64,000 nt of DNA. Origin: an uncultured Acidobacteriota bacterium. Lineage in GTDB: Bacteria > Acidobacteriota > UBA6911. Position numbers and translations under genes: made by a program. This document shows, piece by piece, positions 1-64,000 of the stretch. The stretch is taken from the NCBI GenBank assembly GCA_963827655.1, contig CAWHCF010000023.1, positions 192,001-256,000 of the forward strand. Reading direction: 5' to 3'. Positions within the stretch are counted from its first letter, which is position 1, and each line of letters starts with the position of its first letter. The notes below the pieces were generated by a model. It was not told where the DNA came from, did not search any database, and saw only the letters and a program-made list of their open reading frames with translations.

Positions 1-271
1 TGCGGCGAACTTTCCAATCTGCATCTTGGAGAGCTTCTTCCAAGGCACCTTCAATTTCCGATTCAGACACCTCTTTCGTAGAAGCGATTTCCCCGAGCAG
101 AAACGCGGCCCGGCGGCGGATCGGTGCCGGTGATTCGCCAATTGCGCGTATCAGGGAAGGCACTGCCCGAGATCTTTTTTGCAGAAGTAAAAGCCCGGCA
201 GAGTTCGCGGTTTCGGGATTGGTGCTGCCAAGTTCTAAAAGAAGCCGTTGAATATCCTGATCGTCTTGCAA
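1..271 (-). CDS. HEAT/PBS-lyase repeat protein, runs off the window edge
   Basis: Manual translation from TTG at 271 (purine-rich AAGGGG upstream): MQDDQDIQRLLLELGS...AVPSLIRAIGESPAPIRRRAAFLLGEI...ALEEALQDADWKVRR, a HEAT-repeat pattern. Not in the ORF track because it has no stop in the window. Confidence 0.65.
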   Translation of the reverse strand, partial: MQDDQDIQRLLLELGSTNPETANSAGLLLLQKRSRAVPSLIRAIGESPAPIRRRAAFLLGEIASTKEVSESEIEGALEEALQDADWKVRR

Positions 272-504
272 ATCTTGGAAGCCCCTTTTGTTCTGTCGCT
301 ACGGATCCGCAACGGATACTACCAAAGTGGAGCCAGGCTGTTTGGGTCGGACGACTTGCGCAACATTATTTTGAAACATAGTCCGGGAAGATCCTACTCC
401 AGACTGATAGCCCTCTCCACGGAGAGGATGCGCTTCGCAATAGGCCATCCGGGTCCAACTATGTTATTCTCCCAACGGCACCGAAAAGCAATTTCCCATT
501 CCTA

Positions 505-621
505 GGAAAGGTGATGCAAAAGATGAACGCCGACTCTGTCGCCGACCTTGTGAAAATGGCAATGAGACTCGGCCTCATATCCGCGCGGAATCCGTGGCAC
601 GCCTCACACGAGCACGACTGA
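505..621 (+). pseudogene. C-terminal fragment of a FixJ/LuxR-family response regulator
   Basis: GKVMQKMNADSVADLVKMAMRLGL...* resembles the end of the FixJ-type HTH; no receiver domain upstream. Confidence 0.55.
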
Positions 622-1284
622 GCTGTTCAATTGGCAGGGCTACATCGAGTCCTCTAGGGTTGCGTCACCGCTTGGGAAGGGGTCCAGCGACCACCTGCTG
701 CTGTTGAACGAATCGAGAGCGCCCGGTCGCCCGCCTCGTCCCCGCTTCCGAAGAGAAGGACACGCTGCGCATCCGAAAGCCTTTGAAAGATCCGGCCGGG
801 TTGGTCGGTCTGCTGAACGTTCCGCCAGTGAAAGGCCGGCGAGCCGATAGTCTCAAGCTGTGCTCGAAGACCGACGGAAGCGCTAGGTGCCTCGTTTCCC
901 GAGGCGGGAAAATCTCGCCTGCTCTCTCTGGCAATGCTTCAGGCGGTGTCTGGCTGGCGCTCGCTTCAGCGCCGGACCGATTACGCTTCGCGATCCGCTT
1001 CACCGCCGAGCAAAGCAGGGATGCTCTTCGGCGGCCGGGAGGATCACGGCGATCGTGCCGAATCCCTGCCGGAACGGCCATCATAGGCGTGCCGCAATGC
1101 GCTTTGGCGCCCTGCCCGACCATCAGGGTTTGAGTCCGAGGTGTAATCATCGAGCGTATCTTGAAGAGGGCGCCGCCAGGAGCCGATCTCAAGAGCTGGC
1201 GCTATTGATTCTGCGCGTGTGACACATGCCAGGCCCAACCGAAACTTGGAAAATCCAAGCTCACCGGAGATGCAGGAGGTTCAG

Positions 1285-3774
1285 ATGAAAACCAGAACGC
1301 TCGCCTTCACCGTCGCGCTTATCCTCGCCGCAGCGGCGGTGCAATTCGGACAGACACTCCCGCAAGACCCGAACGCATCGCGCTACCTGACGCCGCCGAG
1401 AGTCATCGTCGACATTCTGGACGCGCCCCCGACGCCGGGGGTGATCGTCTCCCCCGACCGTCATACGATCGCTCTGCTCGACCGGCGCAGCATGCCCACG
1501 ATTGCCGAGCTTGCGCAGCCGATTCACCGCATCGCGGGCGCGCGCATCAATCCGAAAACCAACGGGCGCCAGCAACGCAGCGGGGGCATCGTCGCCATCA
1601 CGTTGAGATCGATTTCCGGCGGGACGGAAAGGAAAGTCAACGTGCCGCCAGATCCGAATATTGGCGGCGTGAGCTTCGCTCCCGACGGTAAGCGGCTCGC
1701 CTTCACCAACACGAAAGAGAACGGCATTGAGCTGTGGGTCGCTGACACGGCGACGGGACAGTCGAAGCTCTTGAGCGGAACGGATCGACTGAACGGAGCT
1801 ACCGGTGATCCGTGTGACTGGCTGGAAGACAGCGTCACCCTGTTGTGCCAGTTCGTTGCCCGCAGGCCGCGGATCGGCTCCAGCCGAGCCGAGCGCGCCC
1901 ACCGGCCCCAATGTTCAGGAGAATCACGGCAAGGCGGCGCCGGCGCCGACCTACGAGGATCTGATCAAGACCAGTCATGACGAGAACCTCTTCGAGCACT
2001 ACTTCACCGGCCAGCTCGCGACCATCGACGCCGTTAGCGGGCGCAAGACCGCGATCGGCGTGCCGGCAATCCTGGAAAACGTTTCGGCATCGCCGAGCGG
2101 CGAATATCTCCTCGTGTCGAGAATCAAGCGGCCGTTCTCGCGGCTGGTGCCGATGAGCGGGTTCCCCAAAGACATCGAGATCTGGAACCGCCGAGGGGAC
2201 GCCGTGAAGAAGATCGCTGACCTGCCGTCCAGCGAAGGCACGCCCATCAACGGCGTGCAGCCGGGACCGCGCGGCTTTCGCTGGCGTCCGGATCAGCCCG
2301 CGACTGATCACGTGGGTCGAGGCCCTGGACGAGGGAAATCCCAGGAACAACGTGCCGTTCCGCGACAGGATCGTCGCGCTCGCGGCGCCGTTCTCGGGCA
2401 CGCCGGTCGAGCTCGCCAGGACGGAATGGCGTTTCGGCGGGCTTTCATACACCGAGAAGGGCATCGGTCTGCTGACCGAATCCGATCGCCGGACGCGCCA
2501 CACCCGGACCTGGATCGTCGAGGCCGGTGCGCAGCCTCGCAAAGCTGTGGGACCGCAGGCAGCAGGACGCCTATGGCAACCCCGGCTCCCCCATCTTCAG
2601 GAGGGACAGCGGCGGTGGCGGCGGCGGCGGGGGCGGACGGCGGCGGCGGAGGCCGGGGCGTGATTCTGCAGCATGGGGACTATATCTATCTGACCGGAAC
2701 GGGCGCGTCGCCGGGGGGCGATCGGCCGTTCCTCGATCGGCTCGACCTGAAGACACTCAAGACCGAGCGGCTCTTCCGCTGCGCCGAGAAAACTTACGAG
2801 TCGGTCATCGCGCCGCTCGATGACGAAGCGAAAACCCTGCTCACCGAATACGAGACGCCGGCGGATCCGCCGAACTACTACGTGCGCAACCTCGCTGCCG
2901 GGACAAAGCGCGCCATTACGCAGTTCAAAGATCCGGCGCCGCAGCTCGCCGGCGTCGCAGAAACAGTTCGTCACCTACCAGCGAAAGGACGGCGTGAAGC
3001 TTTCGGGCACGCTGTACCTGCCGCCCGGCTACAAGAAGGGCGAGCGGCTGCCGCATGCTGATGTGGGCGTACCCGCGCGAGTTCACCGACACGGACACGG
3101 CCAGCCAGGTCACGGGCTCGCCCTATCGCTTCACCCGGGTGAGCGGCACGTCGCACCTGTTCCTGCTGACCCAGGGCTACGCTATCTTCGACAATCCCAC
3201 CATGCCGATCGTGGGAGCGGGCGAGACCGCGAACGATACTTACGTCGAGCAGCTGGTCGCGAGCGCCGAAGCCGCGGTCAACCAGGTCGTGGACATGGGC
3301 GTCGCCGACCGCGACCGCATCGGCGTCGGCGGCCACAGCTACGGCGCTTTCATGACCGCCAATCTGCTGGCGCACTCGGACCTGTTCCGCGCCGGTATCG
3401 CGCGCAGCGGCGCGTACAACCGCACGCTCACGCCGTTCGGTTTTCAGAACGAGCGGCGCACATTCTGGGAGGTGCCGGAGATCTACGCGAAGATGTCGCC
3501 GTTCTGGCATGCCAACAAGATCAACGAGCCGATCCTGCTGATCCACGGCGAAGCTGACGACAACTCGGGCACGTTCCCGATTCAGTCCGAGCGGCTCTAC
3601 ATGGCTCTGAAGGGCCACGGCGCGACTGTGCGGTACGTGACGCTTCCGCACGAGGCGCACGGTTATGCGGCGCGCGAATCGGTGCTCCACACGCTGGCCG
3701 AGATGATCAACTGGATGGACAAGTACGTCAAGAACGCCGGTCCCAGGCAGCAGACAAGCGCGGCCTCAAAATAA
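1285..3774 (+). CDS. Secreted S9 family (prolyl oligopeptidase/glutamyl endopeptidase-like) peptidase, frameshifted several times
   Basis: Signal peptide MKTRTLAFTVALILAAAA after GGAGG RBS; beta-propeller segments; GGHSYGAFM nucleophile, HGEADDN and EAHGY catalytic motifs. Spread over ORFs 1219, 1805, 2352, 2527, 2820 and 3055. Confidence 0.85.
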
Positions 3775-4253
3775 GGATCGCAATTGAGCAACCTGTACGG
3801 GTCCGTGCTTCAAAAGGCTGGTTGACAGGCCCGCATGGGCATCGCCAAGCCGGCGACATCTCTGTCCAGACCTTGACGAAAAAAATCGGCCGTTCAAGCG
3901 CATAGCCTTGGCCGTGATGAAAGGGGGGCGCCGACGTTAGCCCGCCGTCGTTGGTGAAGGGCTTATGAGAAAAAAATCCCAATTCCCGGGCCGCGTTCGC
4001 CGTCGGCTGGAGCCTCGGGGTCGAACTTCAGCCGTCGCGTCTGGTGCGGCTCGAAGACCCGTGGCTCGGGACGACGCGGACGATGAACGTCTGACGCCTG
4101 CGGCAGTTCGCAAGCTTCGCCGGGAGGTCCTTTCCACATGCGCCGGCGTAGTGAGTAGCCGCGCCTCAATCGGTCTGCTGCCGTCTCTTTGCGTCCTGGC
4201 GGTGGTTTTGTTGTCTGACCACCAAGCCTCGAAGAAACACTTCGACTAATCGC

Positions 4254-4283
4254 TTGACAAGCCGAAAAGCATCCGAATATCCT
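4254..4283 (+). promoter_or_regulatory. Putative sigma70 promoter of the TonB-dependent receptor
   Basis: TTGACA-N18-TATCCT about 57 nt upstream of the ATG at 4341. Confidence 0.35.
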
Positions 4284-4340
4284 CCGACCAATACTAGATT
4301 TGCATGACTCAAAGCAGTGCCTCTTCGAAGGAGGGCTACC

Positions 4341-7300
4341 ATGAGATTGATCCACGTCCGCTCAACGTGTCGTTGCACCCTATCGCTTCTTACGCTTCTC
4401 GCGGCTTTCGGTGGCCGTGTGTACGGCCAGGAGGTGAACGCCTCCGTTCACGGAATCGTGCAGGACAACAGCGGTTCTGTGATCCCGGGAGTCGAGGTCC
4501 AGGTGCGCAGCCTCGACACCAACCGGGTCTTCCGGGCGCTGACCGACGAGTCGGGGAACTACAACATCACCCAGGTGCCCATCGGCCGCTACGAGGTTGG
4601 GGCCGAGCTCCAGGGGTTCAAGAAAGCGGTTGTGACCGACATCGTGCTGCGCGTTAACGACCGGCGCCGGGTCAACTTCACCCTCGAGGTCGGAGGCATC
4701 ACCGAGATAGTCACGGTGGCGGCCTCGCTGGTTGCGGTCGACACCGCCTCGGGCACGACCAGCAGCATCATGGGGAGTGAAGACCTGCTGCAGCTCCCGT
4801 CCTCGGGACGCCAGGTCATGCCCTTCTCGATGATCATGCCCGGCGTGACCGGCAGGAACACCGACACGCGGACCAGCCAGCAGCAAGCAGTCAACGGCGT
4901 CCGGCCGACGCACAACGCCTGGCTGCTCGACGGCGGCTACAACATCGACACGGGCGGAAACTGGGGCATGCCGATGGCTCCGAACATGGAGACCGTGGCC
5001 GAGTTCCGCGCCATTCGCGGCAACTACAGCGCCGAGTTCGGCATCGGCGGCGGGAGCCAGTTCAATGTCGTCACGCGCGGCGGGAGCAACGAGTTCCACG
5101 GCGCCCTCTCGTGGTACCACCGCGCCGACTGGATCAACGCCCGCAACTTCTTCTCCCCCACCAAAGAGCCCTTCCGGAACAACGATTTCGGCGGTTCAAT
5201 CGGCGGTCCCGTCATCATCCCGGGACTCTACCACGGGCGCGACAAGACCTTCTTCTTCGCCTTCTTCGGCGCGCGGACCGAGCGCAGGGAGGAGCGCTTC
5301 ACGTCCAAGGTTCCCGAGATGGCCTACCGCACCGGTGATTTCAGTACGCTGGGAACGGTCATCCGCGATCCGGCGACGGGTGAGCCTTTCCCGGGCAACA
5401 TCATCCCCGCCAACCGCATCGACACCTTCGCCAAGAACTATACGGCGGTCTATCCGGCGCCGAACTTCAGGGACAGCCTGGGCAACAACTACACGGTCTT
5501 ACAGCCGCGCAGTTTCAACCTCCCGCAGCAAAACTACCGGATCGATCACCACTTCAACGAGCGGCACCGGATCTTCGGGCGCTATGCGCGGGAGTTTCAG
5601 GAATCCGAATACTTCACCGGTCCGGGATTCGATAACTTCCTGCGCCGCGACGAGGTGCCGGTCAACAACACGGTGATCAATTTCTACTCGACCTTCAGCC
5701 CGACGCTCCTCAACGAGGTGAGCTTCACGCGCAGCCACAACCGGATCATGCAGTTCCCGCCGGAGTTCCCGCGCGACCAGTACGGTCTCAACATCCCGGA
5801 GCTGGTCCCGCAGACCGAGGAGAATTACCCGCTGGACAGCCTGAACCTGAGCACGATTCCCGACAAGGCACCCAACATCACGATCACGAACTACAGGGCC
5901 ATTGACCCGGCGGCGCCATGGAGCAACTACCAATCGATCTTCGACTTCAAGGACAACCTCACCTGGGTGCGGGGGCGGCACACGCTGAAAACCGGCTTTG
6001 ACTACGCCTACGAGAAGAAGTTCGAGCCCGCGGACACGAATGTCTTCGGCGCGTTTAACTTCGACGGCCGCTTCAGCGGCGATGGCTACTCGGACTTTCT
6101 CCTGGGCCGGGCCGTCAGCTACAACGAGTCGAGCTCCGTTTCGTTCAACGACAACCGGCGTCACGCGCTCGAGCTCTATCTCGACGACAGCTGGAAAACG
6201 AGCCGCCGTCTCACCCTCAACCTGGGTGTGCGCTACTCGTACTTCCCTCCCTCCGGCGAGCCCGACGAACGCTACCGTTTCTTCCTTCCCTCCGCCTACG
6301 ATCCCTCCAAGGCCGTGACGGTGCTGCCAAACGGCCAGATTCCGCGGACTGGCGGCGACCGTTTCAACGGCCTCGCCAACCCAAAGGACTACTGGGATTA
6401 TACTGCCTGGAACTTCGCGCCGCGCTTCGGCTTCGCTTACGACCTCTTCGGCAACGGCGTGACGGCCGTCCGGGGCGGCTACGGGATCTTCTACAGCCGC
6501 GAGATCCTGGGGGCATTCATACTGATCGCTTCGAACCCGCCCTTCCAGGAGCGGTTGGAGATCGAGAACACAAGCCTCAGCAACCCCGGCGGAGGCTCGA
6601 CCCGCAATTTCGACCTGCCGATCAATCTGAGCTCGATGGACACGAAGCAGCACACGCCGTACACGCAGCAGTGGAACCTTAACATCCAGCAGTCGCTGAC
6701 CAGGGGGACCGTGCTGGAGGTCGGATATGCCGGCTCGCGGGCGCTGCACATGATGCGTTCCCGCGACCTCAACCTGGGGCCGTTAAGCGCGGACGTTGCC
6801 GCCGGCCGGATCAACGCCGCCGCGCTCCGTCCGTACAGCGGCTGGGGGTCGATTTCGCACCGCGAACAGAGCTACGGCTCGGTGTATCACGGGCTTCAGA
6901 TCGGGTTGGACCGTCGCTTCCACGCCGGCCTGGGCATCAAGGCTGCGTACACCTGGTCGAAGGCCATCGACGACGCCGAGTTCACGGGCGGGATCTATGG
7001 TCTTTCCGCGTACTATCCCACCCACCTGAACGGGCAGAGAGGGCCGGCCACTTACGACACCCCTCACCGCTTTGTGGCAAGCTACATCTACCAGTTGCCC
7101 GGGTTTTCGAACCACAACGCCCTGGTCCGGGGCGTCCTGGGCGGGTGGTCAATCTCAGGGATCACCGTGTTCGAGACCGGATACCCGTTCACGCCGACGA
7201 TCGGACGAGACCTGGCCGGCCTGGGCGGAGCGCTCGATCAGCGGCCGCTGGTCGCCGGCAATTGGAAGATGGAGGAGCGGATCGGGACCCTGTACTTCAG

Positions 7301-7577
7301 CCCCGACGCATTCGTCCTGCCGGCAGCCGGCACGCTCGCGCCCACGGGGCGCAACTTCATGCGTCTCCCCGGTACCCATAACTGGGACCTCTCGCTGGCG
7401 AAGGACTTCTCGCTCCACGAGCGATCCAAGCTCGAGTTCCGCGCCGAGGCCTTCAACGCGTTCAACCACACCCAGTTCTCCGCGGTAGGGACGAACATGA
7501 ACGCCGCCAACTTCGGGCACGTCACCACGGCAAGGTCGCCCCGGACCATGCAGCTCAGCATGCGGATAACGTTTTAG
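4341..7577 (+). CDS. TonB-dependent receptor, Oar-like, with N-terminal carboxypeptidase-regulatory-like domain
   Basis: GIVQDNSGSVIPGVEV...TDESGNY N-domain, NFAPRFGFAYD, YTWSKAID, EFRAEAFNAFNHTQF, terminal F; GGAGG RBS. Confidence 0.93.
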   Translation: MRLIHVRSTCRCTLSLLTLLAAFGGRVYGQEVNASVHGIVQDNSGSVIPGVEVQVRSLDTNRVFRALTDESGNYNITQVPIGRYEVGAELQGFKKAVVTDIVLRVNDRRRVNFTLEVGGITEIVTVAASLVAVDTASGTTSSIMGSEDLLQLPSSGRQVMPFSMIMPGVTGRNTDTRTSQQQAVNGVRPTHNAWLLDGGYNIDTGGNWGMPMAPNMETVAEFRAIRGNYSAEFGIGGGSQFNVVTRGGSNEFHGALSWYHRADWINARNFFSPTKEPFRNNDFGGSIGGPVIIPGLYHGRDKTFFFAFFGARTERREERFTSKVPEMAYRTGDFSTLGTVIRDPATGEPFPGNIIPANRIDTFAKNYTAVYPAPNFRDSLGNNYTVLQPRSFNLPQQNYRIDHHFNERHRIFGRYAREFQESEYFTGPGFDNFLRRDEVPVNNTVINFYSTFSPTLLNEVSFTRSHNRIMQFPPEFPRDQYGLNIPELVPQTEENYPLDSLNLSTIPDKAPNITITNYRAIDPAAPWSNYQSIFDFKDNLTWVRGRHTLKTGFDYAYEKKFEPADTNVFGAFNFDGRFSGDGYSDFLLGRAVSYNESSSVSFNDNRRHALELYLDDSWKTSRRLTLNLGVRYSYFPPSGEPDERYRFFLPSAYDPSKAVTVLPNGQIPRTGGDRFNGLANPKDYWDYTAWNFAPRFGFAYDLFGNGVTAVRGGYGIFYSREILGAFILIASNPPFQERLEIENTSLSNPGGGSTRNFDLPINLSSMDTKQHTPYTQQWNLNIQQSLTRGTVLEVGYAGSRALHMMRSRDLNLGPLSADVAAGRINAAALRPYSGWGSISHREQSYGSVYHGLQIGLDRRFHAGLGIKAAYTWSKAIDDAEFTGGIYGLSAYYPTHLNGQRGPATYDTPHRFVASYIYQLPGFSNHNALVRGVLGGWSISGITVFETGYPFTPTIGRDLAGLGGALDQRPLVAGNWKMEERIGTLYFSPDAFVLPAAGTLAPTGRNFMRLPGTHNWDLSLAKDFSLHERSKLEFRAEAFNAFNHTQFSAVGTNMNAANFGHVTTARSPRTMQLSMRITF

Positions 7578-7587
7578 TCACGGACGT

Positions 7588-8518
7588 CAGAACGTGTGAA
7601 GAAATTGGTCTGATAGGGGTAGGGAGGATCGATTGAGTTCGATCCCCCCTCCCTCCGAACCGGACGTGCGGATCTCCCGCATCCGGCTCTCCAGTCGGTG
7701 GTTCACCTCGAAGAGGGAAGACGTGCCATTCAGAGGCGTTGGTCAGGATCCCACACCTGCGAATGTAACTGAAAACTTTCGCGATTGGTTTCCAGTTGCC
7801 CGGATGACCAAGGCTGTCAACATGCATCTCACGTGCGCTGCCAGTTCCGGCCACGGGGTTCAACCCGTCGCTCTCTCCGACTCGCATAGCCCTTGGGCAT
7901 TAGCGTCGGTTCGTCTTCTGTCAGTCACGCATCCATGCATCCACCTCCCTGCGCTCCTTTGCTCCAGGCCCATTACGGCCCTTCCCCGCTCTTATGAGCG
8001 CTCTGACTCTGCCCGCCTGGCTCTTCGGCTCTTCCGAGCATGAACTCCGGCTCCTGCTACGAGCAGGTCTCCCTGATTCACGCACTTGATCTTCCGATCC
8101 CTCCGTCTCCAACCACCAGTCAGTCCCCCAACGTCGCTTTCGCACGCTACCCCTCAGCTCGTCGAGTCTCCCGCTTTTGCGGGTCTAGGTTTTGCCTTAC
8201 GCCAGCAGGCTCGCCGATACAGACCGGCCGAATCGAGTTCGTTATCCTACGGATGGATCGTTCACCTCCTGCTGCTCCCCACCCCGCCTCACGGCGACGC
8301 AGTTGCATTCGGTTTCAGGCCGGAGAGCGTATGCCTGGAGAGGACTTTCACCTCTCTGATCATGTGCGCTTTAAGGCGCACTGGCGACGGGTCATAGACC
8401 CGTCGCAAGTAACGTGATAGCTGAGACTTAGCCTTAAAAAGTTCATTTGTGCTACTAGGGGGCCGGACGGGCTTGATAGCCCGTCCGAACATGTATCGGG
8501 TCGTTCTGCGACGGTCTC
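7588..8518. mobile_element. Non-autonomous MITE-like element (copy A) interrupted by group II intron 1
   Basis: Ends CAGAACGTGTGAAGAAATT and TTCTGCGACGGTCTC; internal hairpins GGACGGGCTTGATAGCCCGTCC and GCGACGGGTC-ATA-GACCCGTCGC; homologous to 35195-35557 and 40206-40330. Confidence 0.6.
7613..8381 (-). ncRNA. ORF-less group II intron, copy 1 (769 nt)
   Basis: 5' GTGCG; domain V GAGCCGGATGCGGGAGATCCGCACGTCCGGTTC (7657-7689, AGC triad); domain VI ending CCCTACCCCTAT; no RT ORF. Boundaries are supported by an uninterrupted homologous site at 35494/35495. Confidence 0.92.
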
Positions 8519-8548
8519 TAATGACCCGCGCCTCGGAACCGCCAGGAA

Positions 8549-9430
8549 ATGAGGACCAACCCCATGACTAAACTCTCAAGACTGATTCTCCTCTCCCTGC
8601 TGCTGCCGGCCGGGACAATTACGGCCGACCGGCCCGCGGAAATCCCGCTCTGGCCGAGCGGCGCACCCGGCTCGGAGGGTAAGGCGACGCGGGAGGTCGT
8701 AGCTACCTCGGAAACGGGTGAGCTGCGCGTCTCGAGCATCCACAATCCGAGCATCACGCCGTATCTCCCCGCGAAGGACAAGGCCACCGGCGCCGCAGTG
8801 CTCGTCATCCCGGGGGGCGGTCACCGGCTGCTCGCGATAACCCACGAGGGTTACAACGTGGCGGAGTGGCTGGCCGAGCGCGGCATCGCCGCTTTCGTCC
8901 TCAAACACCGTCTGGCGCGCGAGCCGGGCTCGACCTATCAGGTGGAGGTCCACTCGCTCCAGGACACGCAGCGCGCCCTTCGTCTCATCCGCAGCCGCGC
9001 CGCGGAGTGGGGGGTGGATGCCGCGCGCCTGGGCGTGATGGGCTTCTCGGCCGGCGGCGAGCTCGCGGCGCTCGCCAGCATGCGCTTCGACAATGGCATC
9101 GAAGGCGCCGCCGACGCTGTCGACCGGCAGGGCTCAAAGCCCGCCTTCCAGGCGCTGATCTATCCCGGCGCCTCGAGCAAGATCGTTCCCGCCAAGGACT
9201 CGCCACCGGTGTTCCTGGCGTGTGGCTATGGTGACCGGCCCGACATCTCCGAAGGCCTGGCGACCGTGTATCTCGCGTTCAAGAAGGTCGGCGTTCCGGC
9301 GGAGCTCCACATCTACGCCGGCGCCGGACACGGCTTCGGCTTGCGCGCGTCCAATCGCACTCCGGCCGCGAGCTGGCCGGAGCGCTTCAAGGATTGGCTG
9401 GCGGACCGCGGGTTCTTGGGCAAGTCCTGA
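8549..9430 (+). CDS. Secreted alpha/beta hydrolase (xylan esterase/BD-FAE-like)
   Basis: Signal peptide; PGGGH, GFSAGG nucleophile, GHGFG. Start may be at 8564. Confidence 0.88.
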   Translation: MRTNPMTKLSRLILLSLLLPAGTITADRPAEIPLWPSGAPGSEGKATREVVATSETGELRVSSIHNPSITPYLPAKDKATGAAVLVIPGGGHRLLAITHEGYNVAEWLAERGIAAFVLKHRLAREPGSTYQVEVHSLQDTQRALRLIRSRAAEWGVDAARLGVMGFSAGGELAALASMRFDNGIEGAADAVDRQGSKPAFQALIYPGASSKIVPAKDSPPVFLACGYGDRPDISEGLATVYLAFKKVGVPAELHIYAGAGHGFGLRASNRTPAASWPERFKDWLADRGFLGKS

Positions 9431-9458
9431 GCCTCAATCGGCGGATCGGCTGACTTTG

Positions 9459-10226
9459 ATAGGGGTAGGGAGGACCGATTGAGTTCGATCCCCCCTCCCT
9501 CCGAACCGGACGTGCGGATCTCCCGCATCCGGCTCTCCAGTCGGTGGTTCACCTCGATGAGGGTTGACATGCCATTCGGAGGCAGTGGTCAGGATCCCAT
9601 ACCTGCAAATGGAACTGAAAACCTTCGCGACTGGTCTCCAGTTGCTCTGATGACCAAGGCTGTCAACATGCATCTCGCGTGGGCTGCCAGTTCACGCCAC
9701 GGGTTGAACCCGTGGTTCTCTCCGACTCGCTTAGCCCTTGGGCACTCGCATCGGTTTGTCTTCTGTCAGTCCCGCGTCCATGCATCCACCTCCCTGCGCC
9801 CCTTTGCTCCAGGCCCATTACGGCCCTTCCTCGCTCCTATGGGCGCTCTGACTCCTGCACGCCCGGTTCTTCGGCTCTTGCGAGCATGAACACCGGCTCC
9901 TGTTACGGACAGGTCTCCCTGATTCACGCACTTGATCTTCCGATCCCTCCGTCTCCAACCACCGGTCAGGCCCCGACGTCGCTTTCGCACGCTACCCCTC
10001 AGCTCGTCGAGTCTCCCGCTCTCGCGGGTCTAGGCTTCGCCATTCGCTCGCAGGCTCGCCGACACAGACCGGCCGAATCGAGTTCGTTATCCTACGGATG
10101 GATCGTTCACCTCCTGCTGCTCCCCACCCCGCCTCACGGCGACGCAGTTGCAGTCGGTTACAGGCCGGAGAGCGTTTACCTGGAGAGGACTTTCACCTCT
10201 CTGATCATGTGCGCTTACAGGCGCAC
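9459..10226 (-). ncRNA. ORF-less group II intron, copy 2 (768 nt)
   Basis: Collinear, diverged paralog of copy 1; 5' GTGCG, identical domain V (9503-9535), 3' CCCTAT. Confidence 0.92.
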
Positions 10227-10345
10227 GAGTGCGCAAGCTTGCTTGCGCCTTGGATTGCGGCAGCTTGCTGCCGCACCCGCGAAATGGCCAACTCGTGCCC
10301 CTCACGGGCGGGCCTGGCGAAGCAACGCCAGACTAAGGCGGTTGG
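10227..10345. repeat. GGAG-type REP/REPIN-like palindromic element, target of intron 2
   Basis: (TTTG)GAGTGCGCAAGC-TT-GCTTGCGC and TGCGGCAGC-TT-GCTGCCGCA hairpins; related copies at 34113-34140 and 40058-40130. Confidence 0.7.
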
Positions 10346-10439
10346 TTCATGAATACGTTAACGTATTGGCCAGAGCGGTAGGAGTCGGCGGTGTTGTCGC
10401 CCAGGGCCAAAGGCCCGGCAGGGAGTAGCCCCGCCCGAC

Positions 10440-12131
10440 AGAAAGTGTGAGAAAATTAGTGTCTGTGAGCGCTATATATTTAACATCTTTTTTTTCTCTT
10501 TGCGGGAGTAGCGAGACAGAGATGAGGGTCAGACAGCCGCAGCGTTGAGGGAAGGTTCAGCATAGAAGAACGGTGATAACCGTGGTCGGTAGAGCTGAGG
10601 CTTCTTAAGCTGCGTACAACCTGCTGGACTCTCCAGCGCAGCCGAATCCACTGCTGAATGTTGTAGGTCAGACAAGCCACATCCCTTCGATCGTGACTTT
10701 GATTAGCCACGCAAGCGGAATTGCCGCAGACCAATTTGCTCTTCAACCATGCATTGGGAACTCGCACTGGGCCGTTGACGGTAAATCGTTTTGCTCCGTC
10801 CATTGCCTAAAGCAGCGACTGCAGGAGCCAGTTCAGTGCGCTAATAGCGCGCCCTCGCTGAGCCTCGGGACAACACTGTTTTAAAAGCACAAGTTAGACG
10901 ATCGATGCCACAGCCTGATAGCTATAGCGTATCCTTCCCCGGTTCCTTCAAAGGTAGGTTAGAGTCTTACCCGCTGGGCAAATGTAACGATCGCTGGATG
11001 CTTCATAAATGAAAAACTCTGGCAGAAATTCCGGAGCATGCCGCGTGTTCAAAGTGTCCCGCAGAAACTCTTGTCTGCGCAAACGCTCCGATCAAATCGA
11101 TCCCTTTGTCGCTCATCGCCAGGATCGTTTCTCCGGTCGTAAAAGCCCCGTCCACAACCACCTGTGTCGGTAAGTTGCGTACGTTTTCTTGATCGCTCGA
11201 TGGCTTTAACCGACTGCCCTGATGACTGCCCTTGTCACCCCCACCCCCACGATAACCCGGCGGCAGCATCGGTCAAACTGTACGTGATAGCACGGCGCTA
11301 ATCCTCCGTCTGATTGCTACATGATCCGCGCCTCGGGGTCGCTCTCGCTCACTCTGGCTTCCTTCTTAGCTTCCGCTCCCTCCTTACGTGCCCGAATCTT
11401 TTCCAGTTCCTCTACGGCCGACTCCAAATGCGCCTGCGCCTCTTGCGCTCGGTGCGCGCTTTTACCACGCGAACCGTCATCTCCTCTTCCGACACTTCCT
11501 CCAGCGCCTTCACTTGTGCCCGAGCTAATCGTAGATGGGTCTGGACCCGCGACTGTCGGCGAAAACTCTGCCCGGATGCGCGGGCTATCATTCGTCCCGT
11601 CATGCATCACTCGTTGCAACGTGACTAGCCCTTCCGAGCTTAGTACTCCCGAAACCTGCACAAATAGCTCTCTCAAGGCCTCCTGATGGTCCACCGGAAA
11701 ATCCGACAAGCTGTGGTAATTGACGGGCTCCATGGCCGTCAGCCATTGATACGCCGGATGGTAGCTGCATAACCGTGAGATCTCTCGCGCCGAACTCACC
11801 CCTTCGCTGTAGCCATAGAACCACAGACTGATCATTAAAATTGGATCCAGAGCCGGTCGCCCGGCTACCCCTGCCACGGCTTCTATCTCTCGGTAGAACC
11901 GGCTCAGATCCAATCGCCCTACCAAGTGCCAAAGCGCTCGCACTGGGTGATCCGCTTCCACCAACTCCTCCACGTTTACTGGTCGCATCAACATTTGTCG
12001 GCGATTAATTACCTTCATCCTCGGCGTGCCGCGAGATTCTTCGCTCAATTCCTCCTCCCTCATTGCGGTTGTTAATCAATGAGAGATATATTCCTTCAGT
12101 GTGCATTCGTTTGAATTTTTTAACAGCTTCT
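10440..12131 (-). mobile_element. IS1182-family insertion sequence, degraded
   Basis: Imperfect IRs AGAAAGTGTGAGAAAATT and (rc) AGAAGCTGTTAAAAAATT; lower GC than flanks; contains a DUF772-type transposase. Confidence 0.82.
10480..12063 (-). pseudogene. IS1182-family transposase, fragmented
   Basis: EELVEADHPVRALW...GRPALDPILMISLWFYGYSEGVSSAREI..., HDGT, SESDPEARIM; continuation broken over several frames (e.g. VVVDGAFTTGE in ORF 11003-11269). Confidence 0.78.
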
Positions 12132-12275
12132 CAGGGCGGGGTTTGCGAAACGCCCCGGCCACGAGGTCCGAAGGACCGGCACTCCGGTTGAGTCGCACCT
12201 TCGGCGCTCCTTCTTAATGCACGCCTAATCCCGGCCTTACGGCCGGGCCTGCGCTCTGTCGGCCTTTCAGGCCTC
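12132..12275. repeat. Right part of a palindromic REP-like element; left part is 10403-10439, split by the IS1182
   Basis: GCCCCGCCCGAC|IS|CAGGGCGGGG rejoins a hairpin; GGCC-AAA-GGCC and GGCCTTTCAGGCC ends. Confidence 0.6.
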
Positions 12276-12373
12276 AACTTCATCACCTGCCCCCGGCCGC
12301 CAGGACCCGGCAACGTACTCCTTTAGGAATCTTCATCAATCTGCTATAAATGGAATTTTCGAGGTCTGAGACT

Positions 12374-13642
12374 ATGGTTTCCAGACGTGTATTTCTCGGC
12401 ATTGCGGTGACTGCGCTCAACCGAAGAGTCCTAGCCGCGCAGAGCCCGAACAACCAGATCGTTCTGGGAATGATCGGCGTGGGCGGCATGGGAACGGCTC
12501 GGCTGAAGGAGTTCATGAAGCAGCAGGACGTTCGGATCGCGGCCGTCTGCGACGTGGACCGGCGCCATCTCGACCGCGCCGCGGCCGCCGTTGAAAAATC
12601 GGGCCGGCCAAAGCCGAAGGACTTCGGTGACTACCGCCGCCTGCTCGATTTGAAAGAAGTCGACGCGGTCGTAATCGTCACTCCGGACCACTGGCACGCG
12701 ATCCCGGCGGTTCACGCCTTCAAGGCCGGCAAAGACGTATTCGTCGAGAAACCGCTCAGCTACAGCGTCGCCGAAGGGCGCGCAATGGCCGACGCGTCGC
12801 TCCAGTACAAGCGCGTCAGCCAGATGGGTAACCACATCCACAACGACTTGCCGAACTATCGCCGCGCCGTCGAACTGGTGAAATCCGGAAAGCTGGGCAA
12901 GATTACGCGCGTCCAGTGCTGGAAAACGTCGCCGACGCGGTCTTCCAGCAGGGAGGCACCGGCGAACTGTCCGCCGGAGCTCGACTACGACTTCTGGCTC
13001 GGGCCAGCTCCGAAGCGACCTTACCATCCACTCCGCAGCCACAGTACTTTCCGCCAGTTCTGGGACTATTCGGGCGGGACGTTCATCGACTTCTGGTGCC
13101 ACATCGTCGACGTGGCCATGTGGGCACTCGACCTGAAGGCGCCGCTCAGCATGTCGGCAGTGGGCGGGCGCTTTTTTCTCACGGACGAGACCGAGACACC
13201 GGATACTCTGGAAGCGACTGTCGAATACCCAAACCTGGTCTTTACGTTCAGCTTCCGTCCGACGCCGCTACCCGGATTCGAGCACATGGGGCAAATCGGG
13301 TGCCTGTTCGAAGGAACCGAGGCGTCGCTGGTGGTCAACTACGAGAAGCAGGAGGTGTGGGTGCGCGGCAAGCGGGCCGACGATTTCCCGCGGCCCGATC
13401 GATCGATTCCCGATTCACCCGGCCATATCCGCGAGTTCCTCGAAGCCATCAAGACGCGAAACCTCGAGACGACCTGCAACGTGCGCTACGGTCACAGATT
13501 GACCAAGGTCGGACTCCTGTGCAACATCGCCTTTCGCACCGGCAGCCGCATCACCTGGGACGACGAACAGGAGCGCATCGTCGGCAACAGCAGCGCGAGC
13601 CCCTATCTGAGCCGCGACTTTCGCAAGCCGTGGACGCTCTAA
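12374..13642 (+). CDS. Gfo/Idh/MocA family oxidoreductase with Tat-like leader
   Basis: SRRVFL, IGVGGMG, TPDHWH, FVEKP, YDFWLGPAP. Confidence 0.92.
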   Translation: MVSRRVFLGIAVTALNRRVLAAQSPNNQIVLGMIGVGGMGTARLKEFMKQQDVRIAAVCDVDRRHLDRAAAAVEKSGRPKPKDFGDYRRLLDLKEVDAVVIVTPDHWHAIPAVHAFKAGKDVFVEKPLSYSVAEGRAMADASLQYKRVSQMGNHIHNDLPNYRRAVELVKSGKLGKITRVQCWKTSPTRSSSREAPANCPPELDYDFWLGPAPKRPYHPLRSHSTFRQFWDYSGGTFIDFWCHIVDVAMWALDLKAPLSMSAVGGRFFLTDETETPDTLEATVEYPNLVFTFSFRPTPLPGFEHMGQIGCLFEGTEASLVVNYEKQEVWVRGKRADDFPRPDRSIPDSPGHIREFLEAIKTRNLETTCNVRYGHRLTKVGLLCNIAFRTGSRITWDDEQERIVGNSSASPYLSRDFRKPWTL

Positions 13643-13663
13643 CCGCGAAAAAAGGGAGCGAGC

Positions 13664-14332
13664 ATGAAACGCAATCTCCTGTCCCTTATCCTCACACTCG
13701 GCGGCCTGGTCCTCGCCGTTCCTCCCGCCCCTGGCAAGGACAACACTCCGCCGCCCGGGTTCAAGGCTCTATTTAATGGCAAGGACCTCCAGGGATGGCA
13801 GGGCCTGGTCGAACTGCCGCAGCGCGCGAAACTCACCAAGGAGGAATTCGAGGTCAAACAGAAGGAGGCCAACGAAAAGTACCTCCCGCACTGGACGGTG
13901 CGCGACGGCGTGCTCTACTACGACGGCAAGGGACAGAGCCTCCAGACTGCCCGGGACTACGACGACTTCGAGCTCTGGGTCGACTGGAGAATTGGCCCGA
14001 AGGGCGACACCGGGATCTATCTGCGCGGCAATCCCCAGGTGCAGATCTGGGATCGTCCGGTCGGCTCCGGCGGGCTCTTCAATAACCAGAAGAATCCTAA
14101 GGACCCGCTCAAAAATGCCGACAAACCGGTAGGCGAGTGGAACACTTTCCGGATTACGATGCGTGGAGACACGGTGAGCATCTGGCTCAATGGCGAGCTG
14201 GTGGTCGATAAGGTGACTATGGAGAACTACTGGGAGCGCGGCAAGCCGCTGCCGTCCCAGGGCCCGATCGAGCTGCAGCACCACGGCAATCCAATCGAGT
14301 TCAAGAACATCTACATCAAAGAGCTCAAGTAA
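13664..14332 (+). CDS. DUF1080 (3-keto-disaccharide hydrolase-like) secreted protein
   Basis: LFNGKDLQGW, DTGIYLRG, GEWNTFRI, IELQHHG..IEFKNIYIKEL. Confidence 0.9.
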   Translation: MKRNLLSLILTLGGLVLAVPPAPGKDNTPPPGFKALFNGKDLQGWQGLVELPQRAKLTKEEFEVKQKEANEKYLPHWTVRDGVLYYDGKGQSLQTARDYDDFELWVDWRIGPKGDTGIYLRGNPQVQIWDRPVGSGGLFNNQKNPKDPLKNADKPVGEWNTFRITMRGDTVSIWLNGELVVDKVTMENYWERGKPLPSQGPIELQHHGNPIEFKNIYIKELK

Positions 14333-14334
14333 AC

Positions 14335-15459
14335 ATGAGAGGGTCGATTCAGGCATTCCGCCTGGGGACCATGGTCGCAGCCTTGTCGTTCGCCGAGGCC
14401 GGCCTGCGCGCAGACGACTTTGCGCCCTTGTTTAACGGACGGGACCTGTCGGGGTGGGTCGAGATGGGAAAGCCCGGCGGGTTTGTGGTTGAGGAGGGCA
14501 CGCTGCTCCTCAAGACGCCGCAGAACTACCCCAACTGGCTCCGCACCGAGAAGGAATACGAGAACTTCGTCCTCCGGCTCGAATACCGGATGAGCGGGTG
14601 GTGCGAGACCGGCCTTTTCCTGCACGCTCCCCTTTACGGCGACCTCGCCGAGAGCGGCCTTCGCATCCACTTGCGGCACGACCGCACCGAGGAGGGGAGT
14701 CGCTCGACCGGCGGGATCTACGACGTCGCGCCGCCGCTTACCCTGGCGAATAAACCGATCAATGAATGGAATGCTCTCGAAATCCACATGGACTGGCCAG
14801 TCCTTCGGGTCAAGCTGAACGACGTGCTGATCCAGGACGTGAACCTCGAGGTCTCGGATGCCCTGCGGGGGAAGGCCCGGCGCGGCTACATCGGGCTCGA
14901 CGATCTGAACTGCCGCATCCGGTATCGTAACCTTCAAATCCGCGAACTCCCCAACAAGGATCGGAAGTGGACTTCGCTGTCCAATGGGAAGGACCTGAAG
15001 GGCTGGACGAGCGAGGGGAAGGTCCAATGGTTAGTAGAAGACGGAAAGATCGTCGGGAGCAACGGCGACGGGTTTCTGTTCACCGAGGAGTCGTTCGGCG
15101 CGTTCGAGTTCAAAACTTACTTCCGCACCACCGTCCATGCCAACGGCGGCGTGCTCTTTCGACGGTCGAGCGCGAACCGCGGGGGCTACGAGATCCAGAT
15201 CTACAATCAGCCGGGCGCAACCAACCCCACCGGCAGTATCTATGGGCGCGCGGGCGCCACGGCGGTCCCGTGCCGCGACGGTGAGTGGTGCGAGCTGCGG
15301 TTCATTTCCGACGGCGCCTACACGGGCGTGTGGGTCAACGGGAAAAAGGTCGCGGAATCGCACAGCCTCCAGCTGCCCGACCAGGGTCGAATCGGATTCC
15401 AGATGCACAGCGAGGGTCGGGTCGAGTACCTCGACCCGAAGATCCGCTCGCTGCGCTGA
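14335..15459 (+). CDS. Tandem DUF1080 domain protein
   Basis: Two NGxDLxGW repeats, YEIQI, GFQMH. Confidence 0.88.
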   Translation: MRGSIQAFRLGTMVAALSFAEAGLRADDFAPLFNGRDLSGWVEMGKPGGFVVEEGTLLLKTPQNYPNWLRTEKEYENFVLRLEYRMSGWCETGLFLHAPLYGDLAESGLRIHLRHDRTEEGSRSTGGIYDVAPPLTLANKPINEWNALEIHMDWPVLRVKLNDVLIQDVNLEVSDALRGKARRGYIGLDDLNCRIRYRNLQIRELPNKDRKWTSLSNGKDLKGWTSEGKVQWLVEDGKIVGSNGDGFLFTEESFGAFEFKTYFRTTVHANGGVLFRRSSANRGGYEIQIYNQPGATNPTGSIYGRAGATAVPCRDGEWCELRFISDGAYTGVWVNGKKVAESHSLQLPDQGRIGFQMHSEGRVEYLDPKIRSLR

Positions 15460-15487
15460 TCGCTTCAACGCGGAGAAGGAGATTGAT

Positions 15488-15934
15488 ATGATCATCGGCG
15501 CGCATTCGATCATCTACAGCACGAATCCCGACGCCGACCGCGCATTCCTGCGCGATGTGCTCAAGCTGACCAACGTCGATGTGGGCGGAGGATGGCTGAT
15601 CTTCGGATTGCCGCCGGCGGAGGTTGCCGTACATCCGTCCGACGAGAACGACGTGCACGAGTTCTATCTGATGTGCGATGACGTCCAGTCGCTCACCGCG
15701 GAAATGCAGAAACACGATATCGTTTGCAGCCCGGTGCAGGAGCAGGACTGGGGTTTGCTCACGCAGATCACGCTGCCGGGCGGTGGCAAGCTCGGCATCT
15801 ACCAGCCGCGCCACGCGCGGCCGAAGTCGATGAGCGCGGGAAAGACGGCGACGAGACCTGCGAAGCGCGCGACGGCCAGACGCGCGAAAAAAACCGCCAG
15901 AAAGACACCGAAGAAGAAGGCAAGACGACGGTAA
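15488..15934 (+). CDS. VOC/glyoxalase-family protein with Lys/Arg-rich tail
   Basis: MIIGAHSIIYS...FLRDVL...GWLIFGLPPAEVAVHP...YQPRH; GAAGGAG RBS. Confidence 0.82.
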   Translation: MIIGAHSIIYSTNPDADRAFLRDVLKLTNVDVGGGWLIFGLPPAEVAVHPSDENDVHEFYLMCDDVQSLTAEMQKHDIVCSPVQEQDWGLLTQITLPGGGKLGIYQPRHARPKSMSAGKTATRPAKRATARRAKKTARKTPKKKARRR

Positions 15935-16030
15935 TTCTGCCTGCGATTGACGGAATCGGTATCGCCGTGACTTGGCGTCTTCGTGGTATTTGTTTCTCAG
16001 CGCTAACCACGAAGACTCGAAGACGCTACT

Positions 16031-17215
16031 TCAACGATTGGCCGACATCACGATCAGTGTGGCATCGTCGTGAAACTTGCCTCCACTGAATTCGACCACG
16101 TCTGCCATGACCCTCTTCCGCAGGTCGATCGCTCGAAGATGCTTGTTTTCTTCCAGGAAGGCCATCAGACGCTCTTCTCCGAACTCCTCTTCCATAACAT
16201 TGGTGGCCTCCGTTACGCCGTCGGTGAAGAGCACGATCCGGTCGCCAGGTAAGAGGTCTACCTCCCGCTGCTCGTAGTTCCATTCTCTGAATACTCCGAG
16301 CACAGATCCACCTTCCTGCAGGCGGCTGTGAGCGCTCGTACGCCTGAGAACCACGGGTGCATTGTGGCCGGCATTGGTGTAAACCAGTTTCCTCCTTTTC
16401 GAATCGTAGAGGCCGTAGAAAAACGTGATGAACCGGTTGGCTGAAATGTTGCTGCAAATGACCCGATTGACCTTGGAGCAGAGTTCTTTGGGCTGCATCA
16501 ATTCCGACGCAAAAGCTTTGACCGCAGCTTGAAGATTAGACATCAGTAACGCCGCGGGCATCCCTTTGCCGGCAACGTCCGCAACGCACAGCGCAACGGC
16601 GCTCGAACCGAACTTCAGCACATCAAAGTAGTCGCCGCCCACCGCGCTGGCCGGCTGCCATGCGCCGGATATTTCATGATCAGGAATCTGAGGAATATCC
16701 TTGGGCAGCAGCCCCAGCTGGATCTCCCGCGCCTCCTGATACTCGCGTTCCTGCCAGAACTTTTTCTCCTTTTCCAGCCGAAGTCTTTCTCTCAGAGCGC
16801 GGCCTTCTTCGACGTGAGTTCGGAGCAGAACGAGAAGTTTTTCGTTCTCCCAGGGCTTCTGAACGAAATCACGCACGCCGCGCTGCATGGCTTCCACCGC
16901 GAGTTCTACGCTACCCCAACCTGTCATCACTATTATGGGAAGCGCGCGGTCCAGGACCTGGATATGGGAGAGCAGATCCAGCCCTTCCTGGCCCGACGTC
17001 GTATCTCGAGCGTAGTTGAGGTCCATCAAAAGGAGATCGAACTGCTTCGACTTCAGGGCCTCGAGCAGCGCGGCCGGAGAAGTGACCCCTTCCGTTTGAT
17101 AGCCTGCGCCCTTGAGTAAGAGGCGAAGGGCTTCCAATACTTCCGGCTGGTCATCGGCGATGAGTGTTCGTGGCGCCGTAGAAGAAGAGCTCCTGAGTTC
17201 AATCGTTTCCATCAT
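16031..17215 (-). CDS. Receiver domain + PP2C/SpoIIE phosphatase (RsbU-like)
   Basis: LIADD...LMDLNY...KP receiver; VGGDYFD, DVAGKG, FTDGVTE, DDAT. Confidence 0.92.
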   Translation of the reverse strand: MMETIELRSSSSTAPRTLIADDQPEVLEALRLLLKGAGYQTEGVTSPAALLEALKSKQFDLLLMDLNYARDTTSGQEGLDLLSHIQVLDRALPIIVMTGWGSVELAVEAMQRGVRDFVQKPWENEKLLVLLRTHVEEGRALRERLRLEKEKKFWQEREYQEAREIQLGLLPKDIPQIPDHEISGAWQPASAVGGDYFDVLKFGSSAVALCVADVAGKGMPAALLMSNLQAAVKAFASELMQPKELCSKVNRVICSNISANRFITFFYGLYDSKRRKLVYTNAGHNAPVVLRRTSAHSRLQEGGSVLGVFREWNYEQREVDLLPGDRIVLFTDGVTEATNVMEEEFGEERLMAFLEENKHLRAIDLRKRVMADVVEFSGGKFHDDATLIVMSANR

Positions 17216-17288
17216 CCCAATCCCTGGGTCCGACCCGCGTTTCTCTGCCTCCGCGCGACCTGGCGGAGAGGTGAACGCGCGCCGGAAT

Positions 17289-19772
17289 TTACTGGTAGCG
17301 CAGGGCGATCATCGGATCGACCCTGGTGGCTCTTCGGGCCGGGACGTAGCACGCCGCGAGCGCCACACCGGTGAGCAGCAGCGCCACGGCGGCAAATATC
17401 GCAGGGTCGGTCGGCTTCACTCCGAACAGCAGATTCGCCACCAGGCGCGTCAGCGCGAGCGCGGCCGCCAGACCGGCGGCGACGCCAATGAGCGTCAACG
17501 TCAATCCGCGGACGAGGACAAGCCGCAGAATGTCCCGCTCGCCGGCGCCCAGCGCCATGCGGACGCCGATCTCGTGTGTGCGCTGGGCTACACTGTAAGC
17601 AATTACTCCGTAGAGGCCGACTGTTCCCAGCGCCAGTGCCAGCGCCGCGAACAGTCCGATCAGCAAAGCATTGAAGCGCGGCGTCGCCACTGCCCTCGAC
17701 AGGACGTCGGTCATCGTGCCGGCGTTCAAGATGGCCTGTTCCTTGTCCAGGTCTGACACGGCGCGCCGCACCCCACCAATCAAGCTCGTCGGATCAGACG
17801 ACGCCCGGATCACCAGAGCCAGGTCGCGGACAGGCCGCTGCAGGAACGGAGTGAACATCTCCGGCAGGGGCGCTGCTTCGAGTCCCAGATGCTTGACATC
17901 AGCCACAACCCCGACAATCTCGCGCAGACCCTGTGCGATGTCGACCTCCGGCGGACGGTTGGGGAAAAACCGCAACGACTCGAATACCAGCGCAACGCGC
18001 TTGCCGATGGGGTCCTCCGCCGGCCAGTAACGCCGCGCCATCGTTTCATTGATGATCGCCACGCGCGGAGCTTCTCTACTATCGCGCTCGGTGAATGCGC
18101 GGCCCTTCACGAGTGGAATGCCCAGCGCGCGGAAATAGTCGGACGTCACCGAACGATAATGCGCACGCCGATCGTCCTCGGCGCCGGGCGGCTTTCCTTC
18201 GATATGGATAAAGCCGCTGCTATCGAATCCGCTGAGCGGCAAGAATTCAACCGCTCCTGCGGCCTGCGCTCCCGGAAGAGTTTGAATGCGTTTCAGAAGT
18301 TCATCATAAAAAGCCGTGACTTGCTCGTTCCGGGCGTATTTCGTGCGCGAGAGATTGAGATCCACCGTGAGCACATTCTCCGGGCGGTGGAATCCCAGGC
18401 CCACATCGAGCAGGCGCAAGAAGCTCTTTCCCATCAGTCCGGCGCCGATGAGCAGGACCACGGCCAGCGCCACTTCGGAGACAACCAGCAGGTTGCGCCC
18501 CGGCGTGCGGTCCTGACGGCCTGCTGAGGGCGTTCCTTCCCTCAGCGCGTCCTGCAGATCGCGGCGCGCGCCAGCCCAGGCCGGCACAAGGCCAAAGACC
18601 AAGCCGGTTAAGAGCGACAGCCCGAATGCGTACCCCAGCACGACCCCGCTCACACCAATCTGCTCCCGCGGAACGGTGTAAACGGTGGAGAAATCCGGCG
18701 TCTGGTACGGCAAAGCGGCGAGAAAGTCCACACCCCAGAACGCCAGGATGATTCCCACGCCACCGCCCAGAAGTGAGAGCACGACGCTTTCAGTCAGCAG
18801 TTGACGCGCCAGCCGGAAACGTCCTGCGCCCAGCGCGGCGCGGATGGCAATCTCCCGGTACCTCGCTGCCGCGCGGGCCAGCAGAAGGTTCGCCACGTTG
18901 GTACAAGCAATCAGCAGGACAAAGCCGACCGCGCCAAGCAGCACCCACAATGCCATGCGCACGTTTTTCACTACCTGGTCTTTCAGCAGCACCACGCGTA
19001 TGCGCCGGCCACGATTCTCAGGATATTGTTGCTCCAGACGGCGGGCTAACACGTCCATCTCCGCCTGAGCCTGCGCCAGCGCCACCCCGGGCTTCAATCT
19101 TGCAATGACACCGAGCGAATGGACGGCTCGAGCGTAACGCCGATCGCGGAAATGATCGAGTCCCAGTGGAATCCACACCTCGGTCGGCTTGGGGAAGCTG
19201 ATGAACCGAAACTCAGGCGGAAGGACGCCGACGAGTTCGTAGCTCTCGCTGTCAAGCGAAATCGTCCTGCCAACCAATTCGGGATCGGCGTTGAACCGGC
19301 GCTTCCACAGGCTATGGCTGATTACCGCGATCCGCGGGGTGTCCGGCTCATCTTCCTCAGGCCGGAACCCGCGCCCGATGATGGGCTTGACTCGAAAAAC
19401 ATCGAAGAAGTTCGAAGAGACCAATGCCGACTGCAACTGCTCCGGTTCATCCCCCTGCGAGAGACTGACCCGGCCTGGATTTACTACAGACATGCCTTCG
19501 AAGACCTGGTTCTGACTGCGGATGTCGTTAAAGTTCGGCAGAGAGAATTGAAGCTGTTCGCGGCCCTGCTGCGGCATACTTCCCCAGAGCAACGCGAGCC
19601 GATCCGGTTCGCTGAACGGCAGCGGCCGCAGCAAGACAGCGTGCACGACACTGAACAAGGAAGTGTTGGCGCCAACCCCCAGCGCCAGCGTCACCACAGC
19701 CGCCGCGGTAACGCCGGGACTTTTCGCCAGCATGCGCACACCGTATTTCAGATCTTGCCAAAAGTTTTCCAT
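17289..19772 (-). CDS. ADOP-family duplicated ABC permease (MacB/FtsX-like)
   Basis: QDLKYGVRML, LLIACTNVANLLL, EIGVRMALGA, PARRATRVDPMIALR. Confidence 0.93.
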   Translation of the reverse strand: MENFWQDLKYGVRMLAKSPGVTAAAVVTLALGVGANTSLFSVVHAVLLRPLPFSEPDRLALLWGSMPQQGREQLQFSLPNFNDIRSQNQVFEGMSVVNPGRVSLSQGDEPEQLQSALVSSNFFDVFRVKPIIGRGFRPEEDEPDTPRIAVISHSLWKRRFNADPELVGRTISLDSESYELVGVLPPEFRFISFPKPTEVWIPLGLDHFRDRRYARAVHSLGVIARLKPGVALAQAQAEMDVLARRLEQQYPENRGRRIRVVLLKDQVVKNVRMALWVLLGAVGFVLLIACTNVANLLLARAAARYREIAIRAALGAGRFRLARQLLTESVVLSLLGGGVGIILAFWGVDFLAALPYQTPDFSTVYTVPREQIGVSGVVLGYAFGLSLLTGLVFGLVPAWAGARRDLQDALREGTPSAGRQDRTPGRNLLVVSEVALAVVLLIGAGLMGKSFLRLLDVGLGFHRPENVLTVDLNLSRTKYARNEQVTAFYDELLKRIQTLPGAQAAGAVEFLPLSGFDSSGFIHIEGKPPGAEDDRRAHYRSVTSDYFRALGIPLVKGRAFTERDSREAPRVAIINETMARRYWPAEDPIGKRVALVFESLRFFPNRPPEVDIAQGLREIVGVVADVKHLGLEAAPLPEMFTPFLQRPVRDLALVIRASSDPTSLIGGVRRAVSDLDKEQAILNAGTMTDVLSRAVATPRFNALLIGLFAALALALGTVGLYGVIAYSVAQRTHEIGVRMALGAGERDILRLVLVRGLTLTLIGVAAGLAAALALTRLVANLLFGVKPTDPAIFAAVALLLTGVALAACYVPARRATRVDPMIALRYQ

Positions 19773-19838
19773 CACTCTAACGTCCGCCTTGCCTCGAACG
19801 AATACCACCAGGACACGAAGACACGAAGAAACACCAAG

Positions 19839-19961
19839 GCAAGAGACGTACCAGGCTGATGTCTTGTCAACTGTCCGGGTTTGCGAAAGTTACCAAACGC
19901 CGCAACGCTCCTGCTTCCACCGGGTGTCCGGCTCTGGGACCGCTTTGTCCAGAATCGCACA
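19839..19961 (-). promoter_or_regulatory. sigma54 (-24/-12) promoter plus two upstream enhancer-like boxes
   Basis: Minus strand TGGTACG-tctc-TTGC (19839-19853); boxes TGTCCGGCTCTGGGAC (19925) and TGT-N10-ACA (19946-19961); same layout at 45027-45150. Confidence 0.72.
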
Positions 19962-19994
19962 CAGCGGCCGCAAGACTCCGGGCGTCTTTACACC

Positions 19995-21119
19995 TTAGCG
20001 TTGGCTTTCGCGGGAAGTTTCTGACCGAAAGGCACGGCCCGCAGCATCTGCGGCCAGAATCGCGTCCGCCACCATATCCGGTCTCACCTCGAAAGGCTCA
20101 TTGTGAATGGTTTCGCCCTGGGCGGTGGCACGCGCGGAGATCCCGGCCAGGACCGCAGCCGGGATTTGCGCAAGTCCCACCTGGGCCAGAGTGACCGGGA
20201 GGCCGACATCCGTTGAGAAGCGAAGAACTTCCTCTATCACGGCCCTGGGCCTTCCTTCCATTACCAGCTGGACCAGGGTCCCGAAAGCGACTTTTTCCCC
20301 GTGGAAGAAGCCATGAGTAGCCTGGGCGACGGTCAAGCCATTATGGATGGCGTGAGCCGCCGCCAGACCTGAAGATTCGAAGCCCAGGCCGGAGAGCAGA
20401 GTGTTCGCCTCCACCAATCGCTCGAGAGCCGGCGTCACTGCCTGAACCTCGACCGCTCGCAGGGCAGCCGTGCCGTCGGCCAGGAGCGTGCGATAGCACA
20501 GCTCCGCCAGCGCCAGGGCGCTCTGAGTTGAGCCTCCCCCGCGCATGTTTTTGACATGTCCTTCGACGCATGTCCTGGCCTCGAACAGGGTAGCCAGAGC
20601 ATCTCCCATGCCGGCCACCAGGAGACGAGCCGGGCTACGGGCGATGACGGCAGTATCGACCAGAACCAGATCAGGGTTTTTTCGGTAGAAGCGGTACTGC
20701 TGAAAGACGCCCTCCTCGGTGTAAATAACCGAGAGGGCGCTGCAGGGGGCGTCGCTGGAAGCGATCGTCGGGCAGTTCACCGCCGGCAGGTCCAGGTCAG
20801 CTGCGGCAGCCCGGCCGGTATCGAGAGCCTTGCCGCCGCCGGCGGCGATAATGACCCGCGCGCCGCATGCTTTCGCCGAGACTTTGACCCGCTCGATCTC
20901 AGGCAGCGAGCACTCTCCGCCAAAGGTGTGCACATTGTAAGAGATGTCCGCCTGGGACAGGGTCCTGCGCCATGCTTCCGCCAGGATCTTGATGGCCGTC
21001 TTCCCGGCCACAATCAAGGCCGGCCCCTTCAAGCCCAGGGTTGCCATCTCCTGTCCTAAATTGTCTGTGGCGTTCTTTCCCTGCGTATAGCGGCTGGGGC
21101 AACAGAATACCGACAACAT
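19995..21119 (-). CDS. gldA: Glycerol dehydrogenase
   Basis: GGGKALD, PTIASSDAPCSALSVIY, GMGDALAT.FEA, GLAAAHAIHNG, HGEKVAFG. Confidence 0.9.
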   Translation of the reverse strand: MLSVFCCPSRYTQGKNATDNLGQEMATLGLKGPALIVAGKTAIKILAEAWRRTLSQADISYNVHTFGGECSLPEIERVKVSAKACGARVIIAAGGGKALDTGRAAAADLDLPAVNCPTIASSDAPCSALSVIYTEEGVFQQYRFYRKNPDLVLVDTAVIARSPARLLVAGMGDALATLFEARTCVEGHVKNMRGGGSTQSALALAELCYRTLLADGTAALRAVEVQAVTPALERLVEANTLLSGLGFESSGLAAAHAIHNGLTVAQATHGFFHGEKVAFGTLVQLVMEGRPRAVIEEVLRFSTDVGLPVTLAQVGLAQIPAAVLAGISARATAQGETIHNEPFEVRPDMVADAILAADAAGRAFRSETSRESQR

Positions 21120-21127
21120 AAGGCCCT

Positions 21128-21301
21128 CGATTTACGATTGACGATTACGATTGACGATTGAAACTGCATTCGTCATTACGAACTGCTGCGCCCGTTATCC
21201 ACATGGATCTGGCTACGATTGACGATTTACGATTGAAACTGCATCGCGAACGGTTAGTCACCGAGCCCAATCGTAAATCGTAAATCGTAAATCGTAAATC
21301 G
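21128..21301. repeat. Inverted heptamer tandem-repeat element (CGATTTA/CGATTGA ... AATCGTA)
   Basis: Fills the gldA/polB divergent spacer; internal direct repeat ACGATTGAAACTGCAT twice. Confidence 0.85.
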
Positions 21302-21303
21302 AA

Positions 21304-23619
21304 ATGCGGGCATTCATCCTGAATCCCACCTATCGCGTCGTCCGGGGTACTCCGGAAGTCCATCTGTATAGCGTACTCGAGTCCGGCGAGCCCTGCGTGA
21401 TCATCGACGATCGCATGCGCCCTTACTTCTTTGTCCGCGAGGTCGACGAACCGAAGGTTCGAAAGCTGGCACCGTCTGCTGCGCTGGAACCCTGTAACTT
21501 GCGCAGCTTTGCCGGGGAAGCTGTTTTGCGGCTGGAAGTCTCTGTTCCCGGGGAGGTGCCGGCGTTACGGCAACGCCTGGAAGACGCAAGCGTGGAATGT
21601 TTCGAAGCGGATGTTCGCTTCGCCTATCGTTACATGATGGACCGGGGCATTCGTGGCTCATTCGAGGTGGAGGGTCCTTCCGCGCATAGCGGATCTCTCG
21701 GGCGCATCTATCGCAATCCGGTGCTGCATCCGTGTCCATGGGTCCCGCATCTCAAGGTACTATCGATCGATCTCGAAACAAGTCCCGATGGAGCAAGGCT
21801 GTACTCGGTCGCGTTTCACAGCCCTGACTTCAGCCGCGTACTTATCCTCCACGACTCGGTTCGGAAACAGGCCGATGTGGAAATCGTTCACTCCGAACCG
21901 GAGCTCATCCTGCGCTTTCTCCAACACGTCAGCCGGCAGGATCCCGACATCCTTACGGGGTGGAACGTCGTCGATTTCGATCTGGTCATGCTGGCACGCG
22001 CGGCCCGACGGCACGGGATGCGCTTCGCCATCGGACGCACGGACGACGATTTCGATTCCAGGCGGGAAGCGTCCTACACGCGCGAGTCACGAGCCCTGAC
22101 GTATGGACGCCTCGTGCTTGACGCCCAATCATTGATGCGAGGCGCCTTCATTCGACTTCAGGACTACAGGCTTGAGACCGCGGCGCAAAACATCCTCGGG
22201 CGCGGCAAACTGATCAAAGGCGCGGATCGCCGCTTCGAGATCGAGCGCCTTTATCGCAGCGATCCGCAGAGTCTGGTGCAATACAACCTGGAAGACGCCC
22301 GCCTGGTCACCGAGATTCTGGACCGGACCGGTCTGATCAATCTCGCCATCGAGCGGAGTCTACTCACCGGCATGCCGCTCGACCGGGTGAGCGCCGCTAT
22401 CGCTTCGATCGATTCGCTCTATCTTCGCGCCCTGAGGAGCCGGGGCGTGGTGGCGCCCTCGGTCGGCCGGGACGTCCGGCAAGCCAGCATCACAGGCGGC
22501 TACGTAATGGACGCCCAACCGGGACTCTATCGCAACGTCCTGGTCTTCGATTTCAAGAGCCTCTACCCCAGCATCATTCGGACCTTCAATCTCGATCCCC
22601 TGACGCTGGTTTCGAACGGCGCAGCGGCTGCAGACGCACTGGCCGCGCCTAACGGCGCGCGCTTCCGGCGCGACGTGCAGGGGATTCTGCCCGATCTGGT
22701 GGCAAAGGTTGCCGAGGAGCGCGAACAGGCCCGGAAGGCAGGCCAACACGTCAAGGCTTATGCGATGAAGATCTTGATGAACTCCCTCTATGGGGTCCTG
22801 GGTTCCGGCGCTTCCCGGCTGTTCTTTCCCTCGGTGGCCAATGCCATCACTTATTTCGGTCAGCTATTGATTCGGACCGCCGCCGAATTCGCATCGGGTT
22901 CAGGGTATCGCGTCATCTACGGCGATACCGACTCCCTGTTCGTCGATTCCGCCGAGGATGATTCGGAGCGCGCGCTCGCCGTCGCGCACCGCTTGCGCGT
23001 CAATATCGGGGACGCCGTAGCGGCTTTCGTGCGCGAACGATTCGCCTGCGAGAGCTATCTGGAACTCGAATTCGAGAAACTGTACGCGCGCTTTTTCCTG
23101 CCCGAGGTGCGCGGCGGAAAGATCGGGAGCAAGAAACGATACGCGGGCCTTGTGATCGAGGCGGACGGCAGCGAACGTCTCGAGTTCGTCGGCCTGGAGT
23201 ATGTGCGCCGGGACTGGAGCGATGCCAGCAAGAAATTTCAAAAGGAATTGTTGAACCTGGTCTTTCACGACCGGCCCGTCGCGGACCTGGTTCGAAGCTT
23301 TGTCGCGGATTTGCGCGCGGGCGGTCTTGATGGGCAGCTGGTCTATCGAAAGGCCGTACGCAAGGATCTGGAGGACTACACAAAAACCACGCCGCCGCAC
23401 GTTCAGGCGGCGCGCCGGCAGCGTCATCCGGGCAGCCGCCTGGTCGAGTATGTGATGACCCATCATGGCCCGGAACCGGTCGGAGAGGAGACGGCGCCGC
23501 TCGACTACGAGCACTACATCGAGCATCAGATCAAACCCGTCGCCGACGCGATTCTCCGGTTCCTCGGAACCAGCCTTGACGGCATATTGGATGCCAGGCG
23601 GCAGCTGAGCCTTTTCTGA
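21304..23619 (+). CDS. polB: DNA polymerase II (family B)
   Basis: Exonuclease motifs DLE, WNVVDFD, YNLED; polymerase motifs DFKSLYPSII, KILMNSLYG, YGDTDSLF; C-terminal QLSLF clamp-binding motif. Confidence 0.93.
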   Translation: MRAFILNPTYRVVRGTPEVHLYSVLESGEPCVIIDDRMRPYFFVREVDEPKVRKLAPSAALEPCNLRSFAGEAVLRLEVSVPGEVPALRQRLEDASVECFEADVRFAYRYMMDRGIRGSFEVEGPSAHSGSLGRIYRNPVLHPCPWVPHLKVLSIDLETSPDGARLYSVAFHSPDFSRVLILHDSVRKQADVEIVHSEPELILRFLQHVSRQDPDILTGWNVVDFDLVMLARAARRHGMRFAIGRTDDDFDSRREASYTRESRALTYGRLVLDAQSLMRGAFIRLQDYRLETAAQNILGRGKLIKGADRRFEIERLYRSDPQSLVQYNLEDARLVTEILDRTGLINLAIERSLLTGMPLDRVSAAIASIDSLYLRALRSRGVVAPSVGRDVRQASITGGYVMDAQPGLYRNVLVFDFKSLYPSIIRTFNLDPLTLVSNGAAAADALAAPNGARFRRDVQGILPDLVAKVAEEREQARKAGQHVKAYAMKILMNSLYGVLGSGASRLFFPSVANAITYFGQLLIRTAAEFASGSGYRVIYGDTDSLFVDSAEDDSERALAVAHRLRVNIGDAVAAFVRERFACESYLELEFEKLYARFFLPEVRGGKIGSKKRYAGLVIEADGSERLEFVGLEYVRRDWSDASKKFQKELLNLVFHDRPVADLVRSFVADLRAGGLDGQLVYRKAVRKDLEDYTKTTPPHVQAARRQRHPGSRLVEYVMTHHGPEPVGEETAPLDYEHYIEHQIKPVADAILRFLGTSLDGILDARRQLSLF

Positions 23620-23721
23620 GCAACTCGAGCTTCGACAAGGTTCTTAGGGTTTCTTCGTGTCTTGGTGTCTTAGTGGTATTTTTTCCTCGCGGCTCTAACC
23701 ACGAAGACACGAAGGAGTAGA

Positions 23722-25092
23722 GTGAATCCCAGTCAAATCAACCCCTCGGCCCCATCGCGCGTCGTCGATCTGGGCCAGATTCTGGATGAAGGGCGTTGGG
23801 GAGGCAGGCAGAAACTGTTCGTGTTTCTGACCGCCCTCGCCATCGTCTTCGACGGCGTCGACAATCAACTGATCGGCATTGCCGTTCCCTCGCTGATGAA
23901 GGACTGGTCGCTCGCCCGCGGCGCATTCGCGCCCATTCTCGCCAGCGGCATGATCGGCATGATGCTCGGCGGGGCAATCGCCGGCATCATCGGTGATCGG
24001 ATCGGACGCAAGTTTGCTCTGATCGGCAGCGTACTGGTGTTCGGCCTCCTCACGACGTCTGTTGCGATCGCGGACAATCTCTGGACTCTTGGAGTGCTGC
24101 GTTTCCTGGCGGGACTCGGCCTCGGGGGCGCTCTGCCCAACGCGGCGGCGCTCGCATCGGAATACGTCCCACGGCGCCATCGTCCTTTTGCCGTCACGCT
24201 GACTATCGTCTGCGTCCCGCTCGGCGGCACGCTCGCCGCTCTCCTGGGCGGACGCGTGCTCCCGGTTCTGGGATGGCGGTGGCTCTTCGCCATTGGCGGA
24301 GTGCTTCCGCTCGCCGCCGCCGTCGTTCTGATGCGCTACTTGCCGGAGTCTCCGCGCTATCTGGCGCGCTATCCCGAACGCTGGCCGGAGCTGGCGGGAG
24401 TTCTCAGACGCATCGGCCACAATGTCCTGCCCGACGCCACCTTCGTCGATCCGGGAGAGAAGGCCGGGTCCCGCGCGTCGGTCGGCGCGCTCTTCACGAC
24501 TGACTTGCGCCACGACACGCTGGCGCTGTGCGGCGCGTTCTTCTCCTGTCTGCTCGCAGTCTACACGGCGTTCAACTGGGTGCCTTCGGTGCTGGCGGGG
24601 GCTGGTCTGGGTCTTGCCGTCGCCAGTAACGGTCTGGCCGCGTTCAACCTCGGCGGCGTCGCAGGCGCGATTTGCGGAGGGCTGGTGATCGCCCGCTACG
24701 GCTCGAGACCCACGATGCTGGGGATGTCCGCGGGCGCCATTGCCGGCGCGCTGGGACTGGCGGCGATGCCAATCGTGGCCTTATCGGATGCCTTCCCGAT
24801 TATCGCGCTGCTGGGGATTACCGGGGGACTGATCAACGCTGTGCAGACAACGATGTATGCGCTGGCGGCTCATGTTTACCCGACATCGGTTCGCGCCACC
24901 GGTGTGGGCACGGCGGTCGCCGTCGGCCGCTCCGGAGGCGTCCTGAGTACGTACGCAGGGGCCTGGGCGCTCGAGTTGGGAGGGAGTGGAGCGTTCTTCG
25001 GCCTGATGGCCGCCGCCATGACACTGGTGTTGGGCTGCCTGGCTGCCGTGCGGCGACACGTTCCTCGAACGCCGGCCACCGAAATTCGGTGA
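23722..25092 (+). CDS. Aromatic acid:H+ symporter (PcaK-like MFS)
   Basis: FDGVD, GDRIGRK, RFLAGLGLGG.LPN, PESPRYL, YPTSVRATG; adjacent to pca genes. Confidence 0.88.
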   Translation: MNPSQINPSAPSRVVDLGQILDEGRWGGRQKLFVFLTALAIVFDGVDNQLIGIAVPSLMKDWSLARGAFAPILASGMIGMMLGGAIAGIIGDRIGRKFALIGSVLVFGLLTTSVAIADNLWTLGVLRFLAGLGLGGALPNAAALASEYVPRRHRPFAVTLTIVCVPLGGTLAALLGGRVLPVLGWRWLFAIGGVLPLAAAVVLMRYLPESPRYLARYPERWPELAGVLRRIGHNVLPDATFVDPGEKAGSRASVGALFTTDLRHDTLALCGAFFSCLLAVYTAFNWVPSVLAGAGLGLAVASNGLAAFNLGGVAGAICGGLVIARYGSRPTMLGMSAGAIAGALGLAAMPIVALSDAFPIIALLGITGGLINAVQTTMYALAAHVYPTSVRATGVGTAVAVGRSGGVLSTYAGAWALELGGSGAFFGLMAAAMTLVLGCLAAVRRHVPRTPATEIR

Positions 25093-25167
25093 CAGGCACC
25101 AAATTGCGCGGTGATTGCGGTCAAAAGACCGATGTTTTGCCACGCAATTTTGGAGCCTGTCACCGAA

Positions 25168-26520
25168 TTACTTCTTCGAGTCTTCGCGGTCATGGGACAG
25201 GAGCACGCGATCGATCAGCGCCTCGACCACCCCCAGATACTGTCGCGGGTCGAAGAGCCGGTCAAGTTGCTCCCGGCTCAGATGCTTCATCACTGCCGCG
25301 TCATCCTCGAGAACTTCACGCAGATGCCGCCTCCCCGCGCGCGCCCGTTCGCATGCCGCCCCAACCAGTTCGTGGGCCGCCATCCGGCCCATCACGCTCC
25401 CCAGAGCCATTTGAACCGCTTCCGAGAAAATCAACCCATGGGTCAGGTCGAGATTGGCTCGCATCCTGGCAACGTCGATCTCGAGTTCGACTATTGTGCG
25501 GGTCAAGTGGTGTAGCGCGCCTCCGGCCAGCCCGATGATCTCCGGCATGGTTTCCCACTCCGCATGCCAGCCGCCCAGCCCTCGTTCCTGTTGCTGCACC
25601 ATCGCGCCGAGCATCGCGCCGACCAGGCCGGGCATGCGTGCCGCGGCCGCCAGCACCACGGCTGACACGATCGGGTTGCGTTTGTGGGGCAAGGTCGAGG
25701 AGCCGCCGCGGCCTGCTCCCGCCGGCTCGAATACTTCCCCAACCTCGGTTTGCATTTGCAAGGCAACGTCGAGGGCAATCTTTCCCATCGTGCCGGTGCA
25801 CAGCCCCAGGGTGGCGGCCACCTCGACCCAACGATCCCGGTGAACGTGCCACGGAACATCGGGCACGGCGAGGTGCAGCTCTTCGCCGAGGGCTTTCGCA
25901 ACATCCAATCCGCTGCTCCCCAGCGCCGCAAGCGTCCCGACCGCTCCGCCAAATTGCACTACCAGCGCCCGGCGACCCGCATCGCGGAGCCGCTCGCGGT
26001 GACGATTGACCGCATCCAGCCATCCCGCCGCCTTAAACCCGAACGTCGTCGGCAACGCCTGCTGCATCAACGTTCGCCCGGCCACCGGAGTGGCTCGGTG
26101 CTTTTTAGACAGCTCCGCCAATGCACCCGAAAGAATTTCGAACTCCGCCTCGATCCGCCCCAGCGCACTGCGCAACTGCAGCGTGAATCCGGTGTCGATC
26201 GCATCCTGGCTCGTTGCTCCCCAGTGCACAAACCGCATGGCTTCATCGTCGTCTTTTCCGACCAGGGCGGTGAGCTGCTCAACCATCGGAATTGCGGGAT
26301 TGCCCGCCCACGCGGTTGCGCGCGCGAGCGAATCCATGTCGAAGAGCTCGGCCCGGCACCTGGCTGCGATGGCGATTGCGGCGGACGCGGGAATCACGCC
26401 TGCGCGCGCTTCGGCGCGCGCCAGCGCCGCCTCGAAATCCAGCATGCCTTGCAGACGGGCGCGGTCAGAAAACAGCTCTTCGATGTTTTCCCAGCGGAAC
26501 AACGGTTCCAGTAGGCGCAT
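25168..26520 (-). CDS. pcaB: 3-carboxy-cis,cis-muconate cycloisomerase
   Basis: HWGATSQD, GRTLMQQA, GGSSTLPHKRNP, GGWHAEW. Confidence 0.92.
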   Translation of the reverse strand: MRLLEPLFRWENIEELFSDRARLQGMLDFEAALARAEARAGVIPASAAIAIAARCRAELFDMDSLARATAWAGNPAIPMVEQLTALVGKDDDEAMRFVHWGATSQDAIDTGFTLQLRSALGRIEAEFEILSGALAELSKKHRATPVAGRTLMQQALPTTFGFKAAGWLDAVNRHRERLRDAGRRALVVQFGGAVGTLAALGSSGLDVAKALGEELHLAVPDVPWHVHRDRWVEVAATLGLCTGTMGKIALDVALQMQTEVGEVFEPAGAGRGGSSTLPHKRNPIVSAVVLAAAARMPGLVGAMLGAMVQQQERGLGGWHAEWETMPEIIGLAGGALHHLTRTIVELEIDVARMRANLDLTHGLIFSEAVQMALGSVMGRMAAHELVGAACERARAGRRHLREVLEDDAAVMKHLSREQLDRLFDPRQYLGVVEALIDRVLLSHDREDSKK

Positions 26521-26629
26521 GGACACCAATCTCAACCGGACAACGGGTGAGCTCCGGATGACTGCGCCAGCAAGCTCTGAACCTTACACGCATCTTGTAT
26601 TGGCCCAGAACGAATGGTTACGTCAGCCG

Positions 26630-26836
26630 GCCCTGAAAGGGCGAAGGAAATTAGCCGGGGGCAAGCGGAGCGCGGCCCCCGGTCACGCACAAACAAAGAG
26701 ACGCGCGCCCCGGAGGGGCGCTGGACGCTGCCCCTCGTTGCTCCGGCGCCCCTTCAGGGCGCATTGACTATTAACCCCTAGACCCCGGGCTGCGCTTCGC
26801 TTGCCCGGGGCTAATTTCCGTCGCCCCTCCGGGGGC
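26630..26836. repeat. Composite palindromic REP-like element (GCCCTGAAAGGGC type)
   Basis: Nested inverted repeats GGAAATTAGCC...GGCTAATTTCC, CCCTGAAAGGG / CCCCTTCAGGG, CCCCGGAGGGG / CCCCTCCGGGG. Confidence 0.75.
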
Positions 26837-26928
26837 AAGCAAACTTGCCGACACCAATGAGATGCGTCGTAAGGTTAACGAGCAAGCTTGCGAATGTCCG
26901 ACAAGGCTGCGACCGTATTGCGTCCATT

Positions 26929-27498
26929 TCAGCAGTCAAAGAAAACCGTCTCCTCAGGCCCCTGCAGGATCACGTCCCACGCGAGTAGCCGGCTCTGTTC
27001 GTCCGCCTTCCTCGCAATCAGGGTGCCGCGTCGCGCCGGTTCGACCAGATTGAGGGCAAAATCCTCGTCGTTGCCCGGCTCATCGGGAAAATAGATCCGC
27101 GTAATCAGCCGGCGCAACAAACCACGCGCAAACACGGAAACGATGAGGTGCGGCGCCTGCGGCTTTCCATCCGGTCCCGGCACCGGGCCCGGTTTTATCG
27201 TGACAAAGCGGAACCTTCCTTTGTCATCGGTAGGAATCCGCCCGTACCCTGTGAAACCCGCTTCGAGCCGTTCGGCCCTTTTGTCCTCCGGGTGGGCGTA
27301 CCTTCCATGCGTGTCCGCTTGCCAGATCTCGATCAGCGCATCCGGCACCGGCTCGCCGTCGCCATCGAGCACCCGCCCGCCGATGGTCACGCGCTCCCCC
27401 GGGATGCCCGGTCCCGCCAGGTTATCTCGGTTCAGCCATGCGAGACCGATGGTGAAGAACGGACCCACGGTTTGTGACGGCGTCGCCGGGAGGCTCAT
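26929..27498 (-). CDS. pcaG: Protocatechuate 3,4-dioxygenase alpha subunit
   Basis: TPSQTVGPFF, IEIWQAD, QAPH, ARGLL, ETVFFDC. Confidence 0.93.
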   Translation of the reverse strand: MSLPATPSQTVGPFFTIGLAWLNRDNLAGPGIPGERVTIGGRVLDGDGEPVPDALIEIWQADTHGRYAHPEDKRAERLEAGFTGYGRIPTDDKGRFRFVTIKPGPVPGPDGKPQAPHLIVSVFARGLLRRLITRIYFPDEPGNDEDFALNLVEPARRGTLIARKADEQSRLLAWDVILQGPEETVFFDC

Positions 27499-27499
27499 A

Positions 27500-28204
27500 T
27501 CATGCCTCCATCGGCGTGGCTTCGCGGCCGCTGAGGATGATGTCAAATCGGTAGCCCAGCGCCTGTTCCGGTATCGTGCAGTCCCAGTCGAAAAGGCAAA
27601 TCAGCCGGTCGCGCGCCTTCTCATTGGCCGTGCTGTTGAAAATCGGATCGTATGGCAGCAGCGGATCGCCGGGAAAATACATTTGCGTGACCAGGCGCGT
27701 CGCAAACGCCGGGCCAAAGAGCGAAAAATGAATGTGCGCCGGCCGCCACGCATTGTGATGGTTGCGCCAGGGATATGCGCCCGGCCGGATGGTCACGAAG
27801 CGGTACCAGCCGCCGGCGTCGGTCAGCGTACGACCGCAACCCGTGAAGTAAGGGTCGAGGGGCGCGTCGTGCTGATCCCGCTCATGCAGATATCTCCCAG
27901 CCGCGTTCGCTTGCCAGATCTCGACCAAGGTATGCGGCACCGGTCGCCCGTCCTGGTCCAGCACCCGCCCGCTCACGACGATACGCTCTCCCGACGGCTC
28001 TCCGGAAGCCTGCTTCGTCAAGTCAAACAAAGCCAGGCCGACGGTCTCCTCCTCGAATACGGGTCCGGTTACCTCGGAAACCGTGTGCGGGAGATAGACC
28101 AACGGCTTGGTCGGCGCGCGCTTGAGGGATGAGAGATACTGGGGATGCAGGTGATTCGGCTGAGTCCCCGGAATCGGCCTCCGGTAGCCGGCGATGTTCG
28201 TCAT
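27500..28204 (-). CDS. pcaH: Protocatechuate 3,4-dioxygenase beta subunit
   Basis: EIWQANAAGRY, PGAYPWRNHHNAWRPAHIHFS, TQMYFPGDPL. Confidence 0.95.
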   Translation of the reverse strand: MTNIAGYRRPIPGTQPNHLHPQYLSSLKRAPTKPLVYLPHTVSEVTGPVFEEETVGLALFDLTKQASGEPSGERIVVSGRVLDQDGRPVPHTLVEIWQANAAGRYLHERDQHDAPLDPYFTGCGRTLTDAGGWYRFVTIRPGAYPWRNHHNAWRPAHIHFSLFGPAFATRLVTQMYFPGDPLLPYDPIFNSTANEKARDRLICLFDWDCTIPEQALGYRFDIILSGREATPMEA

Positions 28205-28424
28205 AAAGCGCTAATCCTTCATGTATCGCGACTCCTTTGTGCAGCCGCGACTTCGGGCCGGGGGCGGCTCAACTCTAAACTGTCCTGGCGGCGAGAGGCG
28301 CCGAAAATCCAGCGCGAGGTTGTCGTGCCATCGCCGAGACGCCGGTAGATTATACTGTAAATGATCCGCTGCTCGAGCTGTCGCGGCAACTCTGGCATTG
28401 AGTGACGCAAGAAGGAAAACAGTC

Positions 28425-29507
28425 ATGCACCGAAGTGATGTGGTGGGCAGTCTGTTGCGTCCGGCCTACCTGAAGGAGGCGCGAGAGCGCCACGACTCGG
28501 CTGAACTCACCGATACGGTCTTCAAGCGCATCGAGGACCGAGCCGTTGACGAAGCGGTGGCTCTGCAAGAGAGAGCCGGGATCGACGTGGTCAGCGATGG
28601 CGAGATGCGGCGCTACGCATTCTATGGTCACCTCATCGAGGCCGTGGAGGGGTACGACAAGTTTGGGGGCTGGGCCATCCCGTTCCGGAATGAAGAGGGA
28701 GAGGAAATTATTCTAAGACGCCCCGTGGTCGTCTCACGCTTGCGCCGCAAGCGTCATCTGTGCGCGGAGGAATTCACCTACTTGCGCGCGCGAACCAACC
28801 GCGCCGCCAAGACTACGCTGATCAGCGCGCAACAGGCGGCGGCCTACTACGACCGCAAGAAGTCGAGCGCCGCCTACATCACGATTGATGCCTACCTGGC
28901 GGACCTGGTCGACATCCTGCGCGGAGAAGTAGAGGAGTTGATCCGTCTGGGCTGCACTTACATCCAGATTGACTCCCCGCAATACGCCGCGCTGCTGGAT
29001 TCCGACCTGCGCGAAGGATACCGCAAGCGCGGCAACGACCCGGATCGGCTGCTGGATCTGTCGATTGAGATGGATAATGCGGTGATCGGCGATCATCCGG
29101 GCATTACCTTTGGCCTGCATCTGTGCCGGGGCAATAACCAGAGCAAGTTCTATGCCCGCGGAGACTATGGACCGATCACCCGGGTCTTTCGCAACACAAA
29201 GTTCCAACGCTTCCTGCTGGAATTTGACGATGAACGCTCCGGGGGCTTTGAGCCGCTCGGCCAGATGCCGGAAGACAGAACCGTCGTGCTGGGACTGGTG
29301 AGCTCAAAGCAGGGAGCGCTGGAAAGCAAAGAAGAGTTGAAACGCCGCGTCCAGGAAGCCGCGGCCATTATTCCGCAGGAAAGACTGGCACTGAGTCCAC
29401 AGTGCGGATTCGCGTCAACCATGGAGGGCAACCTGTTAACGCCGGATGATCAGGAAGCCAAACTGCGCCTGGTGGCAGAAACCGCTCGAGAGCTGTGGGG
29501 CGCATGA
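28425..29507 (+). CDS. Cobalamin-independent methionine synthase II family (single-barrel MetE-like) protein
   Basis: DVVGSLLRP, DGEMRR, YIQID.P, HLCRGN, LEFD, SPQCGFAS. Start between 28398 and 28425. Confidence 0.88.
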   Translation: MHRSDVVGSLLRPAYLKEARERHDSAELTDTVFKRIEDRAVDEAVALQERAGIDVVSDGEMRRYAFYGHLIEAVEGYDKFGGWAIPFRNEEGEEIILRRPVVVSRLRRKRHLCAEEFTYLRARTNRAAKTTLISAQQAAAYYDRKKSSAAYITIDAYLADLVDILRGEVEELIRLGCTYIQIDSPQYAALLDSDLREGYRKRGNDPDRLLDLSIEMDNAVIGDHPGITFGLHLCRGNNQSKFYARGDYGPITRVFRNTKFQRFLLEFDDERSGGFEPLGQMPEDRTVVLGLVSSKQGALESKEELKRRVQEAAAIIPQERLALSPQCGFASTMEGNLLTPDDQEAKLRLVAETARELWGA

Positions 29508-29512
29508 CCCGA

Positions 29513-29596
29513 CTTAGTGTTTCTTCGTGCCTTCGTGTCTTCGTGGTTAGAATTGTCTAACGAATACCACTAAGACTCAAAGACGCGAAGAAACAC
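29513..29596. repeat. Octamer-type inverted repeat family (CTTCGTGT / ACACGAAG), best copy of about nine
   Basis: Other full or half copies near 4185-4240, 15971-16026, 19804-19839, 23649-23714, 46210-46245, 48346-48372, 56182-56218 and 63711-63765. Confidence 0.8.
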
Positions 29597-29677
29597 GATG
29601 TATACTCTCTCTCAATCAACACGGATCCGGACTATGCGGAAGTATTTGCTCGGACGTCGCAACCTGCCACAAGGGGG

Positions 29678-31057
29678 TTGACCATCGCAGAATCGAGCAT
29701 TTTCTGGGACACGCTGCTCCAGCTGATAGAGGAAGGCAAGGTCGTTCCGATCGCGGGGCAGGATCTTTTGACCATCGACACGCCGGCGGGTTCGAAGCTG
29801 CTCTATGCCTACCTCGCCGAGCAGCTGGCCGGATATCTTGGAATCTCCGGTGACAGCTTGCCGGCGGGCAACGAACTCAACGAAGTCGCCTACCGTTTCC
29901 TGGCGCAAGGCAACCAGCTGGAGGATATCTATCCCGCGCTGAAAGCAGTCGCCTCCAAAGTCGAGGCTTTACCGGTCCCAGAACCACTGCTCCAGCTGGC
30001 CGACATCCGTCCGTTGCAGTTGTTTGTCACTACCACCTTCGATTCCTTCTTGACACGAGCGATCAACCAGAAACGCTTCGGAGGCAACGCGACGACCAGA
30101 GTAATCGCCTATTCGCCCACCGAGCTGGCAGACCTGCCCGGCGACATGAAGAGTTTGAATTCGCCCATCGTCTATCACCTGCTTGGCAAGCTGTCGTCTA
30201 CTCCGGCCTATGCCGTCACCCAGGAAGACTTCGTTGAGTTCTTCCACTCGCTGCAATCGGGGACGCGGCAGCCTCCGCTGCTGTTCGACGAGTTGAATCG
30301 GCAAAGCTTGATGGTTCTTGGCAGCCGCTTCAGCGGCTGGCTGGCACGTTTCTTCATGCGCATGCCCAAGCGGCAGCGTCTTTCGGCCGGAGGCAAGAGT
30401 GATTATGTCGTCGATGCAGAGGTGAGCAACGACGGCAATCAGGTGCTGTTCCTTAAGAACTTCAGCAAGGCGACAAAAATCTATCGCAGCGGGGGAGTTC
30501 TCGAGTTCGTCCGTGAACTCCATGGCCGCTGGAGGGAACGTCACCCCGAAAACACTGAGGTTGTTGCCGCGCCCTTGGATTCCTCCCTGGCACCTCAACT
30601 GAGACCCGGTGCCGTATTTCTGAGCTACGCCAGCGGCGACGCCGAAGCGGCGGAAAAGCTCAAGATGGGCCTGGAAGGAGCCGGCGTTGACGTATTCTTC
30701 GATCGGGAGCAGCTGGAACCTGGAGACGATTGGGAGGCAAAACTGCGGCGCAGCATCCACCACTGTTCGCTGTTCCTTCCGATCATCTCGCAGCACACTT
30801 TGACTCCCGAGCGCCGCTTCTTCCGCATGGAATGGAACCTCGCCCTCGAAGAGGCCCAAAAAGCTTCCTTCTCTGATGACGAAGCATTCCTGCTCCCCGT
30901 CGTAATCGATGATACGAAAATCGACGACCCTGCAATTCCATCCAGGTTTCGCGCCACCCAATGGAAATCACTCCCCGGCGGCCAACCGACACCGGATTTC
31001 GTCAGCCGCGTGCAGCAGCTCTATCGAAAGTACCTGAAATCCCGAGCGAGGACCTGA
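29678..31057 (+). CDS. SIR2-like domain + C-terminal TIR domain protein
   Basis: N-terminal VVPIAG...FVTTTFD...VYHLLGK...LMVLG (degenerate SIR2_2 pattern); TIR VFLSYAS.D...VFFDREQLEPGDDW...FLPIIS...FFRMEW. Confidence 0.82.
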   Translation: MTIAESSIFWDTLLQLIEEGKVVPIAGQDLLTIDTPAGSKLLYAYLAEQLAGYLGISGDSLPAGNELNEVAYRFLAQGNQLEDIYPALKAVASKVEALPVPEPLLQLADIRPLQLFVTTTFDSFLTRAINQKRFGGNATTRVIAYSPTELADLPGDMKSLNSPIVYHLLGKLSSTPAYAVTQEDFVEFFHSLQSGTRQPPLLFDELNRQSLMVLGSRFSGWLARFFMRMPKRQRLSAGGKSDYVVDAEVSNDGNQVLFLKNFSKATKIYRSGGVLEFVRELHGRWRERHPENTEVVAAPLDSSLAPQLRPGAVFLSYASGDAEAAEKLKMGLEGAGVDVFFDREQLEPGDDWEAKLRRSIHHCSLFLPIISQHTLTPERRFFRMEWNLALEEAQKASFSDDEAFLLPVVIDDTKIDDPAIPSRFRATQWKSLPGGQPTPDFVSRVQQLYRKYLKSRART

Positions 31058-32976
31058 TGCACGTCGAAGAGGGGGTCCCGCAAGCTCCATCCGGCTCGTC
31101 AACCGTCAGCACCGACAATCCTTGGCCGGGACTGCTGGCCTTTCGCGAAGCGGATCAAGGTTATTTCCAGGGCCGCAAAGCCGAGACCGAGGAACTGTTT
31201 CGCCTGGTGATGCGCGAACGCCTGAGCGTTTTGTTCGGTCTTTCCGGCCTGGGCAAGTCCTCGTTGCTGCAGGCCGGTCTCTTTCCCTTGCTGCGCCGCG
31301 AAACCGTTTTCCCGGTCTATATCCGCCTGGACTTCTCTGACCCAGAGCCCGAGCTGGTCGGCCAGGCAAAGGCCGATATTGCCCGCGAAGCGTCGGCGGC
31401 GCACATCGAAGCTCCACCGGCCAAAGCCGGCGATACGCTCTGGGAATACTTTCACCGCCAGGACAACGACTTCTGGAACGCCCGCAACCAGCCCGTGATT
31501 CCTCTCCTGGTTTTCGACCAGTTCGAGGAGATCTTCACCCTTGGCCGCGTAGACCCAAACCGCACGCGAGCCACGGAAGCGCTGATCGAGCAACTCGCTG
31601 ACCTGGTCGAAGGCCGGCCTCCTGCAAGACTCAAAGCCAGACTTGACGAGCATCCCGAGGAAACCAAGGAATTCTTGTTCTCACATCACGATTACAAGAT
31701 TCTCCTCAGCATCCGTGAAGACTTCTTGCCGGACCTGGAAGCCTTGCGCACCCGCATGCCGGCTCTGTCACTGAACCGATTCCGCCTCCGGCGAATGAAC
31801 GGCGAGGCTGCCGTTCTGGTAGTGAATCAAGCCCGGCACCTGATCGATCCCGATGTCGCCGAACAGGTGGTGCGCTTCGTTGCCGCCGACCAGCGCCGCC
31901 TTCCGCTTGCCGATCTCGAGGTGGAACCCGCGCTCCTGAGCGTCGTCTGCCGGGAACTGAACAACAAGCGTCGAGCCCTGGGTGCGCCGAAGATCACCGC
32001 CAGCCTGCTTGCGGGCAGCCACGAACAGGTCCTCGAGGGCGTGTATGAGTCGAGCGTGGCAGACCTTCCGATTGAGGTACGGCGGTTTGTTGAGGACCGC
32101 CTGCTGACCGTTTCCGGCTATCGCGACAGTGTTGCCCTTGATAACGCGCTCAGTGCGCCCGGCGTCACTCGCGAGTCCATTGCCCGTCTCGTGGACCGCA
32201 GGCTTGTGCGCCGGGAAGATCGGGGTGGTGTGCAACGCCTGGAGCTGACGCATGATCTTCTTTGTGGAGTCGTACGCGCCAGCCGCGACCACCGCCTCCA
32301 GCTCGAGGCCGCTGAAAATGAGCGGCGTGCTCTTCTGGAAGCGCAGGAACGTGAGAAGCTGCAGCGAGATCGCCAGAACTTGAAGAGAACCCGAGTCGCC
32401 GCCGCTTTGTTCCTGATTTTGACGATCGCAGCCGTCGCGGCTGCAATTTGGGCGGTCAAATTACGAACGGTGGCCGAGAATGCCCGGACAATTGCGGAGA
32501 CGGCGCGATCGGAGGCAGACAAGGCGCGGCTCGATGCCGAACAACAGCGCAAGAGGGCGGAATCCGCAGTTGAAATGATTCAGAGAAGCCTGCTCATCCG
32601 GCAGGCCGCGCTGTCCGGAGATAAAGTCAGCCTCGCCAGGCTGCTATCGTCACTGGATCAGAACACCACCATCCGCTTCACAGCCAGGGCCACCGACCTT
32701 GGATACAAGAATCCCAGTAACCAGCAGGTCTACAAGTTTGATCTCTACCCGGAACCTGGGACAGCCGGCAAAGACGCAGTCGCCTTCGTTACCTACCTGG
32801 CGGACCATCCCACGTTCCAGAACACGCTGATGACCGCCGGCGCGGACCGAGGCTTTCGCGCTTCCTACATCGGTTGGGGATGTCTGAACCGTATTGTTGC
32901 CCTGGTGGAATACAAGGATCCCACGCGCCCGCCCACCGTGGCGGAGTTTAACATGTGCAACGCACTCAGTTGGTGA
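31057..32976 (+). CDS. STAND (nSTAND1-like) NTPase with TM helix and C-terminal pYEATS-like domain
   Basis: NPWPGL..F..GR, Walker A GLSGLGKSS, Walker B LVFDQFEE, REDF, ELTHD; TM VAAALFLILTIAAVAAAIWAV; C-terminal VTYLADHPTF...GFRASYIGWG. TGATG overlap with the upstream gene. Confidence 0.82.
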   Translation: MHVEEGVPQAPSGSSTVSTDNPWPGLLAFREADQGYFQGRKAETEELFRLVMRERLSVLFGLSGLGKSSLLQAGLFPLLRRETVFPVYIRLDFSDPEPELVGQAKADIAREASAAHIEAPPAKAGDTLWEYFHRQDNDFWNARNQPVIPLLVFDQFEEIFTLGRVDPNRTRATEALIEQLADLVEGRPPARLKARLDEHPEETKEFLFSHHDYKILLSIREDFLPDLEALRTRMPALSLNRFRLRRMNGEAAVLVVNQARHLIDPDVAEQVVRFVAADQRRLPLADLEVEPALLSVVCRELNNKRRALGAPKITASLLAGSHEQVLEGVYESSVADLPIEVRRFVEDRLLTVSGYRDSVALDNALSAPGVTRESIARLVDRRLVRREDRGGVQRLELTHDLLCGVVRASRDHRLQLEAAENERRALLEAQEREKLQRDRQNLKRTRVAAALFLILTIAAVAAAIWAVKLRTVAENARTIAETARSEADKARLDAEQQRKRAESAVEMIQRSLLIRQAALSGDKVSLARLLSSLDQNTTIRFTARATDLGYKNPSNQQVYKFDLYPEPGTAGKDAVAFVTYLADHPTFQNTLMTAGADRGFRASYIGWGCLNRIVALVEYKDPTRPPTVAEFNMCNALSW

Positions 32977-33110
32977 GTGTCGGAGCGCCGCCGCGGCATG
33001 CACAACTGCGTGCCGAGAAGCATGCAGTCTCCGGTTTCCAGGCCGCTATCCGGTCCGTTCGTGCGGATAGCCGGCTGTCCGTTGATCTGCGCAGTGCGGG
33101 CATGGCTGGA

Positions 33111-34052
33111 TCATGGATCGCGCAGCAGCAACCGCACGCTGGCCATCACCGTCTCCCAGGCTGGCGCCTGGGGGTTGATCCCATCGAAGTGATTGGCGCC
33201 TTCCATGATCGGCATGCGAACCGGGTCGCCCGCCTTCTCGGCCGCCGCAACATAATCCTTGAATAGCCCGAGCCACCCGTCGCGATTCTTGCCCGCCAGC
33301 AAAAGTTCCTGCTTCACGCCGATCGGCAGCAAGCCACTCGCCGAACCCTCGCGATAGCGATCAGGAACCTCCGCCGGCGTACCCCCGACAAACTGCGTGA
33401 TCACAGGCCCGCCGCACACCGGCTGCTCGATGGCGCGGGCCGCTGCGAGATCCGGAGGCCCATCGACGCTCACAACGCCTTTCAGTGGAAGCGGCGAATC
33501 CGTGTGCAGCACGCTGCCCTTCGGCAGCTTCTCTCGCGCGGCCAGCCACAACGCGAGCTGACCGCCCGACGAGTGACCGATCGCGATTGCATGCTTCAGG
33601 TCGAGATGATGGCGCGTGGCCAGTTCGCGTAAGAGGTCCGTCGCCTTGCTTAAATCGAGATAGGTGCCGGGCCAACCGCCCCCCTCATTTCCCAGACGGC
33701 GATACTCAACGTTCCACGAGGCGATCCCGGCTTTGGCAAGCGCCGCGGCCATCGGGCGCAGCAGCTCGAAGGAAGTGACGGGCTCGGGCAGCTTCCCCAG
33801 CCTGGCCGACCAACATCCTCCATGAACAAGGATCGCAACGGGAAACGGTCCGGCTCCGGCCGGCAATCGCAGTTCGCCGAACTGGAGCGGGTCCTTGCCG
33901 TAGACAATCCGCTCATTCGCGGGCGGCGTCTCCTGCTTGATCAATTCCAGGGGATTCGTTGCCTGGCCGTGCAGGAAACCGGCTGAAAGCAGAGTCAGTG
34001 CAGCGAGCCGTTGCACAAGAGTCCGACTGCCGATCGGTTTGGCCAATAGCAT
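33111..34052 (-). CDS. Secreted alpha/beta hydrolase (esterase/lipase)
   Basis: HGGCW, EYRRLG..GGGWP, GHSSGGQLA, NHF. Confidence 0.88.
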   Translation of the reverse strand: MLLAKPIGSRTLVQRLAALTLLSAGFLHGQATNPLELIKQETPPANERIVYGKDPLQFGELRLPAGAGPFPVAILVHGGCWSARLGKLPEPVTSFELLRPMAAALAKAGIASWNVEYRRLGNEGGGWPGTYLDLSKATDLLRELATRHHLDLKHAIAIGHSSGGQLALWLAAREKLPKGSVLHTDSPLPLKGVVSVDGPPDLAAARAIEQPVCGGPVITQFVGGTPAEVPDRYREGSASGLLPIGVKQELLLAGKNRDGWLGLFKDYVAAAEKAGDPVRMPIMEGANHFDGINPQAPAWETVMASVRLLLRDP

Positions 34053-34160
34053 GAATATCCTTTCCTTGGAGACGCAATACGAATGCGCCCGCAGAAATGT
34101 TCGTCCTTTTGCAGGAGTGCGGTAGCTTGCTTCGCCGTTCCAATTCAGCTGCTACCTCCG

Positions 34161-35045
34161 CTACCGCACTGCAGACCCGGCCGACCTGGCGCGCGTCAGG
34201 AGATCGGGTGTGTTCAGGCGACGGCATGTTTCGGTAAAACTCGGGCGCGGTCCCCTCCAGCGAAGCTCTTCGATAGAATCGAAGACCGGCACATCGGTTC
34301 GCAACGTGGCCAGTGTGCGAAACAACATTGCTTCCTTCCAGTGACCGAACAAAACCTCGGAAAGCACCGGGCGGCTGCGGATCGACGGATGCCACTGCTT
34401 CCAATCTTTCGGAACGGCTTCCAGGTGTCCATAGCGAGAAAGGATCGCGGCAGCGGTCTTGTGCCCCCATCCGGGCAAACCCGGAAATCCGTCGGCGCTA
34501 TCGCCGATCACCGCCAGGTAATCGGGTATCGATTGCGGCTTCACGCCGAACTTGGCCTCGACGCCGGTCTCGTCGCGGATGACGTTGGTCCGGCGATTGA
34601 GTTGAACGATACGTGTGCCTTCAACACACTGGCTGAGATCCTTATCAGGCGTGCAAATGACGACTTGCCCTACGCCATCATCCTGCGCGGCTTTTCGGGC
34701 GGCGGAGGCCAGGGCGTCGTCCGCTTCATAGTAGACCATCGGCCAGACTACTACGCCCATGTCTTCGAGCGTTTCTTCGAGAATCGGGAACTGTGAAAGC
34801 AGCTCCTGAGGAACTCCCTCGCTGGTTTTGTAGCCAGGATAGAGATCATTCCGAAACGACTCCACCACGTGATCGGTTGCCACTCCAAGATGGGTTACCC
34901 CGCGCTCGATCATGGACAAAACGGAATACAGAACGCCGCGAACGGCGCCGACTTCTTGTCCATTCAGGTCGGCCGTAGCCGGCAGAGCGAAGAAGTGCCG
35001 GAACAGCTCATAGGTTCCATCGATCAAGTGAATTGTCGCTGGCAT
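34161..35045 (-). CDS. Stand-alone 5'-3' exonuclease / flap endonuclease
   Basis: LIDGTYELFR, SFRNDLYPGYK, EADDAL, DKDL, GDSADGFPGLPGWG. Confidence 0.9.
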   Translation of the reverse strand: MPATIHLIDGTYELFRHFFALPATADLNGQEVGAVRGVLYSVLSMIERGVTHLGVATDHVVESFRNDLYPGYKTSEGVPQELLSQFPILEETLEDMGVVVWPMVYYEADDALASAARKAAQDDGVGQVVICTPDKDLSQCVEGTRIVQLNRRTNVIRDETGVEAKFGVKPQSIPDYLAVIGDSADGFPGLPGWGHKTAAAILSRYGHLEAVPKDWKQWHPSIRSRPVLSEVLFGHWKEAMLFRTLATLRTDVPVFDSIEELRWRGPRPSFTETCRRLNTPDLLTRARSAGSAVR

Positions 35046-35194
35046 TTTGCGGCACAGGGTACCATCTTTGATCTGCGGATAGAAGCTGTCCGCGCCTTCG
35101 TACGCGAGTTTCGCACAGCCTGAGCGGACGTTATCGTGGCCGGCGCCCGATGGTTTCAGAGCCCAGCGCGGTTCCGAAGATTACCAGGCCTGAT

Positions 35195-35557
35195 GAGACC
35201 GTCGCAAAACCCCCCGAAACATGTGCGGACGGGCTATCAAGCCCGTCCGGCCCCTAGTGGCACAAAAGCTTTCATTGGTCATTTCTCATTCGTCATCTGT
35301 CATTTGTCATTAGTGCGTGTTGCGGGCCGGGTTTGCGCTCGCAGACTACGCGGGCCTTGTTACAATCCCTTCCCCCCATGAATGACAAATGAAAAATGAA
35401 AAAATGGCTAATGACTAATGACAGGAAAAGAACTTCTTAAGGGTAAATCCTCCCGATCACGTTACTTGCGACGGTTTCTGATGGCCCGTCGCCACAGGGG
35501 GCTCGGATAATGTCTGAGCCGATCTACAGGGGAGCGCGTATGTTGTGCAACAGTCTC
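35195..35557. mobile_element. MITE-like element (copy B) with terminal IRs and an internal heptamer-repeat insertion
   Basis: GAGACCGTCGCAAAA ... TTGTGCAACAGTCTC; flanked by CTGAT / ATCAG (AT duplication in a palindrome); same internal hairpins as copy A. Confidence 0.72.
35269..35425. repeat. Inverted heptamer-repeat element (TCATTTG ... AATGACA) flanked by an AAAAG direct repeat
   Basis: Absent from the homologous position of MITE copies A and C; AAAAG at 35264-35268 and 35426-35430. Confidence 0.8.
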
Positions 35558-35792
35558 ATCAGACCTGTGTGTCGAGCGCAATCGTGGGTTCGTACCCGTC
35601 CTTGCGATTTCTCTACGCGACCCAATAAATAATCGGCAGGCACCCCTGGATTTCCGCAAATTCTCCCTTCGTAGCATCGCCTGGTGTATGATTCGCACCG
35701 GTTAGTGGTTCTGACATGGGCGCCATTCCTGGAGGATAAACTGTCTCTCGATCCGAGATGCCTCCTGTTCACACTATGAAGGCAAGACCTCG

Positions 35793-36671
35793 ATGATCCA
35801 AAAGACTGCCGCTTTAGCAGTCCTCGTGTTCGCCGTCGCATCCGTGTCCTCCCGGGCCGATGAGGCGGGCCTCCGCCAAGCCGTCACCTTCTACGCTTCC
35901 TTCGACGCGGCTGTCCAAGGGGACTTCGGCGGCGGAGAGCTGACCCTGTCCACGCGCACCAACCACAAGACGGAAAAGGGCGCGTTCGTCTTCGAGAAAG
36001 GGTTCCCCGAGAAGGCGTTTCGCATCGCCCCGGGCAAGGGGATCTCCGGCGGCGCGCTGGAGGCCGTTGATGTCCTGCCCGATAACGGCCGCATCTTCTT
36101 CCCGGTCCGGGGAAACATCGCCTACCAGAAGGGGGGCTGGGGTGGGGCGGTCTCGATGTGGATCAACCACGACCCCGACACTCAGCTCAAGACACGCTTC
36201 TGCGACCCCGTGCAGATCACCGAGAAGGGGGCCGGCGACGGCGGCATCTGGTTCGACTTCAACGATGCCAAGCCCAATCGGAACCTTCGAATGGGCACAT
36301 TTCCGGCCGTCTCCGCGGGCCGGCAGCTCAAAGAATCGCGCGAGGCATTCTCGCCCATGGTGTGGGTCGATAAGCCGGGTCTCAAGGTGGGGGAGTGGCG
36401 CCACGTGGCGATGGTGTGGAACAACTTCGACACCGGAAAGAACGATGCCCGCGCCGCCTTGTATATCGATGGCAAGCTCGCGGGCGAGATCAAGGACAAG
36501 GACTATCCCATCTCGATGGATTGGAACCTGGACAAGGCCGGCATCTACATCGCGGTCAGCTATATCGGCCTCATCGATGAGTTCGCCCTTTTCAAGCGGG
36601 CGCTGACGGAAGACGAGATCCGTCTCCTGCGGACTCAACCGGCTGTGCTGTCGACTCTCAAGCGCCGCTGA
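35793..36671 (+). CDS. Secreted LamG/concanavalin-like jelly-roll protein
   Basis: Signal peptide; EWRHVAMVW, LYIDGK, GLIDEFALFKRALTEDEI. Confidence 0.8.
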   Translation: MIQKTAALAVLVFAVASVSSRADEAGLRQAVTFYASFDAAVQGDFGGGELTLSTRTNHKTEKGAFVFEKGFPEKAFRIAPGKGISGGALEAVDVLPDNGRIFFPVRGNIAYQKGGWGGAVSMWINHDPDTQLKTRFCDPVQITEKGAGDGGIWFDFNDAKPNRNLRMGTFPAVSAGRQLKESREAFSPMVWVDKPGLKVGEWRHVAMVWNNFDTGKNDARAALYIDGKLAGEIKDKDYPISMDWNLDKAGIYIAVSYIGLIDEFALFKRALTEDEIRLLRTQPAVLSTLKRR

Positions 36672-36984
36672 CCTCGTCCCCATGTCTGGACCCATTCCCC
36701 AAGAATGCTTAGCGCATCACCTCGATGGTAGACGCTGCCAGAGCGCCTGCAGCCGGGCGCGCCCCCGCACCGCTTGCGTGGCCTTGACTTCCTGGCAAAG
36801 CCATTGGACAATTATCGCTTGCTGGACGTCGTCGCGTCGGCCTTGTCGCTTGGCAGCCCCCGTTGAGAGAACGACAGGAGATGCGCGCTGACGCCGCCAG
36901 CACGAGGAGTGCGCGCTCGTGTCGCGCTGTCTGTTCTACACGCAGAGTTGAACCCATCCAAGTTGACCCATCCGACAGAAGGCC

Positions 36985-38527
36985 ATGACCCAGCAAAGCC
37001 ATTCGAAGGCACAACTCACCCTTTTCGGCGTATTCCTGCTTCTTCTCACTGCCGCCTGCACGAAAGAACCTACGCCGCCGGCGGCCACACCCCAGTCACC
37101 GGAGCGCCAGGCGACTCCAGAGCCGAAGGGCGCGTCCGACGTCCAGTCGCCGGAAAACCCCTTACTTGATATTGCCGCCCGGAAGTGGACCGGCGATTTA
37201 GACGGCATGATCGAGCGGCGCATGGTTCGTGTTTTGACCACGCCCTCGAAGACCACATTTTTCGTTGATCGGGGCACACAGCTTGGTCTGGTGCCCGACT
37301 CCTTCCGGTTGTTCGAGGACGACCTGAACAAGCGACTCAACAACAAGAACATTCGAGTGCACGTCGTGTTCATTCCGGTTGCGCACGACGATCTCATTCC
37401 GGCGCTGCTCGACGGGCGCGGCGACATCGTGGCAGCGACCAAGTTGATCACCGCCTGGCGCAAGGAGCAGGTCGACTTCGCGAACCCGACGAGGAGTGGC
37501 ATCTCTTCAATCATCGTCACCGGGCCCGGCGCGCCGCCGATTGCGACGGTCCAGGATCTGAGCGGCAAGGAGGTCTATCTTCGGACCTCGGACGTTTCGA
37601 CTCAGGGCGTCGAGCGGTTCAACGCCCAGCTTGCCGCGTCAGGCAAACCGCCGGTGAAGATTCGGCCGGCTCCGGAAGTGCTCGCCGACGAAGACATCCT
37701 CGAGATGGTCAACGCGGGTCTGGTCCCCATGACGATGGTAGACGATTACATCGCACAGTTCTGGCAGCAGATCTTCCCGGGAATCGTGCTCAACACAGCT
37801 GCCGCCGTCCGGACCGACGGCCAGACGGCGATGATGATCCGCAAAAACAGCCCGAAGTTGATGGCCGAGCTGAACGCGTTCGTCGCCCGTTACCCGGAAG
37901 GATCGCTGCAGCGCAACGTGCTGCTGCAGAAATACCTGAAGAGCGTCAAGTACGCCAAGGCGGCGACAGCGAAGGAGGACCTCTCGAGGTTCAATCAAAC
38001 CGTTGAGTTCATACGCAAATACAGCGACCAGTACAAGCTCGACTATCTGCTCATGGCCGCTCAGGGATACCAGGAGTCGCGAACTCGATCACAGCAAGAA
38101 GAGTCCGGTGGGAGCGATCGGTGTGATGCAGGTGATGCCGAAGACCGGCGCAGAGCTGAAGGTCGGCGACATCACACGCCTCGATGCCAACGTCCACGCG
38201 GGTGTGAAATACATTCGCTTCATGATGGATCGCTATTACGCCGACGAACCGATGGATTTACTCAACAAGGGCCTGTTCACATTCGCTTCCTACAACGCCG
38301 GGCCCGCCCGTATCCAGCAACTCCGCGACCGCGCCGCAAAACGCGGTTTGGACCCGAACAAGTGGTTCAACAATGTCGAGATCATCGCGGCCGAGAACAT
38401 CGGCCGGGAAACCGTGCAGTACGTCTCGAACATCTACAAGTACTACCTCGCCTACAAAATGCTCAGCGAGCAGAAGCAGGAGCGGTTGAAGGCCAAAGGG
38501 GGACTTGAGGCGAACAGCAGGCAGTAG
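36985..38527 (+). CDS. MltF-like lytic transglycosylase (SBP + SLT domains), frameshift near 38080
   Basis: Lipobox LTAAC; WTGDLDGMIERR; AQGYQES; continuation GAIGVMQV, ASYNAGP, ETVQYV. Confidence 0.85.
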
Positions 38528-38572
38528 GCAGAATTTCGTACTGCCTACTGCTTGCCGCCTACTGCCTGCTGT
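38514..38572. repeat. Inverted heptamer repeat (GCAGTAG / CTACTGC)
   Basis: CAGCAGGCAGTAGGCAG...CTGCCTACTGCTTGCCGCCTACTGCCTGCTG; contains the mltF-like stop codon. Confidence 0.75.
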
Positions 38573-38579
38573 TGTGCGT

Positions 38580-38779
38580 ATGCCACAGGTAACGAAATCA
38601 AAACCGGCTTCTTGACGGCGAACAACGAGGAGGAAGTGCTGACCGACTATTTGTGCGACTGGCCCGGCTGTGCGAATGTCGCCGTGCATGTGTTGGGCTG
38701 CGTAAAAGAAATCGCCTCGGTCGCCGCCGTGTGCGAAGAACACCTGGCGGCAATCAAAGCTCGGACCCGCACTCTGTAG
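38580..38779 (+). CDS. Small Cys/His-rich (putative Zn-binding) protein, probable frameshift just after the start
   Basis: ATG CCA CAG GTA at 38580, then in another frame EIKTGF...YLCDWPGCANVAVHVLG...VCEEH. Confidence 0.5.
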
Positions 38780-38890
38780 TTTGCGGCCCTACCCGTCGCG
38801 CCCGTTCACCGGCTGGTTCGAGTCAAGGCTTCACTGCAAAGCAACCGCGAAGTCCCGAAGCCTGCAGGAAATCGCGCAGAGGAAATAACC

Positions 38891-39886
38891 CTACTGGACG
38901 ATGAGCATGACCTCACGCCAATTGTAGTGCTCCGCAAGTCCCAGGCCGACCAAGCTTCCGACCAGGGTTCCTACGCCAGTTCCGATCACAAAGCCGTGGG
39001 CTGAATCCTGATCGGCAGCTCCCAGGAGCGCGCCCGAAAAGAAACCTCCGAGCCCGCCGCCTATCGCGGCAGCAAGTCGATTGCCGCCGATATTCTCCCG
39101 GTAAGCCACGGTCGAAATGTGATCGGTCGAGATCCGAATTCGTCCTCGATAGGGTTTTTCGGATGCGTCGGTCACATCGAACTCAATCTCGCTCTCGGTT
39201 CCGTGGATAACCTTTCCCTTCAGGTAAGCGGCATCGCGCAGCATCAGGTGGAGCTTTCGACCTTCAATCCATCGGAAGAGCTGGTGGCGTGGAATCTTGA
39301 GCGTCCAGTTCCTGGCCGGCGCCAGGGGCCTGCCAGTGCCCCCGCGAAAGTAGAGCGCTCTTTCACGAGTCGCCAATCCGGAATCCAGCAAGGTTCCGAC
39401 ACCGGCCCCGATTCCGAAACCATACACGAGCCCGGCAGTCACAGCCGCCGCCGAAAATTCATCGCCATCTTCCGTGAAGGCCGCCCCGATGCCGATACCA
39501 ATGCCGGCGCCGATCCCGGAGCCTGCCAGGACACCATCGCGCAAGCGGTCGTCTGGAACAAGCGCAACCGCAACCACCTTCTCCCGCTCCACTCCGTTTA
39601 TGTCGAGGATCAAACTGGACTCGGTCACTGCCATGAATCTCTGGACCATTCGGCCGCCATTCTCGAGATAGACCGCGATCCGGTTTCCCGGTTTCAGCTG
39701 TTGCAGGTTCTCCCAGCTACCCACGGTACCGGAATCGGGCGGAGTCCCTGGCTGGGTTGGGGCATCGGGCAAGCCAATGTTCATCCGTCTACCGGCGCAG
39801 CCTGTGTTGGCGAGAATCAGAAGCAAAGCACCTGTGCTTGCGAGTATCGTCTTCACCTCGACCTCCGAATCGCTACCCGTTTGCAA
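38891..39886 (-). CDS. Hypothetical membrane/lipoprotein with two beta-domain + glycine-zipper units
   Basis: Long ORF with AAGGAG RBS; GxGxGxG hydrophobic hairpins occur twice. Confidence 0.6.
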   Translation of the reverse strand: MQTGSDSEVEVKTILASTGALLLILANTGCAGRRMNIGLPDAPTQPGTPPDSGTVGSWENLQQLKPGNRIAVYLENGGRMVQRFMAVTESSLILDINGVEREKVVAVALVPDDRLRDGVLAGSGIGAGIGIGIGAAFTEDGDEFSAAAVTAGLVYGFGIGAGVGTLLDSGLATRERALYFRGGTGRPLAPARNWTLKIPRHQLFRWIEGRKLHLMLRDAAYLKGKVIHGTESEIEFDVTDASEKPYRGRIRISTDHISTVAYRENIGGNRLAAAIGGGLGGFFSGALLGAADQDSAHGFVIGTGVGTLVGSLVGLGLAEHYNWREVMLIVQ

Positions 39887-40057
39887 TGACTCCTTTTAAT
39901 CCGACCGGTGCAACTTGGAGACCGTCGACTGGAGGCCTGTAGCACAAGGAGTACTGCGGATTTACCAGAATTGTCCGATTGCCGCGACGACTGGCAACAC
40001 GCAAGATTCTTCCACCTACGACAAGATTTCTTGCACTGGGGGTTTGAAGGCACGCCC

Positions 40058-40330
40058 CTGGAGTGCGGTAGTTTGCTGAACTTGCTACCGACTTAGTTTG
40101 GCGAAGCTTGCTTCGCCATGCTCGCCCGCGAGAAGGTGTGAAAAATTCAGCGAACGGCTCTCGATTGACCGGCGTGCCCTTTGGCTTTTGTGGCGTGGGT
40201 CATCAGAGACTGTCGCAAAACTCGCTCGGTTCATGTGCGGGCGGGCTATCAAGCCCGTCCGGCCTCCGAGATGGCAATGAACTTGTTCGAAATACGTCCT
40301 TCGATCGGGTTTACTTACGACGGGCCAAAT
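40058..40330. repeat. Cluster: GGAG-REP half, IS1182-like end (40130-40148) and truncated MITE copy C (40206-40330)
   Basis: CTGGAGTGCGGTAG..., GGCGAAGC-TT-GCTTCGCC, GAGAAGGTGTGAAAAATTC, GAGACTGTCGCAAAA...GGGCTATCAAGCCCGTCCGG. Confidence 0.65.
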
Positions 40331-40682
40331 CAGATCCGCGCGTTTAGACGTCAGCCGATCTGCCGATTATTCACTGGGATCGCGTAAAGAAATTGCAAGG
40401 ACGGCGTACGAACCGACGGTTGCGCTTCGACGCACAGGTCTGATGACCTGCGCCACAGACCCAATTCATTCCGAGCTTCTCACAGCCCATGAGCGCCGAA
40501 GGTGCTACTGTCTCAATCGCAGTGCAGTTATAATGCGGCCATGATTTCGCGCGATCCACGGCTGAAGCCCTGGGTCGCCTCAGTCCAATGCGCAGCATTC
40601 GGAGCGGTTAATGGAATTGACATGGAACGCCATTCCCGGACCCGACCGGTCGAGGTCTGGCCCAAGATAGAGTTCCCCGGCT

Positions 40683-42431
40683 ATGAGACGACTCTTGACC
40701 CTCGCACTCGCTCTTACGACCACCGCCACGCTGGCGATCGAGCTTCAACTCCCGCTGGCGGCTCAGGGACGCCGCGCCACATCAAAACCGGACGCGCCCA
40801 AGCCGTTCTCGGTGGTTGAAGCCGGAATCGCCGAGATGCGGGCTGCGATGGAGCAGGGGCGCACCACGTCGCGCGAGATCGTCCACCAGTGCCTTACGCG
40901 AATCGCGCTGTACGAGGACCAGCTGAATGCGATCATCACGGTGAACCCCCATGCGCTGAAAGAGGCGGACGAGCGGGATCGTGAACGCGCGCAGGGCAAG
41001 ATCCGCGGCCCGTTGCACGGAATCCCGGTTGCCCTCAAGGACAACATTCACACGACGGATATGGCGACGACGGGGGGTGCTCTGGCGTTTGCGGGTCTCA
41101 TCCCGCCGTACGAGGCGACTTTGACGAAGAACCTGAAAGACGCCGGCGCAATCATCATCGCCAAGACGCAGCTCACCGAGCTGGCCAACTGGATTGCCAG
41201 CGGCATGCCTGGCAACTACAACGGCCTGACCGGCTACGGCATGAACCCGTACGACCCGCGCCGCGACCCGCGCGACAACACCTTCGACGGGCGGCCGGTG
41301 CTCGGCACAGGGGGATCGAGCTCGGGCGTCGGCACCGCCGCCAGCTTCTGGGCCGGTAACGTCGGCACCGAGACATCCGGATCGATTCTCAGCCCTTCCA
41401 ACCAGAACATGCTCGCCGGAATCAAGCCCACGGTCGGCCGCATCAGCCGCTACGGCGTCATCCCGATCACCGCCGACCAGGACACCCCAGGCCCGATGAC
41501 CAGGACCGTCGCGGATGCCGCAATCATGCTGGGAGCCATGGAAGGGGCCATGGCCGATCCCAACGACCCGGCAACCAAGACCTGTGCGCCGCCTCCGGGT
41601 CGAGACTACACAAAGTTCCTCAATGCCGGCGGGCTGAAGGGCGCGCGCATCGGAATTCCGCGCGCGTTCTTTTACGACCGCGCGACACCGCCGGGCGCGA
41701 AAGAGCCGCGCGGCGGCCTTACCGATGCCCAGCGCAAGGTGATGGACGAGGCCATCGCCGTCCTCAAACAACAAGGCGCGGTCATCGTCGACCCGGCGGA
41801 CATACCCAGCGTCGTCGATCAGGATGGGAAGAACAACCTCCTGAACTGGAACACCTGCGGGGGTCTCGACAACGCCAAGGGACGCGACGCCGACTGTTCG
41901 ATCGTCTTCAAGTACGGCATGAAGCGGGATTTTAACCAGTGGCTGAAGTCACTCGGCGCGAACGCGCCTCTGAAGACGATGACCGAGCTGCGGCAATGGA
42001 ACATCGCGCACCAGCGCGCAGGAGCGATCAAGTACGGCCAGGCCAATCTCGACGTGTCCGATGAAATGGACCTGCAGGGCGATCGTTCGCGCTACGAAAC
42101 CGATCGCCGCAAGGACATTCACCTCGGCGGAACCCACGGCATCGATGAGGCGATGAAAACGCACAAGCTGGATGCGCTGCTTTTCCCTGGTTCGAACGGC
42201 GCGGCGATCGCCGCGAAGCCCGGGTATCCAACCGTGATTGTGCCCTTCGGCCTGGTGCCGAACACCCCGGTCGGATCCGCCGCGGCGTTTCCCGACGGCT
42301 TTAATCCCAAGCCGACGCCGTTCGGCGTGAGCTTCACCGGGATGGCCTGCAGCGAGGCCAAGCTGATCGAGCTTGCGTATGCCTTCGAGCAGGCCACGAA
42401 GAAGCGCGTGCCCCCGCCCTTGTTTCCGTAG
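40683..42431 (+). CDS. Secreted amidase-signature family amidase
   Basis: PLHGIPVALKDN, GGSSSG, GTETSGSILSP, GIKPTVGRISRYG. Confidence 0.92.
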   Translation: MRRLLTLALALTTTATLAIELQLPLAAQGRRATSKPDAPKPFSVVEAGIAEMRAAMEQGRTTSREIVHQCLTRIALYEDQLNAIITVNPHALKEADERDRERAQGKIRGPLHGIPVALKDNIHTTDMATTGGALAFAGLIPPYEATLTKNLKDAGAIIIAKTQLTELANWIASGMPGNYNGLTGYGMNPYDPRRDPRDNTFDGRPVLGTGGSSSGVGTAASFWAGNVGTETSGSILSPSNQNMLAGIKPTVGRISRYGVIPITADQDTPGPMTRTVADAAIMLGAMEGAMADPNDPATKTCAPPPGRDYTKFLNAGGLKGARIGIPRAFFYDRATPPGAKEPRGGLTDAQRKVMDEAIAVLKQQGAVIVDPADIPSVVDQDGKNNLLNWNTCGGLDNAKGRDADCSIVFKYGMKRDFNQWLKSLGANAPLKTMTELRQWNIAHQRAGAIKYGQANLDVSDEMDLQGDRSRYETDRRKDIHLGGTHGIDEAMKTHKLDALLFPGSNGAAIAAKPGYPTVIVPFGLVPNTPVGSAAAFPDGFNPKPTPFGVSFTGMACSEAKLIELAYAFEQATKKRVPPPLFP

Positions 42432-42547
42432 CAGCAGGTAGTGTCGTATCTTCGTTTCCGTTGTTCCCCGGCAAATCTGCGATCGGTTGTCGCTTTGTCG
42501 CTTCGGGCGCCTGGCCCGCAGTTCCGCGACCCCTACCAACAGGGCCT

Positions 42548-44984
42548 TCACTCGTAGCGGAGCGCCGCCATCGGATCTATGCGGGTGGCACGAAGTGCGG
42601 GAATGTAGCTGGCGAGGAGCGCCACAGAAACCAGCATGGCGGCGACAACAAAGTAGGTAATCGGGTCCGTGGAGGTGATGCCGAACAGCAAACCGGTCAA
42701 CAGCCGGCTCAAGGCCACTGCTGCGGCCAGTCCGATGCCGACGCCGAACATCGCGAGCCCGACCCCGAGCCTGACTACGAGCCGCAAAATGTCGCCCTCC
42801 TGAGCGCCCAGGGCGACCCGAATACCGATCTCGCGCGTCCGCTGGCCCACGGCGTAAGAGATCACGCCATAAAGCCCCACGGCAGCCAGGGTCAAAGCCA
42901 GCATGCCGAAGACTCCGAGGAGACTCCCGGCCAGACGCTGCTGGAAAGAGCTCGCGCTGATGTGTGCTTCCAGCGTTTGAATATTGAACACGGGCAAATT
43001 CGGATCGAGCGAACGCACCACTCCCTGCACGGCAGGTGCGAGGGCGCGCGGATCGGTCCCGCTTCGCACATGGATGTACGAACTCGGCTGATAGCTTTGC
43101 AGAACCGGACGAAACAACATTGGCGAAGGAGGCTCAACCAGGCGGCGATATCGAGAGTCGCGGGCCACTCCGACGACGGTGACCCAGCCCGTGCCGTACT
43201 CGACGCGCTTGCCGATCGGATCTCCTCCTTTCCAAAACCGTGACGCGAAGGAATCGTTGACGATGGCCACTTGCGATCCATTCTCGTTGTCGCGCTGCGT
43301 GAAATCGCGGCCGCGCAAGAGCGGGATCTCCATCGTACGGAAGTAGTTCGGACCGATCGTGTTGGAATAGGTCCAGACTTCCTCATCCTTGGCAGGCTGA
43401 AAGCCTTCCACCCGGATCGACGTCGTACTGTACCCGCCGAAACCCAGGGGCACGCGGCGTGAAAGGGTCGCGGAGCGAACGCCCGGCAGTGATTCGAGCT
43501 GCTCGACGAGTTGCCGGAAAAAACGCTGGCCTTGCTCTGGCGAATAACCGCTGGGAAAAAGATCCACACCCATAAGCAGGACATTCCTCGGATTGAAACC
43601 CGGGTAGAAACCCTGTGCTTTTTGCAGGCTGCGGAGAAACAGGCCCGCCGCCACCAGAAGCACCAAAGACAAAGAAACCTGGGCGACAACCAGCGCGTTA
43701 CGGAGCCAGGTCTTGCGCCCTCCCACTCCGCCGGCGGCCTCATCCTTCAAGGCTGGGGCCAGCTCGGCGCGAGTGGCATTCAATGCGGGAGCCAATCCAA
43801 AAGCGAGCCCGGTCGCGATCGAAACCGCCAGTGTAAACGCAAGGACGCGGGCATCCGGGGCGACATTGATCCGGAAGGGGATTTCAATCGGCGGCGCGAG
43901 CGCCACGAGCAGGCCGGTTGTCCATAACGAGATTACGACGCCCACCGCTCCGCTCATGAGGGCGAGTAGAATGCTTTCGACCAGGAGCTGGCGGATGAGC
44001 GCCGCCCGTTTTGCGCCCAGCGCTATGCGGATTGCAATCTCTTTGCGCCGGCTAGTGGCACGGGCGAGGAGCAGATTCGCCACGTTGGCGCACGCGATCA
44101 GCAGCACAACGCCCATCAAAGCCATCAGCGCCAGCAGGACGGACCCCATCACCTCGGAAGCGCCCCCCGGGGCTTTCCACAACGGGTAAATTTCGATTCG
44201 AACTCCATCGTTCGTGTCCGGATACGCCCTGGCCAACTGGTCGGCAATCACACTGAACTCGGCCCGCGCCTGCTTGAGCGAGACGTCCGGCTTCACCCGG
44301 CCCATCACGTTCAGCCAGCGATTGCCTCTCTGCTCGAGTCGGTCGGTACCCGGCACGATTTGCCGCTGCATCATTATGGGAACCCAGACGTCAAACCTGA
44401 GTCCCGTCACAGTCCCCTGAAACTCCGGCGGAGCAATCCCGACCACTGTAAAGGGATGATTGTTGAGATTGATAATGCGCCCCGCTGCGAAGGGCTCTCC
44501 GTGAAAACGCTCCTGCCATAGTTCATGGCTGATCACGGCAACGGGGTGGGTGCCGGGTGCCTTGTCTTCGTCGGGCAGAAAAGTCCGCCCGTACCGCGCG
44601 CGCACACCCAGCACATCAAAAAAATTACCCGAAACAATCTGACCCCAGACTCGCTCGGGGGCCTCTTCGCCCGAAAGACTCAGCGCCACGTCGTCGAACG
44701 CAATAAATCCGGACAGCGACTGATTCCGATCCCTGTAGTCCCTGTAATCCTGGTGGGAAAAACTGATCAGAGGCTGGGCGCGGGTTGCGCCGGTAATCGA
44801 CACCAGCATGTCGGCTCCCGCCACGCCGGGCAGCGGATTCAATAGAATCGCGTTAAGCCAGCTGAACGCAGTGGTATTGGCGCCGATGCCGAGCGCCAGT
44901 GTGAGGACGGCCACAGTCAGTGAAACCAGGTCGTTTGGCTAAAGTACGCAGGCCGAACCGAACATCTTGCATCAGAGTATCCAT
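42548..44984 (-). CDS. ADOP-family duplicated ABC permease, frameshift near 44917
   Basis: MDTLMQDVRFGLRTLAKRPGFT at 44984 (GAGGAG RBS), continuing in ORF 42548-44914 with LLIACANVANLLL and PALRATRIDPMAALRYE. Confidence 0.9.
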
Positions 44985-45026
44985 GATTCTCCTCGATGGT
45001 TTCGCGCGAAGGGCGCCGACCCTCTG

Positions 45027-45150
45027 GCAAGAGACGTGCCAGGCCTGCGTGTGGTGAACTATCCGGATTCGTTGAGCTTATTAAGACATCGGCATGGCGC
45101 CGATTGGGGCGAATGTCCGGCCTTGGGATCCTGATGTTCAGAATCGCACA
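45027..45150 (-). promoter_or_regulatory. sigma54 promoter plus two upstream enhancer-like boxes
   Basis: Minus strand TGGCACG-tctc-TTGC (45027-45041, perfect consensus); TGTCCGGCCTTGGGAT (45114) and TGT-N10-ACA (45135-45150). Confidence 0.78.
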
Positions 45151-45205
45151 CCGACGTCGGACTGCTGCGTGTCGTGTCTTCGCGGCTTTGCGGTTAAAGC
45201 ACGCC

Positions 45206-46141
45206 TCACGTGTTGTCGATCTTCTCGATGATCTCGAGCAAACCCTTGAGAGACTCCCGGCTGGCCAGTTCCTTATTTTTGTCCGGTCGCTGATAGTGAG
45301 TCTCGAGGTTCAACGTACCCTGAAATCCATCTTTTACCAGTGCCCGAAGCTGGCCCAGGTTGTCCACTTCCCCTTTCCCCACCGGCAGCCACTGGCAACG
45401 CTTTGTCTCTGGATCGCGCCCGGCGTCTCTCAGGTGAACGTGGTGAATGCGTTTCTTGTCCAGACAGGCATAGCCTTCGGGAAACGGAGTCTCCCCTCCG
45501 CAATAAGCATTGTTGGGATCCCATGCGAGCCCGAGATGGGGCGAAGGGATTGCCTTTAGCAGCCGCGCTGCTTCCGCACCCGTCTCCGCAGTAGCGCCGC
45601 CGACATTCTCCAGCAGAAGGACTCGATCCGCCTTCTGCGCCACTTCAACGGATTTGCTTAGATGTTCCACGACGCGGTCGAATACCGTATCCGGATTTTC
45701 GACGCGCCAGAAGCTGAACACACGGATGAAACGGGTCCCCAGTAACTCCGATCTTTCAATGGCCCGCTTGAGCAAGGCGTCTTGTTCCTGATATGGGTAG
45801 TCGTCCCTATTGCCCCTCAGAGCCTTGGTTCCCGGCAAGGCGCATTTGTACAGAGACGTGTCCAAGACGGAGAGCCTGATTTGATACTGGTCGAGCAGGG
45901 ACCGGGCTTTCTTCACATCCGCCAGGCTCAGCTCGGTGACGTACTGATTCCACAGGTTGCGAATCTCAACCCACTTCAAGCCGAACTCGCGGCAGAATTT
46001 GAGAGATGCTTCAAGGTCCTGGCTGACTTCATCGGTAGTAATTCCCAGCCTTGCTTTGAGAGACTGAGCTGCGCGCAACGAGTCCTTCTGCAGCCAGATC
46101 AGACTTGCCCCAAGCTGTTGCAAGAATCCGCGACGGTTCAT
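45206..46141 (-). CDS. Sugar phosphate isomerase/epimerase (xylose-isomerase-like TIM barrel), Tat leader
   Basis: MNRRGFL; LLLEN, WDPNN, HVHLRD, NLETH. Confidence 0.88.
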   Translation of the reverse strand: MNRRGFLQQLGASLIWLQKDSLRAAQSLKARLGITTDEVSQDLEASLKFCREFGLKWVEIRNLWNQYVTELSLADVKKARSLLDQYQIRLSVLDTSLYKCALPGTKALRGNRDDYPYQEQDALLKRAIERSELLGTRFIRVFSFWRVENPDTVFDRVVEHLSKSVEVAQKADRVLLLENVGGATAETGAEAARLLKAIPSPHLGLAWDPNNAYCGGETPFPEGYACLDKKRIHHVHLRDAGRDPETKRCQWLPVGKGEVDNLGQLRALVKDGFQGTLNLETHYQRPDKNKELASRESLKGLLEIIEKIDNT

Positions 46142-46290
46142 GATTCTCCTCCAATCGCTTCGGAACGATGCCCGCACAGCGTGGGATGATACACCATCAC
46201 GGAGAGATTCCTGGTGTTTCTTCGTGTCTTTGTGTCTTCGTGGTTATAAGGTTTTCATCCGATATAATGAAAGCAGCCAGGAGGACAGCG

Positions 46291-47760
46291 ATGGAATACG
46301 AACCAGTCATCGGCCTCGAGGTGCATGCGCAGCTCCTCACGCACAGCAAGCTGTTTTGCGGCTGCAGCACTCGTTTCGGTGATCCGCCCAACACCAATAC
46401 CTGTCCCGTGTGTCTGGGGCTCCCGGGAGCGCTGCCGGTTTTGAACCGCAACGCGGTTACCATGGCGACTCGCGCTGCAATGGCTCTCGGGTGCGCAATC
46501 AACCCGATCTCGATATTTGCCCGGAAGAACTACTTCTACCCTGATCTGCCGAAGGGTTATCAGATCTCGCAATATGATCGTCCCCTGGGAGAGCACGGTT
46601 CGGTAGAAGTTCTGTCCGGCGAGCGCACGCCGGCCGGACACATTATCAACCGGCGCAAGAAGGTGTTTCGGATCACCCGTCTGCACATGGAGGAAGATGC
46701 GGGAAAATCCATTCATGAAGGGATGAACGACACTGACGGGAAATCTTACGTAAACCTCAATCGGAGCGGCGTTCCCCTGGTCGAAATCGTGAGCGAACCC
46801 GACTTCCGGAGCAGTCAGGAGGCCTACGACTATTTGACCAGTCTACGCCGTACGCTCCTCTACCTCGGGGTATGCGACGGCAACATGGAAGAAGGGAGTC
46901 TGCGCTGCGACGCCAACGTATCGATCCGCCCGAAAGGATCGCCCAAGCTGGGCACCCGGGTCGAAATCAAGAATCTCAACTCATTCCGCTTCCTGCAAAA
47001 AGCTTTGGATTATGAAATCGAGAGACAGGCGGGCGTCCTCTCCGAAAATGGAAGCATTTTCCAGGAAACACGTCTCTGGGACGAAGCGAAAAATCGCACC
47101 TTCACCATGCGCAGCAAGGAAGAGGCGCATGATTACCGCTACTTCCCTGAGCCCGACCTTCCCCCGTTGAAGTTAAAGGCCGAGTGGATTGAAGAGATGC
47201 GCCGTTCTATTCCTGAGCTTCCGCAGGCCAGGCTCGAGCGATTCATGGCTCAGTATCAATTATCCGAGGAGGATGCATTGTTATTGACCTCCACACGTGA
47301 GCTGGCGGACTACTTCGAGGAAACCGCGCGCATCAGCGCGAATCCCAGAGCGGCGGCGAACTGGATCATGGGAGATCTCGCGTATGCCCTGAAGAACTCA
47401 GGCAAGGACATTGACCGGTCCCCGGTTGCACCCGCAGCCCTTGCCGGGCTTCTCAAAATGATCGACTCGGGCGTGATCTCGGGAAAGATCGCCAAAACAG
47501 TCTTCGAAGAAATGTTCCGCTCGGGCGACCAAGCCTCGGCCGTGGTCCAGCGCCTGGGACTGACGCAAATAAGCGATGAAGCGAGTCTTGTGGCGATCAT
47601 AGAGAGGGTAAAGACAGCCAACCCGAAACAGCTGGCCGATTACCGCAGCGGGAAAGATAAGCTGCTTGCTTACTTCGTCGGCCAGGTGATGAAGGAAACC
47701 AAGGGTCAGGCAAACCCTCAACTGCTCAACGATCTGCTCAGGCGGTCATTGAGGGAATAG
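46291..47760 (+). CDS. gatB: Asp/Glu-tRNA amidotransferase subunit B
   Basis: MEYEPVIGLEVHAQL, RKNYFYPDLPKGYQISQ, GSLRCDANVS, YRYFPEPDLPP. Confidence 0.97.
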   Translation: MEYEPVIGLEVHAQLLTHSKLFCGCSTRFGDPPNTNTCPVCLGLPGALPVLNRNAVTMATRAAMALGCAINPISIFARKNYFYPDLPKGYQISQYDRPLGEHGSVEVLSGERTPAGHIINRRKKVFRITRLHMEEDAGKSIHEGMNDTDGKSYVNLNRSGVPLVEIVSEPDFRSSQEAYDYLTSLRRTLLYLGVCDGNMEEGSLRCDANVSIRPKGSPKLGTRVEIKNLNSFRFLQKALDYEIERQAGVLSENGSIFQETRLWDEAKNRTFTMRSKEEAHDYRYFPEPDLPPLKLKAEWIEEMRRSIPELPQARLERFMAQYQLSEEDALLLTSTRELADYFEETARISANPRAAANWIMGDLAYALKNSGKDIDRSPVAPAALAGLLKMIDSGVISGKIAKTVFEEMFRSGDQASAVVQRLGLTQISDEASLVAIIERVKTANPKQLADYRSGKDKLLAYFVGQVMKETKGQANPQLLNDLLRRSLRE

Positions 47761-47803
47761 CCCGACTGGATCTGGATAGGACGGTTACCTGCGCGCGTGT
47801 CCC

Positions 47804-48346
47804 ATGAGTAATTCCGACTCAAGAAAGAAGGCCGCAGCGCTGCGGCGCCTGAGCATCCGTTCAAAGGCTCCCAGTCTCGCCGGATCTCAATCACGGCCTC
47901 GATTCGTCGTGGACGTCATGTTAGGGCGGCTGGCCAAATGGCTCCGAATCGCGGGCTTCGACGTCCTCTACTCGAATCGCTTCACCGATGATGAACTGGT
48001 TGCGCTTTCGCGCGGCGAAGGCAGAATTTTACTATCGCGCGACACCCGTCTCCTGATTCGAAAGTCAGTCAAGGAATTCATTTTTCTCGAAAGCGACCGG
48101 ATCCAGGAACAGATCCGCCAGATCCTTCACACGACTCAGACCGAGAGGCTCTCCGAGGTTCTTACCCGCTGCCTTGCCTGCAATGACGTCCTGGTGACGG
48201 TTTCACGAGAGCAAGTGCGCGGCAATGTTCCTCCCTACGTATTCGCCACCCAACCGAGCTTCAAATGCTGTCCTCGCTGCCACAAAGTCTACTGGGCCGG
48301 AACTCATCGGCAGGCGGTAATCCGAACACTCGAGCAATTGCTGTAA
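47804..48346 (+). CDS. Mut7-C RNase domain (DUF82) protein
   Basis: FVVDVMLGRLAKWLR, LLSRD, RCLACN, CPRCHKVYWAGTH. Confidence 0.88.
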   Translation: MSNSDSRKKAAALRRLSIRSKAPSLAGSQSRPRFVVDVMLGRLAKWLRIAGFDVLYSNRFTDDELVALSRGEGRILLSRDTRLLIRKSVKEFIFLESDRIQEQIRQILHTTQTERLSEVLTRCLACNDVLVTVSREQVRGNVPPYVFATQPSFKCCPRCHKVYWAGTHRQAVIRTLEQLL

Positions 48347-48394
48347 CCACGAAGACGCAAAGACACGAAGAGAAGCGCGGCATTACAGACTCTA

Positions 48395-48823
48395 TCAGGT
48401 GATCGTCCGGTAGAGATTCGCCGCCCAGGAAAGAGCCACAAGCAGCGCCGCTAGTAGCCAGAGCGTACGGCGCTGTGTGGGCCCAATCTCCAGGTCCAGA
48501 GCGATACCCAACACCATGCGGCAACCCAGGATATAGACAGTTGAGACCAGTACGCCGATTCCCAGAGCGGGCGCCAGGATGTTGCTCTGAAAGGCTTGCC
48601 TGATCTCGCCCCGCATCATCCAGGCACTCCCCGTAGTGAGACCGCAGAAGGGACACGGCAGATCGATGAGCATCCTCAGCGGACAAGAGGGCAGCCAGAT
48701 TCTTCGGCCGGAGTTATCTATGGGTCCCGCCAAGCAGGCAAGTGTTCCGAACAACGCAATCCCGGCCAGCAGAGCCTGGGACCGCGGATTTCTCCAGGGG
48801 CTCAATATGGGCCGAAAATACAT
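48395..48823 (-). CDS. DUF2752 family membrane protein
   Basis: CPLRML..LPCPFCGLT...AF..N. Confidence 0.8.
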   Translation of the reverse strand: MYFRPILSPWRNPRSQALLAGIALFGTLACLAGPIDNSGRRIWLPSCPLRMLIDLPCPFCGLTTGSAWMMRGEIRQAFQSNILAPALGIGVLVSTVYILGCRMVLGIALDLEIGPTQRRTLWLLAALLVALSWAANLYRTIT

Positions 48824-48916
48824 GAGCTGTCAGACCTCGAATGTCTCGTTCTTCATTTCAATACTCGTCCATAGAAATGAAATATTCAAGTGTGACACCG
48901 TAGAGTATGATCAGCC

Positions 48917-51091
48917 GTGCTCACTCAGAAACACAAACAAGAAACCCTGCGCTTCATACAATCCCACAAAGGCGAATCATTTACCTTCCGAGATCTCGTC
49001 CGCTTCCTCGACCTGAGCAATGACGACCGACGGAGCTTGCGGCACCACCTGGAAGAGTTGGACTCGGAGGGAATCATCCACCGGGTAAAACGGGGGCGAT
49101 ACGCGCTGCCCACTCGAGAGAGCCTGGTCTCGGGTGTGTTGACCTGCCACCGGGACGGCTACGGCTTCGTCGTTCCGGACGACCGAAGTCTTTACAAGCA
49201 GGACATTTTTGTTGCGGCCAGGAATATGGAGGACGCGATGCACGGCGACCGCGTCCTGATCAAGGTCGGAATGAAAAAACGACCTCCTCGCCGCGAGGGG
49301 CGCGGCCGCGGCGCGAAATCCGAACAGGAGCGCCTGGAAGGCACCGTCGTCCGTGTCCTGGAACGGAAATACTCCACCATCGTGGGACGCTTTCATGAGC
49401 ACCCGCGCTTTCCCTTCGTGGCTCCGCTCGATGCTCGAATGCTCCACGACATTCAAATCCCTTTCAATGCCTCGAAGAACGCCAGGCATGGGCAAATAGT
49501 CGTGGCCGCCCTGACGATTCCACCCGGAAAATACCAGAATCCATCAGGGAAGATTGTGGAAATCCTGGGTTATCCCGACGAACCCGGGATTGAATACAAG
49601 ATTGTTTATCACAAGTTCGGATTGCCGGTTGAATTCAGTCCCGGGACAACAACTGAAGTCGCACATATTCCCAATCGTGTATTAGCGGAAGATATCGCCC
49701 TGCGGGTAGATTTTCGCGGCGAGGTCTCGGTTACTATCGACGGCGAGACGGCGCGCGATTTCGACGATGCGATTACTCTCAAGAAACTCGACTCAGGAAA
49801 CTTTCTTCTTGGAGTCCATATCGCAGACGTGTCGCATTACGTCCGCGAAAATATGGCTCTGGACCAGGATGCCTATCTGCGCGGGACCTCGGTATATTTT
49901 CCCGATCGCGCCATTCCCATGCTCCCTCACGCGCTTTCGAATGAAATCTGCAGCCTGAAGCCGAACGAAGATCGCCTGGTATTTTCTGTAATAATGGAAG
50001 TAGATCCTCGAGGCGCTGTGATTAACAGCCGGTTCGTCGAAGGAGTACTGCGCAGCAGGGAGCGAATGACATATACCTCGGTAGCAAGAATTCTGGTGGA
50101 TCACGACCCGGGCGAAATTGAACGGTATCAAGAACTGGTGCCGTTTTTCGAAACCATGGAGGAGTTATGCGGAATTCTAATTAAGGCGAGATATCGCCGC
50201 GGAGCAGTCGACTTCGACCTGCCGGAAGCCGACATCCACTTTGATGAAAGCGGAAAAGTAATTGATATCTTGCCGTCGGAACGAAATATTGCGCACCGTG
50301 TCATCGAGGAGTTCATGCTCCTGGCAAACGAAACCGTCGCCAAGAAACTGACGGATTCGGGAGGGCCAGCCCTGTATCGTATTCACGAGGAGCCGGACCC
50401 TCAAAAGGTCGAGGATTTCGCCGAGTTCGCTCTCGCGCTGGGATTGCGGCTCGACCGCCAGCGCGGGCGTTACCACCCACGCGACTTTCAGAACTTCTGC
50501 CGCCAGCTCGAGGGCAGGCCCGAAGGGAAGTTTCTCGCCTACTTGATGCTTCGCTCGTTCATGCAGGCACGGTACTCCGAGCAGAATCTCGGTCACTTTG
50601 GACTCGCCACACAGGAATATACGCACTTCACATCACCTATTCGACGCTATCCTGATTTGATAGTTCACCGGCTTCTGAAAGAATGCCTGAAGCCGCAACC
50701 TTCCCGGCAATGGCAGGAGAATATGCAAGATCGCCTGCCGGAAATTGCACGCCACACATCGGCCCGGGAGCGGAATGCCGATGATGCCGAACGCGAGATT
50801 GAAAAAATCAAGAAAGTGCAGTTCATGGCAGATAAGGTGGGAGATGAGTTCGACGGAATTGTCTTTTCCGTTATTCGTCAGGGATTTTATGTAGAGCTTC
50901 TCGACCATTTCGTGGAAGGATTCGTGCCTATCGGAACACTCGTCGACGATAATTATCTCTACAAGGAAAAGACCCACTCGTTTGTGGGAGAGATTTACCG
51001 CAAGCATTTCAAACTCGGGTCCAAGGTTAGAGTCCGGCTGGACATTGCCGACCGCGAAAGCAACCGGCTCGGTTTCTCGATTGTTTCCTGA
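48917..51091 (+). CDS. rnr: Ribonuclease R
   Basis: HRDGYGFV, TIDGETARDFDDA, IEEFMLLAN, HFTSPIRRYPDL, S1 tail. Confidence 0.96.
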   Translation: MLTQKHKQETLRFIQSHKGESFTFRDLVRFLDLSNDDRRSLRHHLEELDSEGIIHRVKRGRYALPTRESLVSGVLTCHRDGYGFVVPDDRSLYKQDIFVAARNMEDAMHGDRVLIKVGMKKRPPRREGRGRGAKSEQERLEGTVVRVLERKYSTIVGRFHEHPRFPFVAPLDARMLHDIQIPFNASKNARHGQIVVAALTIPPGKYQNPSGKIVEILGYPDEPGIEYKIVYHKFGLPVEFSPGTTTEVAHIPNRVLAEDIALRVDFRGEVSVTIDGETARDFDDAITLKKLDSGNFLLGVHIADVSHYVRENMALDQDAYLRGTSVYFPDRAIPMLPHALSNEICSLKPNEDRLVFSVIMEVDPRGAVINSRFVEGVLRSRERMTYTSVARILVDHDPGEIERYQELVPFFETMEELCGILIKARYRRGAVDFDLPEADIHFDESGKVIDILPSERNIAHRVIEEFMLLANETVAKKLTDSGGPALYRIHEEPDPQKVEDFAEFALALGLRLDRQRGRYHPRDFQNFCRQLEGRPEGKFLAYLMLRSFMQARYSEQNLGHFGLATQEYTHFTSPIRRYPDLIVHRLLKECLKPQPSRQWQENMQDRLPEIARHTSARERNADDAEREIEKIKKVQFMADKVGDEFDGIVFSVIRQGFYVELLDHFVEGFVPIGTLVDDNYLYKEKTHSFVGEIYRKHFKLGSKVRVRLDIADRESNRLGFSIVS

Positions 51092-51169
51092 CATCCATTA
51101 AATGAACATCAACCACCAGGGCCTTACGAGAGCACCCGAACCGACAGTAATATACATTCACTTAAACAC

Positions 51170-51198
51170 TTGCCTATTACTGCATGATGTCGTAACTT
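51170..51198 (+). promoter_or_regulatory. Putative sigma70 promoter in an AT-rich spacer
   Basis: TTGCCT-N17-TAACTT. Confidence 0.35.
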
Positions 51199-51282
51199 CT
51201 ATTTCGATTTTGAATTTTAAGCAGCTACGGCAAGAATCGACAATAGTCCCGTCACAATTCAAGAATAATTAAAGGAAAACAC

Positions 51283-51561
51283 ATGGCTGACAGGTTGGTT
51301 GAGTTGGCGCTCGAGGCACTCGAAGCACGTAAGGCGGCGATTGAGGCTGAAATACGGAAGCTGCGCTCGGCTTCACCCAGGCCGGCGAGAAGAGGCCGTG
51401 GCTCGGAGGGAGGCAAGCCGGGGACCGCCAAAGCCAGGAGACGTGGTCGGTCCGCCGCGGCCCGAAAAGCTCAGAGTCAGAAGATGAAAGAATACTGGGC
51501 AAGGCGCAGGGCGGAACTCGCCGCCCAGGCCGCAGGCTCGGGGTCCAGGAAAAGAAAGTAA
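51283..51561 (+). CDS. Small basic coiled-coil protein, putative nucleoid-associated
   Basis: AAAGGA RBS; LEALEARKAAIEAEI coiled coil; SAAARKAQSQKMKEYWARRR. Confidence 0.7.
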   Translation: MADRLVELALEALEARKAAIEAEIRKLRSASPRPARRGRGSEGGKPGTAKARRRGRSAAARKAQSQKMKEYWARRRAELAAQAAGSGSRKRK

Positions 51562-51612
51562 TAAACGCGCCCCCCACGGCGTGAGGGCGCAATTCAGCAG
51601 CATGATCCCCGA

Positions 51613-53023
51613 TCAAGACAAAGCTTTCACAAGTCCATCAATAAGAATTGTCTCTTGCTCGGGGAAAACGGTCCGCAAATCGATCAAAGCGCGATCTTCC
51701 TCGAGCCTGAGGATGATAGGAGGTCTCTGCGAGCGCAGGCGCGATTCTATGCTGTTAGGGCGATGATATATCGGACTCGAGCGCCAGCAGCGTTGTAGGC
51801 AGATGACATTCGGGACAGGAACCGCCGCCGACTACCGAAGTCCCCTGGACTAGTTTCACGTCCAGCCCCGATGGAATTCTGAGGCGCAATTTGCGAACAC
51901 ACTCGACGACTCCGATCCTGGATTTCCTCCACCTTCGCTGAAATCATCCTCAGGACAGGGATCTCTTCCAGGGCGCGTCCCGTTCGATAACTCGCGATCG
52001 TGGCTTCCAGCGCGCCGTAGATCAGTTTTTCCACGCGATAGGTGCGCATCAGCGGGTTTTTCCGAATCGGATCAACCAGTTTCCTTGAGCCGGCGATGAT
52101 TCCCGACTGAGGCCCGCCGAGAAGCTTGTCCCCGCTGAAGCATACAAGGTCAACACCCGCCGCAATGCTCTTCTGGGCCACAGGTTCGTCCCTGATCCCG
52201 TATGCGCTAAGATCCACCAGGCATCCACTACCAAGATCCTCCAGCACGGGAAGGCGCGCCCGCCGGGCTAACTCCAGAATCTCTCCCAGCTCCGGCCGGT
52301 GAGTGAAGCCAAGCATCCGATAGTTGCTCGGATGCACACGAAAGAGCAGCGCCGTGTTGGGCCCGATGGCCGCAGCGTAATCTTCGACGCGCGTTTTGTT
52401 CGTGGTGCCCACTTCGCGCAGCACAGTCCCGCTGCGGGCCATGATGTCGGGAATTCGGAAGGCTCCGCCGATCTCTACCAGTTCACCGCGCGAAACGATC
52501 ACTTCCCTTCCCAAGGCCAGCGTGTTGAGGACCAGATAAACAGCCGCGGCATTATTGTTCACTACCGTCGCGGTTTCGCAGCCCAGGACTTCGGCAAGAG
52601 ACTGCTCTAGAAGTCTGTCCCGGTGAGATCTCTCACCCGTGTCGAGATCGTATTCAAGATTGGTATATTGGCCGGACAGTGATGGATAAGGAGCTGCTGC
52701 GCCGCCTTTGATAGCGGCGCCCGTCCCAGGTTGGTATGAAGAATAACGCCGGTACCGTTGATCACAGGGCGCAATGCCGGCAGTAATCGTGATTCCAGGC
52801 GGGCTTCAAGCAGCGATTCGAGAGAGCTGATTTCAGCGGTCGAACTCCAGCCCGGATCGCCCGATTGTATGCCGCTCCGGACTTCTCGAAGGAGCAGCTG
52901 AATTTCGGAAACCACAAAGCCACGGCTGGTGCGATCTACCCAATCAACGATCTTCGGGCGCAATAAAAACTGATCCACCGCGGGGATGAGGCGAAGCAAA
53001 TCTTGCGGCGAGGAGCGTGTCAC
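51613..53023 (-). CDS. selA: L-seryl-tRNA(Sec) selenium transferase, frameshifted
   Basis: VINGTGVILHTNLGRAPL, NNNAAA, SRGELVEIGG.FRIPD, FSGDKLLGGPQ; C-terminal IDLRTVF read manually. Confidence 0.92.
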
Positions 53024-53034
53024 TGCGACATCTT

Positions 53035-53140
53035 ACAGCAGTAAGCAGCAGGCAGTAAGCAGTATGCAGTAAGATGGACCAGTCTGCCTGCTGCCAGCCG
53101 CTTTTCTGCCTACCGTTACTTACTGCCGCCTGCTGCTGCT
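53035..53140. repeat. Inverted heptamer repeat (GCAGTAA / CTGCCTA type)
   Basis: CAGCAGTAAGCAGCAGGCAGTAAGCAGTATGCAGTAA...CTGCCTGCTGCC...TTACTGCCGCCTGCTGCTG. Confidence 0.75.
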
Positions 53141-53365
53141 TGCGCCTGCTAGTCCCGCTTCCAGCCTGACGACATTCTCGGCTTGAGGACCTCGAGGCCC
53201 CATCTTAATATCGAACTCTACTTGTTCTCCTTCACGCAGTGTCCTGTATCCATTCTCGCGAATGGCGCTGTAGTGGACGAATACATCCGCGCCGGTCTGC
53301 TGCGAGATGAAGCCATACCCCTTGGTGTTGTTGAACCACTTTACTGTGCCGCTCGTTCTCAGCAT
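53120..53365 (-). CDS. Cold-shock domain protein
   Basis: [31 protein letters not shown]. Confidence 0.95.
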
Positions 53366-53483
53366 CGTTATCCACTCCAGAGTACCAACCAGTTCGCACA
53401 AAAGTATCCGCTCAGATCCAAGGATCGAAATCCGGATGCCGTCAAGTCATCATGGTGACGCTGCACGTTTTGAGATTTCAGGC

Positions 53484-53513
53484 AGACTAGACGAGGCGAT
53501 TTCTCGGTGTCAA
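53484..53513 (-). promoter_or_regulatory. Putative sigma70 promoter of csp (long 5' UTR)
   Basis: Minus strand TTGACA-N18-TAGTCT about 120 nt upstream of the start. Confidence 0.4.
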
Positions 53514-53573
53514 GGACAAAAATCTGCTTTCCCTGATCCCTGCGGGTTCGTATAGTATCCTGCGCCGCAGCCA

Positions 53574-55167
53574 TTGTTTAAGCCTGTACGGGAGGAAGAC
53601 TTGAGGCAGATCCGCCGCGCGCTCCTGAGTGTTTCTGATAAGACCGGTCTGGTCGAGTTTGCGCTTTTTCTTCACGGCCACCAGGTTGAGCTAATCTCCA
53701 CGGGCGGCACTGCAAAACTGTTGCGCGACTCCGGAATACCGGTGATTGAAGCGGCGGACTATACCGGTTTTCCCGAGATTCTGGATGGGCGAGTCAAGAC
53801 TCTTCATCCGAAAATTCACGGCGGCCTGCTCGCCATACGTGACCGGGCTTCCCATCAGTCTCAGGCTCAGGAGCATGGAATCAAAGAGATCGACCTGGTC
53901 GTGGCAAACCTCTATCCGTTTCGTGAGGCGGCCGCTCGCGAGGGAGTTCCTTTTGAAGAAGTCCTGGAGCAGATTGACATCGGCGGTCCGAGCATGATCC
54001 GCTCGGCGGCGAAAAACCACGCCTTCGTCGCGGTGATCACCGATCCGCTCGACTACGGATGGGTGCGCCAGGAACTGGAGTCGAACCAGTGCAGCCTGGG
54101 AGCCAAGACGCGTCTCCTGCTCGCGCAAAAAGCCTTTGGCTGCACGGCGGCCTACGATGGAGCCATTGCAGCTTACCTGGCGAACCGCGCGAGATCCGAT
54201 AGTGGCGAAGACCCGAGTGGGAACCCGCTGCCTGGGGTTGACATCCTGCCGCTGGAGAAGCTGCGCGACCTTCGCTACGGAGAGAATCCTCATCAGCGCG
54301 GAGCGCTTTATCGAGGCGCCGGGCCGGCGCAAGGCGGAATCGCCGGGGCGGAGGTGCTGCACGGGAAGGAGCTGAGTTACAACAATCTGTTGGATGCCGA
54401 CGCAGCCTGGAATCTGGTCCTTGAATTTGACCTTCCCGCCGGGGCGGTAATCAAACATGCCAACCCGAGCGGCGTGGCACAGAACGACAATCTGAAACTT
54501 GCCTATATCCACGCCCGTGACTGCGACCCGGTTTCGGCCTACGGGTCGGTGGTTGCGTTCAACCGCGCCGTAGACGCGGAAACCGCCCAGGAGCTGGTTT
54601 CGACGTTCGTTGAAGTAGTGGTGGCTCCGGGTTACACCGACGAAGCGCTCGCCATTCTCAAGCAGCGGAAGAACCTCCGGATTCTGCTCGTGCGCTCGGG
54701 CGAACCGGCGGCTCTGCAGCGACGTCAGATCAGCGGCGGTTTCCTGGTCCAGGACAAGGATGCTCACCGCACGCGCCGGGAGGATCTGAGAACGGTGTCG
54801 AAACGCCCCCCGACGGAAGACGAAATCGAAGCCATGCTCTTTGGCTGGCGCGTCGTGAAACACGTGAAATCCAACGCCATTGTTTTCAGCAGCCCGAGGC
54901 CGCACGCTGGGAATCGGAGCCGGACAGATGAGCAGGGTGGATTCGGTAAAATGGGGAGCCCAGCGGGCCACACTCCCGTTGCAGGGTTGTGCGCTGGCAT
55001 CCGACGCATTTTTCCCTTTTGCCGATGGCATCGCGATTGCCGCGAAGTATGGCGCCACGGCTGTCATTCAGCCCGGGGGTTCAGTTCGCGACGCTGAGGT
55101 AATCGAGGCCGCCGACGCCCACGGAATGTCGATGGTCTTCACCGGAATTCGACACTTCAAGCACTGA
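53574..55167 (+). CDS. purH: Bifunctional AICAR transformylase/IMP cyclohydrolase, frameshift near 54895
   Basis: [39 protein letters not shown]; continuation [10 protein letters not shown]...ASDAFFPF...RHFKH. Confidence 0.96.
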
Positions 55168-55169
55168 AA

Positions 55170-56174
55170 ATGCCATTCATTGCCGTGATAGGAGCGGGGA
55201 CCTGGGGAACGGCGCTGGCCCTGCACCTGGCCCGGATCGAACGACGGGTGCGGCTGTGGGTGCGACGCCCGGAGCTGGCCGAAGAAATCCGGGCTCGTCG
55301 AGAGAACAGCTACTATCTGCCGGGATTTACCCTTCCCGACTCCGTCGACATCGCCAGCGATCCGGAGCAGGTTCTTGATAACGCCGGCACGATTATCTCC
55401 GTGGTACCCTCTCACACCGTGCGCGAGATTTTCTCGCGTCTCAAGCCTTACGTACCGCCTGATACTCCGATACTGAGCGCAAGCAAGGGGATCGAAAACG
55501 AGACGTGCCTGCTGATGACGGACGTCATCCTGCAGACGCTGGGAGAAGCTCGGAGGCCCCGGGTGGCAGCCTTGTCAGGCCCCTCTTTCGCTCTGGAGGT
55601 TGCGCGGGGCGATCCCACCGCAGCCGTGGTCGCCTCTCCGGACGCACGTCTCGCGCGAGATTTCCAGAATGACCTATCGGGGCGCAATTTCCGGATCTAT
55701 ACCAACGGCGATCTCATAGGAACGCAAGTCGGCGGAGCCGTAAAAAATATCATCGCCATCGCTGCCGGCATTGTGAATGGCCTTGGCTTCGGTTCCAACA
55801 CTTCGGCGGCGCTGATTACCCGGGGACTCGCGGAGGTGAAAAGGCTGTGCATAGCGGCGGGCGGCCAGGCCGAAACTCTCTCCGGCCTCGCCGGACTCGG
55901 CGACCTGGTTCTCACCTCGACCGGGGACTTGAGCCGCAATCGCCGATTGGGAAATGAGCTGGGACGAGGAAGGAAGCTGGATGAAATTGTCGCCGGCACG
56001 CATTTTATCGCCGAAGGGGTCCGAACCACGCGTTCGACCTTCGCCCTGGCGCAAAGGCTGAAGGTAGAGATGCCGATAACCGAACAAATGCATGAGGTCC
56101 TCTATGCCGGGAAGCCTCCTCTGGAAGCCATTCGCCATCTCATGGAAAGGGAGCTCAAGAGTGAATCCGGATAA
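55170..56174 (+). CDS. gpsA: NAD(P)H-dependent glycerol-3-phosphate dehydrogenase
   Basis: GAGTWGTALA, SKGIE, SGPSFA, KNIIAIAAG, GLGDLVLT..SRNR. Confidence 0.96.
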   Translation: MPFIAVIGAGTWGTALALHLARIERRVRLWVRRPELAEEIRARRENSYYLPGFTLPDSVDIASDPEQVLDNAGTIISVVPSHTVREIFSRLKPYVPPDTPILSASKGIENETCLLMTDVILQTLGEARRPRVAALSGPSFALEVARGDPTAAVVASPDARLARDFQNDLSGRNFRIYTNGDLIGTQVGGAVKNIIAIAAGIVNGLGFGSNTSAALITRGLAEVKRLCIAAGGQAETLSGLAGLGDLVLTSTGDLSRNRRLGNELGRGRKLDEIVAGTHFIAEGVRTTRSTFALAQRLKVEMPITEQMHEVLYAGKPPLEAIRHLMERELKSESG

Positions 56175-56253
56175 TCTATATCTTGGTGTTTCTTCGTGTC
56201 TTTGAGTCTTGGTGGTATTTGTTTAGAATGCCATCTGCGCTTGGAAAATCGCC

Positions 56254-57015
56254 ATGCTGATGGTCGTTGATGTGGGAAACTCCAACACGGTCCTCGGAAT
56301 TTACCGAAAGGACGAGCTTCTGAGCCACTGGCGGCTTTCGACGGAGCGGGATCGCACGGCCGATGAGTGGGGCATTCTGATTCGCTCACTTTTCGTTTCG
56401 GGCGAGATGTCCAACGCTACGGTTACGGCTATTGCGATTTCCTCCGTCGTTCCTCCTGCCAGGCCTGCGCTGGAGGAGATGTCGCTCCGCTACTTCGGAA
56501 TTCAAGCCCTGTTCATCGAGGCCACGATGGATCTCGGGATGCCGGTGCGTTACCACCCGCCTGCCGACGTGGGTGCCGACCGAATCGTGAATGCAGTCGC
56601 GGCTTACCATGAGTTTGGAGGTCCGGTCATAGTCGTCGATTTCGGAACCGCTACCACTTTCGATGCGATCTCCCCGGAAGGGGAGTACCTGGGCGGGGTC
56701 ATCGCTCCCGGGATTGGCATCTCTGCCGAAGCGCTGTTTCTGCGGGCGGCACGCCTCCCGCGGGTGGAGATCAGGCCGCCGTCAAGTGTGATCGGCAATA
56801 CCACGATCGGCAGCATGCAATCGGGCTTGTACTGGGGGTACGCCGGCCTGGTCGACGGGATTTTGCTGCGCATGAAGCGGGAGCTGGAAAACCCCTACGT
56901 GGTTTCGACGGGAGGCCTGGCCGAATTGATATTTCCTGCTTGCGCGGAAATCGACTCCGTAGAGAAGAACCTCACACTGGAAGGGATGCGCCTCATTCAC
57001 GAACGCCTGAAATGA
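56254..57015 (+). CDS. coaX: Type III pantothenate kinase
   Basis: DVGNSN, SSVVP, GADR, VDFGTATT, STGG. Confidence 0.95.
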   Translation: MLMVVDVGNSNTVLGIYRKDELLSHWRLSTERDRTADEWGILIRSLFVSGEMSNATVTAIAISSVVPPARPALEEMSLRYFGIQALFIEATMDLGMPVRYHPPADVGADRIVNAVAAYHEFGGPVIVVDFGTATTFDAISPEGEYLGGVIAPGIGISAEALFLRAARLPRVEIRPPSSVIGNTTIGSMQSGLYWGYAGLVDGILLRMKRELENPYVVSTGGLAELIFPACAEIDSVEKNLTLEGMRLIHERLK

Positions 57016-57734
57016 ATTACTTCAATTATTTCACCGAAATCGAGGATCATTTTGTCCGGCGTCGCGGCAAGCACCTTTTCGTTTCACCAATGGACTGGAG
57101 CCTGATCGCCACCTGGCGCGACTCAGGAATTCCTCTACACGTGGCTATGCGCGGGATCGATATCGCCATGGATTCTTTTTTCTCCAAACCGAATCGCCGC
57201 GGGACGGTGAACAGCCTTTTCTATTGTCACGAGACTGTGATGGAGGAATATGAGCGGCATCTCGAATCCCACGTGGGAGAGGAGGCGAAGCCCGACGAGA
57301 AGAAGTCAGCTTCCGGGGCAGAGGAAGGGCCCGACAAGGACACGGTAAAGAAATTCCTTACCGCCAGAATCTCCGAAATAAAATCCCTCCCCGCGAAACT
57401 CTTAGGACAGCAGAGTGGAACCCTTGTAGAGGCCGTTGACCGGGTTCTTTCTCGCCTGGAGGAGATTGCTAAGGACCTGGCGGATACCGTCCGAGTCAAT
57501 CTTGAGTCGCTGGATCGCGACCTCGCTATTCTGGATGATGTGCTGACGACTGAACTGCGGACCGCTGTGACTCCCGAACAGATGCGGGAGTGGGAGGAGG
57601 AGGCGAAAAAAGAGCTGAAGATATATCGAAAACGGTTGCCGAAAGAGACCTATAAAAAGATCCAGGAGAATTTTCTGCGCGGCAAGATCCACCGCCTGTT
57701 CGATCTGGGTGAGCTAAGTCTTTTTCACCTATGA
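57012..57734 (+). CDS. Conserved-looking hypothetical protein
   Basis: MNYFNYFTEIEDHFVRRRGKHL..SP.DW; overlaps both neighbours (ATGA). Confidence 0.75.
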   Translation: MNYFNYFTEIEDHFVRRRGKHLFVSPMDWSLIATWRDSGIPLHVAMRGIDIAMDSFFSKPNRRGTVNSLFYCHETVMEEYERHLESHVGEEAKPDEKKSASGAEEGPDKDTVKKFLTARISEIKSLPAKLLGQQSGTLVEAVDRVLSRLEEIAKDLADTVRVNLESLDRDLAILDDVLTTELRTAVTPEQMREWEEEAKKELKIYRKRLPKETYKKIQENFLRGKIHRLFDLGELSLFHL

Positions 57735-58996
57735 AGACCCGCCGCAAGGTCATCCCTCAAAGCTTCGAGGTTACAATCGAGAAGCTTGTTTATGGTGGTT
57801 TCGGACTCGGGCGTCACGAGGGAAAGGTAGTCTTTGTTCCTTTCACCGTGCCGGCCGACCGCGTCGAGGTGCGGGTTGTCCGGCAAAGGAGGAATTTTCT
57901 TCATGCTGCGGTGGTCAAGGTGCTGCAGCCTGGACCTGGACGGCAAGCGCCGCCGTGTGGTCATTTCGGCAAGTGCGGAGGTTGCCAATGGCAGCATCTG
58001 GAATATCCACGCCAGGTGGAAACCAAGCGCCAGATTCTGGAAGAAGTACTCCATCATCGGTTTCCTGAGTGCCGGAAGCTCGAGATCAGGATGCAAGAAG
58101 CGCCCGAACCGTTCGGCTATCGCTCCCGAGCGCGGGTCCAGCTACGGGGATTCGGGTCAAGATCGAAAGTGGGGTTTTTTCGATTCCAATCGCACGAGCT
58201 GGAAGACGTCGAATCATGTCCTTTGTTTCGGCCCGTATTGAACGAGGCTCTCGATTCCGTGCGGCAGACCCGCCGGAACGAGAGTTACGATCCGGGGACG
58301 CAGCAACTCGAGCTGGCCTGTTCGCAAGAGGATGGGACCTGGGGAATGGCCGACGCCAGCCGTGAGGCAGACGAGGGATTCTCGGCCGCTCGGGGGAATG
58401 AGGATTCTGAGGCTGATCCCGTCATCCTCCGGAGAAAAATCGGCGACTTCACCTACTCGGTTTCACCCTCGGTTTTTTTCCAGGCGAACGACCATCTGGT
58501 GGAAACGATGGTGCAGCGCGTAGAAAACCTCGCGCAAGGATCGACCGGAACGGCGGCAGCACTCGATCTCTTCTGCGGCGTTGGACTGTTCACGCTCGCT
58601 CTGGCACGACGGTTCCAGAGTGTAGTAGCTGTGGAGAGTTCGCTTCTTGCATCCCGGCTCTGCGCGCAGAACGCGACGGAGGCCCGGCTGCCGAACATCA
58701 AGACGATCTGTGCGCAGGCGGTGGAGTGGACGCAAGCGACGGCTGCCGGCGGGCAGCAAAATTTCGATCTGGTCCTTCTGGATCCGCCACGAGCGGGCGC
58801 GGGGGCTGAGGTGATGAAGCGCCTGTCCGACTGGGCACCCGGAACAATCATTTACGTCTCGTGCGATCCCCACACGATGGTCCGGGATCTTGCCTGTCTC
58901 AATCCAGGAGACTACGAGATCGACTCGATCGAAGGACTCGACCTTTTCCCTCAAACCTATCACTTTGAAAGCCTGGTCCGCCTGAGACGCCGCTAA
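57731..58996 (+). CDS. rlmD: 23S rRNA m5U methyltransferase (RlmD/TrmA family, TRAM + 4Fe-4S)
   Basis: C..F..CGGC.WQH, FFQAN, LDLFCGVG, DPPRAG, YVSCDP, DLFPQT.H.E. Confidence 0.88.
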   Translation: MKTRRKVIPQSFEVTIEKLVYGGFGLGRHEGKVVFVPFTVPADRVEVRVVRQRRNFLHAAVVKVLQPGPGRQAPPCGHFGKCGGCQWQHLEYPRQVETKRQILEEVLHHRFPECRKLEIRMQEAPEPFGYRSRARVQLRGFGSRSKVGFFRFQSHELEDVESCPLFRPVLNEALDSVRQTRRNESYDPGTQQLELACSQEDGTWGMADASREADEGFSAARGNEDSEADPVILRRKIGDFTYSVSPSVFFQANDHLVETMVQRVENLAQGSTGTAAALDLFCGVGLFTLALARRFQSVVAVESSLLASRLCAQNATEARLPNIKTICAQAVEWTQATAAGGQQNFDLVLLDPPRAGAGAEVMKRLSDWAPGTIIYVSCDPHTMVRDLACLNPGDYEIDSIEGLDLFPQTYHFESLVRLRRR

Positions 58997-59104
58997 CGAT
59001 TGCAGATTCTTGCGGATTGCGGATTGCAGATTGCGGATTGAACAAGGAGCACGGCCTCCCGACTGCTTGTCAATCTGCAATCTGCAATCCGAAATCCGCA
59101 ATCG
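58997..59104. repeat. Inverted heptamer repeat (GATTGCG / CAATCCG)
   Basis: GATTGCAGATT...GCGGATTGCGGATTGCAGATTGCGGATTG ... CAATCTGCAATCTGCAATCCGAAATCCGCAATC. Confidence 0.85.
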
Positions 59105-61779
59105 ATACGGTTCCTTTCGTCGGCGTGGCTTCGTCGCTGGGCCTCGGTATTTTAGCTTCACGCGCGCTGCTCCACTACTGCTTCGCGGGTATTCTGCTGG
59201 CGGCCCTGCTTCTGATCGCCGCCTCATTGATCGCGCTCAAGCGCAATCGCCTGAAAACAGCCGTAGCTGCCGGCCTGACGTCAATCTGGCTGGCTGGAGT
59301 GGCCCTCGGGGTTACCGAGAGAGATGTTTTTCCCAAAGATCACCTCCGTTCCCTTCTGGCCGGAAACAGGTTTCCTCTCGGCGAGCTGGTCGCTTTTGAC
59401 GCGTGCATCTCGGAGGAGATAGAGCGCCGCCCACGGTACAACCTGCTTACCGTGGAACTTCACGGTATCCGGATCAAGGATCAATGGATCCCGGCCAGGG
59501 GGAAGGCCCTGCTCCGTATGCCCATTCTACAGGTCGAAGATGACTCGCTTCCTGCCGAAAATCTTCATTACGGCGATAGGATGCGCGGCTGGGCAGAGTG
59601 GACCATACCGCGCAACTTTCAGAACCCCGGGGGAAATGACTGGGTCGAATCTCTTGTCGGTCGAGACATCTTTCTTCTGGGGAGAATCAAGTCTCCGAGG
59701 GTGGTCGAGGTTCTTCCCCGGGATTGCCGAAGTTTAGGGAAAGCCTTCTTGCTGAGGGCGCGCGAGAAGGTGAGGACGAGGCTGCAATATTTTGCCTCAC
59801 GCAACCAGGGACAAGAGGCGGCGGTTCTTGCCAGTGTTCTGATTGGAGACTATTCCGAACTCAGCACAGCCACGCGAGAATCATTTCAGAATGCAGGCAC
59901 TTATCACGTGCTCGTAGTCTCCGGCCTCCATGTGGGCTGGATCGCCTGGGTCCTGATGAATCTATGCCGGCTTCTTCGATTGCCGCCCGGAACTACTCGC
60001 GCCGCCGCCGCAATCGGAATCCTGCTATACGCCAGTCTGATCGGCTTTCAGGCGAGCATTTCGCGTTGCCTTTGGATGTTTTTTCTATACCTGGGCGGGC
60101 AGGCGCTCTTCCGAGCCGCCTCCCCCGTCAACCTCATTCTAGTCTCGGCCTTTCTTCTGCTCGTGGCAAGTCCACACTGGTTGTTCGACATCGGGTTCCA
60201 GCTCTCTTTTCTGTCGGTGATGGCTATCTTTCAACTTGCGCAACCCGGCTTTGATCGCTATCTCCGCCCGCTGTTGGCACCGGTGTGCCACGCGGGTGAC
60301 CTGGCCCGGCTTCACCTCGAGGGCCATGCCCGGCCCGCCCGAATCGGGCGGCGCTGGCGCGCCCAGGTTGAAATGATCGCCGAGGAGTGGGGCGACCGAT
60401 GTTGCCGTGCTTTCGAGACTGGTCTTCTCATGCTCTCAAGAATCGGTGCAAGCGCCGGACTGCTTCTGGCCGGGATGTTTCTTGCGTCTCTTTCGGTGCA
60501 GATCTGGCTTGGTCCGGTCCTGGCTCTCTACTTCAACCGGCTGAGCTGGATCTCCCCCCTCGCGAACCTGGCGATAGTCCCACTCTCATCCCTCGTCCTG
60601 GCGGCGGGCGCCCTGGCAGCCCTGACCGTCCATACGACTTTTCCGGGCTACTGGGTGTATCAGGCCGCAGGCTGGATTTGTTCGCTTCTCCTGAAGACCA
60701 ATGACTGGATCGCCCTCGTGCCGCATACCTGGCAACGCTGCCCCACCCCCTCCCCCATTTGGGTCTGGAGTCTCCTCTTGATTATCTTTTGTTGGTGCAC
60801 ATTGCGGTTGACCAGGATCTGGATTCCCTGCTGCGCCATTGTGCTCAGTCTGGTCTGGTTCGGCCGTGGACCTGATCCCAGCGCGGCAATGTATGTGCCG
60901 ACCCATCCCGAATCAAGCCTGGCAGGCCGCTCGTGGGCAACACGCCCGGCAGAATTGCGATTGACCTTTCTGGACGTAGGTCAGGGAGATTCAATCGTCG
61001 TCCAGTATCCGGACACTTCAGTCTGGGTGCTCGACGCCGGCGGAATTCGCGACCCGGCTCCGGAAGGCGGGCGCCATGCGTTTGATGTCGGAGAGGCCGT
61101 AGTCAGCCGGTACCTCTGGTGGTTGTGGGTCCGAGGGCTGGATCGAATTGTCCTGTCGCATCCGCACCAGGACCACGCGGGCGGCATTCCGGCCCTGCTG
61201 AAGAATTTCAAGGTTGAGCGGCTCAATTATGGGGAACCGCGAAACGATCCGACTCTTGATCGGCTCAGGGCAATCGCCCTCGAGCGGCAGGTCGAATCCC
61301 GCCGCGCCTCGGCGGGAGAGATGGCGCTCGTCGGTGATGTGCGGGTGGACTTCATCAATCCACCGGCAGACGGCGAAGCTCGATCCACGAATGACAATTC
61401 CCTGGTCCTTCATCTTCATTTCGGACGTTTTTCAGCATTGCTGGCAGGTGACCTCGAGCGAGAAGGCGAACTGGCGCTCTTAGCCCGCTCTTCATCGTTA
61501 CGCGCCCTCCTCCTGAAAGTCGCGCACCATGGGAGTCGATCTGCCACCCTGGATTCATTTCTTGAACGAGTGCGCCCCCGCTGGGCCGTGCTTTCCGCAG
61601 GCAGGAACAACCCGTTCGGCCACCCCTCTCGAGAAGTCTTGCTTCGACTGGTCCATCACGGAGCGCGACCGTTTCTTACGTTGGATCACGGGGCTATCAC
61701 CATCGTCACCGATGGTGAGCGCTATACTCTGGAGAGCTTCCGGTCAGGAGTCGTCGAGAGAGGCATCCTGCCCGACTGA
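59017..61779 (+). CDS. comEC: DNA internalization competence protein ComEC/Rec2 (start uncertain)
   Basis: RNFQNPGG.D, HVLVVSGLH, GFQLSF, LDVGQGDS, SHPHQDH.GG, KVAHHGS, NPFGHP. Confidence 0.92.
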   Translation: MRIADCGLNKEHGLPTACQSAICNPKSAIDTVPFVGVASSLGLGILASRALLHYCFAGILLAALLLIAASLIALKRNRLKTAVAAGLTSIWLAGVALGVTERDVFPKDHLRSLLAGNRFPLGELVAFDACISEEIERRPRYNLLTVELHGIRIKDQWIPARGKALLRMPILQVEDDSLPAENLHYGDRMRGWAEWTIPRNFQNPGGNDWVESLVGRDIFLLGRIKSPRVVEVLPRDCRSLGKAFLLRAREKVRTRLQYFASRNQGQEAAVLASVLIGDYSELSTATRESFQNAGTYHVLVVSGLHVGWIAWVLMNLCRLLRLPPGTTRAAAAIGILLYASLIGFQASISRCLWMFFLYLGGQALFRAASPVNLILVSAFLLLVASPHWLFDIGFQLSFLSVMAIFQLAQPGFDRYLRPLLAPVCHAGDLARLHLEGHARPARIGRRWRAQVEMIAEEWGDRCCRAFETGLLMLSRIGASAGLLLAGMFLASLSVQIWLGPVLALYFNRLSWISPLANLAIVPLSSLVLAAGALAALTVHTTFPGYWVYQAAGWICSLLLKTNDWIALVPHTWQRCPTPSPIWVWSLLLIIFCWCTLRLTRIWIPCCAIVLSLVWFGRGPDPSAAMYVPTHPESSLAGRSWATRPAELRLTFLDVGQGDSIVVQYPDTSVWVLDAGGIRDPAPEGGRHAFDVGEAVVSRYLWWLWVRGLDRIVLSHPHQDHAGGIPALLKNFKVERLNYGEPRNDPTLDRLRAIALERQVESRRASAGEMALVGDVRVDFINPPADGEARSTNDNSLVLHLHFGRFSALLAGDLEREGELALLARSSSLRALLLKVAHHGSRSATLDSFLERVRPRWAVLSAGRNNPFGHPSREVLLRLVHHGARPFLTLDHGAITIVTDGERYTLESFRSGVVERGILPD

Positions 61780-61841
61780 CGACTTGTCTTTAGTGAAGAT
61801 TCGGCGCTTATGTTCGTGCTTACGAGAATTTTGTTCACGTT

Positions 61842-62053
61842 AGAAGCCAGAAGTCAGGAGTCAGGAGCAAGAATACCAGTGAGACAGATTGATTCTGTGG
61901 CCTCCGCGAGTTGCCTCCGGCTCGCTGACCTAGGATTTTTCTGGCACACGGCTTGGGTTACGGCAGACTGGAAAGTGGGCCGCCTGCTGAATGCAAATGC
62001 AATTCTGACTTCCGGCTCCTGACTTCTGACTCCTGCTTCTGACTATCTGACTT
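61842..62053. repeat. Inverted heptamer repeat (AGTCAGG/AGTCAGA ... CTGACTY)
   Basis: AGCCAGAAGTCAGGAGTCAGGAG ... TTCTGACTTCCGGCTCCTGACTTCTGACTCCTG. Confidence 0.8.
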
Positions 62054-62132
62054 CCAATCCCGCTGCTTTTGCCGGGATATCAAGGGCGCAGCCCTTCCCC
62101 GGTTAGTGTCTTCGCGGTTGATTCTGTTAACC

Positions 62133-62161
62133 TTGCCCGTGTCAGGGGCTTGGTATAAAAT
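62133..62161 (+). promoter_or_regulatory. Putative sigma70 promoter
   Basis: TTGCCC-N17-TAAAAT upstream of 62276. Confidence 0.4.
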
Positions 62162-62275
62162 TCGCCATGTTTTCTTGCCGAACGGGTTGTATGCAGCGGG
62201 CCGATCCAATCGGCGCAATCTCTGCGCCATCATGAATAGATGCCGTCGATCCGGAATCTTCCAGGAGAGGTATAG

Positions 62276-63694
62276 ATGACCTATAACAGAGCACTGCTGA
62301 CCACTCTCGCATTGGTCGCTGTCTTGAGCTTCCAGATCGTTACAATTAACGGTTCCGCACAGACAACCAAAAGGACGGCCCCGGTCACCTTCAGCAAAGA
62401 CATCGCTCCGATCTTGCAGAAGCAATGCGCCTCGTGTCACCGTCCTGGCGGCATGGCCCCGATGTCCCTTCTGTCTTACAAGGATACTCGGCCGTGGGCC
62501 AAGTCAATCCGCGAGAATGTGGTAAAACGAGAGATGCCCCCGTGGCACGCCGATCCACGCTATGGCGAGTTTGCCAACGACCGCCGGCTGTCTCAGGGTG
62601 AAGTCGATACGATTGCAGCCTGGGTGGATGGCGGCGCTTTGAAGGGAGATGACAAGGACCTCCCGCCGCCGCTCACATTCAACGAAAACTGGAGAATCGG
62701 CAGCCCGGACCTGGTCCTGAGCATGACCGAGGAATTCACCCTGGCGGCAGACGGGCCGGATGAATATCAGTATTTCGTTGTTCCAACCAATTTCACAGAA
62801 GACCGATGGGTGCGGGCTGCCGAAGCGCGCCCCGGCAATAACAAGATCGTGCACCACATGATCGCATTCATCCAGCCCGCGCGCCCTAAGACTCAGGAAG
62901 GTAATGCCGGCTCGATTCGGCGGGATTCCGCGCGCATGAAAGAGAGTATCTTCTACAAGGACGGAACGCTGATTCGGGTGAAGCCATCCGCGCCTGTGTT
63001 CGACAATGGTTGCGCCACGCCGGAAGGGGGACAGGGAGTCTTCACCGATGGCACCGGTCGAGACACGATGCTGTCACTCCTCTGTGGCCAGGCGCCAGGG
63101 CGAGATGCTGACATCTGGCCTGCGGGAACGGCAAAGAAGATTCCTGCCGGGGCGAATCTCTTGATCCAGATGCACTACGCCAAGAACGGCAGCGTGGAAA
63201 AGGACCGCTCCACCGTAGGATTGATCTTCGCCAAAGAGGCCCCGGAGCGCGAACTGGTGACTATTCCCATTCAAAACCACTTCTTTTCGGTGCCGCCGGG
63301 AGCCGAGAACCACGAGGTCACGTCCTGCTTCACCTTCGGCGAAGGTATACGGATCGTATCCTTGATGCCTCACATGCATCTCCGAGGGAAGGACATGCAA
63401 ATCAAGGCTGCCTATCCGGACGGCAAATCAGAAATTCTGCTCTCGGTGCCGAACTACAGTTTCAACTGGCAGGCGACCTATTATCTCAAGAAGCCTCTCG
63501 CGGTGCCCAAAGGAACCCGCATCGAAGTCACCGCCCATTTCGACAATTCGACGAAGAATAAGTACAACCCAGACCCGACCAAAGTGGTGCGCTGGGGAGA
63601 TCCGACGTACGACGAGATGATGATAGGCTGGATGGACTACATATCGGATAGTCCGGGACAGGTCAAACCCGCTACTTCCGCAAGCAACCGGTAG
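62276..63694 (+). CDS. Secreted cytochrome c + copper type II monooxygenase-like protein
   Basis: CASCH, MPPW, VHHM, QMHY, PHMHLRG, DEMM. Confidence 0.8.
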   Translation: MTYNRALLTTLALVAVLSFQIVTINGSAQTTKRTAPVTFSKDIAPILQKQCASCHRPGGMAPMSLLSYKDTRPWAKSIRENVVKREMPPWHADPRYGEFANDRRLSQGEVDTIAAWVDGGALKGDDKDLPPPLTFNENWRIGSPDLVLSMTEEFTLAADGPDEYQYFVVPTNFTEDRWVRAAEARPGNNKIVHHMIAFIQPARPKTQEGNAGSIRRDSARMKESIFYKDGTLIRVKPSAPVFDNGCATPEGGQGVFTDGTGRDTMLSLLCGQAPGRDADIWPAGTAKKIPAGANLLIQMHYAKNGSVEKDRSTVGLIFAKEAPERELVTIPIQNHFFSVPPGAENHEVTSCFTFGEGIRIVSLMPHMHLRGKDMQIKAAYPDGKSEILLSVPNYSFNWQATYYLKKPLAVPKGTRIEVTAHFDNSTKNKYNPDPTKVVRWGDPTYDEMMIGWMDYISDSPGQVKPATSASNR

Positions 63695-63844
63695 ATCGAT
63701 CATGTTTGCCTCTTCGCGTCCTGGCGGTGGCTTGTTCATAACTACCCACCGCTAAGACGCGAAGGCCTTGTCCCTCATGCCCCATCAAAAGCCAACATAA
63801 AGTCGTCCTTAGGTCTGGACGTACATTAGCCCGGAGGGCCCACC

Positions 63845-64000
63845 ATGCAAATTTCCATCGCTTGTCTCACACATTGCTGTTCGCTCCTGTGCGGCGTCGC
63901 GCTCGTCTGTGTTGGGCTGTCGAATGCATTCGTTTCGGGCCAGGAGCAGAAGATAAATGTCATTGCCTTCGGCGCTCATCCGGATGATTGCGATCAAAGA
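63845..64000 (+). CDS. PIG-L family deacetylase, truncated by the window end
   Basis: Manual translation: signal-like N-terminus then VIAFGAHPDDCD; GGAGG RBS. Confidence 0.7.
   Translation, partial: MQISIACLTHCCSLLCGVALVCVGLSNAFVSGQEQKINVIAFGAHPDDCDQR

Follow-up and report, generated by a model that had tools for sequence, protein, structure and literature searches.

ORF-less group II introns at REP hairpins in an uncultured Acidobacteriota bacterium suggest hairpin-directed target choice, with a five-base guide, in an intron lineage other than class IIC

Two ORF-less group II introns inserted behind different REP-type hairpins in an uncultured Acidobacteriota bacterium (UBA6911; assembly GCA_963827655.1), when compared with related insertion sites in other genomes, suggest that hairpins in DNA, together with a five-base guide, direct target choice in a further intron lineage apart from class IIC. 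Structure-guided targeting has so far been treated as special to class IIC. Three target specificities are described in the available text of Zimmerly and Semper (2015), where homing is assigned to all lineages but class C; the accessible portion of Sonbol and Siam (2021) records no reported role of upstream secondary structure for IIB introns, and in that of Gomes et al. (2025) only IIC introns are cited as hairpin readers. We have found no published report of hairpin reading outside class C and its neighbors.

Both introns are located on a 64,000-nt stretch (the window) of contig CAWHCF010000023.1, and the positions in Table 1 refer to this window. Their initial annotation as ORF-less group II introns is confirmed by their scores for the Rfam model of domains V-VI (RF00029; gathering score 40), the bulged branch A in the consensus of these domains, GUGYG/AY termini and EBS1-IBS1 pairing. 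The two copies share 91.8% identity across 770 columns, and among the 64 differences of copy 2 from copy 1 none falls in domain V and one falls in domain VI. Each intron is intergenic and antisense to both flanking genes. They were correctly described as non-autonomous, only degenerate remnants of the 5' part of the ORF being left; blastn alignments of copy 1 with full-length relatives end at intron nt 442 and restart at nt 666.

Table 1. Coordinates of the two introns, their exon-binding sites and the related REP units in the window (a slash within a motif marks the insertion point).
Feature	Position	Strand	Characteristics
Copy 1, ORF-less group II intron	7613..8381	-	769 nt; 5' GUGCG at 8381, 3' CUAU at 7613
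Copy 1 domains V-VI	7613..7691	-	RF00029 57.9 bits; triad AGC; GAGAU loop (5 nt) in domain V; domain VI with bulged A
Copy 1 domain IV remnant	7716..7939	-	intron nt 443-666; degenerate 5' ORF codons through MLTAL-like motif; remaining RT ORF deleted
EBS1 copy 1	8200..8204	-	UGGCG, intron nt 178-182; 5/5 complement of own exon CGCCA
EBS3 copy 1	8113	-	G, intron nt 269
IBS1 copy 1	8382..8386	-	CGCCA; overlaps last 3 bases of hairpin 3' arm
IBS3 copy 1	7612	-	C, first base of 3' exon
REP-A hairpin before copy 1	8384..8406	-	10-bp stem, 3-nt loop; -19.4 kcal/mol
Copy 2, ORF-less group II intron	9459..10226	-	768 nt; 5' GUGCG, 3' CUAU
Copy 2 domains V-VI	9459..9537	-	RF00029 57.5 bits; AGC triad, loop GAGAU
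EBS1 copy 2	10045..10049	-	GAGCG; 4/5 match to exon CACUC
EBS3 copy 2	9959	-	G; equivalent to intron nt 269 of copy 1
IBS1 copy 2	10227..10231	-	CACUC
IBS3 copy 2	9458	-	C, first base of 3' exon
REP-B hairpin before copy 2	10231..10248	-	8-bp stem/2-nt loop, or 7 bp/4-nt loop; -11.6 kcal/mol
Uninterrupted degenerate REP-A unit	35462..35500	+	CGCCA/C at 35494/35495
Uninterrupted REP-B-like unit	40061..40095	-	GCACTC/C at 40061/40060; 6-bp stem, 13-nt loop
Uninterrupted REP-B-like foot	34115..34145	-	GCACTC/C at 34115/34114; imperfect hairpin

Removal of the introns in silico restores REP-like units, as was initially proposed: in copy 1 the hairpin followed by CA is joined to the 3' exon CAG, and in copy 2 an 8-bp hairpin followed by ACTC is joined to the 3' exon CAA. 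The two hairpins differ, and the distance between hairpin and intron is 2-4 nt in both cases. The hairpin before copy 1 (REP-A) folds better than expected from its composition (z -6.3; none of 200 shuffled sequences folded equally well), as does the hairpin before copy 2 (REP-B; z -2.9; 3 of 200). The three uninterrupted sites previously listed for the window do exist, with degenerate, longer-looped or imperfect stems. In the genome as a whole REP-A has 40 loci (strict pattern) and makes up the core part of a repeat ~100 nt long, while REP-B is represented by several units with the same foot, with empty units present elsewhere in the genome. Another intron of this genome, located on contig C22, occupies the same REP-A family.

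The complementarity between the variable pentamer of each copy and its own exon end, which is complete in copy 1 and is interrupted by one C-A mismatch at exon base -4 in copy 2, was originally noticed in these two introns and extends to their relatives. At 98 related insertion sites, EBS1 (nt 178-182) pairs with exon bases -1 to -5 at frequencies of 0.99, 0.94, 0.99, 0.93 and 0.89, compared with 0.55, 0.70, 0.66, 0.45 and 0.38 after permutation (z 9.2-13.5, values which, like the other z-scores across sites, overstate the evidence because sites that share a genome or a REP family lack independence), and every column outside EBS1 in a covariation scan of intron nt 1-230 gave a z of 4.4 or less. 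The match is 5/5 at 77 of the 98 sites and 4/5 at a further 18, and it involves 43 distinct EBS1 and 46 distinct IBS1 5-mers, in accordance with the suggestion of a short, reprogrammable guide. The 3' exons of both copies begin with C, as was pointed out before; in 80 of 83 introns nt 269 (EBS3) is able to pair with the first base of the 3' exon (+1; z 8.6), and this base is C in 73. A corresponding signal for EBS2 was not detected: in each of the four segments tested, the longest complementarity between exon bases -6 to -17 and intron nt 1-229 was no different from that after permutation, in a test that recovered EBS1 as its positive control (4.88 vs. 3.69 ± 0.07 permuted), and the column scan covered the columns that were not weakly aligned.

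The initial annotation also placed the pentamer in a GCC..GGC stem-loop, and this claim is borne out by comparison and not by folding energy. The RNAalifold consensus of domain I, in which 40 of 58 pairs show compensatory change, predicts EBS1 to lie in a terminal loop of 11-12 nt, whereas the folding energy of this stem-loop is non-significant (z +1.1 for copy 1 and +0.05 for copy 2), and its inner 3-bp stem, being nearly invariant, speaks neither for nor against it. The support for this predicted stem-loop is thus conservation and covariation in the alignments. The name Id3 is our tentative label for the distal Id stem-loop. In IIE/IIF introns alpha-prime is located at the tip of an Id3 stem-loop and Id3 has an additional bulge loop; in the present consensus a small variable hairpin follows the EBS1 stem-loop and is at most a tentative candidate for alpha/alpha-prime.

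The association with hairpins is likewise found across the relatives. Perfect stems of 6 bp or more that end 0-8 nt before the junction are present at 63 of 103 related sites, compared with 74 of 2060 control windows, and with a cut-off of at least 5 bp the corresponding numbers are 85 of 103 and 179 of 2060, so that the sites lie far above the control rate of 3.6-8.7%. Stems most often end 3 nt before the junction (26 of 63 sites), with a distance of 2-4 nt in 46 of 63, and the hairpin loops are mostly of 3-4 nt. The hairpins are of REP type and are not followed by a T-run, and none of 81 3' exons has five or more T in its first 8 bases. In genome G002, five copies which differ by 0-1 nt over 1873 nt are located behind five different stems, and this presence of identical introns behind different stems counts against EBS2-IBS2 pairing. 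A tabulation of EBS1 against the exons of further copies and relatives was named at the outset as a test of the proposed reading, and it has revealed both complementarity and enrichment of hairpins; the comparison is thus in favor of hairpin reading, which would be a trait of the whole ORF-containing lineage and not of the ORF-less copies in particular.

An explanation in which the intron targets only the six bases read by EBS1 and EBS3, and the hairpins are bystanders because insertions survive in neutral and numerous REP or palindromic spacers, has to be weighed against these observations. The introns examined here are intergenic and antisense to their neighbors, which fits the "hiding" of bacterial introns described in the available part of Waldern et al. 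(2020), and a perfect stem of 5 bp or more is missing from 18 of the 103 sites, although several of these carry, by eye, a stem with one mismatch that was left uncounted by a scan permitting perfect stems only. However, the tight spacing between stem and junction and the recurrence of the same arrangement in many phyla with unrelated stems speak against it. Further, CGCCA/C occurs 7467 times on both strands of the present genome and only 38 of these occurrences are REP-A feet, yet the three copies with the UGGCG guide are all found at such feet, whereas neutrality alone would scatter them over all intergenic matches. Lastly, the near-identical and hence recent copies in G002 and in genome G049 are already all behind hairpins. 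We consider bystander hairpins unlikely, although survival of insertions in harmless palindromic spacers could account for part of the enrichment.

The distribution of copies within this genome indicates how they have spread. Besides copies 1 and 2, further copies are present at C36:239848-240617 (99% identical to copy 1) and C5:19899-20666 (97%). That the copies traveled as passengers of REP/MITE transposition or segmental duplication, and not by retromobility, could be suggested by the ~100-nt repeat around REP-A and by the similar flanks of copies 1 and 4 on both sides. However, the REP-A units that host introns differ in stem and loop as empty units do, from which it follows that the intron moved and not the REP; in addition, outside the repeat the flanks show no relationship, the 3' flank differs in copy 3 and the junctions coincide exactly with the intron termini in every copy. 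Passenger spread is therefore extremely improbable.

Retromobility being preferred, copies 1, 3 and 4 at REP-A and copy 2 at REP-B, with two changes in EBS1, agree with the switch between REP families that was initially put forward. The order of events in copy 2 is less certain. This is the only element of its type in the genome, its guide is mismatched at exon base -4, positions 4-5 of its EBS1 (C, G) are common to copy 1 and a 4/5 match is tolerated by 18 of 98 relatives; on these grounds an ancestor with a REP-A-type guide could have inserted ectopically at a REP-B foot, its EBS1 having afterwards drifted or partly compensated in place, or simply drifted. We regard this as possible but rather doubtful, since the guide of copy 1 would pair with CACUC at only 3/5 positions, the two substitutions each add a base pair, at the exon positions nearest the splice site, and the lineage does use this type of target, a GAGUG guide being found at feet ending in CACUC in relatives from G088 and a Verrucomicrobiae MAG. 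Whichever came first, guide and target co-vary.

The full-length relatives are ~1.85 kb long and encode an RT/maturase of ~450 aa which consists of RVT_1 and GIIM only, with the endonuclease domain absent; the RT domain itself is complete (PF00078, 1-205 of 205). They are found in Acidobacteriota, Planctomycetota and Verrucomicrobiota and on plasmids of Burkholderiales, including those of the cultured hosts Paraburkholderia aromaticivorans BN5 (pBN3) and Cupriavidus taiwanensis. ORF-less derivatives have originated from this lineage at least three times. The clearest case is G049, where a 747-nt form corresponds to a co-resident 1851-nt form from which nt 582-1685 have been cleanly removed, with 99.8% and 98.8% identity on either side of the deletion. 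Six ORF-less copies in G049, which differ from one another by 0-2 nt and occupy different sites, coexist with at least 10 full-length frames of the cognate RT; the ORF-less form multiplies there in the presence of intact cognate proteins. The proliferation of non-autonomous introns in bacteria is called rare in the available text of Zimmerly and Semper (2015), and the ORF-less copies of this lineage provide an unusually clear bacterial case. The situation in the genome studied here is different: a search of its 53 contigs (90% complete) for a cognate RT found none, the RTs present being the 39%-identical protein of the C22 intron, in two reading frames, and a 96-aa fragment on C49. Cognate proteins were likewise not found in G046, G047 and G076. 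In view of this, the local copies, of which copies 1, 2 and 3 have an apparently intact catalytic core and copy 4 is decaying, are most likely orphans, and mobilization in trans would be at best a matter of history in this genome. Public sequencing reads supplied no exon-exon junctions that would bear on splicing.

The ribozyme and its protein also bear on a possible assignment to class IIC, as ordinary members whose domain V is unusual. Insertion behind a hairpin, the lack of EBS2 and an EBS3-IBS3 pair constitute the IIC pattern in the available text of Sonbol and Siam (2021), and the best matches of a related RT among solved structures are IIC proteins (7uim, 236 bits; GsI-IIC, 227; compared with 172 for T.el4h and 151 for LtrA). 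Further features shared with class C, as partly described in Zimmerly and Semper (2015), Sonbol and Siam (2021) and Gomes et al. (2025), are a position few bases 3' of a DNA stem-loop (there terminators and attC sites), a short EBS1, an RT without endonuclease domain and many intergenic copies. In contrast, domain V of the present introns has an AGC triad, confirmed by the RF00029 alignment, whereas that of class C is given as CGC (Sonbol and Siam, 2021, in the part available), and its loop is of 5 nt (GAGAA in a G002 relative), which in place of a GNRA tetraloop is a hallmark of IIE/IIF introns according to the accessible text of Nagy et al. (2013). The ribozyme is larger and IIB-like, EBS1 forms 5 bp instead of 3-4, and the hairpins are of a different type. 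None of the Rfam D1-D4 models reaches its threshold for these introns (best D1D4-4, 16 bits, E 0.43), whereas the C22 intron scores 129 bits with D1D4-3, which we take to be the class C model. The RT is 39% identical to that of the C22 intron, as against 52-68% within its own lineage. Membership of class IIC is hence very improbable, and these features support the original assignment of a ribozyme that is not IIC-like.

We propose, as the probable explanation, that these introns are non-autonomous deletion derivatives of an endonuclease-less group II retroelement lineage with an IIB-like ribozyme bearing IIE/IIF hallmarks, whose targets would be defined by a hairpin, EBS1 and EBS3. The first cue would be a hairpin in DNA (or exon RNA) with its stem ending ~3 nt (0-8) before the insertion point; the second, a 5-bp helix that the last five exon bases form with EBS1, placed in the apical loop of a distal domain Id stem-loop; and the third, one base pair between EBS3 and IBS3, the base with which the 3' exon opens, in most cases a G facing a C. 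EBS2-IBS2 pairing would be absent, and the logic of class IIC would thus operate on a different ribozyme and protein lineage. We infer from sequence comparison that the hairpin is probably recognized physically, that the target may be single-stranded DNA and that mobilization would occur in trans; the REP foot would also determine the strand used for insertion. REPs offer many hairpins with a constant foot, so an intron can colonize a REP family: copies 1, 3 and 4 would read the CGCCA/C feet of REP-A with UGGCG, and copy 2 would represent an older branch (8% diverged) in which two EBS1 substitutions fit the REP-B foot (CACUC/C) at 4/5. Such ORF-less copies would need a protein in trans for mobility and probably also for efficient splicing. 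A broader proposal, whose chances we judge to be about even, is that a widespread IIE/IIF-type lineage reads a hairpin ~3 nt upstream plus six bases, that this specificity is ancestral to more of the endonuclease-less introns or arose twice, and that the ORF-less derivatives are non-autonomous parasites colonizing REP families. In a bolder version, the copies lacking a cognate protein (in this genome, G046, G047 and G076) would use an RT supplied by a co-resident intron from a different class that also targets hairpins, for instance the one on C22.

A second lineage of this kind, if real, would provide a naturally occurring counterpart against which to study the reading of DNA shape by ribonucleoproteins and a possible explanation of why the EBS2 drawn for IIE/IIF introns is dispensable in vitro. 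It would also tie retroelements to REP-repeat biology in soil phyla and offer compact, hairpin-directed five-base guides for engineering, and the cultured plasmid-bearing hosts give experimental access to it.

Among known systems, the IIE/IIF introns (Cl.be.I2, Pe.th.I2, and Ge.ur.I1) resemble the present lineage, by their published and partly available descriptions, in the 5-nt domain V loop, an IIB-like domain I, a ribozyme within 450-700 nt, an RT without endonuclease domain and overlapping host phyla, a likeness based on ribozyme hallmarks and these descriptions; class F variety g5 includes So.us.I2 of an acidobacterium (Toro and Nisa-Martinez, 2014, in the part available). However, published IIE/IIF members are drawn with EBS2-IBS2, a pairing called "well-conserved" yet dispensable for splicing in vitro in the accessible text of Nagy et al. 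(2013), whereas the present lineage has no detectable EBS2, and an upstream hairpin is unmentioned in the available portions of Nagy et al. (2013) and Toro and Nisa-Martinez (2014). Either the present lineage differs from IIE/IIF or the EBS2-IBS2 pairings of the latter are not what they seem.

The ORF-less families served in trans in Thermosynechococcus elongatus and Trichodesmium (dnaN/RIR) are, as far as their available descriptions extend, also derived from a resident mobile intron by internal deletion of its ORF, depend on a related IEP and have exon-binding sites that diverge to new sites, and the case of G049 matches this pattern (Mohr et al., 2010; Zimmerly and Semper, 2015; Gomes et al., 2025). 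They differ in being chloroplast-like IIB introns with sequence-specific homing sites read by EBS1 and EBS2, and in that the cognate protein is absent in the present genome, G046, G047 and G076. The IEP types g6, U1 and U2 of Miura et al. (2022) are non-class-C RTs found directly after predicted rho-independent terminators; the RT in our lineage is full length, the likeness is one of description only, and the available text describes neither their RNA structure nor their EBSs, nor any connection with REPs. Lastly, REP palindromes serve as landing sites for the insertion sequences IS1397, ISPpu9, ISPpu10, and ISPsy8, and of the 9 group II intron copies in Pseudomonas putida KT2440, 2 are REP-associated (Tobes and Pareja, 2006, in the part available), but these insertion sequences employ DNA transposases with neither a base-pairing guide nor ribozyme-guided reverse splicing.

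The two group II introns of the window (copies 1 and 2) contain no RT gene and are 91.8% identical to each other, and further full copies are present in the host assembly (G000; 8.18 Mb, 53 contigs, 90% complete; the window is C23:192001-256000) on contigs C36 (copy 3) and C5 (copy 4). Homology of copy 1 to full-length relatives extends from nt 1 to ~442 and resumes ~104 nt before the 3' end, while in copy 2 the 5' block reaches nt ~513 and homology restarts at the same distance from the 3' end; between these blocks both copies retain only degenerate codons of the 5' part of the ORF, as far as an MLTAL-like motif. Both copies are flanked by plus-strand genes and are antisense to them. The 64 positions at which copy 2 differs from copy 1 spare domain V completely and include one position in domain VI, which suggests that the catalytic core was constrained while the two branches diverged; in the C5 copy domains V-VI are altered and score 30.6 bits, under the Rfam threshold. 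The internal fragment on contig C13 has unrelated sequence on both sides and neither intron ends nor a hairpin, and the relic on contig C23 ends CUAU^CA (the caret marks the junction) and comes after an apparent transposase gene remnant.

Coordinates of the introns, their relics and their neighbours (window numbering unless a contig is named)
Feature	Location	Strand	Remarks
ORF-less group II intron, copy 1	8381 to 7613 (769 nt)	-	starts GUGCG, ends CUAU
ORF-less group II intron, copy 2	10226 to 9459 (768 nt)	-	starts GUGCG, ends CUAU
Domains V-VI, copy 1	7613-7691	-	Rfam group II intron model, 57.9 bits (gathering score 40)
Domains V-VI, copy 2	9459-9537	-	Rfam group II intron model, 57.5 bits (gathering score 40)
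1086-aa ORF	end at 7577	+	neighbour gene of introns
293-aa ORF	8549-9430	+	neighbour gene of introns
Further full copy (copy 3)	C36:239848-240617		7 differences from copy 1
Further full copy (copy 4)	C5:19899-20666		31 differences from copy 1
Internal fragment, intron nt 98-599 (L136)	C13:1188-1690	+	99% identical to copy 1
Lone domain V-VI relic of related AGC-type intron (L137)	C23:173316-173387	-	47.3 bits
Only RT-encoding and only other group II intron of the genome (L133)	C22: ~193458 to 191508	-

Copies 1, 3 and 4 are each located directly after a 10-bp hairpin followed by CA, and copy 2 directly after an 8-bp hairpin followed by ACTC, the bases between hairpin and insertion point being termed the foot and the two palindromic repeat families REP-A and REP-B, respectively. 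The three REP-A hosts differ in loop and mid-stem. By a strict pattern REP-A is found at 40 loci in the genome, 38 of them with the CA foot; 3 are filled by the ORF-less family and 34 are intact, reading CGCCA^CAC. Because the REP-A hairpin is palindromic, the strand is set by the foot, and the opposite side of the hairpin (...CGCAAG) has no match to the guide. Since CGCCA^C occurs 7467 times genome-wide, the insertion of 3/3 copies at REP-A feet is far from chance. REP-B is present elsewhere in the genome as identical empty units and as variants with other stems and the same ACTC^CA foot. The introns, their guide 5-mers, the REP feet and the three uninterrupted sites described in the initial annotation (35494/5, 40060/1 and 34114/5) are all confirmed in the sequence. 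REP-A is the central part of a longer, oriented ~100-nt repeat whose arms are conserved on either side (window 35435-35530, plus strand; ~40 loci genome-wide), and it resembles a small MITE more than a simple REP. Two REP-B-type hairpins, the second with a different stem, stand in tandem before copy 2 (window 10231-10280), and the intron follows the first only. A hairpin within the domain IV remnant of copy 1 (nt 511-532; window 7850-7871, minus strand) has a 5' arm agreeing with the REP-A arm at 9/10 bases, a likeness that may be due to chance; the homologous stretch of copy 2 forms a different, perfect 7-bp hairpin.

Related introns were collected from same-class genomes (matches to the initial 300 nt, with E ≤ 1e-8, in 25/137), from a scan at protein level that covered one genome for each species (the best 80 of 590 confirmed relatives) and from two Burkholderiales plasmids. 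After definition of the 5' and 3' ends and merging of sites with identical last 30 nt, 103 non-redundant insertion sites were obtained (113, then 108, then 103), of which the 98 with at least 300 nt of intron were used for guide analysis. The set leaves out the window itself (L001), loci with a degenerate 5' end (L007 and L016), a 5' end beyond the contig (L014) or a 5' end unaligned to model position 1-2 (L069, L085, L088, L104 and L106), loci without a 5' match, and sites with less than 30 nt upstream; the unpublished genome G034 gave two weak domain V matches only and supports none of the claims. The pattern of a hairpin followed by an insertion recurs in Acidobacteriota, Planctomycetota, Verrucomicrobiota, Thermodesulfobacteriota, Cloacimonadota, Myxococcota and plasmids of Betaproteobacteria. 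The plasmid-borne members are from cultured strains of two genera (viz. Paraburkholderia aromaticivorans pBN3, L138, and a Cupriavidus taiwanensis plasmid, L139) and share an identical 23-nt 5' exon end, consisting of a 5-bp hairpin and TTAGT, which the guide ACUAA matches; the pBN3 copy is located between two integrase or recombinase genes. One sub-branch (L017 in G088, L033-L036 in G091) starts GCGCG instead of GUGCG and apparently ends ...CUAG instead of ...CUAU, a change at both termini that may represent covariation between the intron ends.

A hairpin, scored as a perfect stem with a loop of 3-8 nt ending 0-8 nt before the junction, is enriched at these sites relative to control windows from the same loci. 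Stems of at least 6 bp are present at 63/103 insertion sites vs. 74/2060 control windows, and stems of at least 5 bp at 85/103 vs. 179/2060 (55/60 for the sites from the cross-phylum scan), sites that share a genome or a REP family not being independent in these counts. The distance from stem end to junction is 3 nt at 26/63 sites and 2-4 nt at 46/63, and the loops are mainly of 3-4 nt. As none of 81 3' exons has at least five T among its first 8 bases, the target hairpins of this lineage are not intrinsic terminators, and this may explain how the pattern would escape surveys based on terminators. We infer that the hairpin is physically recognised by the intron.

The guide was sought by comparing all well-occupied alignment columns of intron nt 1-230 with exon bases -16 to -1. 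Exactly five column pairs stood out, namely nt 178-182 with -1 to -5 in antiparallel order (98 sites), where pairing was 0.99, 0.94, 0.99, 0.93 and 0.89 vs. 0.55, 0.70, 0.66, 0.45 and 0.38 upon permutation (z 9.2-13.5); the next-best signal had z 4.4 and a pairing fraction of 0.39. Pairing of EBS1 with IBS1 is 5/5 at 77/98 sites and 4/5 at 18/98, including copy 2, while 3/98 pair at three positions or fewer, with an alignment shift in at least one; 43 distinct guides face 46 distinct exon ends. The variable 5-mers singled out in the initial annotation coincide exactly with nt 178-182 (window 8204-8200 and 10049-10045). An RNAalifold consensus of 25 diverse domain I sequences, with at least one compensatory change in 40/58 pairs, puts EBS1 in a terminal loop of 11-12 nt, which is closed by GCC/GGC and sits atop a 3-bp GGC/GCC stem in distal domain Id; "Id3-equivalent", after the Id3 (EBS1) loop named in the initial annotation, is our own tentative label for this position. 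Hardly any variation is seen in the inner stem, compensatory changes of the outer stem occur in 1, 5 and 2 sequences, and in short local folds the stem-loop is not significant by energy alone. Whole-intron minimum-energy folds were set aside due to inconsistent long-range pairings. EBS3 is identified as nt 269 (window 8113 and 9959) by a scan of nt 186-400; it pairs with base +1 of the 3' exon in 80/83 cases (z 8.6), that base being C in 73/83. The top EBS3 column within the first 230 nt was discarded as an artefact (pairing fraction 0.05). For EBS2, the longest complementarity of exon -6 to -17 with intron nt 1-120, 120-150, 150-172 and 189-229 is the same as expected upon permutation (e.g. 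5.00 vs. 5.07 ± 0.09 in nt 150-172; EBS1 by the same statistic, 4.88 vs. 3.69 ± 0.07). More directly, five copies in genome G002 that are 0-1 nt apart over 1873 nt follow five different stems, common only in their last few bases, and hence no EBS2 is indicated.

Relative to copy 1, the first two EBS1 positions of copy 2 are changed from U to G and from G to A, giving pairs at -1 and -2 of CACUC and leaving C opposite A at -4; relatives at ...CACUC^ feet in other genomes have the guide GAGUG. The guide change could have preceded the move or followed an ectopic insertion, a single copy being compatible with either order.

Loss of the ORF has occurred independently in G000, in G045-G049 (a 747-nt form equal to a 1851-nt intron minus nt 582-1685) and in G076 (a 936-nt form equal to a G078-like intron minus ~1087 nt). 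Genome G049 has six ORF-less copies, 0-2 nt apart and located after different hairpins, at least 10 full-length cognate RT frames, and 99.8%/98.8% identity between the 747-nt form and the resident full-length form; these observations provide good circumstantial evidence for mobilisation of its ORF-less copies in trans. ORF-less copies are also present in G000, G046, G047 and G076, but only with RTs that are ~40% identical. Another group II RT type, ~40% identical to the lineage, is greatly expanded in G047 (~26 places) and G046 (~16 places), where the 747-nt form is found without a cognate RT. In G000 the candidate for an autonomous partner is the intron on contig C22, which is likewise preceded by a REP-A hairpin, its insertion point lying 6 nt downstream of the one used by copies 1, 3 and 4. 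This partnership is a low-probability speculation and was rejected, as the ribozyme belongs to a different family (Rfam group-II-D1D4-3, 129 bits; D1D4-1, 36 bits; CGC at the triad position by eye) and the RT shares 39% identity with the G002 protein, with a match split over two reading frames by either a frameshift or an assembly error. The window copies are most likely orphaned deletion derivatives of the full-length lineage.

A scan for promoter-like sites returned 0, and terminator-like sites were at chance level (3 vs. 3.0 expected). No public sequencing run contained more than 0.27 of the sampled words; four runs (two of them metatranscriptomes) yielded only short contig pieces of the window introns and related ones and of neighbouring genes, with no exon-exon joint or empty-site contig among them, a result that bears neither way on splicing, expression or polymorphism.

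The initial annotation proposed non-IIC, non-autonomous introns reading a hairpin and a 5-base guide. The search of the genome and relatives, which found guide/exon covariation over 98 sites and hairpin enrichment over 103, supports this interpretation and extends it, in that the hairpin-plus-5-mer logic appears, from these comparisons, to characterise a large lineage of full-length retroelements that extends across phyla. These relatives are 1.78-1.96 kb long, and their proteins of ~450 aa comprise RVT_1 + GIIM and lack an endonuclease domain. Identity of these proteins to the G002 protein is 52-64% in an alignment of seven proteins and 53-68% among non-identical loci from other phyla.

The non-IIC assignment is also supported. 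Domain V of copies 1 and 2 has an AGC triad, where IIC introns have CGC in the available text of Sonbol and Siam (2021), and a 5-base loop, which Nagy et al. (2013) describe as peculiar to introns of groups IIE and IIF. No Rfam D1-D4 model matches the window copies at threshold (best 16 bits, E 0.43) or four relatives at the gathering score. NCBIfam identifies the lineage RT as a generic group II RT/maturase only. Among solved structures (a PDB set without an IIE/IIF protein) IIC proteins rank first (236 and 227 bits), followed by the IIB T.el4h protein (172) and LtrA (151), and the protein may therefore stand closer to class C than would be expected from the ribozyme. A plasmid search brought up members of the lineage, with no named reference intron among them. 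Class F is a reasonable guess for the lineage, as its variety g5, in the portion available of Toro and Nisa-Martinez (2014), includes introns of an acidobacterium (So.us.I2) and a planctomycete relative (c-Ku.st.I1).

Hairpin targeting is ascribed to class C only in the available passages of Zimmerly and Semper (2015), Waldern et al. (2020) and Gomes et al. (2025), and those of Sonbol and Siam (2021) state that a role for upstream structure has not been described in IIB introns. In searches of the available full-text literature we found no account of REP or hairpin targeting by an IIE/IIF-type intron. The nearest precedent, as far as the available text goes, is the finding that RT types g6, U1 and U2, which stand beside class C on the tree of that study, are located just after predicted terminators, and other RT types far from them (Miura et al., 2022).

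Follow-up and report, generated by a model that had tools for sequence, protein, structure and literature searches.

A coupled SIR2-like/TIR and membrane nSTAND1 gene pair with a YEATS-like outer domain: a candidate Toll-like surveillance system in Acidobacteriota and other bacteria

Relationship to described systems

Among described systems, the logic closest to that of the gene pair described here is found in the receptor-like TIR–ParA systems. These belong to a set of 'apoptosis' gene dyads with receptor-like and ligand-binding subtypes, which are predicted by the authors to catch signs of invasion before these reach the cytoplasm (Li, Burroughs & Aravind, bioRxiv 2026, 10.64898/2026.10.19.760177). 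The dyads and the pair both have an upstream gene for an active-type TIR protein followed by an NTPase gene with variable sensors. In one subtype of the dyads, as is predicted for gene B, the NTPase protein spans the membrane once, in type-II orientation, and has an extracellular sensor that varies; another subtype carries a pYEATS domain, as gene B does. However, the NTPase is nSTAND1 in the pair and ParA in the dyads, and the TIR protein is extended by an N-terminal, apparently dead SIR2-like domain here and by an FxsC-type domain there. The pYEATS domain occurs among the soluble ligand-binding forms of the dyads, whereas here it is predicted to lie beyond a membrane helix. No ParA family was found among the Pfam matches of protein B at E ≤ 1, and all NCBIfam matches were far below cut-off, that to FxsC_Nterm being weak (22 bits against 130).

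Each antiviral STAND protein is one cytoplasmic chain that begins with a fused effector and whose sensor binds phage proteins in the cytoplasm. The bacterial NLR-like Avs and bNACHT proteins share with the pair a STAND switch, a variable C-terminal sensor and a NAD+-consuming effector of the SIR2/TIR type, and protein A resembles, in its SIR2-like fold, the SIR2 domain of the SIR2–STAND protein Avs5 (PDB 9jap, 9nc9). The pair differs from antiviral STANDs in its separate, translationally coupled effector, its membrane-anchored NTPase and its predicted extracytoplasmic sensor. Thoeris (ThsA SIR2–SLOG and ThsB TIR) likewise brings a SIR2 fold and a TIR domain together in one NAD+-centred system. 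Its SIR2 and TIR are carried by two proteins, with an active SIR2 as effector and a SLOG domain that receives the TIR product. In the pair, by contrast, the SIR2 and TIR domains are fused, the SIR2 domain is without the GAG, Asn and His residues, there is no SLOG domain and an NTPase receptor is the obligate partner.

PADLOC-DB v2.0.0, against which the sequence-only reading had proposed to gauge novelty, holds no system model that was matched by both proteins. The matches of protein A were limited to TIR-region parts of unrelated models (those to ThsB models at E 0.011 and 0.058), protein B gave one weak match, to PtuA (E 0.018), and no PADLOC Avs model was matched by the pair. A description of a SIR2-like/TIR protein with a membrane nSTAND1 partner was found neither in the literature searched nor in PADLOC.

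The gene pair, its conservation and its variable outer domain

The locus occupies positions 29678-32976 of the window, the 64,000-nt stretch of DNA from an uncultured Acidobacteriota bacterium that was analysed (Table 1). The string cTGATGc at 31054-31060 is common to both genes, the start codon of gene B beginning inside the stop codon of gene A, which bears out the translational coupling proposed in the sequence-only reading. The other sequence features named there were also all found where they had been placed. In 51 of 78 related loci the two genes can overlap by 1 or 4 nt. The flanks of the pair carry MetE-like, hydrolase and 5'-3' exonuclease genes of housekeeping type, and on inspection of the flanking genes of the window the pair lies outside any recognisable defence island.

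Table 1. Positions of the genes, domains and motifs of the locus, counted from the first nucleotide of the window
Feature	Position	Strand	Evidence or detail
Gene A, SIR2-like + TIR protein, 459 aa	29678..31057	+	ORF list; start TTG, stop TGA 31055-31057
SIR2-like domain, residues 1-290, predicted non-catalytic	29678..30547	+	AF2 model matches SIR2 domains of ThsA, DSR2, Avs5, KomC
PIAGQD, replacing NAD-binding GAGxS loop	29747..29764	+	MAFFT alignment to canonical SIR2_2 proteins L105-L107
TTTFD (residues 118-122), replacing TTN[YF]D; Asn to T120	30029..30043	+	HMMER alignment to WTMNYD, LTTNFD; also MAFFT
HLLG (residues 167-170), replacing K[ML]HG; His to L169	30176..30187	+	MAFFT alignment to canonical SIR2_2 proteins
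TIR domain, residues 313-433	30614..30976	+	Pfam TIR_2 (PF13676) E 5e-20, 72.6 bits against cut-off 28
E385, catalytic-position Glu of TIR, in FFRMEW (381-386)	30830..30832	+	Invariant in 28 homologues
TGATG, gene A stop overlapping gene B start	31055..31059	+	Sequence
Gene B, nSTAND1 NTPase + helical stalk + transmembrane helix + second stalk + pYEATS	31057..32976	+	639 aa; start ATG
nSTAND1 NTPase module, residues 22-403	31120..32265	+	Pfam PF20703 E 6.7e-29, 102 bits against cut-off 27.1
Walker A, GLSGLGKSS, residues 61-69	31237..31263	+	Conservation in 36 sequences
Walker B, LLVFDQFEE, with DQFEE = 154-158	31504..31530	+	D154, Q155, F156, E157, E158 invariant, 36 sequences
Single transmembrane helix, residues 447-467, predicted N-terminus inside, C-terminus outside	32395..32457	+	Hydropathy scan
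Predicted extracytoplasmic pYEATS-like domain, residues 535-639	32659..32973	+	Pfam matches of relatives, AF2, Foldseek
HPTF (584-587), opposite YEATS2 H259-P260-S261-Y262	32806..32817	+	HMMER, family profile A5 against YEATS2 chains
GWGC (606-609), opposite YEATS2 G281-W282-G283-E284; C609 = first Cys	32872..32883	+	HMMER, family profile A5
C634, second Cys of presumed disulfide	32956..32958	+	Co-variation with C609

An nSTAND1 gene lies directly downstream of gene A, on the same strand, in 78 of the 80 loci fetched, the two misses being contigs that end about 110 nt past gene A. Recurrence at this frequency places the pairing far beyond chance. Genes A and B form one conserved module, as the proposal of a two-gene system had implied. 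The loci with the pair span Acidobacteriota, Verrucomicrobiota, Beta- and Gammaproteobacteria, Nitrospira and Bacteroidota, and the genome of the window has four copies. Homologues of gene A number 790, and both SIR2_2 and TIR are present in 117 among the 120 listed. Beside the pair, 23 of the 78 loci have a cluster of similar ORFs, 18 of 28 such ORFs being downstream on the same strand; one example contains a TPR-S domain and an end that by eye resembles a nucleotide cyclase.

The region of the partner gene that follows the membrane helix contains WD40 in 15 and TPR in 21 of the 64 partner genes scanned, and gene B homologues also carry FGE-sulfatase and CHASE2 there, while pYEATS is rare as a sensor (4 of 78 loci; 3 of 301 genomes of the phylum). 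When the sensor label is mapped on a 111-row tree built from the cytoplasmic part, it has to change 13 times, against a minimum of 4. The chassis of ATPase and helix is constant, with an outer domain that has been swapped repeatedly among WD40, TPR, FGE, CHASE2 and, rarely, pYEATS. Since close relatives hold these other domains at the same place, pYEATS occupies the position of the repeat sensor, as had been suggested from the sequence. As the repeats of the relatives are likewise beyond the membrane helix, the whole family is one of membrane receptors.

The best reading of the pair, and by analogy a rather probable one, is a two-part, Toll-like transmembrane surveillance system that would activate a TIR NADase. 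Because no PADLOC system model is matched and no relative was found in phage records, the immune role rests on domain analogy and on receptor-like diversification. An unlikely alternative, although the strongest, is trans-envelope signalling for ordinary physiology (envelope stress, cell–cell contact, or a developmental or social cue) and not for immunity or suicide; the outer domain would then read a ligand from the envelope or the environment, and the STAND ATPase would switch the TIR domain to make a nucleotide messenger or to scaffold partners, and the cell would survive. The housekeeping-like neighbourhood fits this alternative, as do the lack of phage relatives, the ORF cluster beside the pair in 23 loci, with the apparent nucleotide cyclase of one example, and the presence in some relatives of CHASE2, a classical signalling sensor. 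However, so far as established, TIR domains with the catalytic-position Glu serve conflict systems, where they cleave NAD+ as effectors or to generate a signal, and repeated sensor exchange combined with four copies in one genome is typical of immune receptor repertoires. In addition nSTAND1, pYEATS and TPR-S have each been defined in predicted conflict systems.

The TIR and SIR2-like domains of protein A

The TIR domain of protein A gives PDB sequence matches to BtpA, PdTIR, AbTIR and SARM1, and its fold matches the TIR domains of SPARTA, SARM1, BtpA and PdTIR. The catalytic-position Glu was expected to be kept, and E385 does lie opposite the motif Glu (W/K-V-x-x-E) in all four TIR_2 paralogue alignments that reach that position, the facing motifs being WVTWE, WVREE, KVTQE and NVKQE. 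In the AF2 model it is one turn into helix 381-395. A local HMMER alignment to PdTIR conflicts with this by setting E385 against a different Glu (FFKKE), and the catalytic assignment is therefore based on the paralogues. Among longer proteins, the closest relatives of this TIR are N-terminal TIR domains with 45-53% identity. A hydrophobic helix is observed at about residues 171-275 in 34 of these 44 proteins, and Pfam lists TPR, TolB-like or FGE domains in the set; a TIR at the N-terminus can thus be joined to a hydrophobic helix and to TPR or FGE within one chain, an arrangement that may be compared with Toll-like receptors. No fused SIR2–TIR–nSTAND1 protein, which would establish a link between A and B, was found. 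All 44 longer matches cover ≤34% of the query, and such a blank is weak evidence.

The N-terminal domain is matched by Pfam SIR2_2 (PF13289) over residues 115-236 with 29.6 bits against a cut-off of 24.5, and with 32.4 bits in a genome-scale search. It has no sequence match in the PDB. The AF2 model of protein A is of moderate confidence (pLDDT 71.8) and contains a SIR2 Rossmann fold, for which Foldseek matches ThsA, EfAvs5, KomC, DSR2 and SPARSA with E values from 1.7e-8 to 5e-4. The sequence-only reading had called this domain degenerate, and the description holds for the family as a whole, the GAG, Asn and His motifs being replaced throughout. The PIAGQD stretch, in which P24 and G27 are invariant in homologue alignments, stands opposite F[IVL]GAG[VLF]S in the three canonical SIR2_2 proteins, taken from related genomes, that were aligned, and T120 occupies the Asn position of their T[MT]N[YF]D motif. 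Across 40 sequences T119, T120, F121, D122 and G170 are invariant, and no His is found at position 169 among the 28 homologues shown. In SIR2 the Asn of TTN[YF]D and the His of xHG are the catalytic residues. Because the fold persists without any of the three motifs, the domain is predicted to be a non-enzyme, without NAD-binding and catalytic residues.

It is improbable that the SIR2-like domain is instead the true effector, working through residues other than the canonical ones (it might be an ADP-ribosyltransferase, say, or bind NAD(P) or ADPR and act on a target), with the TIR domain just a signal generator or adaptor in a Thoeris-like TIR-to-SIR2 relay within one chain. Such a relay would agree with the full-length model of protein A, which aligns best to ThsA (SIR2 and a Rossmann-like second domain), with conservation as strong as that of the TIR domain (40 invariant columns in 290), and with the retention of D122 of the TTN[YF]D motif and of an E-D-x-x-E-F stretch. 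The replacement of all three motifs, with T120 and G170 fixed and His missing from position 169, argues against it, as does the absence from protein A of a SLOG or other signal-binding domain; both ThsA and DSR2 become inactive when the Asn or His is mutated. Under the preferred reading as a surveillance system, gene A would supply, in a TIR domain with the catalytic-position Glu, the effector that is as a rule fused to the N-terminal end of a STAND protein itself.

The membrane NTPase, its YEATS-like domain and the proposed mechanism

Protein B departs from the tripartite STAND plan of a fused N-terminal effector and a C-terminal repeat sensor, as just 21 residues are found upstream of its NTPase, the effector is encoded by a separate gene and the sensor is one pYEATS domain behind a membrane helix, where relatives have WD40 or TPR. 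The nSTAND1 match and the invariance of the Walker motifs, which in Walker A extends to G61, S63, G64, L65, G66, K67 and S69 in 36 sequences, confirm the intact Walker A and B that had been reported, and the one hydrophobic helix agrees with the single membrane span claimed at the same time. This helix is flanked by charged stretches and has a counterpart at the equivalent place in 73 of 78 partner genes. In line with the positive-inside rule, 68 of the 73 have a higher Lys+Arg count on the N-terminal side of the helix than on the C-terminal side, 5 have equal counts and 0 show the reverse. After the membrane helix a further helix is predicted by AF2 at about residues 501-531. The gene B product is thus predicted to be a type-II single-pass membrane receptor with the ATP-binding NTPase and a first stalk in the cytoplasm and, on a second stalk, the YEATS-fold domain in the periplasm.

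In Pfam, three of the four families that the sequence-only reading had named, SIR2_2, TIR_2 and nSTAND1, are above cut-off, whereas pYEATS (PF20305, residues 573-622) stays below its own, with 18.4 bits, 21.1 in another scan and 21.6 for the isolated domain against 26.9; in a genome-scale search of the window's genome Pfam pYEATS finds nothing at E ≤ 0.01. Among relatives of the C-terminal domain gathered by phmmer (260 clusters), pYEATS is matched by 41 of 55 (best E 1.1e-20) and eukaryotic YEATS (PF03366) by 9. In a HMMER comparison with the PDB, the match of the family profile to YEATS2 is no better than E 0.04. The AF2 model of the domain (pLDDT 95.2, pTM 0.87) gives Foldseek matches to the PDB of which all those listed are YEATS domains (GAS41, Taf14, AF9, YEATS2 and Yaf9; best E 1e-5). 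The modelled domain shares its immunoglobulin-like β-sandwich with the eukaryotic YEATS readers (YEATS2, AF9, Taf14, GAS41) and Pfam pYEATS, along with the cage residues H-P-[ST]-[FY] and G-W-G. In YEATS2, H259, S261 and Y262 and W282 and G283 form the acyl-lysine cage (PMC4856769). Across 225 domains the cage His is conserved in 188, Thr or Ser in 212, Phe in 209, Trp in 175 (plus Tyr in 7) and Gly in 210, the Trp being replaced by Val, Ile or Thr in about a fifth. The pattern VTY..HPTF..GF..S..GWG is present and conserved together with C609 and C634, so that the pYEATS-like C-terminus with two Cys first recognized from the sequence stands. By transitive homology, predicted fold and retained cage residues, the domain is assigned as a divergent YEATS domain, one predicted to keep the aromatic cage and hydrogen-bonding residues that eukaryotic YEATS domains use for an acyl-amide.

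The Cys pair co-varies in 215 domains, with both kept in 201, both lost in 8 and one lost in 6. Because of this co-variation and the positive-inside rule the domain is placed outside the cytoplasm, where the pair presumably forms a disulfide. It differs in this placement from YEATS domains, and its Cys pair is missing from the aligned YEATS2 (the first Cys is opposite E284). It is joined to a membrane STAND, whereas eukaryotic YEATS domains are found on chromatin proteins. Its presence in many small proteins, behind an N-terminal membrane anchor and a helical stretch, also speaks for an outer location.

Least probable is a reversed polarity, in which protein A and/or the NTPase would sense an intracellular cue and the variable outer domain would be an output or anchor that, for example, tethers to or perturbs the cell wall or outer membrane: a STAND without a cytoplasmic sensor domain is unusual, and Kaur et al. 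(2020) took the variable C-terminal domains of a membrane-associated two-gene system as effectors, but the outer domains here (WD40, TPR, FGE/C-lectin, CHASE2, YEATS) are binding modules rather than enzymes or pore formers, the conserved ligand cage of the pYEATS domain favours recognition, and the one domain of enzymatic type that retains its key residue, the TIR, is on the cytoplasmic side.

Read as a Toll-like surveillance system, the two overlapping genes are likely to encode a bacterial alarm device, and the pair is widespread. The outer domain would bind a ligand bearing an acyl-amide, or another envelope cue, and the signal would travel via the stalks to the nSTAND1 NTPase modules, which would exchange nucleotide and oligomerise. 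The oligomer would recruit copies of protein A, probably with the dead SIR2-like domain as adaptor, and the clustered TIR domains would form composite active sites cleaving NAD+, with its depletion or the synthesis of a signal nucleotide as the outcome, so that growth of the attacked cell would be stopped. Animal Toll-like receptors follow a similar logic, with an outer ligand-binding domain, one membrane helix and a TIR output through induced proximity. The pair differs from them in its reversed orientation (N-terminus inside), its separate, enzymatic-type TIR and the ATP-driven STAND switch between, and the likeness is taken as analogy rather than as demonstrated descent. Sister systems have the same chassis with different outer domains (WD40, TPR, FGE/C-lectin, CHASE2), in the manner of immune receptor families. 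Seen as such a surveillance system, the pair would be a Toll-like receptor made of bacterial parts, with a STAND ATPase as its switch.

Organization and conservation of the pair

The pair consists of gene A, whose product joins a SIR2-like domain to a TIR domain, and gene B, whose product carries an nSTAND1 ATPase, a hydrophobic helix and a C-terminal pYEATS-like domain. The translational coupling described in the sequence-only reading is present in both the ORF list and the sequence: within cTGATGc, the A of the gene B ATG is also the A of the gene A TGA stop. An alternative in-frame ATG for gene B at 30961 would add 32 residues, but homologues start where the two genes overlap; one cluster with 100% identity is 639 aa long. 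An ORF on the minus strand (29969-30961, 330 aa) lies wholly within gene A and was rejected, being without any support. The GC content over the pair (0.56-0.58) is slightly lower than that of the flanks (0.60-0.66), and a scan of 29300-33300 gave no promoter-like sites and four terminator-like sites against 4.5 expected.

Coordinates of the pair and of the domains of its two products
Feature	Position	Strand	Length	Basis
Gene A	TTG 29678 to stop 31055-31057	+	459 aa	ORF list
Gene B	ATG 31057 to 32976	+	639 aa	ORF list, best start
SIR2_2	protein A residues 115-236			Pfam, 29.6 bits (cut-off 24.5)
TIR_2	protein A residues 313-433			Pfam, 72.6 bits
nSTAND1	protein B residues 22-403			Pfam, 102 bits
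Single hydrophobic helix	protein B residues 447-467

A profile scan with protein A over one genome per species (185,579 species) confirmed at least 434 loci, of which the best 80 were kept. These come from Acidobacteriota, Verrucomicrobiota (Opitutaceae), Beta- and Gammaproteobacteria, Nitrospira, Gemmatimonadota, Chitinophagaceae and others. The two genes are conserved together: an nSTAND1 homologue lies directly downstream of gene A on the same strand in 78 of these best 80 loci, and in the two exceptions (L019 and L064) the sequence ends about 110 nt past gene A. Metagenomic contigs of equal size recur in the lists of homologues of the two proteins, which is the same pairing. A 4-nt overlap is available in 50 of the 78 loci and TGATG in one more; as the start codon nearest the gene A stop was taken, these are loci where coupling is possible. 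Complex prediction for protein A with the cytoplasmic part of protein B gave 0.36, 0.08 and 0.30 in three runs against a mark of 0.32, with no controls folded, a result that weighs on neither side of the question of binding. There is no universal third gene in the 78 loci, and since no cluster of flanking ORFs exceeds 23 of the 78, in counts that carry noise from high-GC shadow ORFs, the core was kept at two genes.

The commonest flanking cluster lies just downstream of the pair in proteobacterial loci and is absent from the window. One example (L066:4993-6744, plus strand) shares an overlap with the nSTAND1 gene at the end of the latter. Its product has a TPR-S domain (PF20308), and the only other Pfam report is a weak MAP3K_TRAF_bd match; the resemblance of its C-terminus to a class III nucleotide cyclase is one seen by eye alone. 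Such an ORF may act as an accessory part of the signalling. Among the relatives fetched, the closest pair (L001, 88% identical) is labelled as an Acidimicrobiia MAG and the other close ones as Acidobacteriota, and this actinobacterial label could reflect binning or labelling noise or a recent transfer.

Genes for a MetE-like protein, an alpha/beta hydrolase and a 5'-3' exonuclease flank the pair, and its surroundings in the window are not an evident defence island. Upstream, at 23722-28204, an MFS transporter on the plus strand and, on the minus strand, a 3-carboxy-cis,cis-muconate cycloisomerase-like gene with two protocatechuate 3,4-dioxygenase subunit-like genes were recognized by eye; this would be an aromatic-acid degradation cluster or protocatechuate operon. 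Downstream, a 507-aa ORF (36985-38508, plus strand) reads as a normal exported protein for about 370 residues. Its remaining tail is rich in Arg, Gly and Pro, as is typical of a wrong reading frame, and a frameshift or an error of assembly is suspected.

The novelty check against the PADLOC v2 models gave no system model for the pair: protein A is matched in its TIR region alone and protein B has one weak match to PtuA. NCBIfam gives TIR matches far below threshold and, for the anchor and stalk region, a weak match to Cei. No relatives were found in phage records. The plasmid collection holds one record with the pair, the 2.56-Mb replicon of Paraburkholderia caribensis MBA4 (30% identity for protein A, 38% for the cytoplasmic part of protein B). 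At this locus (NZ_CP012748.1:372055-385392) no annotated feature overlaps in the gene table of the collection. As P. caribensis MBA4 is a cultured soil carrier, experiments are feasible and it is a possible experimental model. The literature searched yielded no published description or experimental study of the pair; the architecture may already appear in the supplements to Kaur 2020/2021 and Li 2026.

The closest described logic, in the accessible part of the source, is that of the TIR-ParA dyads (Li, Burroughs & Aravind, 2026 preprint). Like the pair, these have an upstream TIR gene and a downstream NTPase with variable sensors, and one of their subtypes is a receptor-like type-II membrane form while another bears pYEATS. 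Unlike the pair, their NTPase is ParA, and the accessible part does not mention a SIR2-like domain.

Ordinary envelope signalling is an unlikely role for the pair. The immune reading draws on the established roles of TIR, SIR2 and STAND proteins in conflict systems, on the receptor-repertoire pattern described below, and on the fact that nSTAND1, pYEATS and TPR-S all originate from predicted conflict systems.

The SIR2-like and TIR domains of protein A

An AF2 model of protein A built from 28 homologues (pLDDT 71.8) matches, in the PDB, the defence-type SIR2 domains of ThsA, the Avs5 SIR2-STAND protein, KomC, DSR2 and SPARSA. By sequence, the SIR2-like part gave nothing in the PDB at E <= 10 as a single query, and chance-level matches alone (mS23, parvalbumin) as a 40-sequence profile. 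As no solved SIR2 could thus be reached, the domain was compared with three canonical SIR2_2 proteins of related genomes that score 85-99 bits to the Pfam model. The vtttFD of the family falls opposite WTMNYD and LTTNFD in the HMMER alignment, while MAFFT places PIAGQD opposite F[IVL]GAG[VLF]S and HLLG opposite K[ML]HG. All three elements (NAD loop, Asn and His) have therefore given way to other residues, and the description of the SIR2-like domain as degenerate is borne out. This Asn and His form the catalytic pair of ThsA and DSR2. An active but non-canonical SIR2 enzyme, with T120 and G170 invariant over 40 sequences and all three of these elements replaced, is improbable. The only SIR2_2 matches in the genome of the window are the four copies of the pair. 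In its proposed role, the dead SIR2 domain would show how the fold of an enzyme can be turned into an adaptor.

The TIR part of the model matches SPARTA, TIR-STING, SARM1, BtpA and PdTIR, and R380, R383, E385 and W386 are invariant among the 28 homologues. In a local HMMER alignment with PdTIR, E385 falls opposite the Glu of FFKKE and not the downstream motif Glu. Because of this conflict, E385 was tested instead against the TIR_2 paralogues of the same genome. The family profile sets it on the Glu of WVTWE, WVREE, KVTQE or NVKQE, preceded by a two-residue gap, and all four alignments that reach this position agree. The claim that the TIR domain keeps the Glu at the catalytic position is thus upheld, with the caveat of the PdTIR alignment. 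The residue lies one turn into helix 381-395 of the model, at what we take to be the site of the catalytic Glu in SARM1 (WVHKE) and in plant and bacterial TIR NADases. A PDB sequence search with residues 355-459, which include this helix, gave no match.

Protein A is also matched by 44 proteins longer than 805 aa, all through the TIR domain alone (45-53% identity over at most 34% of the query). None is a SIR2-TIR-nSTAND1 fusion, a blank that is weak evidence. In this set (P0389-P0432), 34 of 44 proteins have an N-terminal TIR-type FxSY motif and, behind it, a hydrophobic helix around residues 171-275; one further protein has its only helix near residue 856. The precomputed Pfam lists of the set include TPR, TolB-like or FGE-sulfatase domains. 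These proteins look like bacterial 'TIR, helix, outer sensor' receptors without an NTPase, and the frequency of the helix indicates that this TIR clade has repeatedly been wired to membrane-spanning proteins.

Topology and exchangeable outer domains of protein B

The Walker A and Walker B motifs of protein B, read as intact from the sequence, are invariant over 36 sequences. Only 21 residues lie ahead of the NTPase, so protein B has no effector or adaptor domain of its own. Its single transmembrane helix, likewise part of the sequence-only reading, is a feature of the family, being present in 117 of 120 homologues among the matches listed (the three without it are 375, 413 and 527 aa long) and in 73 of the 78 partner genes of the best 80 loci. 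The five partner genes without it comprise four cuts at contig ends and one short ORF. Within 15 residues on each side of the helix, Lys and Arg average 5.3 before and 2.75 after; they are more numerous before it in 68 of the 73 genes, equal in five and never reversed. This bias, together with an ATPase that lacks a signal peptide and must stay inside, argues for an N-in, C-out topology. A reversed polarity of signalling, with the cytoplasmic parts as sensor and the outer domain as output or anchor, is very improbable.

The paper that defined pYEATS, reference 21 of the 2026 preprint, is probably that of Burroughs and Aravind in 2020. The assignment of a pYEATS-like domain to the C-terminus of protein B stands on its relatives, fold and cage motifs and not on a Pfam match of its own, as the pYEATS score (18.4 bits for the whole protein, 21.1-21.6 for fragments) stays below the 26.9-bit cut-off. 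Across the genome of the window Pfam pYEATS found nothing at E <= 0.01, a blank that is not evidence of absence. With the last 140 residues of protein B as query, a full HMMER search over 1.84 billion representatives gave 260 clusters at E <= 1e-3. Many of these are of about 620-750 aa with the domain terminal, which is the architecture of protein B, and many others are proteins of 180-290 aa with an N-terminal membrane anchor and a helical stretch ahead of the domain. Such stand-alone proteins with the Cys pair include P0344, P0365-P0375, P0379, P0384 and P0388.

In an alignment of 55 relatives of this region, 41 members match Pfam pYEATS (best E 1.1e-20) and nine match eukaryotic YEATS (best E 7.6e-8). 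The AF2 model built from it (pLDDT 95.2, pTM 0.87) consists of two helices followed by a seven-strand sandwich, and among the Foldseek matches listed from the PDB all are YEATS domains (GAS41, Taf14, AF9, YEATS2 and Yaf9; best E 1.1e-5, probability 1.00). As a profile against the PDB, the same alignment returned coiled-coil noise from its anchor and helical-stalk columns, with Taf14 at E of about 1.9. A domain-only profile placed three YEATS2 chains on top at E 0.04, these being three of four matches at E <= 10, and aligned dhPtf with HPSY and GwGC with GWGE of YEATS2. A generic Ig-like sandwich was rejected on this motif-level match to the YEATS cage and on the Pfam matches of the relatives.

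In the accessible part of Zhao et al. (2016; PMC4856769), Y262 and W282 of YEATS2 enclose crotonyl-lysine in an aromatic sandwich, the acyl amide is held by S261 and W282, and H259A, S261A, Y262A, W282A and G283A weaken or abolish binding. Protein B has H584, P585, T586 and F587, and G606, W607 and G608, at these places. Over 225 domain matches the counts are 188 for His, 212 for Thr or Ser, 209 for Phe and 210 for the second Gly, and the Trp position holds Trp in 175, Tyr in seven and Val in 22. By these counts the acyl-amide cage is kept in most members, including the protein of the window. The two Cys noted in the domain are present as C609 and C634. Both equivalents are found in 201 of 215 domains, both are lost in eight and one is lost in six; independent loss would predict about 0.6 such joint cases, although related sequences are not independent. 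The pattern of co-loss suggests a C609-C634 disulfide, and hence an oxidising, extracytoplasmic location of the domain.

What lies beyond the helix varies. Homologues that are 60-71% identical to protein B across its first 70-80% carry FGE-sulfatase, CHASE2, WD40, TPR or unnamed domains at their ends, and the 64 post-helix regions scanned contain 15 WD40 propellers and 21 TPR_12 matches. The proposal that pYEATS stands where relatives carry repeat sensors is thereby confirmed on the same chassis, that is, the cytoplasmic nSTAND1 part with its helix. The pYEATS-like end itself is rare, occurring in four of the 78 loci by tblastn (from the best 80) and in three of 301 genomes sampled from the phylum, the genome of the window included. 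A quick maximum likelihood tree of the cytoplasmic part (111 rows, LG+C20+F+G4, SH-aLRT only) left out nine of 120 rows with no helix detected between residues 380 and 540. On this tree the sensor label has to change 13 times (minimum four). Scored as pYEATS against the rest, the label has to change seven times, at least four of the changes being forced by well-supported branches.

The genome of the window (8.18 Mb in 53 contigs, 90% complete) has four copies of the pair, that of the window among them. In another (C50:180774-186309) the nSTAND1 ORF ends just past the helix and a 745-aa ORF, WD40 by eye, follows in another frame. Two near-identical copies at contig ends, C35:about 93000-98007 and C43:about 770-4315, both on the minus strand, also read as WD40 by eye and have several frame breaks, like that of the ORF at 36985-38508. 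Pseudogenes, a programmed split or errors of assembly may explain these split or broken copies.

A proposed signalling mechanism and its meaning

The interpretation in the sequence-only reading, of a sensor across the membrane signalling to a separate TIR effector, is supported as far as computation reaches. What the analysis establishes is which parts are present and how they are ordered, the signs of their topology, that the two genes are conserved together and that outer domains have been swapped; the functional part of the interpretation we infer from sequence. A cue from outside would bind the pYEATS cage and the signal would be relayed through the stalks, upon which the STAND modules would oligomerise on nucleotide exchange. 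The oligomer would gather protein A, probably via its dead SIR2-like domain, and the clustered TIR domains would then cleave NAD+.

A more specific and tentative reading, which we regard as possible rather than probable, is that the extracytoplasmic YEATS domain is an acyl-amide reader acting as an innate immune sensor that feeds a Toll-like STAND-TIR pathway. Its ligand would be an N-acyl or N-acetyl group exposed on envelope breach, on a muropeptide, lipid or acylated protein, and the single-pass STAND ATPase would trigger a cytoplasmic TIR NADase recruited by the dead SIR2 domain. If this Toll-like reading is true, a YEATS domain would for the first time be shown to act outside the cytoplasm and to serve as an immune sensor, and the family would be the first in which STAND receptors span the membrane and have outer sensors that can be exchanged.

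Immune switches of the STAND/NLR type are generally regarded as sensors that work in the cytoplasm. In the present family, by its predicted topology, the sensor lies on the other side of the membrane, with the ATPase and the TIR output inside. The family is common, in at least 434 of 185,579 species genomes and in several phyla, and it is modular. The pYEATS variant poses the question of which acyl-amide ligand a YEATS cage would meet outside a bacterial cell. If true, the pair would represent a bacterial route of envelope surveillance that uses the building blocks of innate immunity in animals and plants.

Follow-up and report, generated by a model that had tools for sequence, protein, structure and literature searches.

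A gene-less hairpin of 157 bp with heptamer-repeat arms has been inserted as a pre-formed unit into a MITE, and the composite has multiplied with its carrier to 12-13 copies in a single genome. The insertion lies in the window, by which we mean the whole 64,000-nucleotide stretch that was analyzed, from an uncultured Acidobacteriota bacterium with a genome assembly of 8.18 Mb in 53 contigs and 59% G+C. We label the contigs of this assembly C1-C53; the window is on C23 (its positions 61780-62126 are C23:253780-254126). The same hairpin occurs at loci outside MITEs, and its class is linked to genes for four-helix-bundle proteins.

In the filled MITE, copy B, positions 35260-35268 read GCAC-AAAAG, followed by the 157-bp block (35269..35425), a second AAAAG, and AACTTCTTAAGG. 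This is the layout given in a first-pass annotation of the window, whose readings of the empty copies A and C also agree with the letters. By direct reading, the left AAAAG is at 35264..35268, where empty copies have one 5-mer, and the right AAAAG is at 35426..35430. All features of copy B are given on the plus strand. The 5' arm (35272..35311) has 5.7 units of TCATTNN (TRF period 7, score 52), and the 3' arm (35381..35422) is made of NNAATGA units, reported by TRF as two period-7 rows at 35381-35403 and 35403-35422. Between them is a non-repetitive spacer of 69 nt (35312..35380) common to other copies of the hairpin family. A repeat search found inverted arm matches of 17-23 nt with 77-94% complementarity inside the block. 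Folded as single-stranded DNA, the block reaches -28.9 kcal/mol versus -18.9 +/- 2.9 in 200 shuffles (z -3.45), none of which fold as well, and its stem shows periodic internal loops. The 69-nt loop contains no ORF, of PF05635/TIGR02436 or otherwise, and does not resemble the interior of the gene-bearing TCATTNN cassette. Lacking a four-helix-bundle ORF in its loop, the copy B hairpin is at most a non-autonomous relative of an IVS-like cassette.

The carrier is small, non-coding, and dispersed in many copies with terminal inverted repeats. The whole composite spans 35185..35567, with outer arms of 26 nt at 35185-35210 and 35542-35567 that are 85% complementary. Within it, a 13-nt inner inverted repeat (35195-35207 and 35466-35478, 92% complementary) bounds the core unit at 35195..35478, which would be about 137-150 bp if empty. 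The core includes a conserved hairpin with a 10-bp stem of 100% complementarity (35226..35249), present in three copies in the 64-kb window versus zero expected, and the RNA fold of 35195-35500 has a z of -4.99. The composite sits in a 747-bp gap between ORFs at 34161-35045 (minus strand) and 35793-36671 (plus strand), not in a 23S rRNA helix, the setting from which RNase III excises IVS. Searching the genome with a profile of the MITE core, nhmmer gave 136 matches, of which 82 are near full length. Two empty copies were read in the window. Copy A (8380..8530, minus strand) has AAATG at the site, and the reverse complement of about 8380-8530 reads GCACAAATGAACTTTTTAAGG; copy C (about 40195..40340, plus strand) is diverged and reads GGCAATGAAC. 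An Rfam search had no match on the MITE or on the hairpin. Copy A is flanked by two minus-strand matches to the Rfam group II intron (domain V/VI) at 7613-7691 and 9459-9537, with scores of 57.9 and 57.5 bits.

To compare filled and empty forms, left and right halves of the MITE were paired across the genome. This gave 50 copies without the insert and four intact copies with 149-162 extra bp; the 157-bp block is absent from all 50 aligned empties. The contrast drawn in the first pass between a filled and an empty form holds up, but what was taken for one filled allele is a subfamily with 12-13 members. Intact or degraded members are at C23:489429, C1:88307, C53:83870, C53:29515, C41:203606, C20:96179, and C33:19227, truncated members are at C10:253067, C36:35986, C50:69595, and C38:13811, and a rearranged one is at C20:111-208. 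All have one identical site and the arms and spacer in common. The borders of the insert are sharp and fall at the identical base in every filled copy, with insert lengths of 116-168. Blastn with the spacer gave matches within MITEs at C23:489261, C53:83714, C53:29360, C1:88139, C10:253183, and C36:35818. Among the 136 nhmmer matches no second heptamer insertion site was found, and other interrupted copies hold unrelated inserts. MITE copies at C49:434360-433990 and C2:182620-182330 are interrupted elsewhere by ~200-bp G+C-rich repeats other than heptamer arrays. Across the 50 aligned empties, the site most often carries TACTG (11), followed by AAATG (10), AAAAG (7), and GAAAG (5), with other 5-mers in 17. 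As AAAAG is the 5-mer in seven of them, an empty form with a single AAAAG exists, and with copy B it makes a clean filled/empty pair in which both junctions can be read.

The empty form was also seen in Logan contigs from four soil or rhizosphere runs, in which joints skip from 35251/35252 to 35426 with 13 letters between; their sides are at most 30 nt within a 136-copy repeat and are not assignable to this locus. One 1491-nt X1 contig matches 34174-35093 and then continues for 466 nt unlike the window. A metagenome scan for the orthologous neighbour gene gave 0 matches, and the nearest relatives compared belong to other genera, with about 68% identity in the flanking gene.

To ask whether one insertion or several gave rise to the subfamily, a maximum-likelihood tree was built from MITE sequence without the insert (89 rows, 8 filled and 81 empty, over 139 alignment columns). 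The filled rows need six changes on the best tree, while forcing them into one clade costs 7.4 log-likelihood units (p-AU 0.368). Given its low resolution, the tree is evidence for neither one nor many origins. A single insertion followed by MITE amplification of the composite would be compatible with it at that p-AU, as would a few repeated insertions. The one site and one hairpin in all filled MITEs suggest there was perhaps just one, old event, and for the junction analysis the filled copies are close to a single event. In the filled copy at C53:83863 the 5-mers differ, AAAAG to the left and AAATG to the right; either a simple mutation or a second event, in an AAATG-type MITE, could account for this. 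The composite shows that heptamer hairpins can multiply inside another mobile element, which will confuse copy counts and age estimates.

Outside MITEs, the hairpin was found at C46:78209-78365 with 90.6% identity over 160 bp. Arms and spacer together occur at the non-MITE loci C46:78209, C18:26242, C36:246749, C46:12786, C46:117235, and C26:289565, and spacer blastn matches beyond MITEs are at C46:78261, C46:117235, C46:12743, C18:26295, and C26:289519. The copy at C36:246749 is immediately 3' of a stop codon. Since arms and spacer recur together at unrelated loci and 50 aligned MITEs are without the block, we agree with the first pass that the hairpin was inserted, as a pre-formed unit, instead of arising by slippage within the MITE. 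Three metagenome orthologues of the C18:26242 locus (L136, L138, and L142) differ in arm unit number and in a spacer deletion. Arm unit numbers vary among copies and between this genome and orthologue L142, suggesting slippage works after insertion and does not make the unit. Scanning metagenomes with the spacer pattern returned 10 loci, five of them chance matches in coding DNA, three the C18:26242 orthologues, and two the same MITE-plus-hairpin composite as here; there were no new hairpin contexts among the 10.

The non-MITE copies bear on the origin of the AAAAG pair. At C18:26242 and C46:18176 a right arm is followed without a gap by CAGG, AAA[A/T]G, and a left arm, and C46:12786 has the same layout of right arm, linker, and left arm with a different linker. 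C46:78209 is a permuted copy, with CAGG-AAAAG left of the left arm and not right of the unit. Directly 5' of the left arm, AAAAG or AAATG is found in three of eight non-MITE contexts, and in those three the end of a right arm precedes AAA[A/T]G; the other five carry different bases. The contiguous arrangement indicates that AAAAG is part of the element's own joint. The segment in the MITE corresponds to exactly one tandem or permuted period cut at AAAAG, so one AAAAG would derive from the element and one from the target. TCATTNN is the sole arm family with both polarities (20 vs 10), as tandem units would predict. No circular or tandem donor extending past about 1.3 units turned up. A chance match over 5 bp is unlikely, by inference about 1 in 1000 for this A-rich string, and the AAAAG pair is more likely a shared joining site or microhomology than a transposase footprint.

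The explanation we tentatively favor, with a probability approaching one half, is that one cassette period was joined a single time into the middle of the MITE core, at an AAAAG common to cassette and MITE, and was then amplified by hitch-hiking. A TCATTNN cassette in tandem or circular form would have supplied the period (left arm, spacer, right arm, CAGG, AAAAG), and the target would be the middle of the MITE core, at about profile position 72 of 137 and between the inner inverted repeats. An AAAAG pre-existing in the MITE may have directed the join through its 5-bp identity with the element joint, either by template switching guided by microhomology or by recombination at a short core. Joining would have occurred once or very few times, MITE transposition would have multiplied the composite to 12-13 copies, and slippage would have altered the arm unit numbers afterwards. 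With a single insertion site, this joining route rests on one junction pair; the copy B finding is useful but provides a single junction within its class.

The first-pass annotation had read the AAAAG pair as a 5-bp target duplication from a staggered cut and extended this to heptamer arrays in general. We set the borders of 218 of the genome's 230 heptamer hairpins by maximal complementarity and compared them with shuffled flank pairs. Flanking direct repeats of at least 4 bp at zero offset are present at 0.5% of the 218 hairpins versus 0.7% of the shuffled pairs, and with offsets up to 4 the values are 10.1% versus 9.2%. No flanking duplication accompanies the clean copies outside MITEs at C46:78209 and C36:246749, and nothing is duplicated at the hairpins of the ribosomal-protein operon described below. 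As a rule, the staggered-cut duplication is not supported; other pairs without a flanking duplication, which the annotation had itself named as evidence against its claim, are largely what we found. When further filled/empty pairs were sought through the 80-bp flanks of 647 arrays or hairpins, only complex cases were recovered besides the MITE (units 97, 104, and 124), none of them with a simple readable junction. For copy B itself, an enzyme making a 5-bp staggered break, with the hairpin a transposable element and AAAAG a true target-site duplication, would account for AAAAG being single in seven of 50 empties and double in filled MITEs and for the unit being present in several unrelated contexts. 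We consider it unlikely, as the 218 hairpins show no excess of flanking repeats and AAAAG adjoins the left arm in the tandem copies outside MITEs. A search of the genome found no transposase or recombinase linked to TCATTNN arms; the single Y1_Tnp (RAYT-like) match (C35:41745-42074) has a 25-bp inverted repeat in its flanks and no TCATTNN arms beside it.

Slightly less probable again is recurrent site-specific insertion at AAA[A/T]G by an IS200/IS605-like system or at a small integrase-type core, with the MITE entered more than once. Elements of the IS200/IS605 type insert without duplication on the 3' side of a fixed tetra- or pentanucleotide, and the six changes on the best tree, the AAAAG/AAATG pair at C53:83863 (as expected for crossover within the core at an AAATG-type target), and the 5-mer 5' of the left arm in three of eight non-MITE contexts are all consistent with such a process. 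Against it, one clade is not rejected, the 5-mer after a right-arm end in those three contexts is more simply a tandem joint, the remaining five contexts differ in bases there, and no linked recombinase was found in the genome. Replication errors are known to delete hairpins that lie between short direct repeats, and long palindromes are unstable. If the ancestral MITE carried the hairpin, precise deletion between the AAAAG repeats would leave exactly one AAAAG, matching seven of the 50 empties; the other 43 have a different 5-mer. The 5-mer at the site varies among MITE subfamilies, which argues against all empties being deletions of a filled ancestor. A tree clade of 38 members contains zero filled copies and the hairpin occurs outside MITEs with no adjoining MITE sequence, and so we regard an ancestral hairpin as improbable. 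Growth of the arrays within the MITE by slippage and fold-back copying would explain why unit numbers vary among copies and orthologues, and loops are indeed locus-specific in two other hairpin families, GACGATT and GCGGATT. At copy B, however, an in-place slippage origin is contradicted by the spacer of 69 nt, absent from empties and common to non-MITE loci, and by the sharp borders at an identical base in all filled copies; we give it very little credence.

The first pass had also proposed looking for genes enclosed by heptamer arms as candidate mobilisers, and genes enclosed in this way were found. PF05635 matched 12 places in the genome, corresponding to 11 loci, and 10 of the 11 have inverted short-period arrays on each side, the remaining locus on one side only. 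Six intact proteins from these loci are TIGR02436 four-helix-bundle proteins, one of which adds a weak Avd match. Every arm type has a gene-bearing copy, including a TCATTNN-armed gene at C26:212975-213445. The AGAAGYC family forms a graded deletion series running from the full gene (C51:53430-53810) through growing internal deletions to arms alone (C16), with a gene-less member in the window at 61780..62126. In 12 AGAAGYC copies the outer ends beyond the arms are conserved, with TTAG or CTAG on both sides, and the interiors of 52 to 491 bp are nested deletions of the four-helix-bundle gene. With this graded series from gene to gene-less, the gene-less majority look like non-autonomous derivatives, and by analogy the series mirrors the relation of non-autonomous to autonomous elements. 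The link extends to relatives' loci in more than 10 phyla: at least five inverted 9-mer seeds lie between the flanks in 52 of 77 loci versus 49 of 3000 control intervals, and seeds are spaced 7, 14, or 21 in 45 of 77 versus 3 of 3000. In a stricter inverted-seed test, 24 of 77 loci versus 1 of 3000 controls were positive. On our reading, the copy B hairpin may be a gene-less member of an IVS-like heptamer cassette class in which full-length elements have a four-helix-bundle (TIGR02436/PF05635, Avd-like) gene in the loop, though one with no sequence similarity to the gene-bearing TCATTNN interior.

Heptamer hairpins are abundant across the genome. We counted 540 period-7 arrays with at least four copies, versus 47 for period 6 and 16 for period 8. 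The commonest heptamer units are GACGATT (313 arrays), GCGGATT (93), and GTCATTT (37). Among 871 merged arrays, 454 fall into 230 inverted pairs while direct adjacent pairs number only 30; 230 of 280 adjacent array pairs are inverted. As a class they are over-represented at period 7, intergenic, and arranged in inverted pairs, as expected of STRR-like heptameric intergenic repeats. Three families have a nearly fixed arm polarity, with ratios of 110:2, 42:0, and 11:0. Further heptamer hairpins in the window abut gene ends at 21128-21305 (GACGATT), 38510-38575 (GCAGTAG-type), 53037-53140 (AGCAGTA-type), and 59000-59103 (GCGGATT). The GACGATT hairpins at C20:38265-38463 and C23:147748-147944 have 120-128-nt spacers that are long palindromes, making them hairpins nested in hairpins.

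How often hairpins have related spacers differs by family. Considering only hairpins with spacers of at least 25 nt, a related spacer in another hairpin was found for 7 of 18 TCATTNN and 6 of 7 AGAAGYC hairpins, versus 5 of 74 GACGATT and 0 of 35 GCGGATT hairpins. Spacers are thus locus-specific in 69 of 74 and 35 of 35 hairpins of the two largest families, and whole-unit transposition cannot be the general route; sharing of arms only in these families rules out simple cut-and-paste or copy-and-paste in that role. The point of the first pass that such arrays are inserted units stands for the hairpin inserted in copy B but not for most hairpins in the two largest families, which are not whole-unit copies. 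At the duplicated locus C14:1804 and C45:3576, the flanks are 96-97% identical and the arms equal, and the spacers read as unrelated. Together with the operon slots below, these patterns could reflect either very fast loop turnover or arms installed around local sequence.

The ribosomal-protein operon at C49:303300-306830 (locus L102) has GACGATT hairpins filling the S19-L22, S17-L14, and L5-S14 gaps from the stop codon to the ribosome-binding site, with one lone arm in the L29-S17 gap. In 30 genomes of the same family and class, the S17-L14 slot holds inverted period-7 arrays in four, with four different units in four genera, and is at most 20 nt in five. The S19-L22 slot has inverted period-7 arrays in 3 of 28 genomes and is at most 20 nt in 5 of 28. 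One short-spacer row in each slot count is L121 of the unpublished genome G028, and without G028 short slots number 4 of 29 and 4 of 27, respectively.

Heptamer arms might for the most part be written in place by a sequence-specific machinery, which would lay genome-specific 7-nt arrays symmetrically and with fixed polarity around any sequence that separates a stop codon from the following ribosome-binding site. If so, whole-unit movement, as in MITE copy B, would be rare and secondary. A possible writer is the cognate four-helix-bundle protein, acting on a fold-back template together with a polymerase or reverse transcriptase; Avd, a relative of the four-helix-bundle protein, is a reverse-transcriptase cofactor. 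Writing of this kind would be compatible with locus-specific spacers, fixed polarity, and no duplications, as well as with the C14/C45 duplicated locus and the four unit types in one operon slot. As a general account of the arms it remains doubtful, and for the copy B junction we retain the joining of one cassette period at AAAAG.

Among long simple repeats, heptamers are the most over-represented in many bacteria. The suspicion that rRNA intervening sequences are mobile elements dates back to the early 1990s. In Nostoc, work by Elhai and colleagues in 2008 reportedly described small dispersed repeats nested in MITEs and heptamer arrays and read them as mobile from filled/empty comparisons. 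There, the small units are reported to be inside the heptamer arrays, whereas here the heptamer hairpin is the guest. In our literature search, which took in few subscription journals, no paper tied heptamer hairpins to four-helix-bundle genes outside rRNA, none reported a heptamer-hairpin filled/empty junction, and none gave a mechanism for heptamer repeats or rRNA intervening sequences. The junction analysis is new, and the class of gene-plus-heptamer hairpins is apparently absent from the literature.

The closest described system is the IVS of the Coxiella burnetii 23S rRNA, a stem-loop with an S23p ORF and adjacent tandem heptamers of strain-variable copy number; the paper cites an old idea that the ORF serves mobility (PMC4990558). 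Copy B resembles it in the long complementary stem and tandem heptamers, and full-length loops of both carry a four-helix-bundle ORF (S23p in Coxiella) with suspected mobility. Unlike the Coxiella IVS, copy B is gene-less and in an intergenic MITE instead of rRNA, in a genome with ~230 hairpins. Rehm et al. (2015) described GGGAATC heptamers in Xanthomonas, with 70-75 inverted pairs per genome, and heptamers in Nostoc, and in the sections considered they did not find a mobile-element link to the repeats (PMC4692102). For the TAACTGA repeats of Beggiatoaceae, MacGregor et al. speculated on mobility and a repeat-binding protein (PMC4679880). The hairpins here are like these heptamers in being of period 7, intergenic, over-represented, often in convergent pairs, and present also in ribosomal-protein operons; unlike in those papers, which in the portions consulted make no mobile-element or protein-gene link, there is a filled/empty pair, a gene deletion series, and several unit families (PMC4692102, PMC4679880). 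REPIN-RAYT systems (Bertels and Rainey 2011, PMC3116915) are similar in having short palindromic doublets, a long hairpin, non-autonomous units, and hundreds of intergenic copies. They differ from the present hairpins, which have tandem-heptamer arms, no fixed head tetranucleotide, and a gene for a four-helix-bundle protein instead of an HUH transposase; no TCATTNN arms flank the single RAYT-like gene of the genome.

Two further repeat arrangements were observed. At C35:41647-42862, the Y1_Tnp gene and a TCAGCNC-armed unit (C35:42459-42798) lie inside a perfect 25-bp inverted repeat found nowhere else in the genome; a paralogous TCAGCNC unit at C22:242217-242416 has like arms and a spacer about 245 bp shorter. 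The window also has period-8 arrays of the GAAGACAC type, detected by TRF at 23648-23675, 29523-29545, 46219-46242, and 48348-48371.
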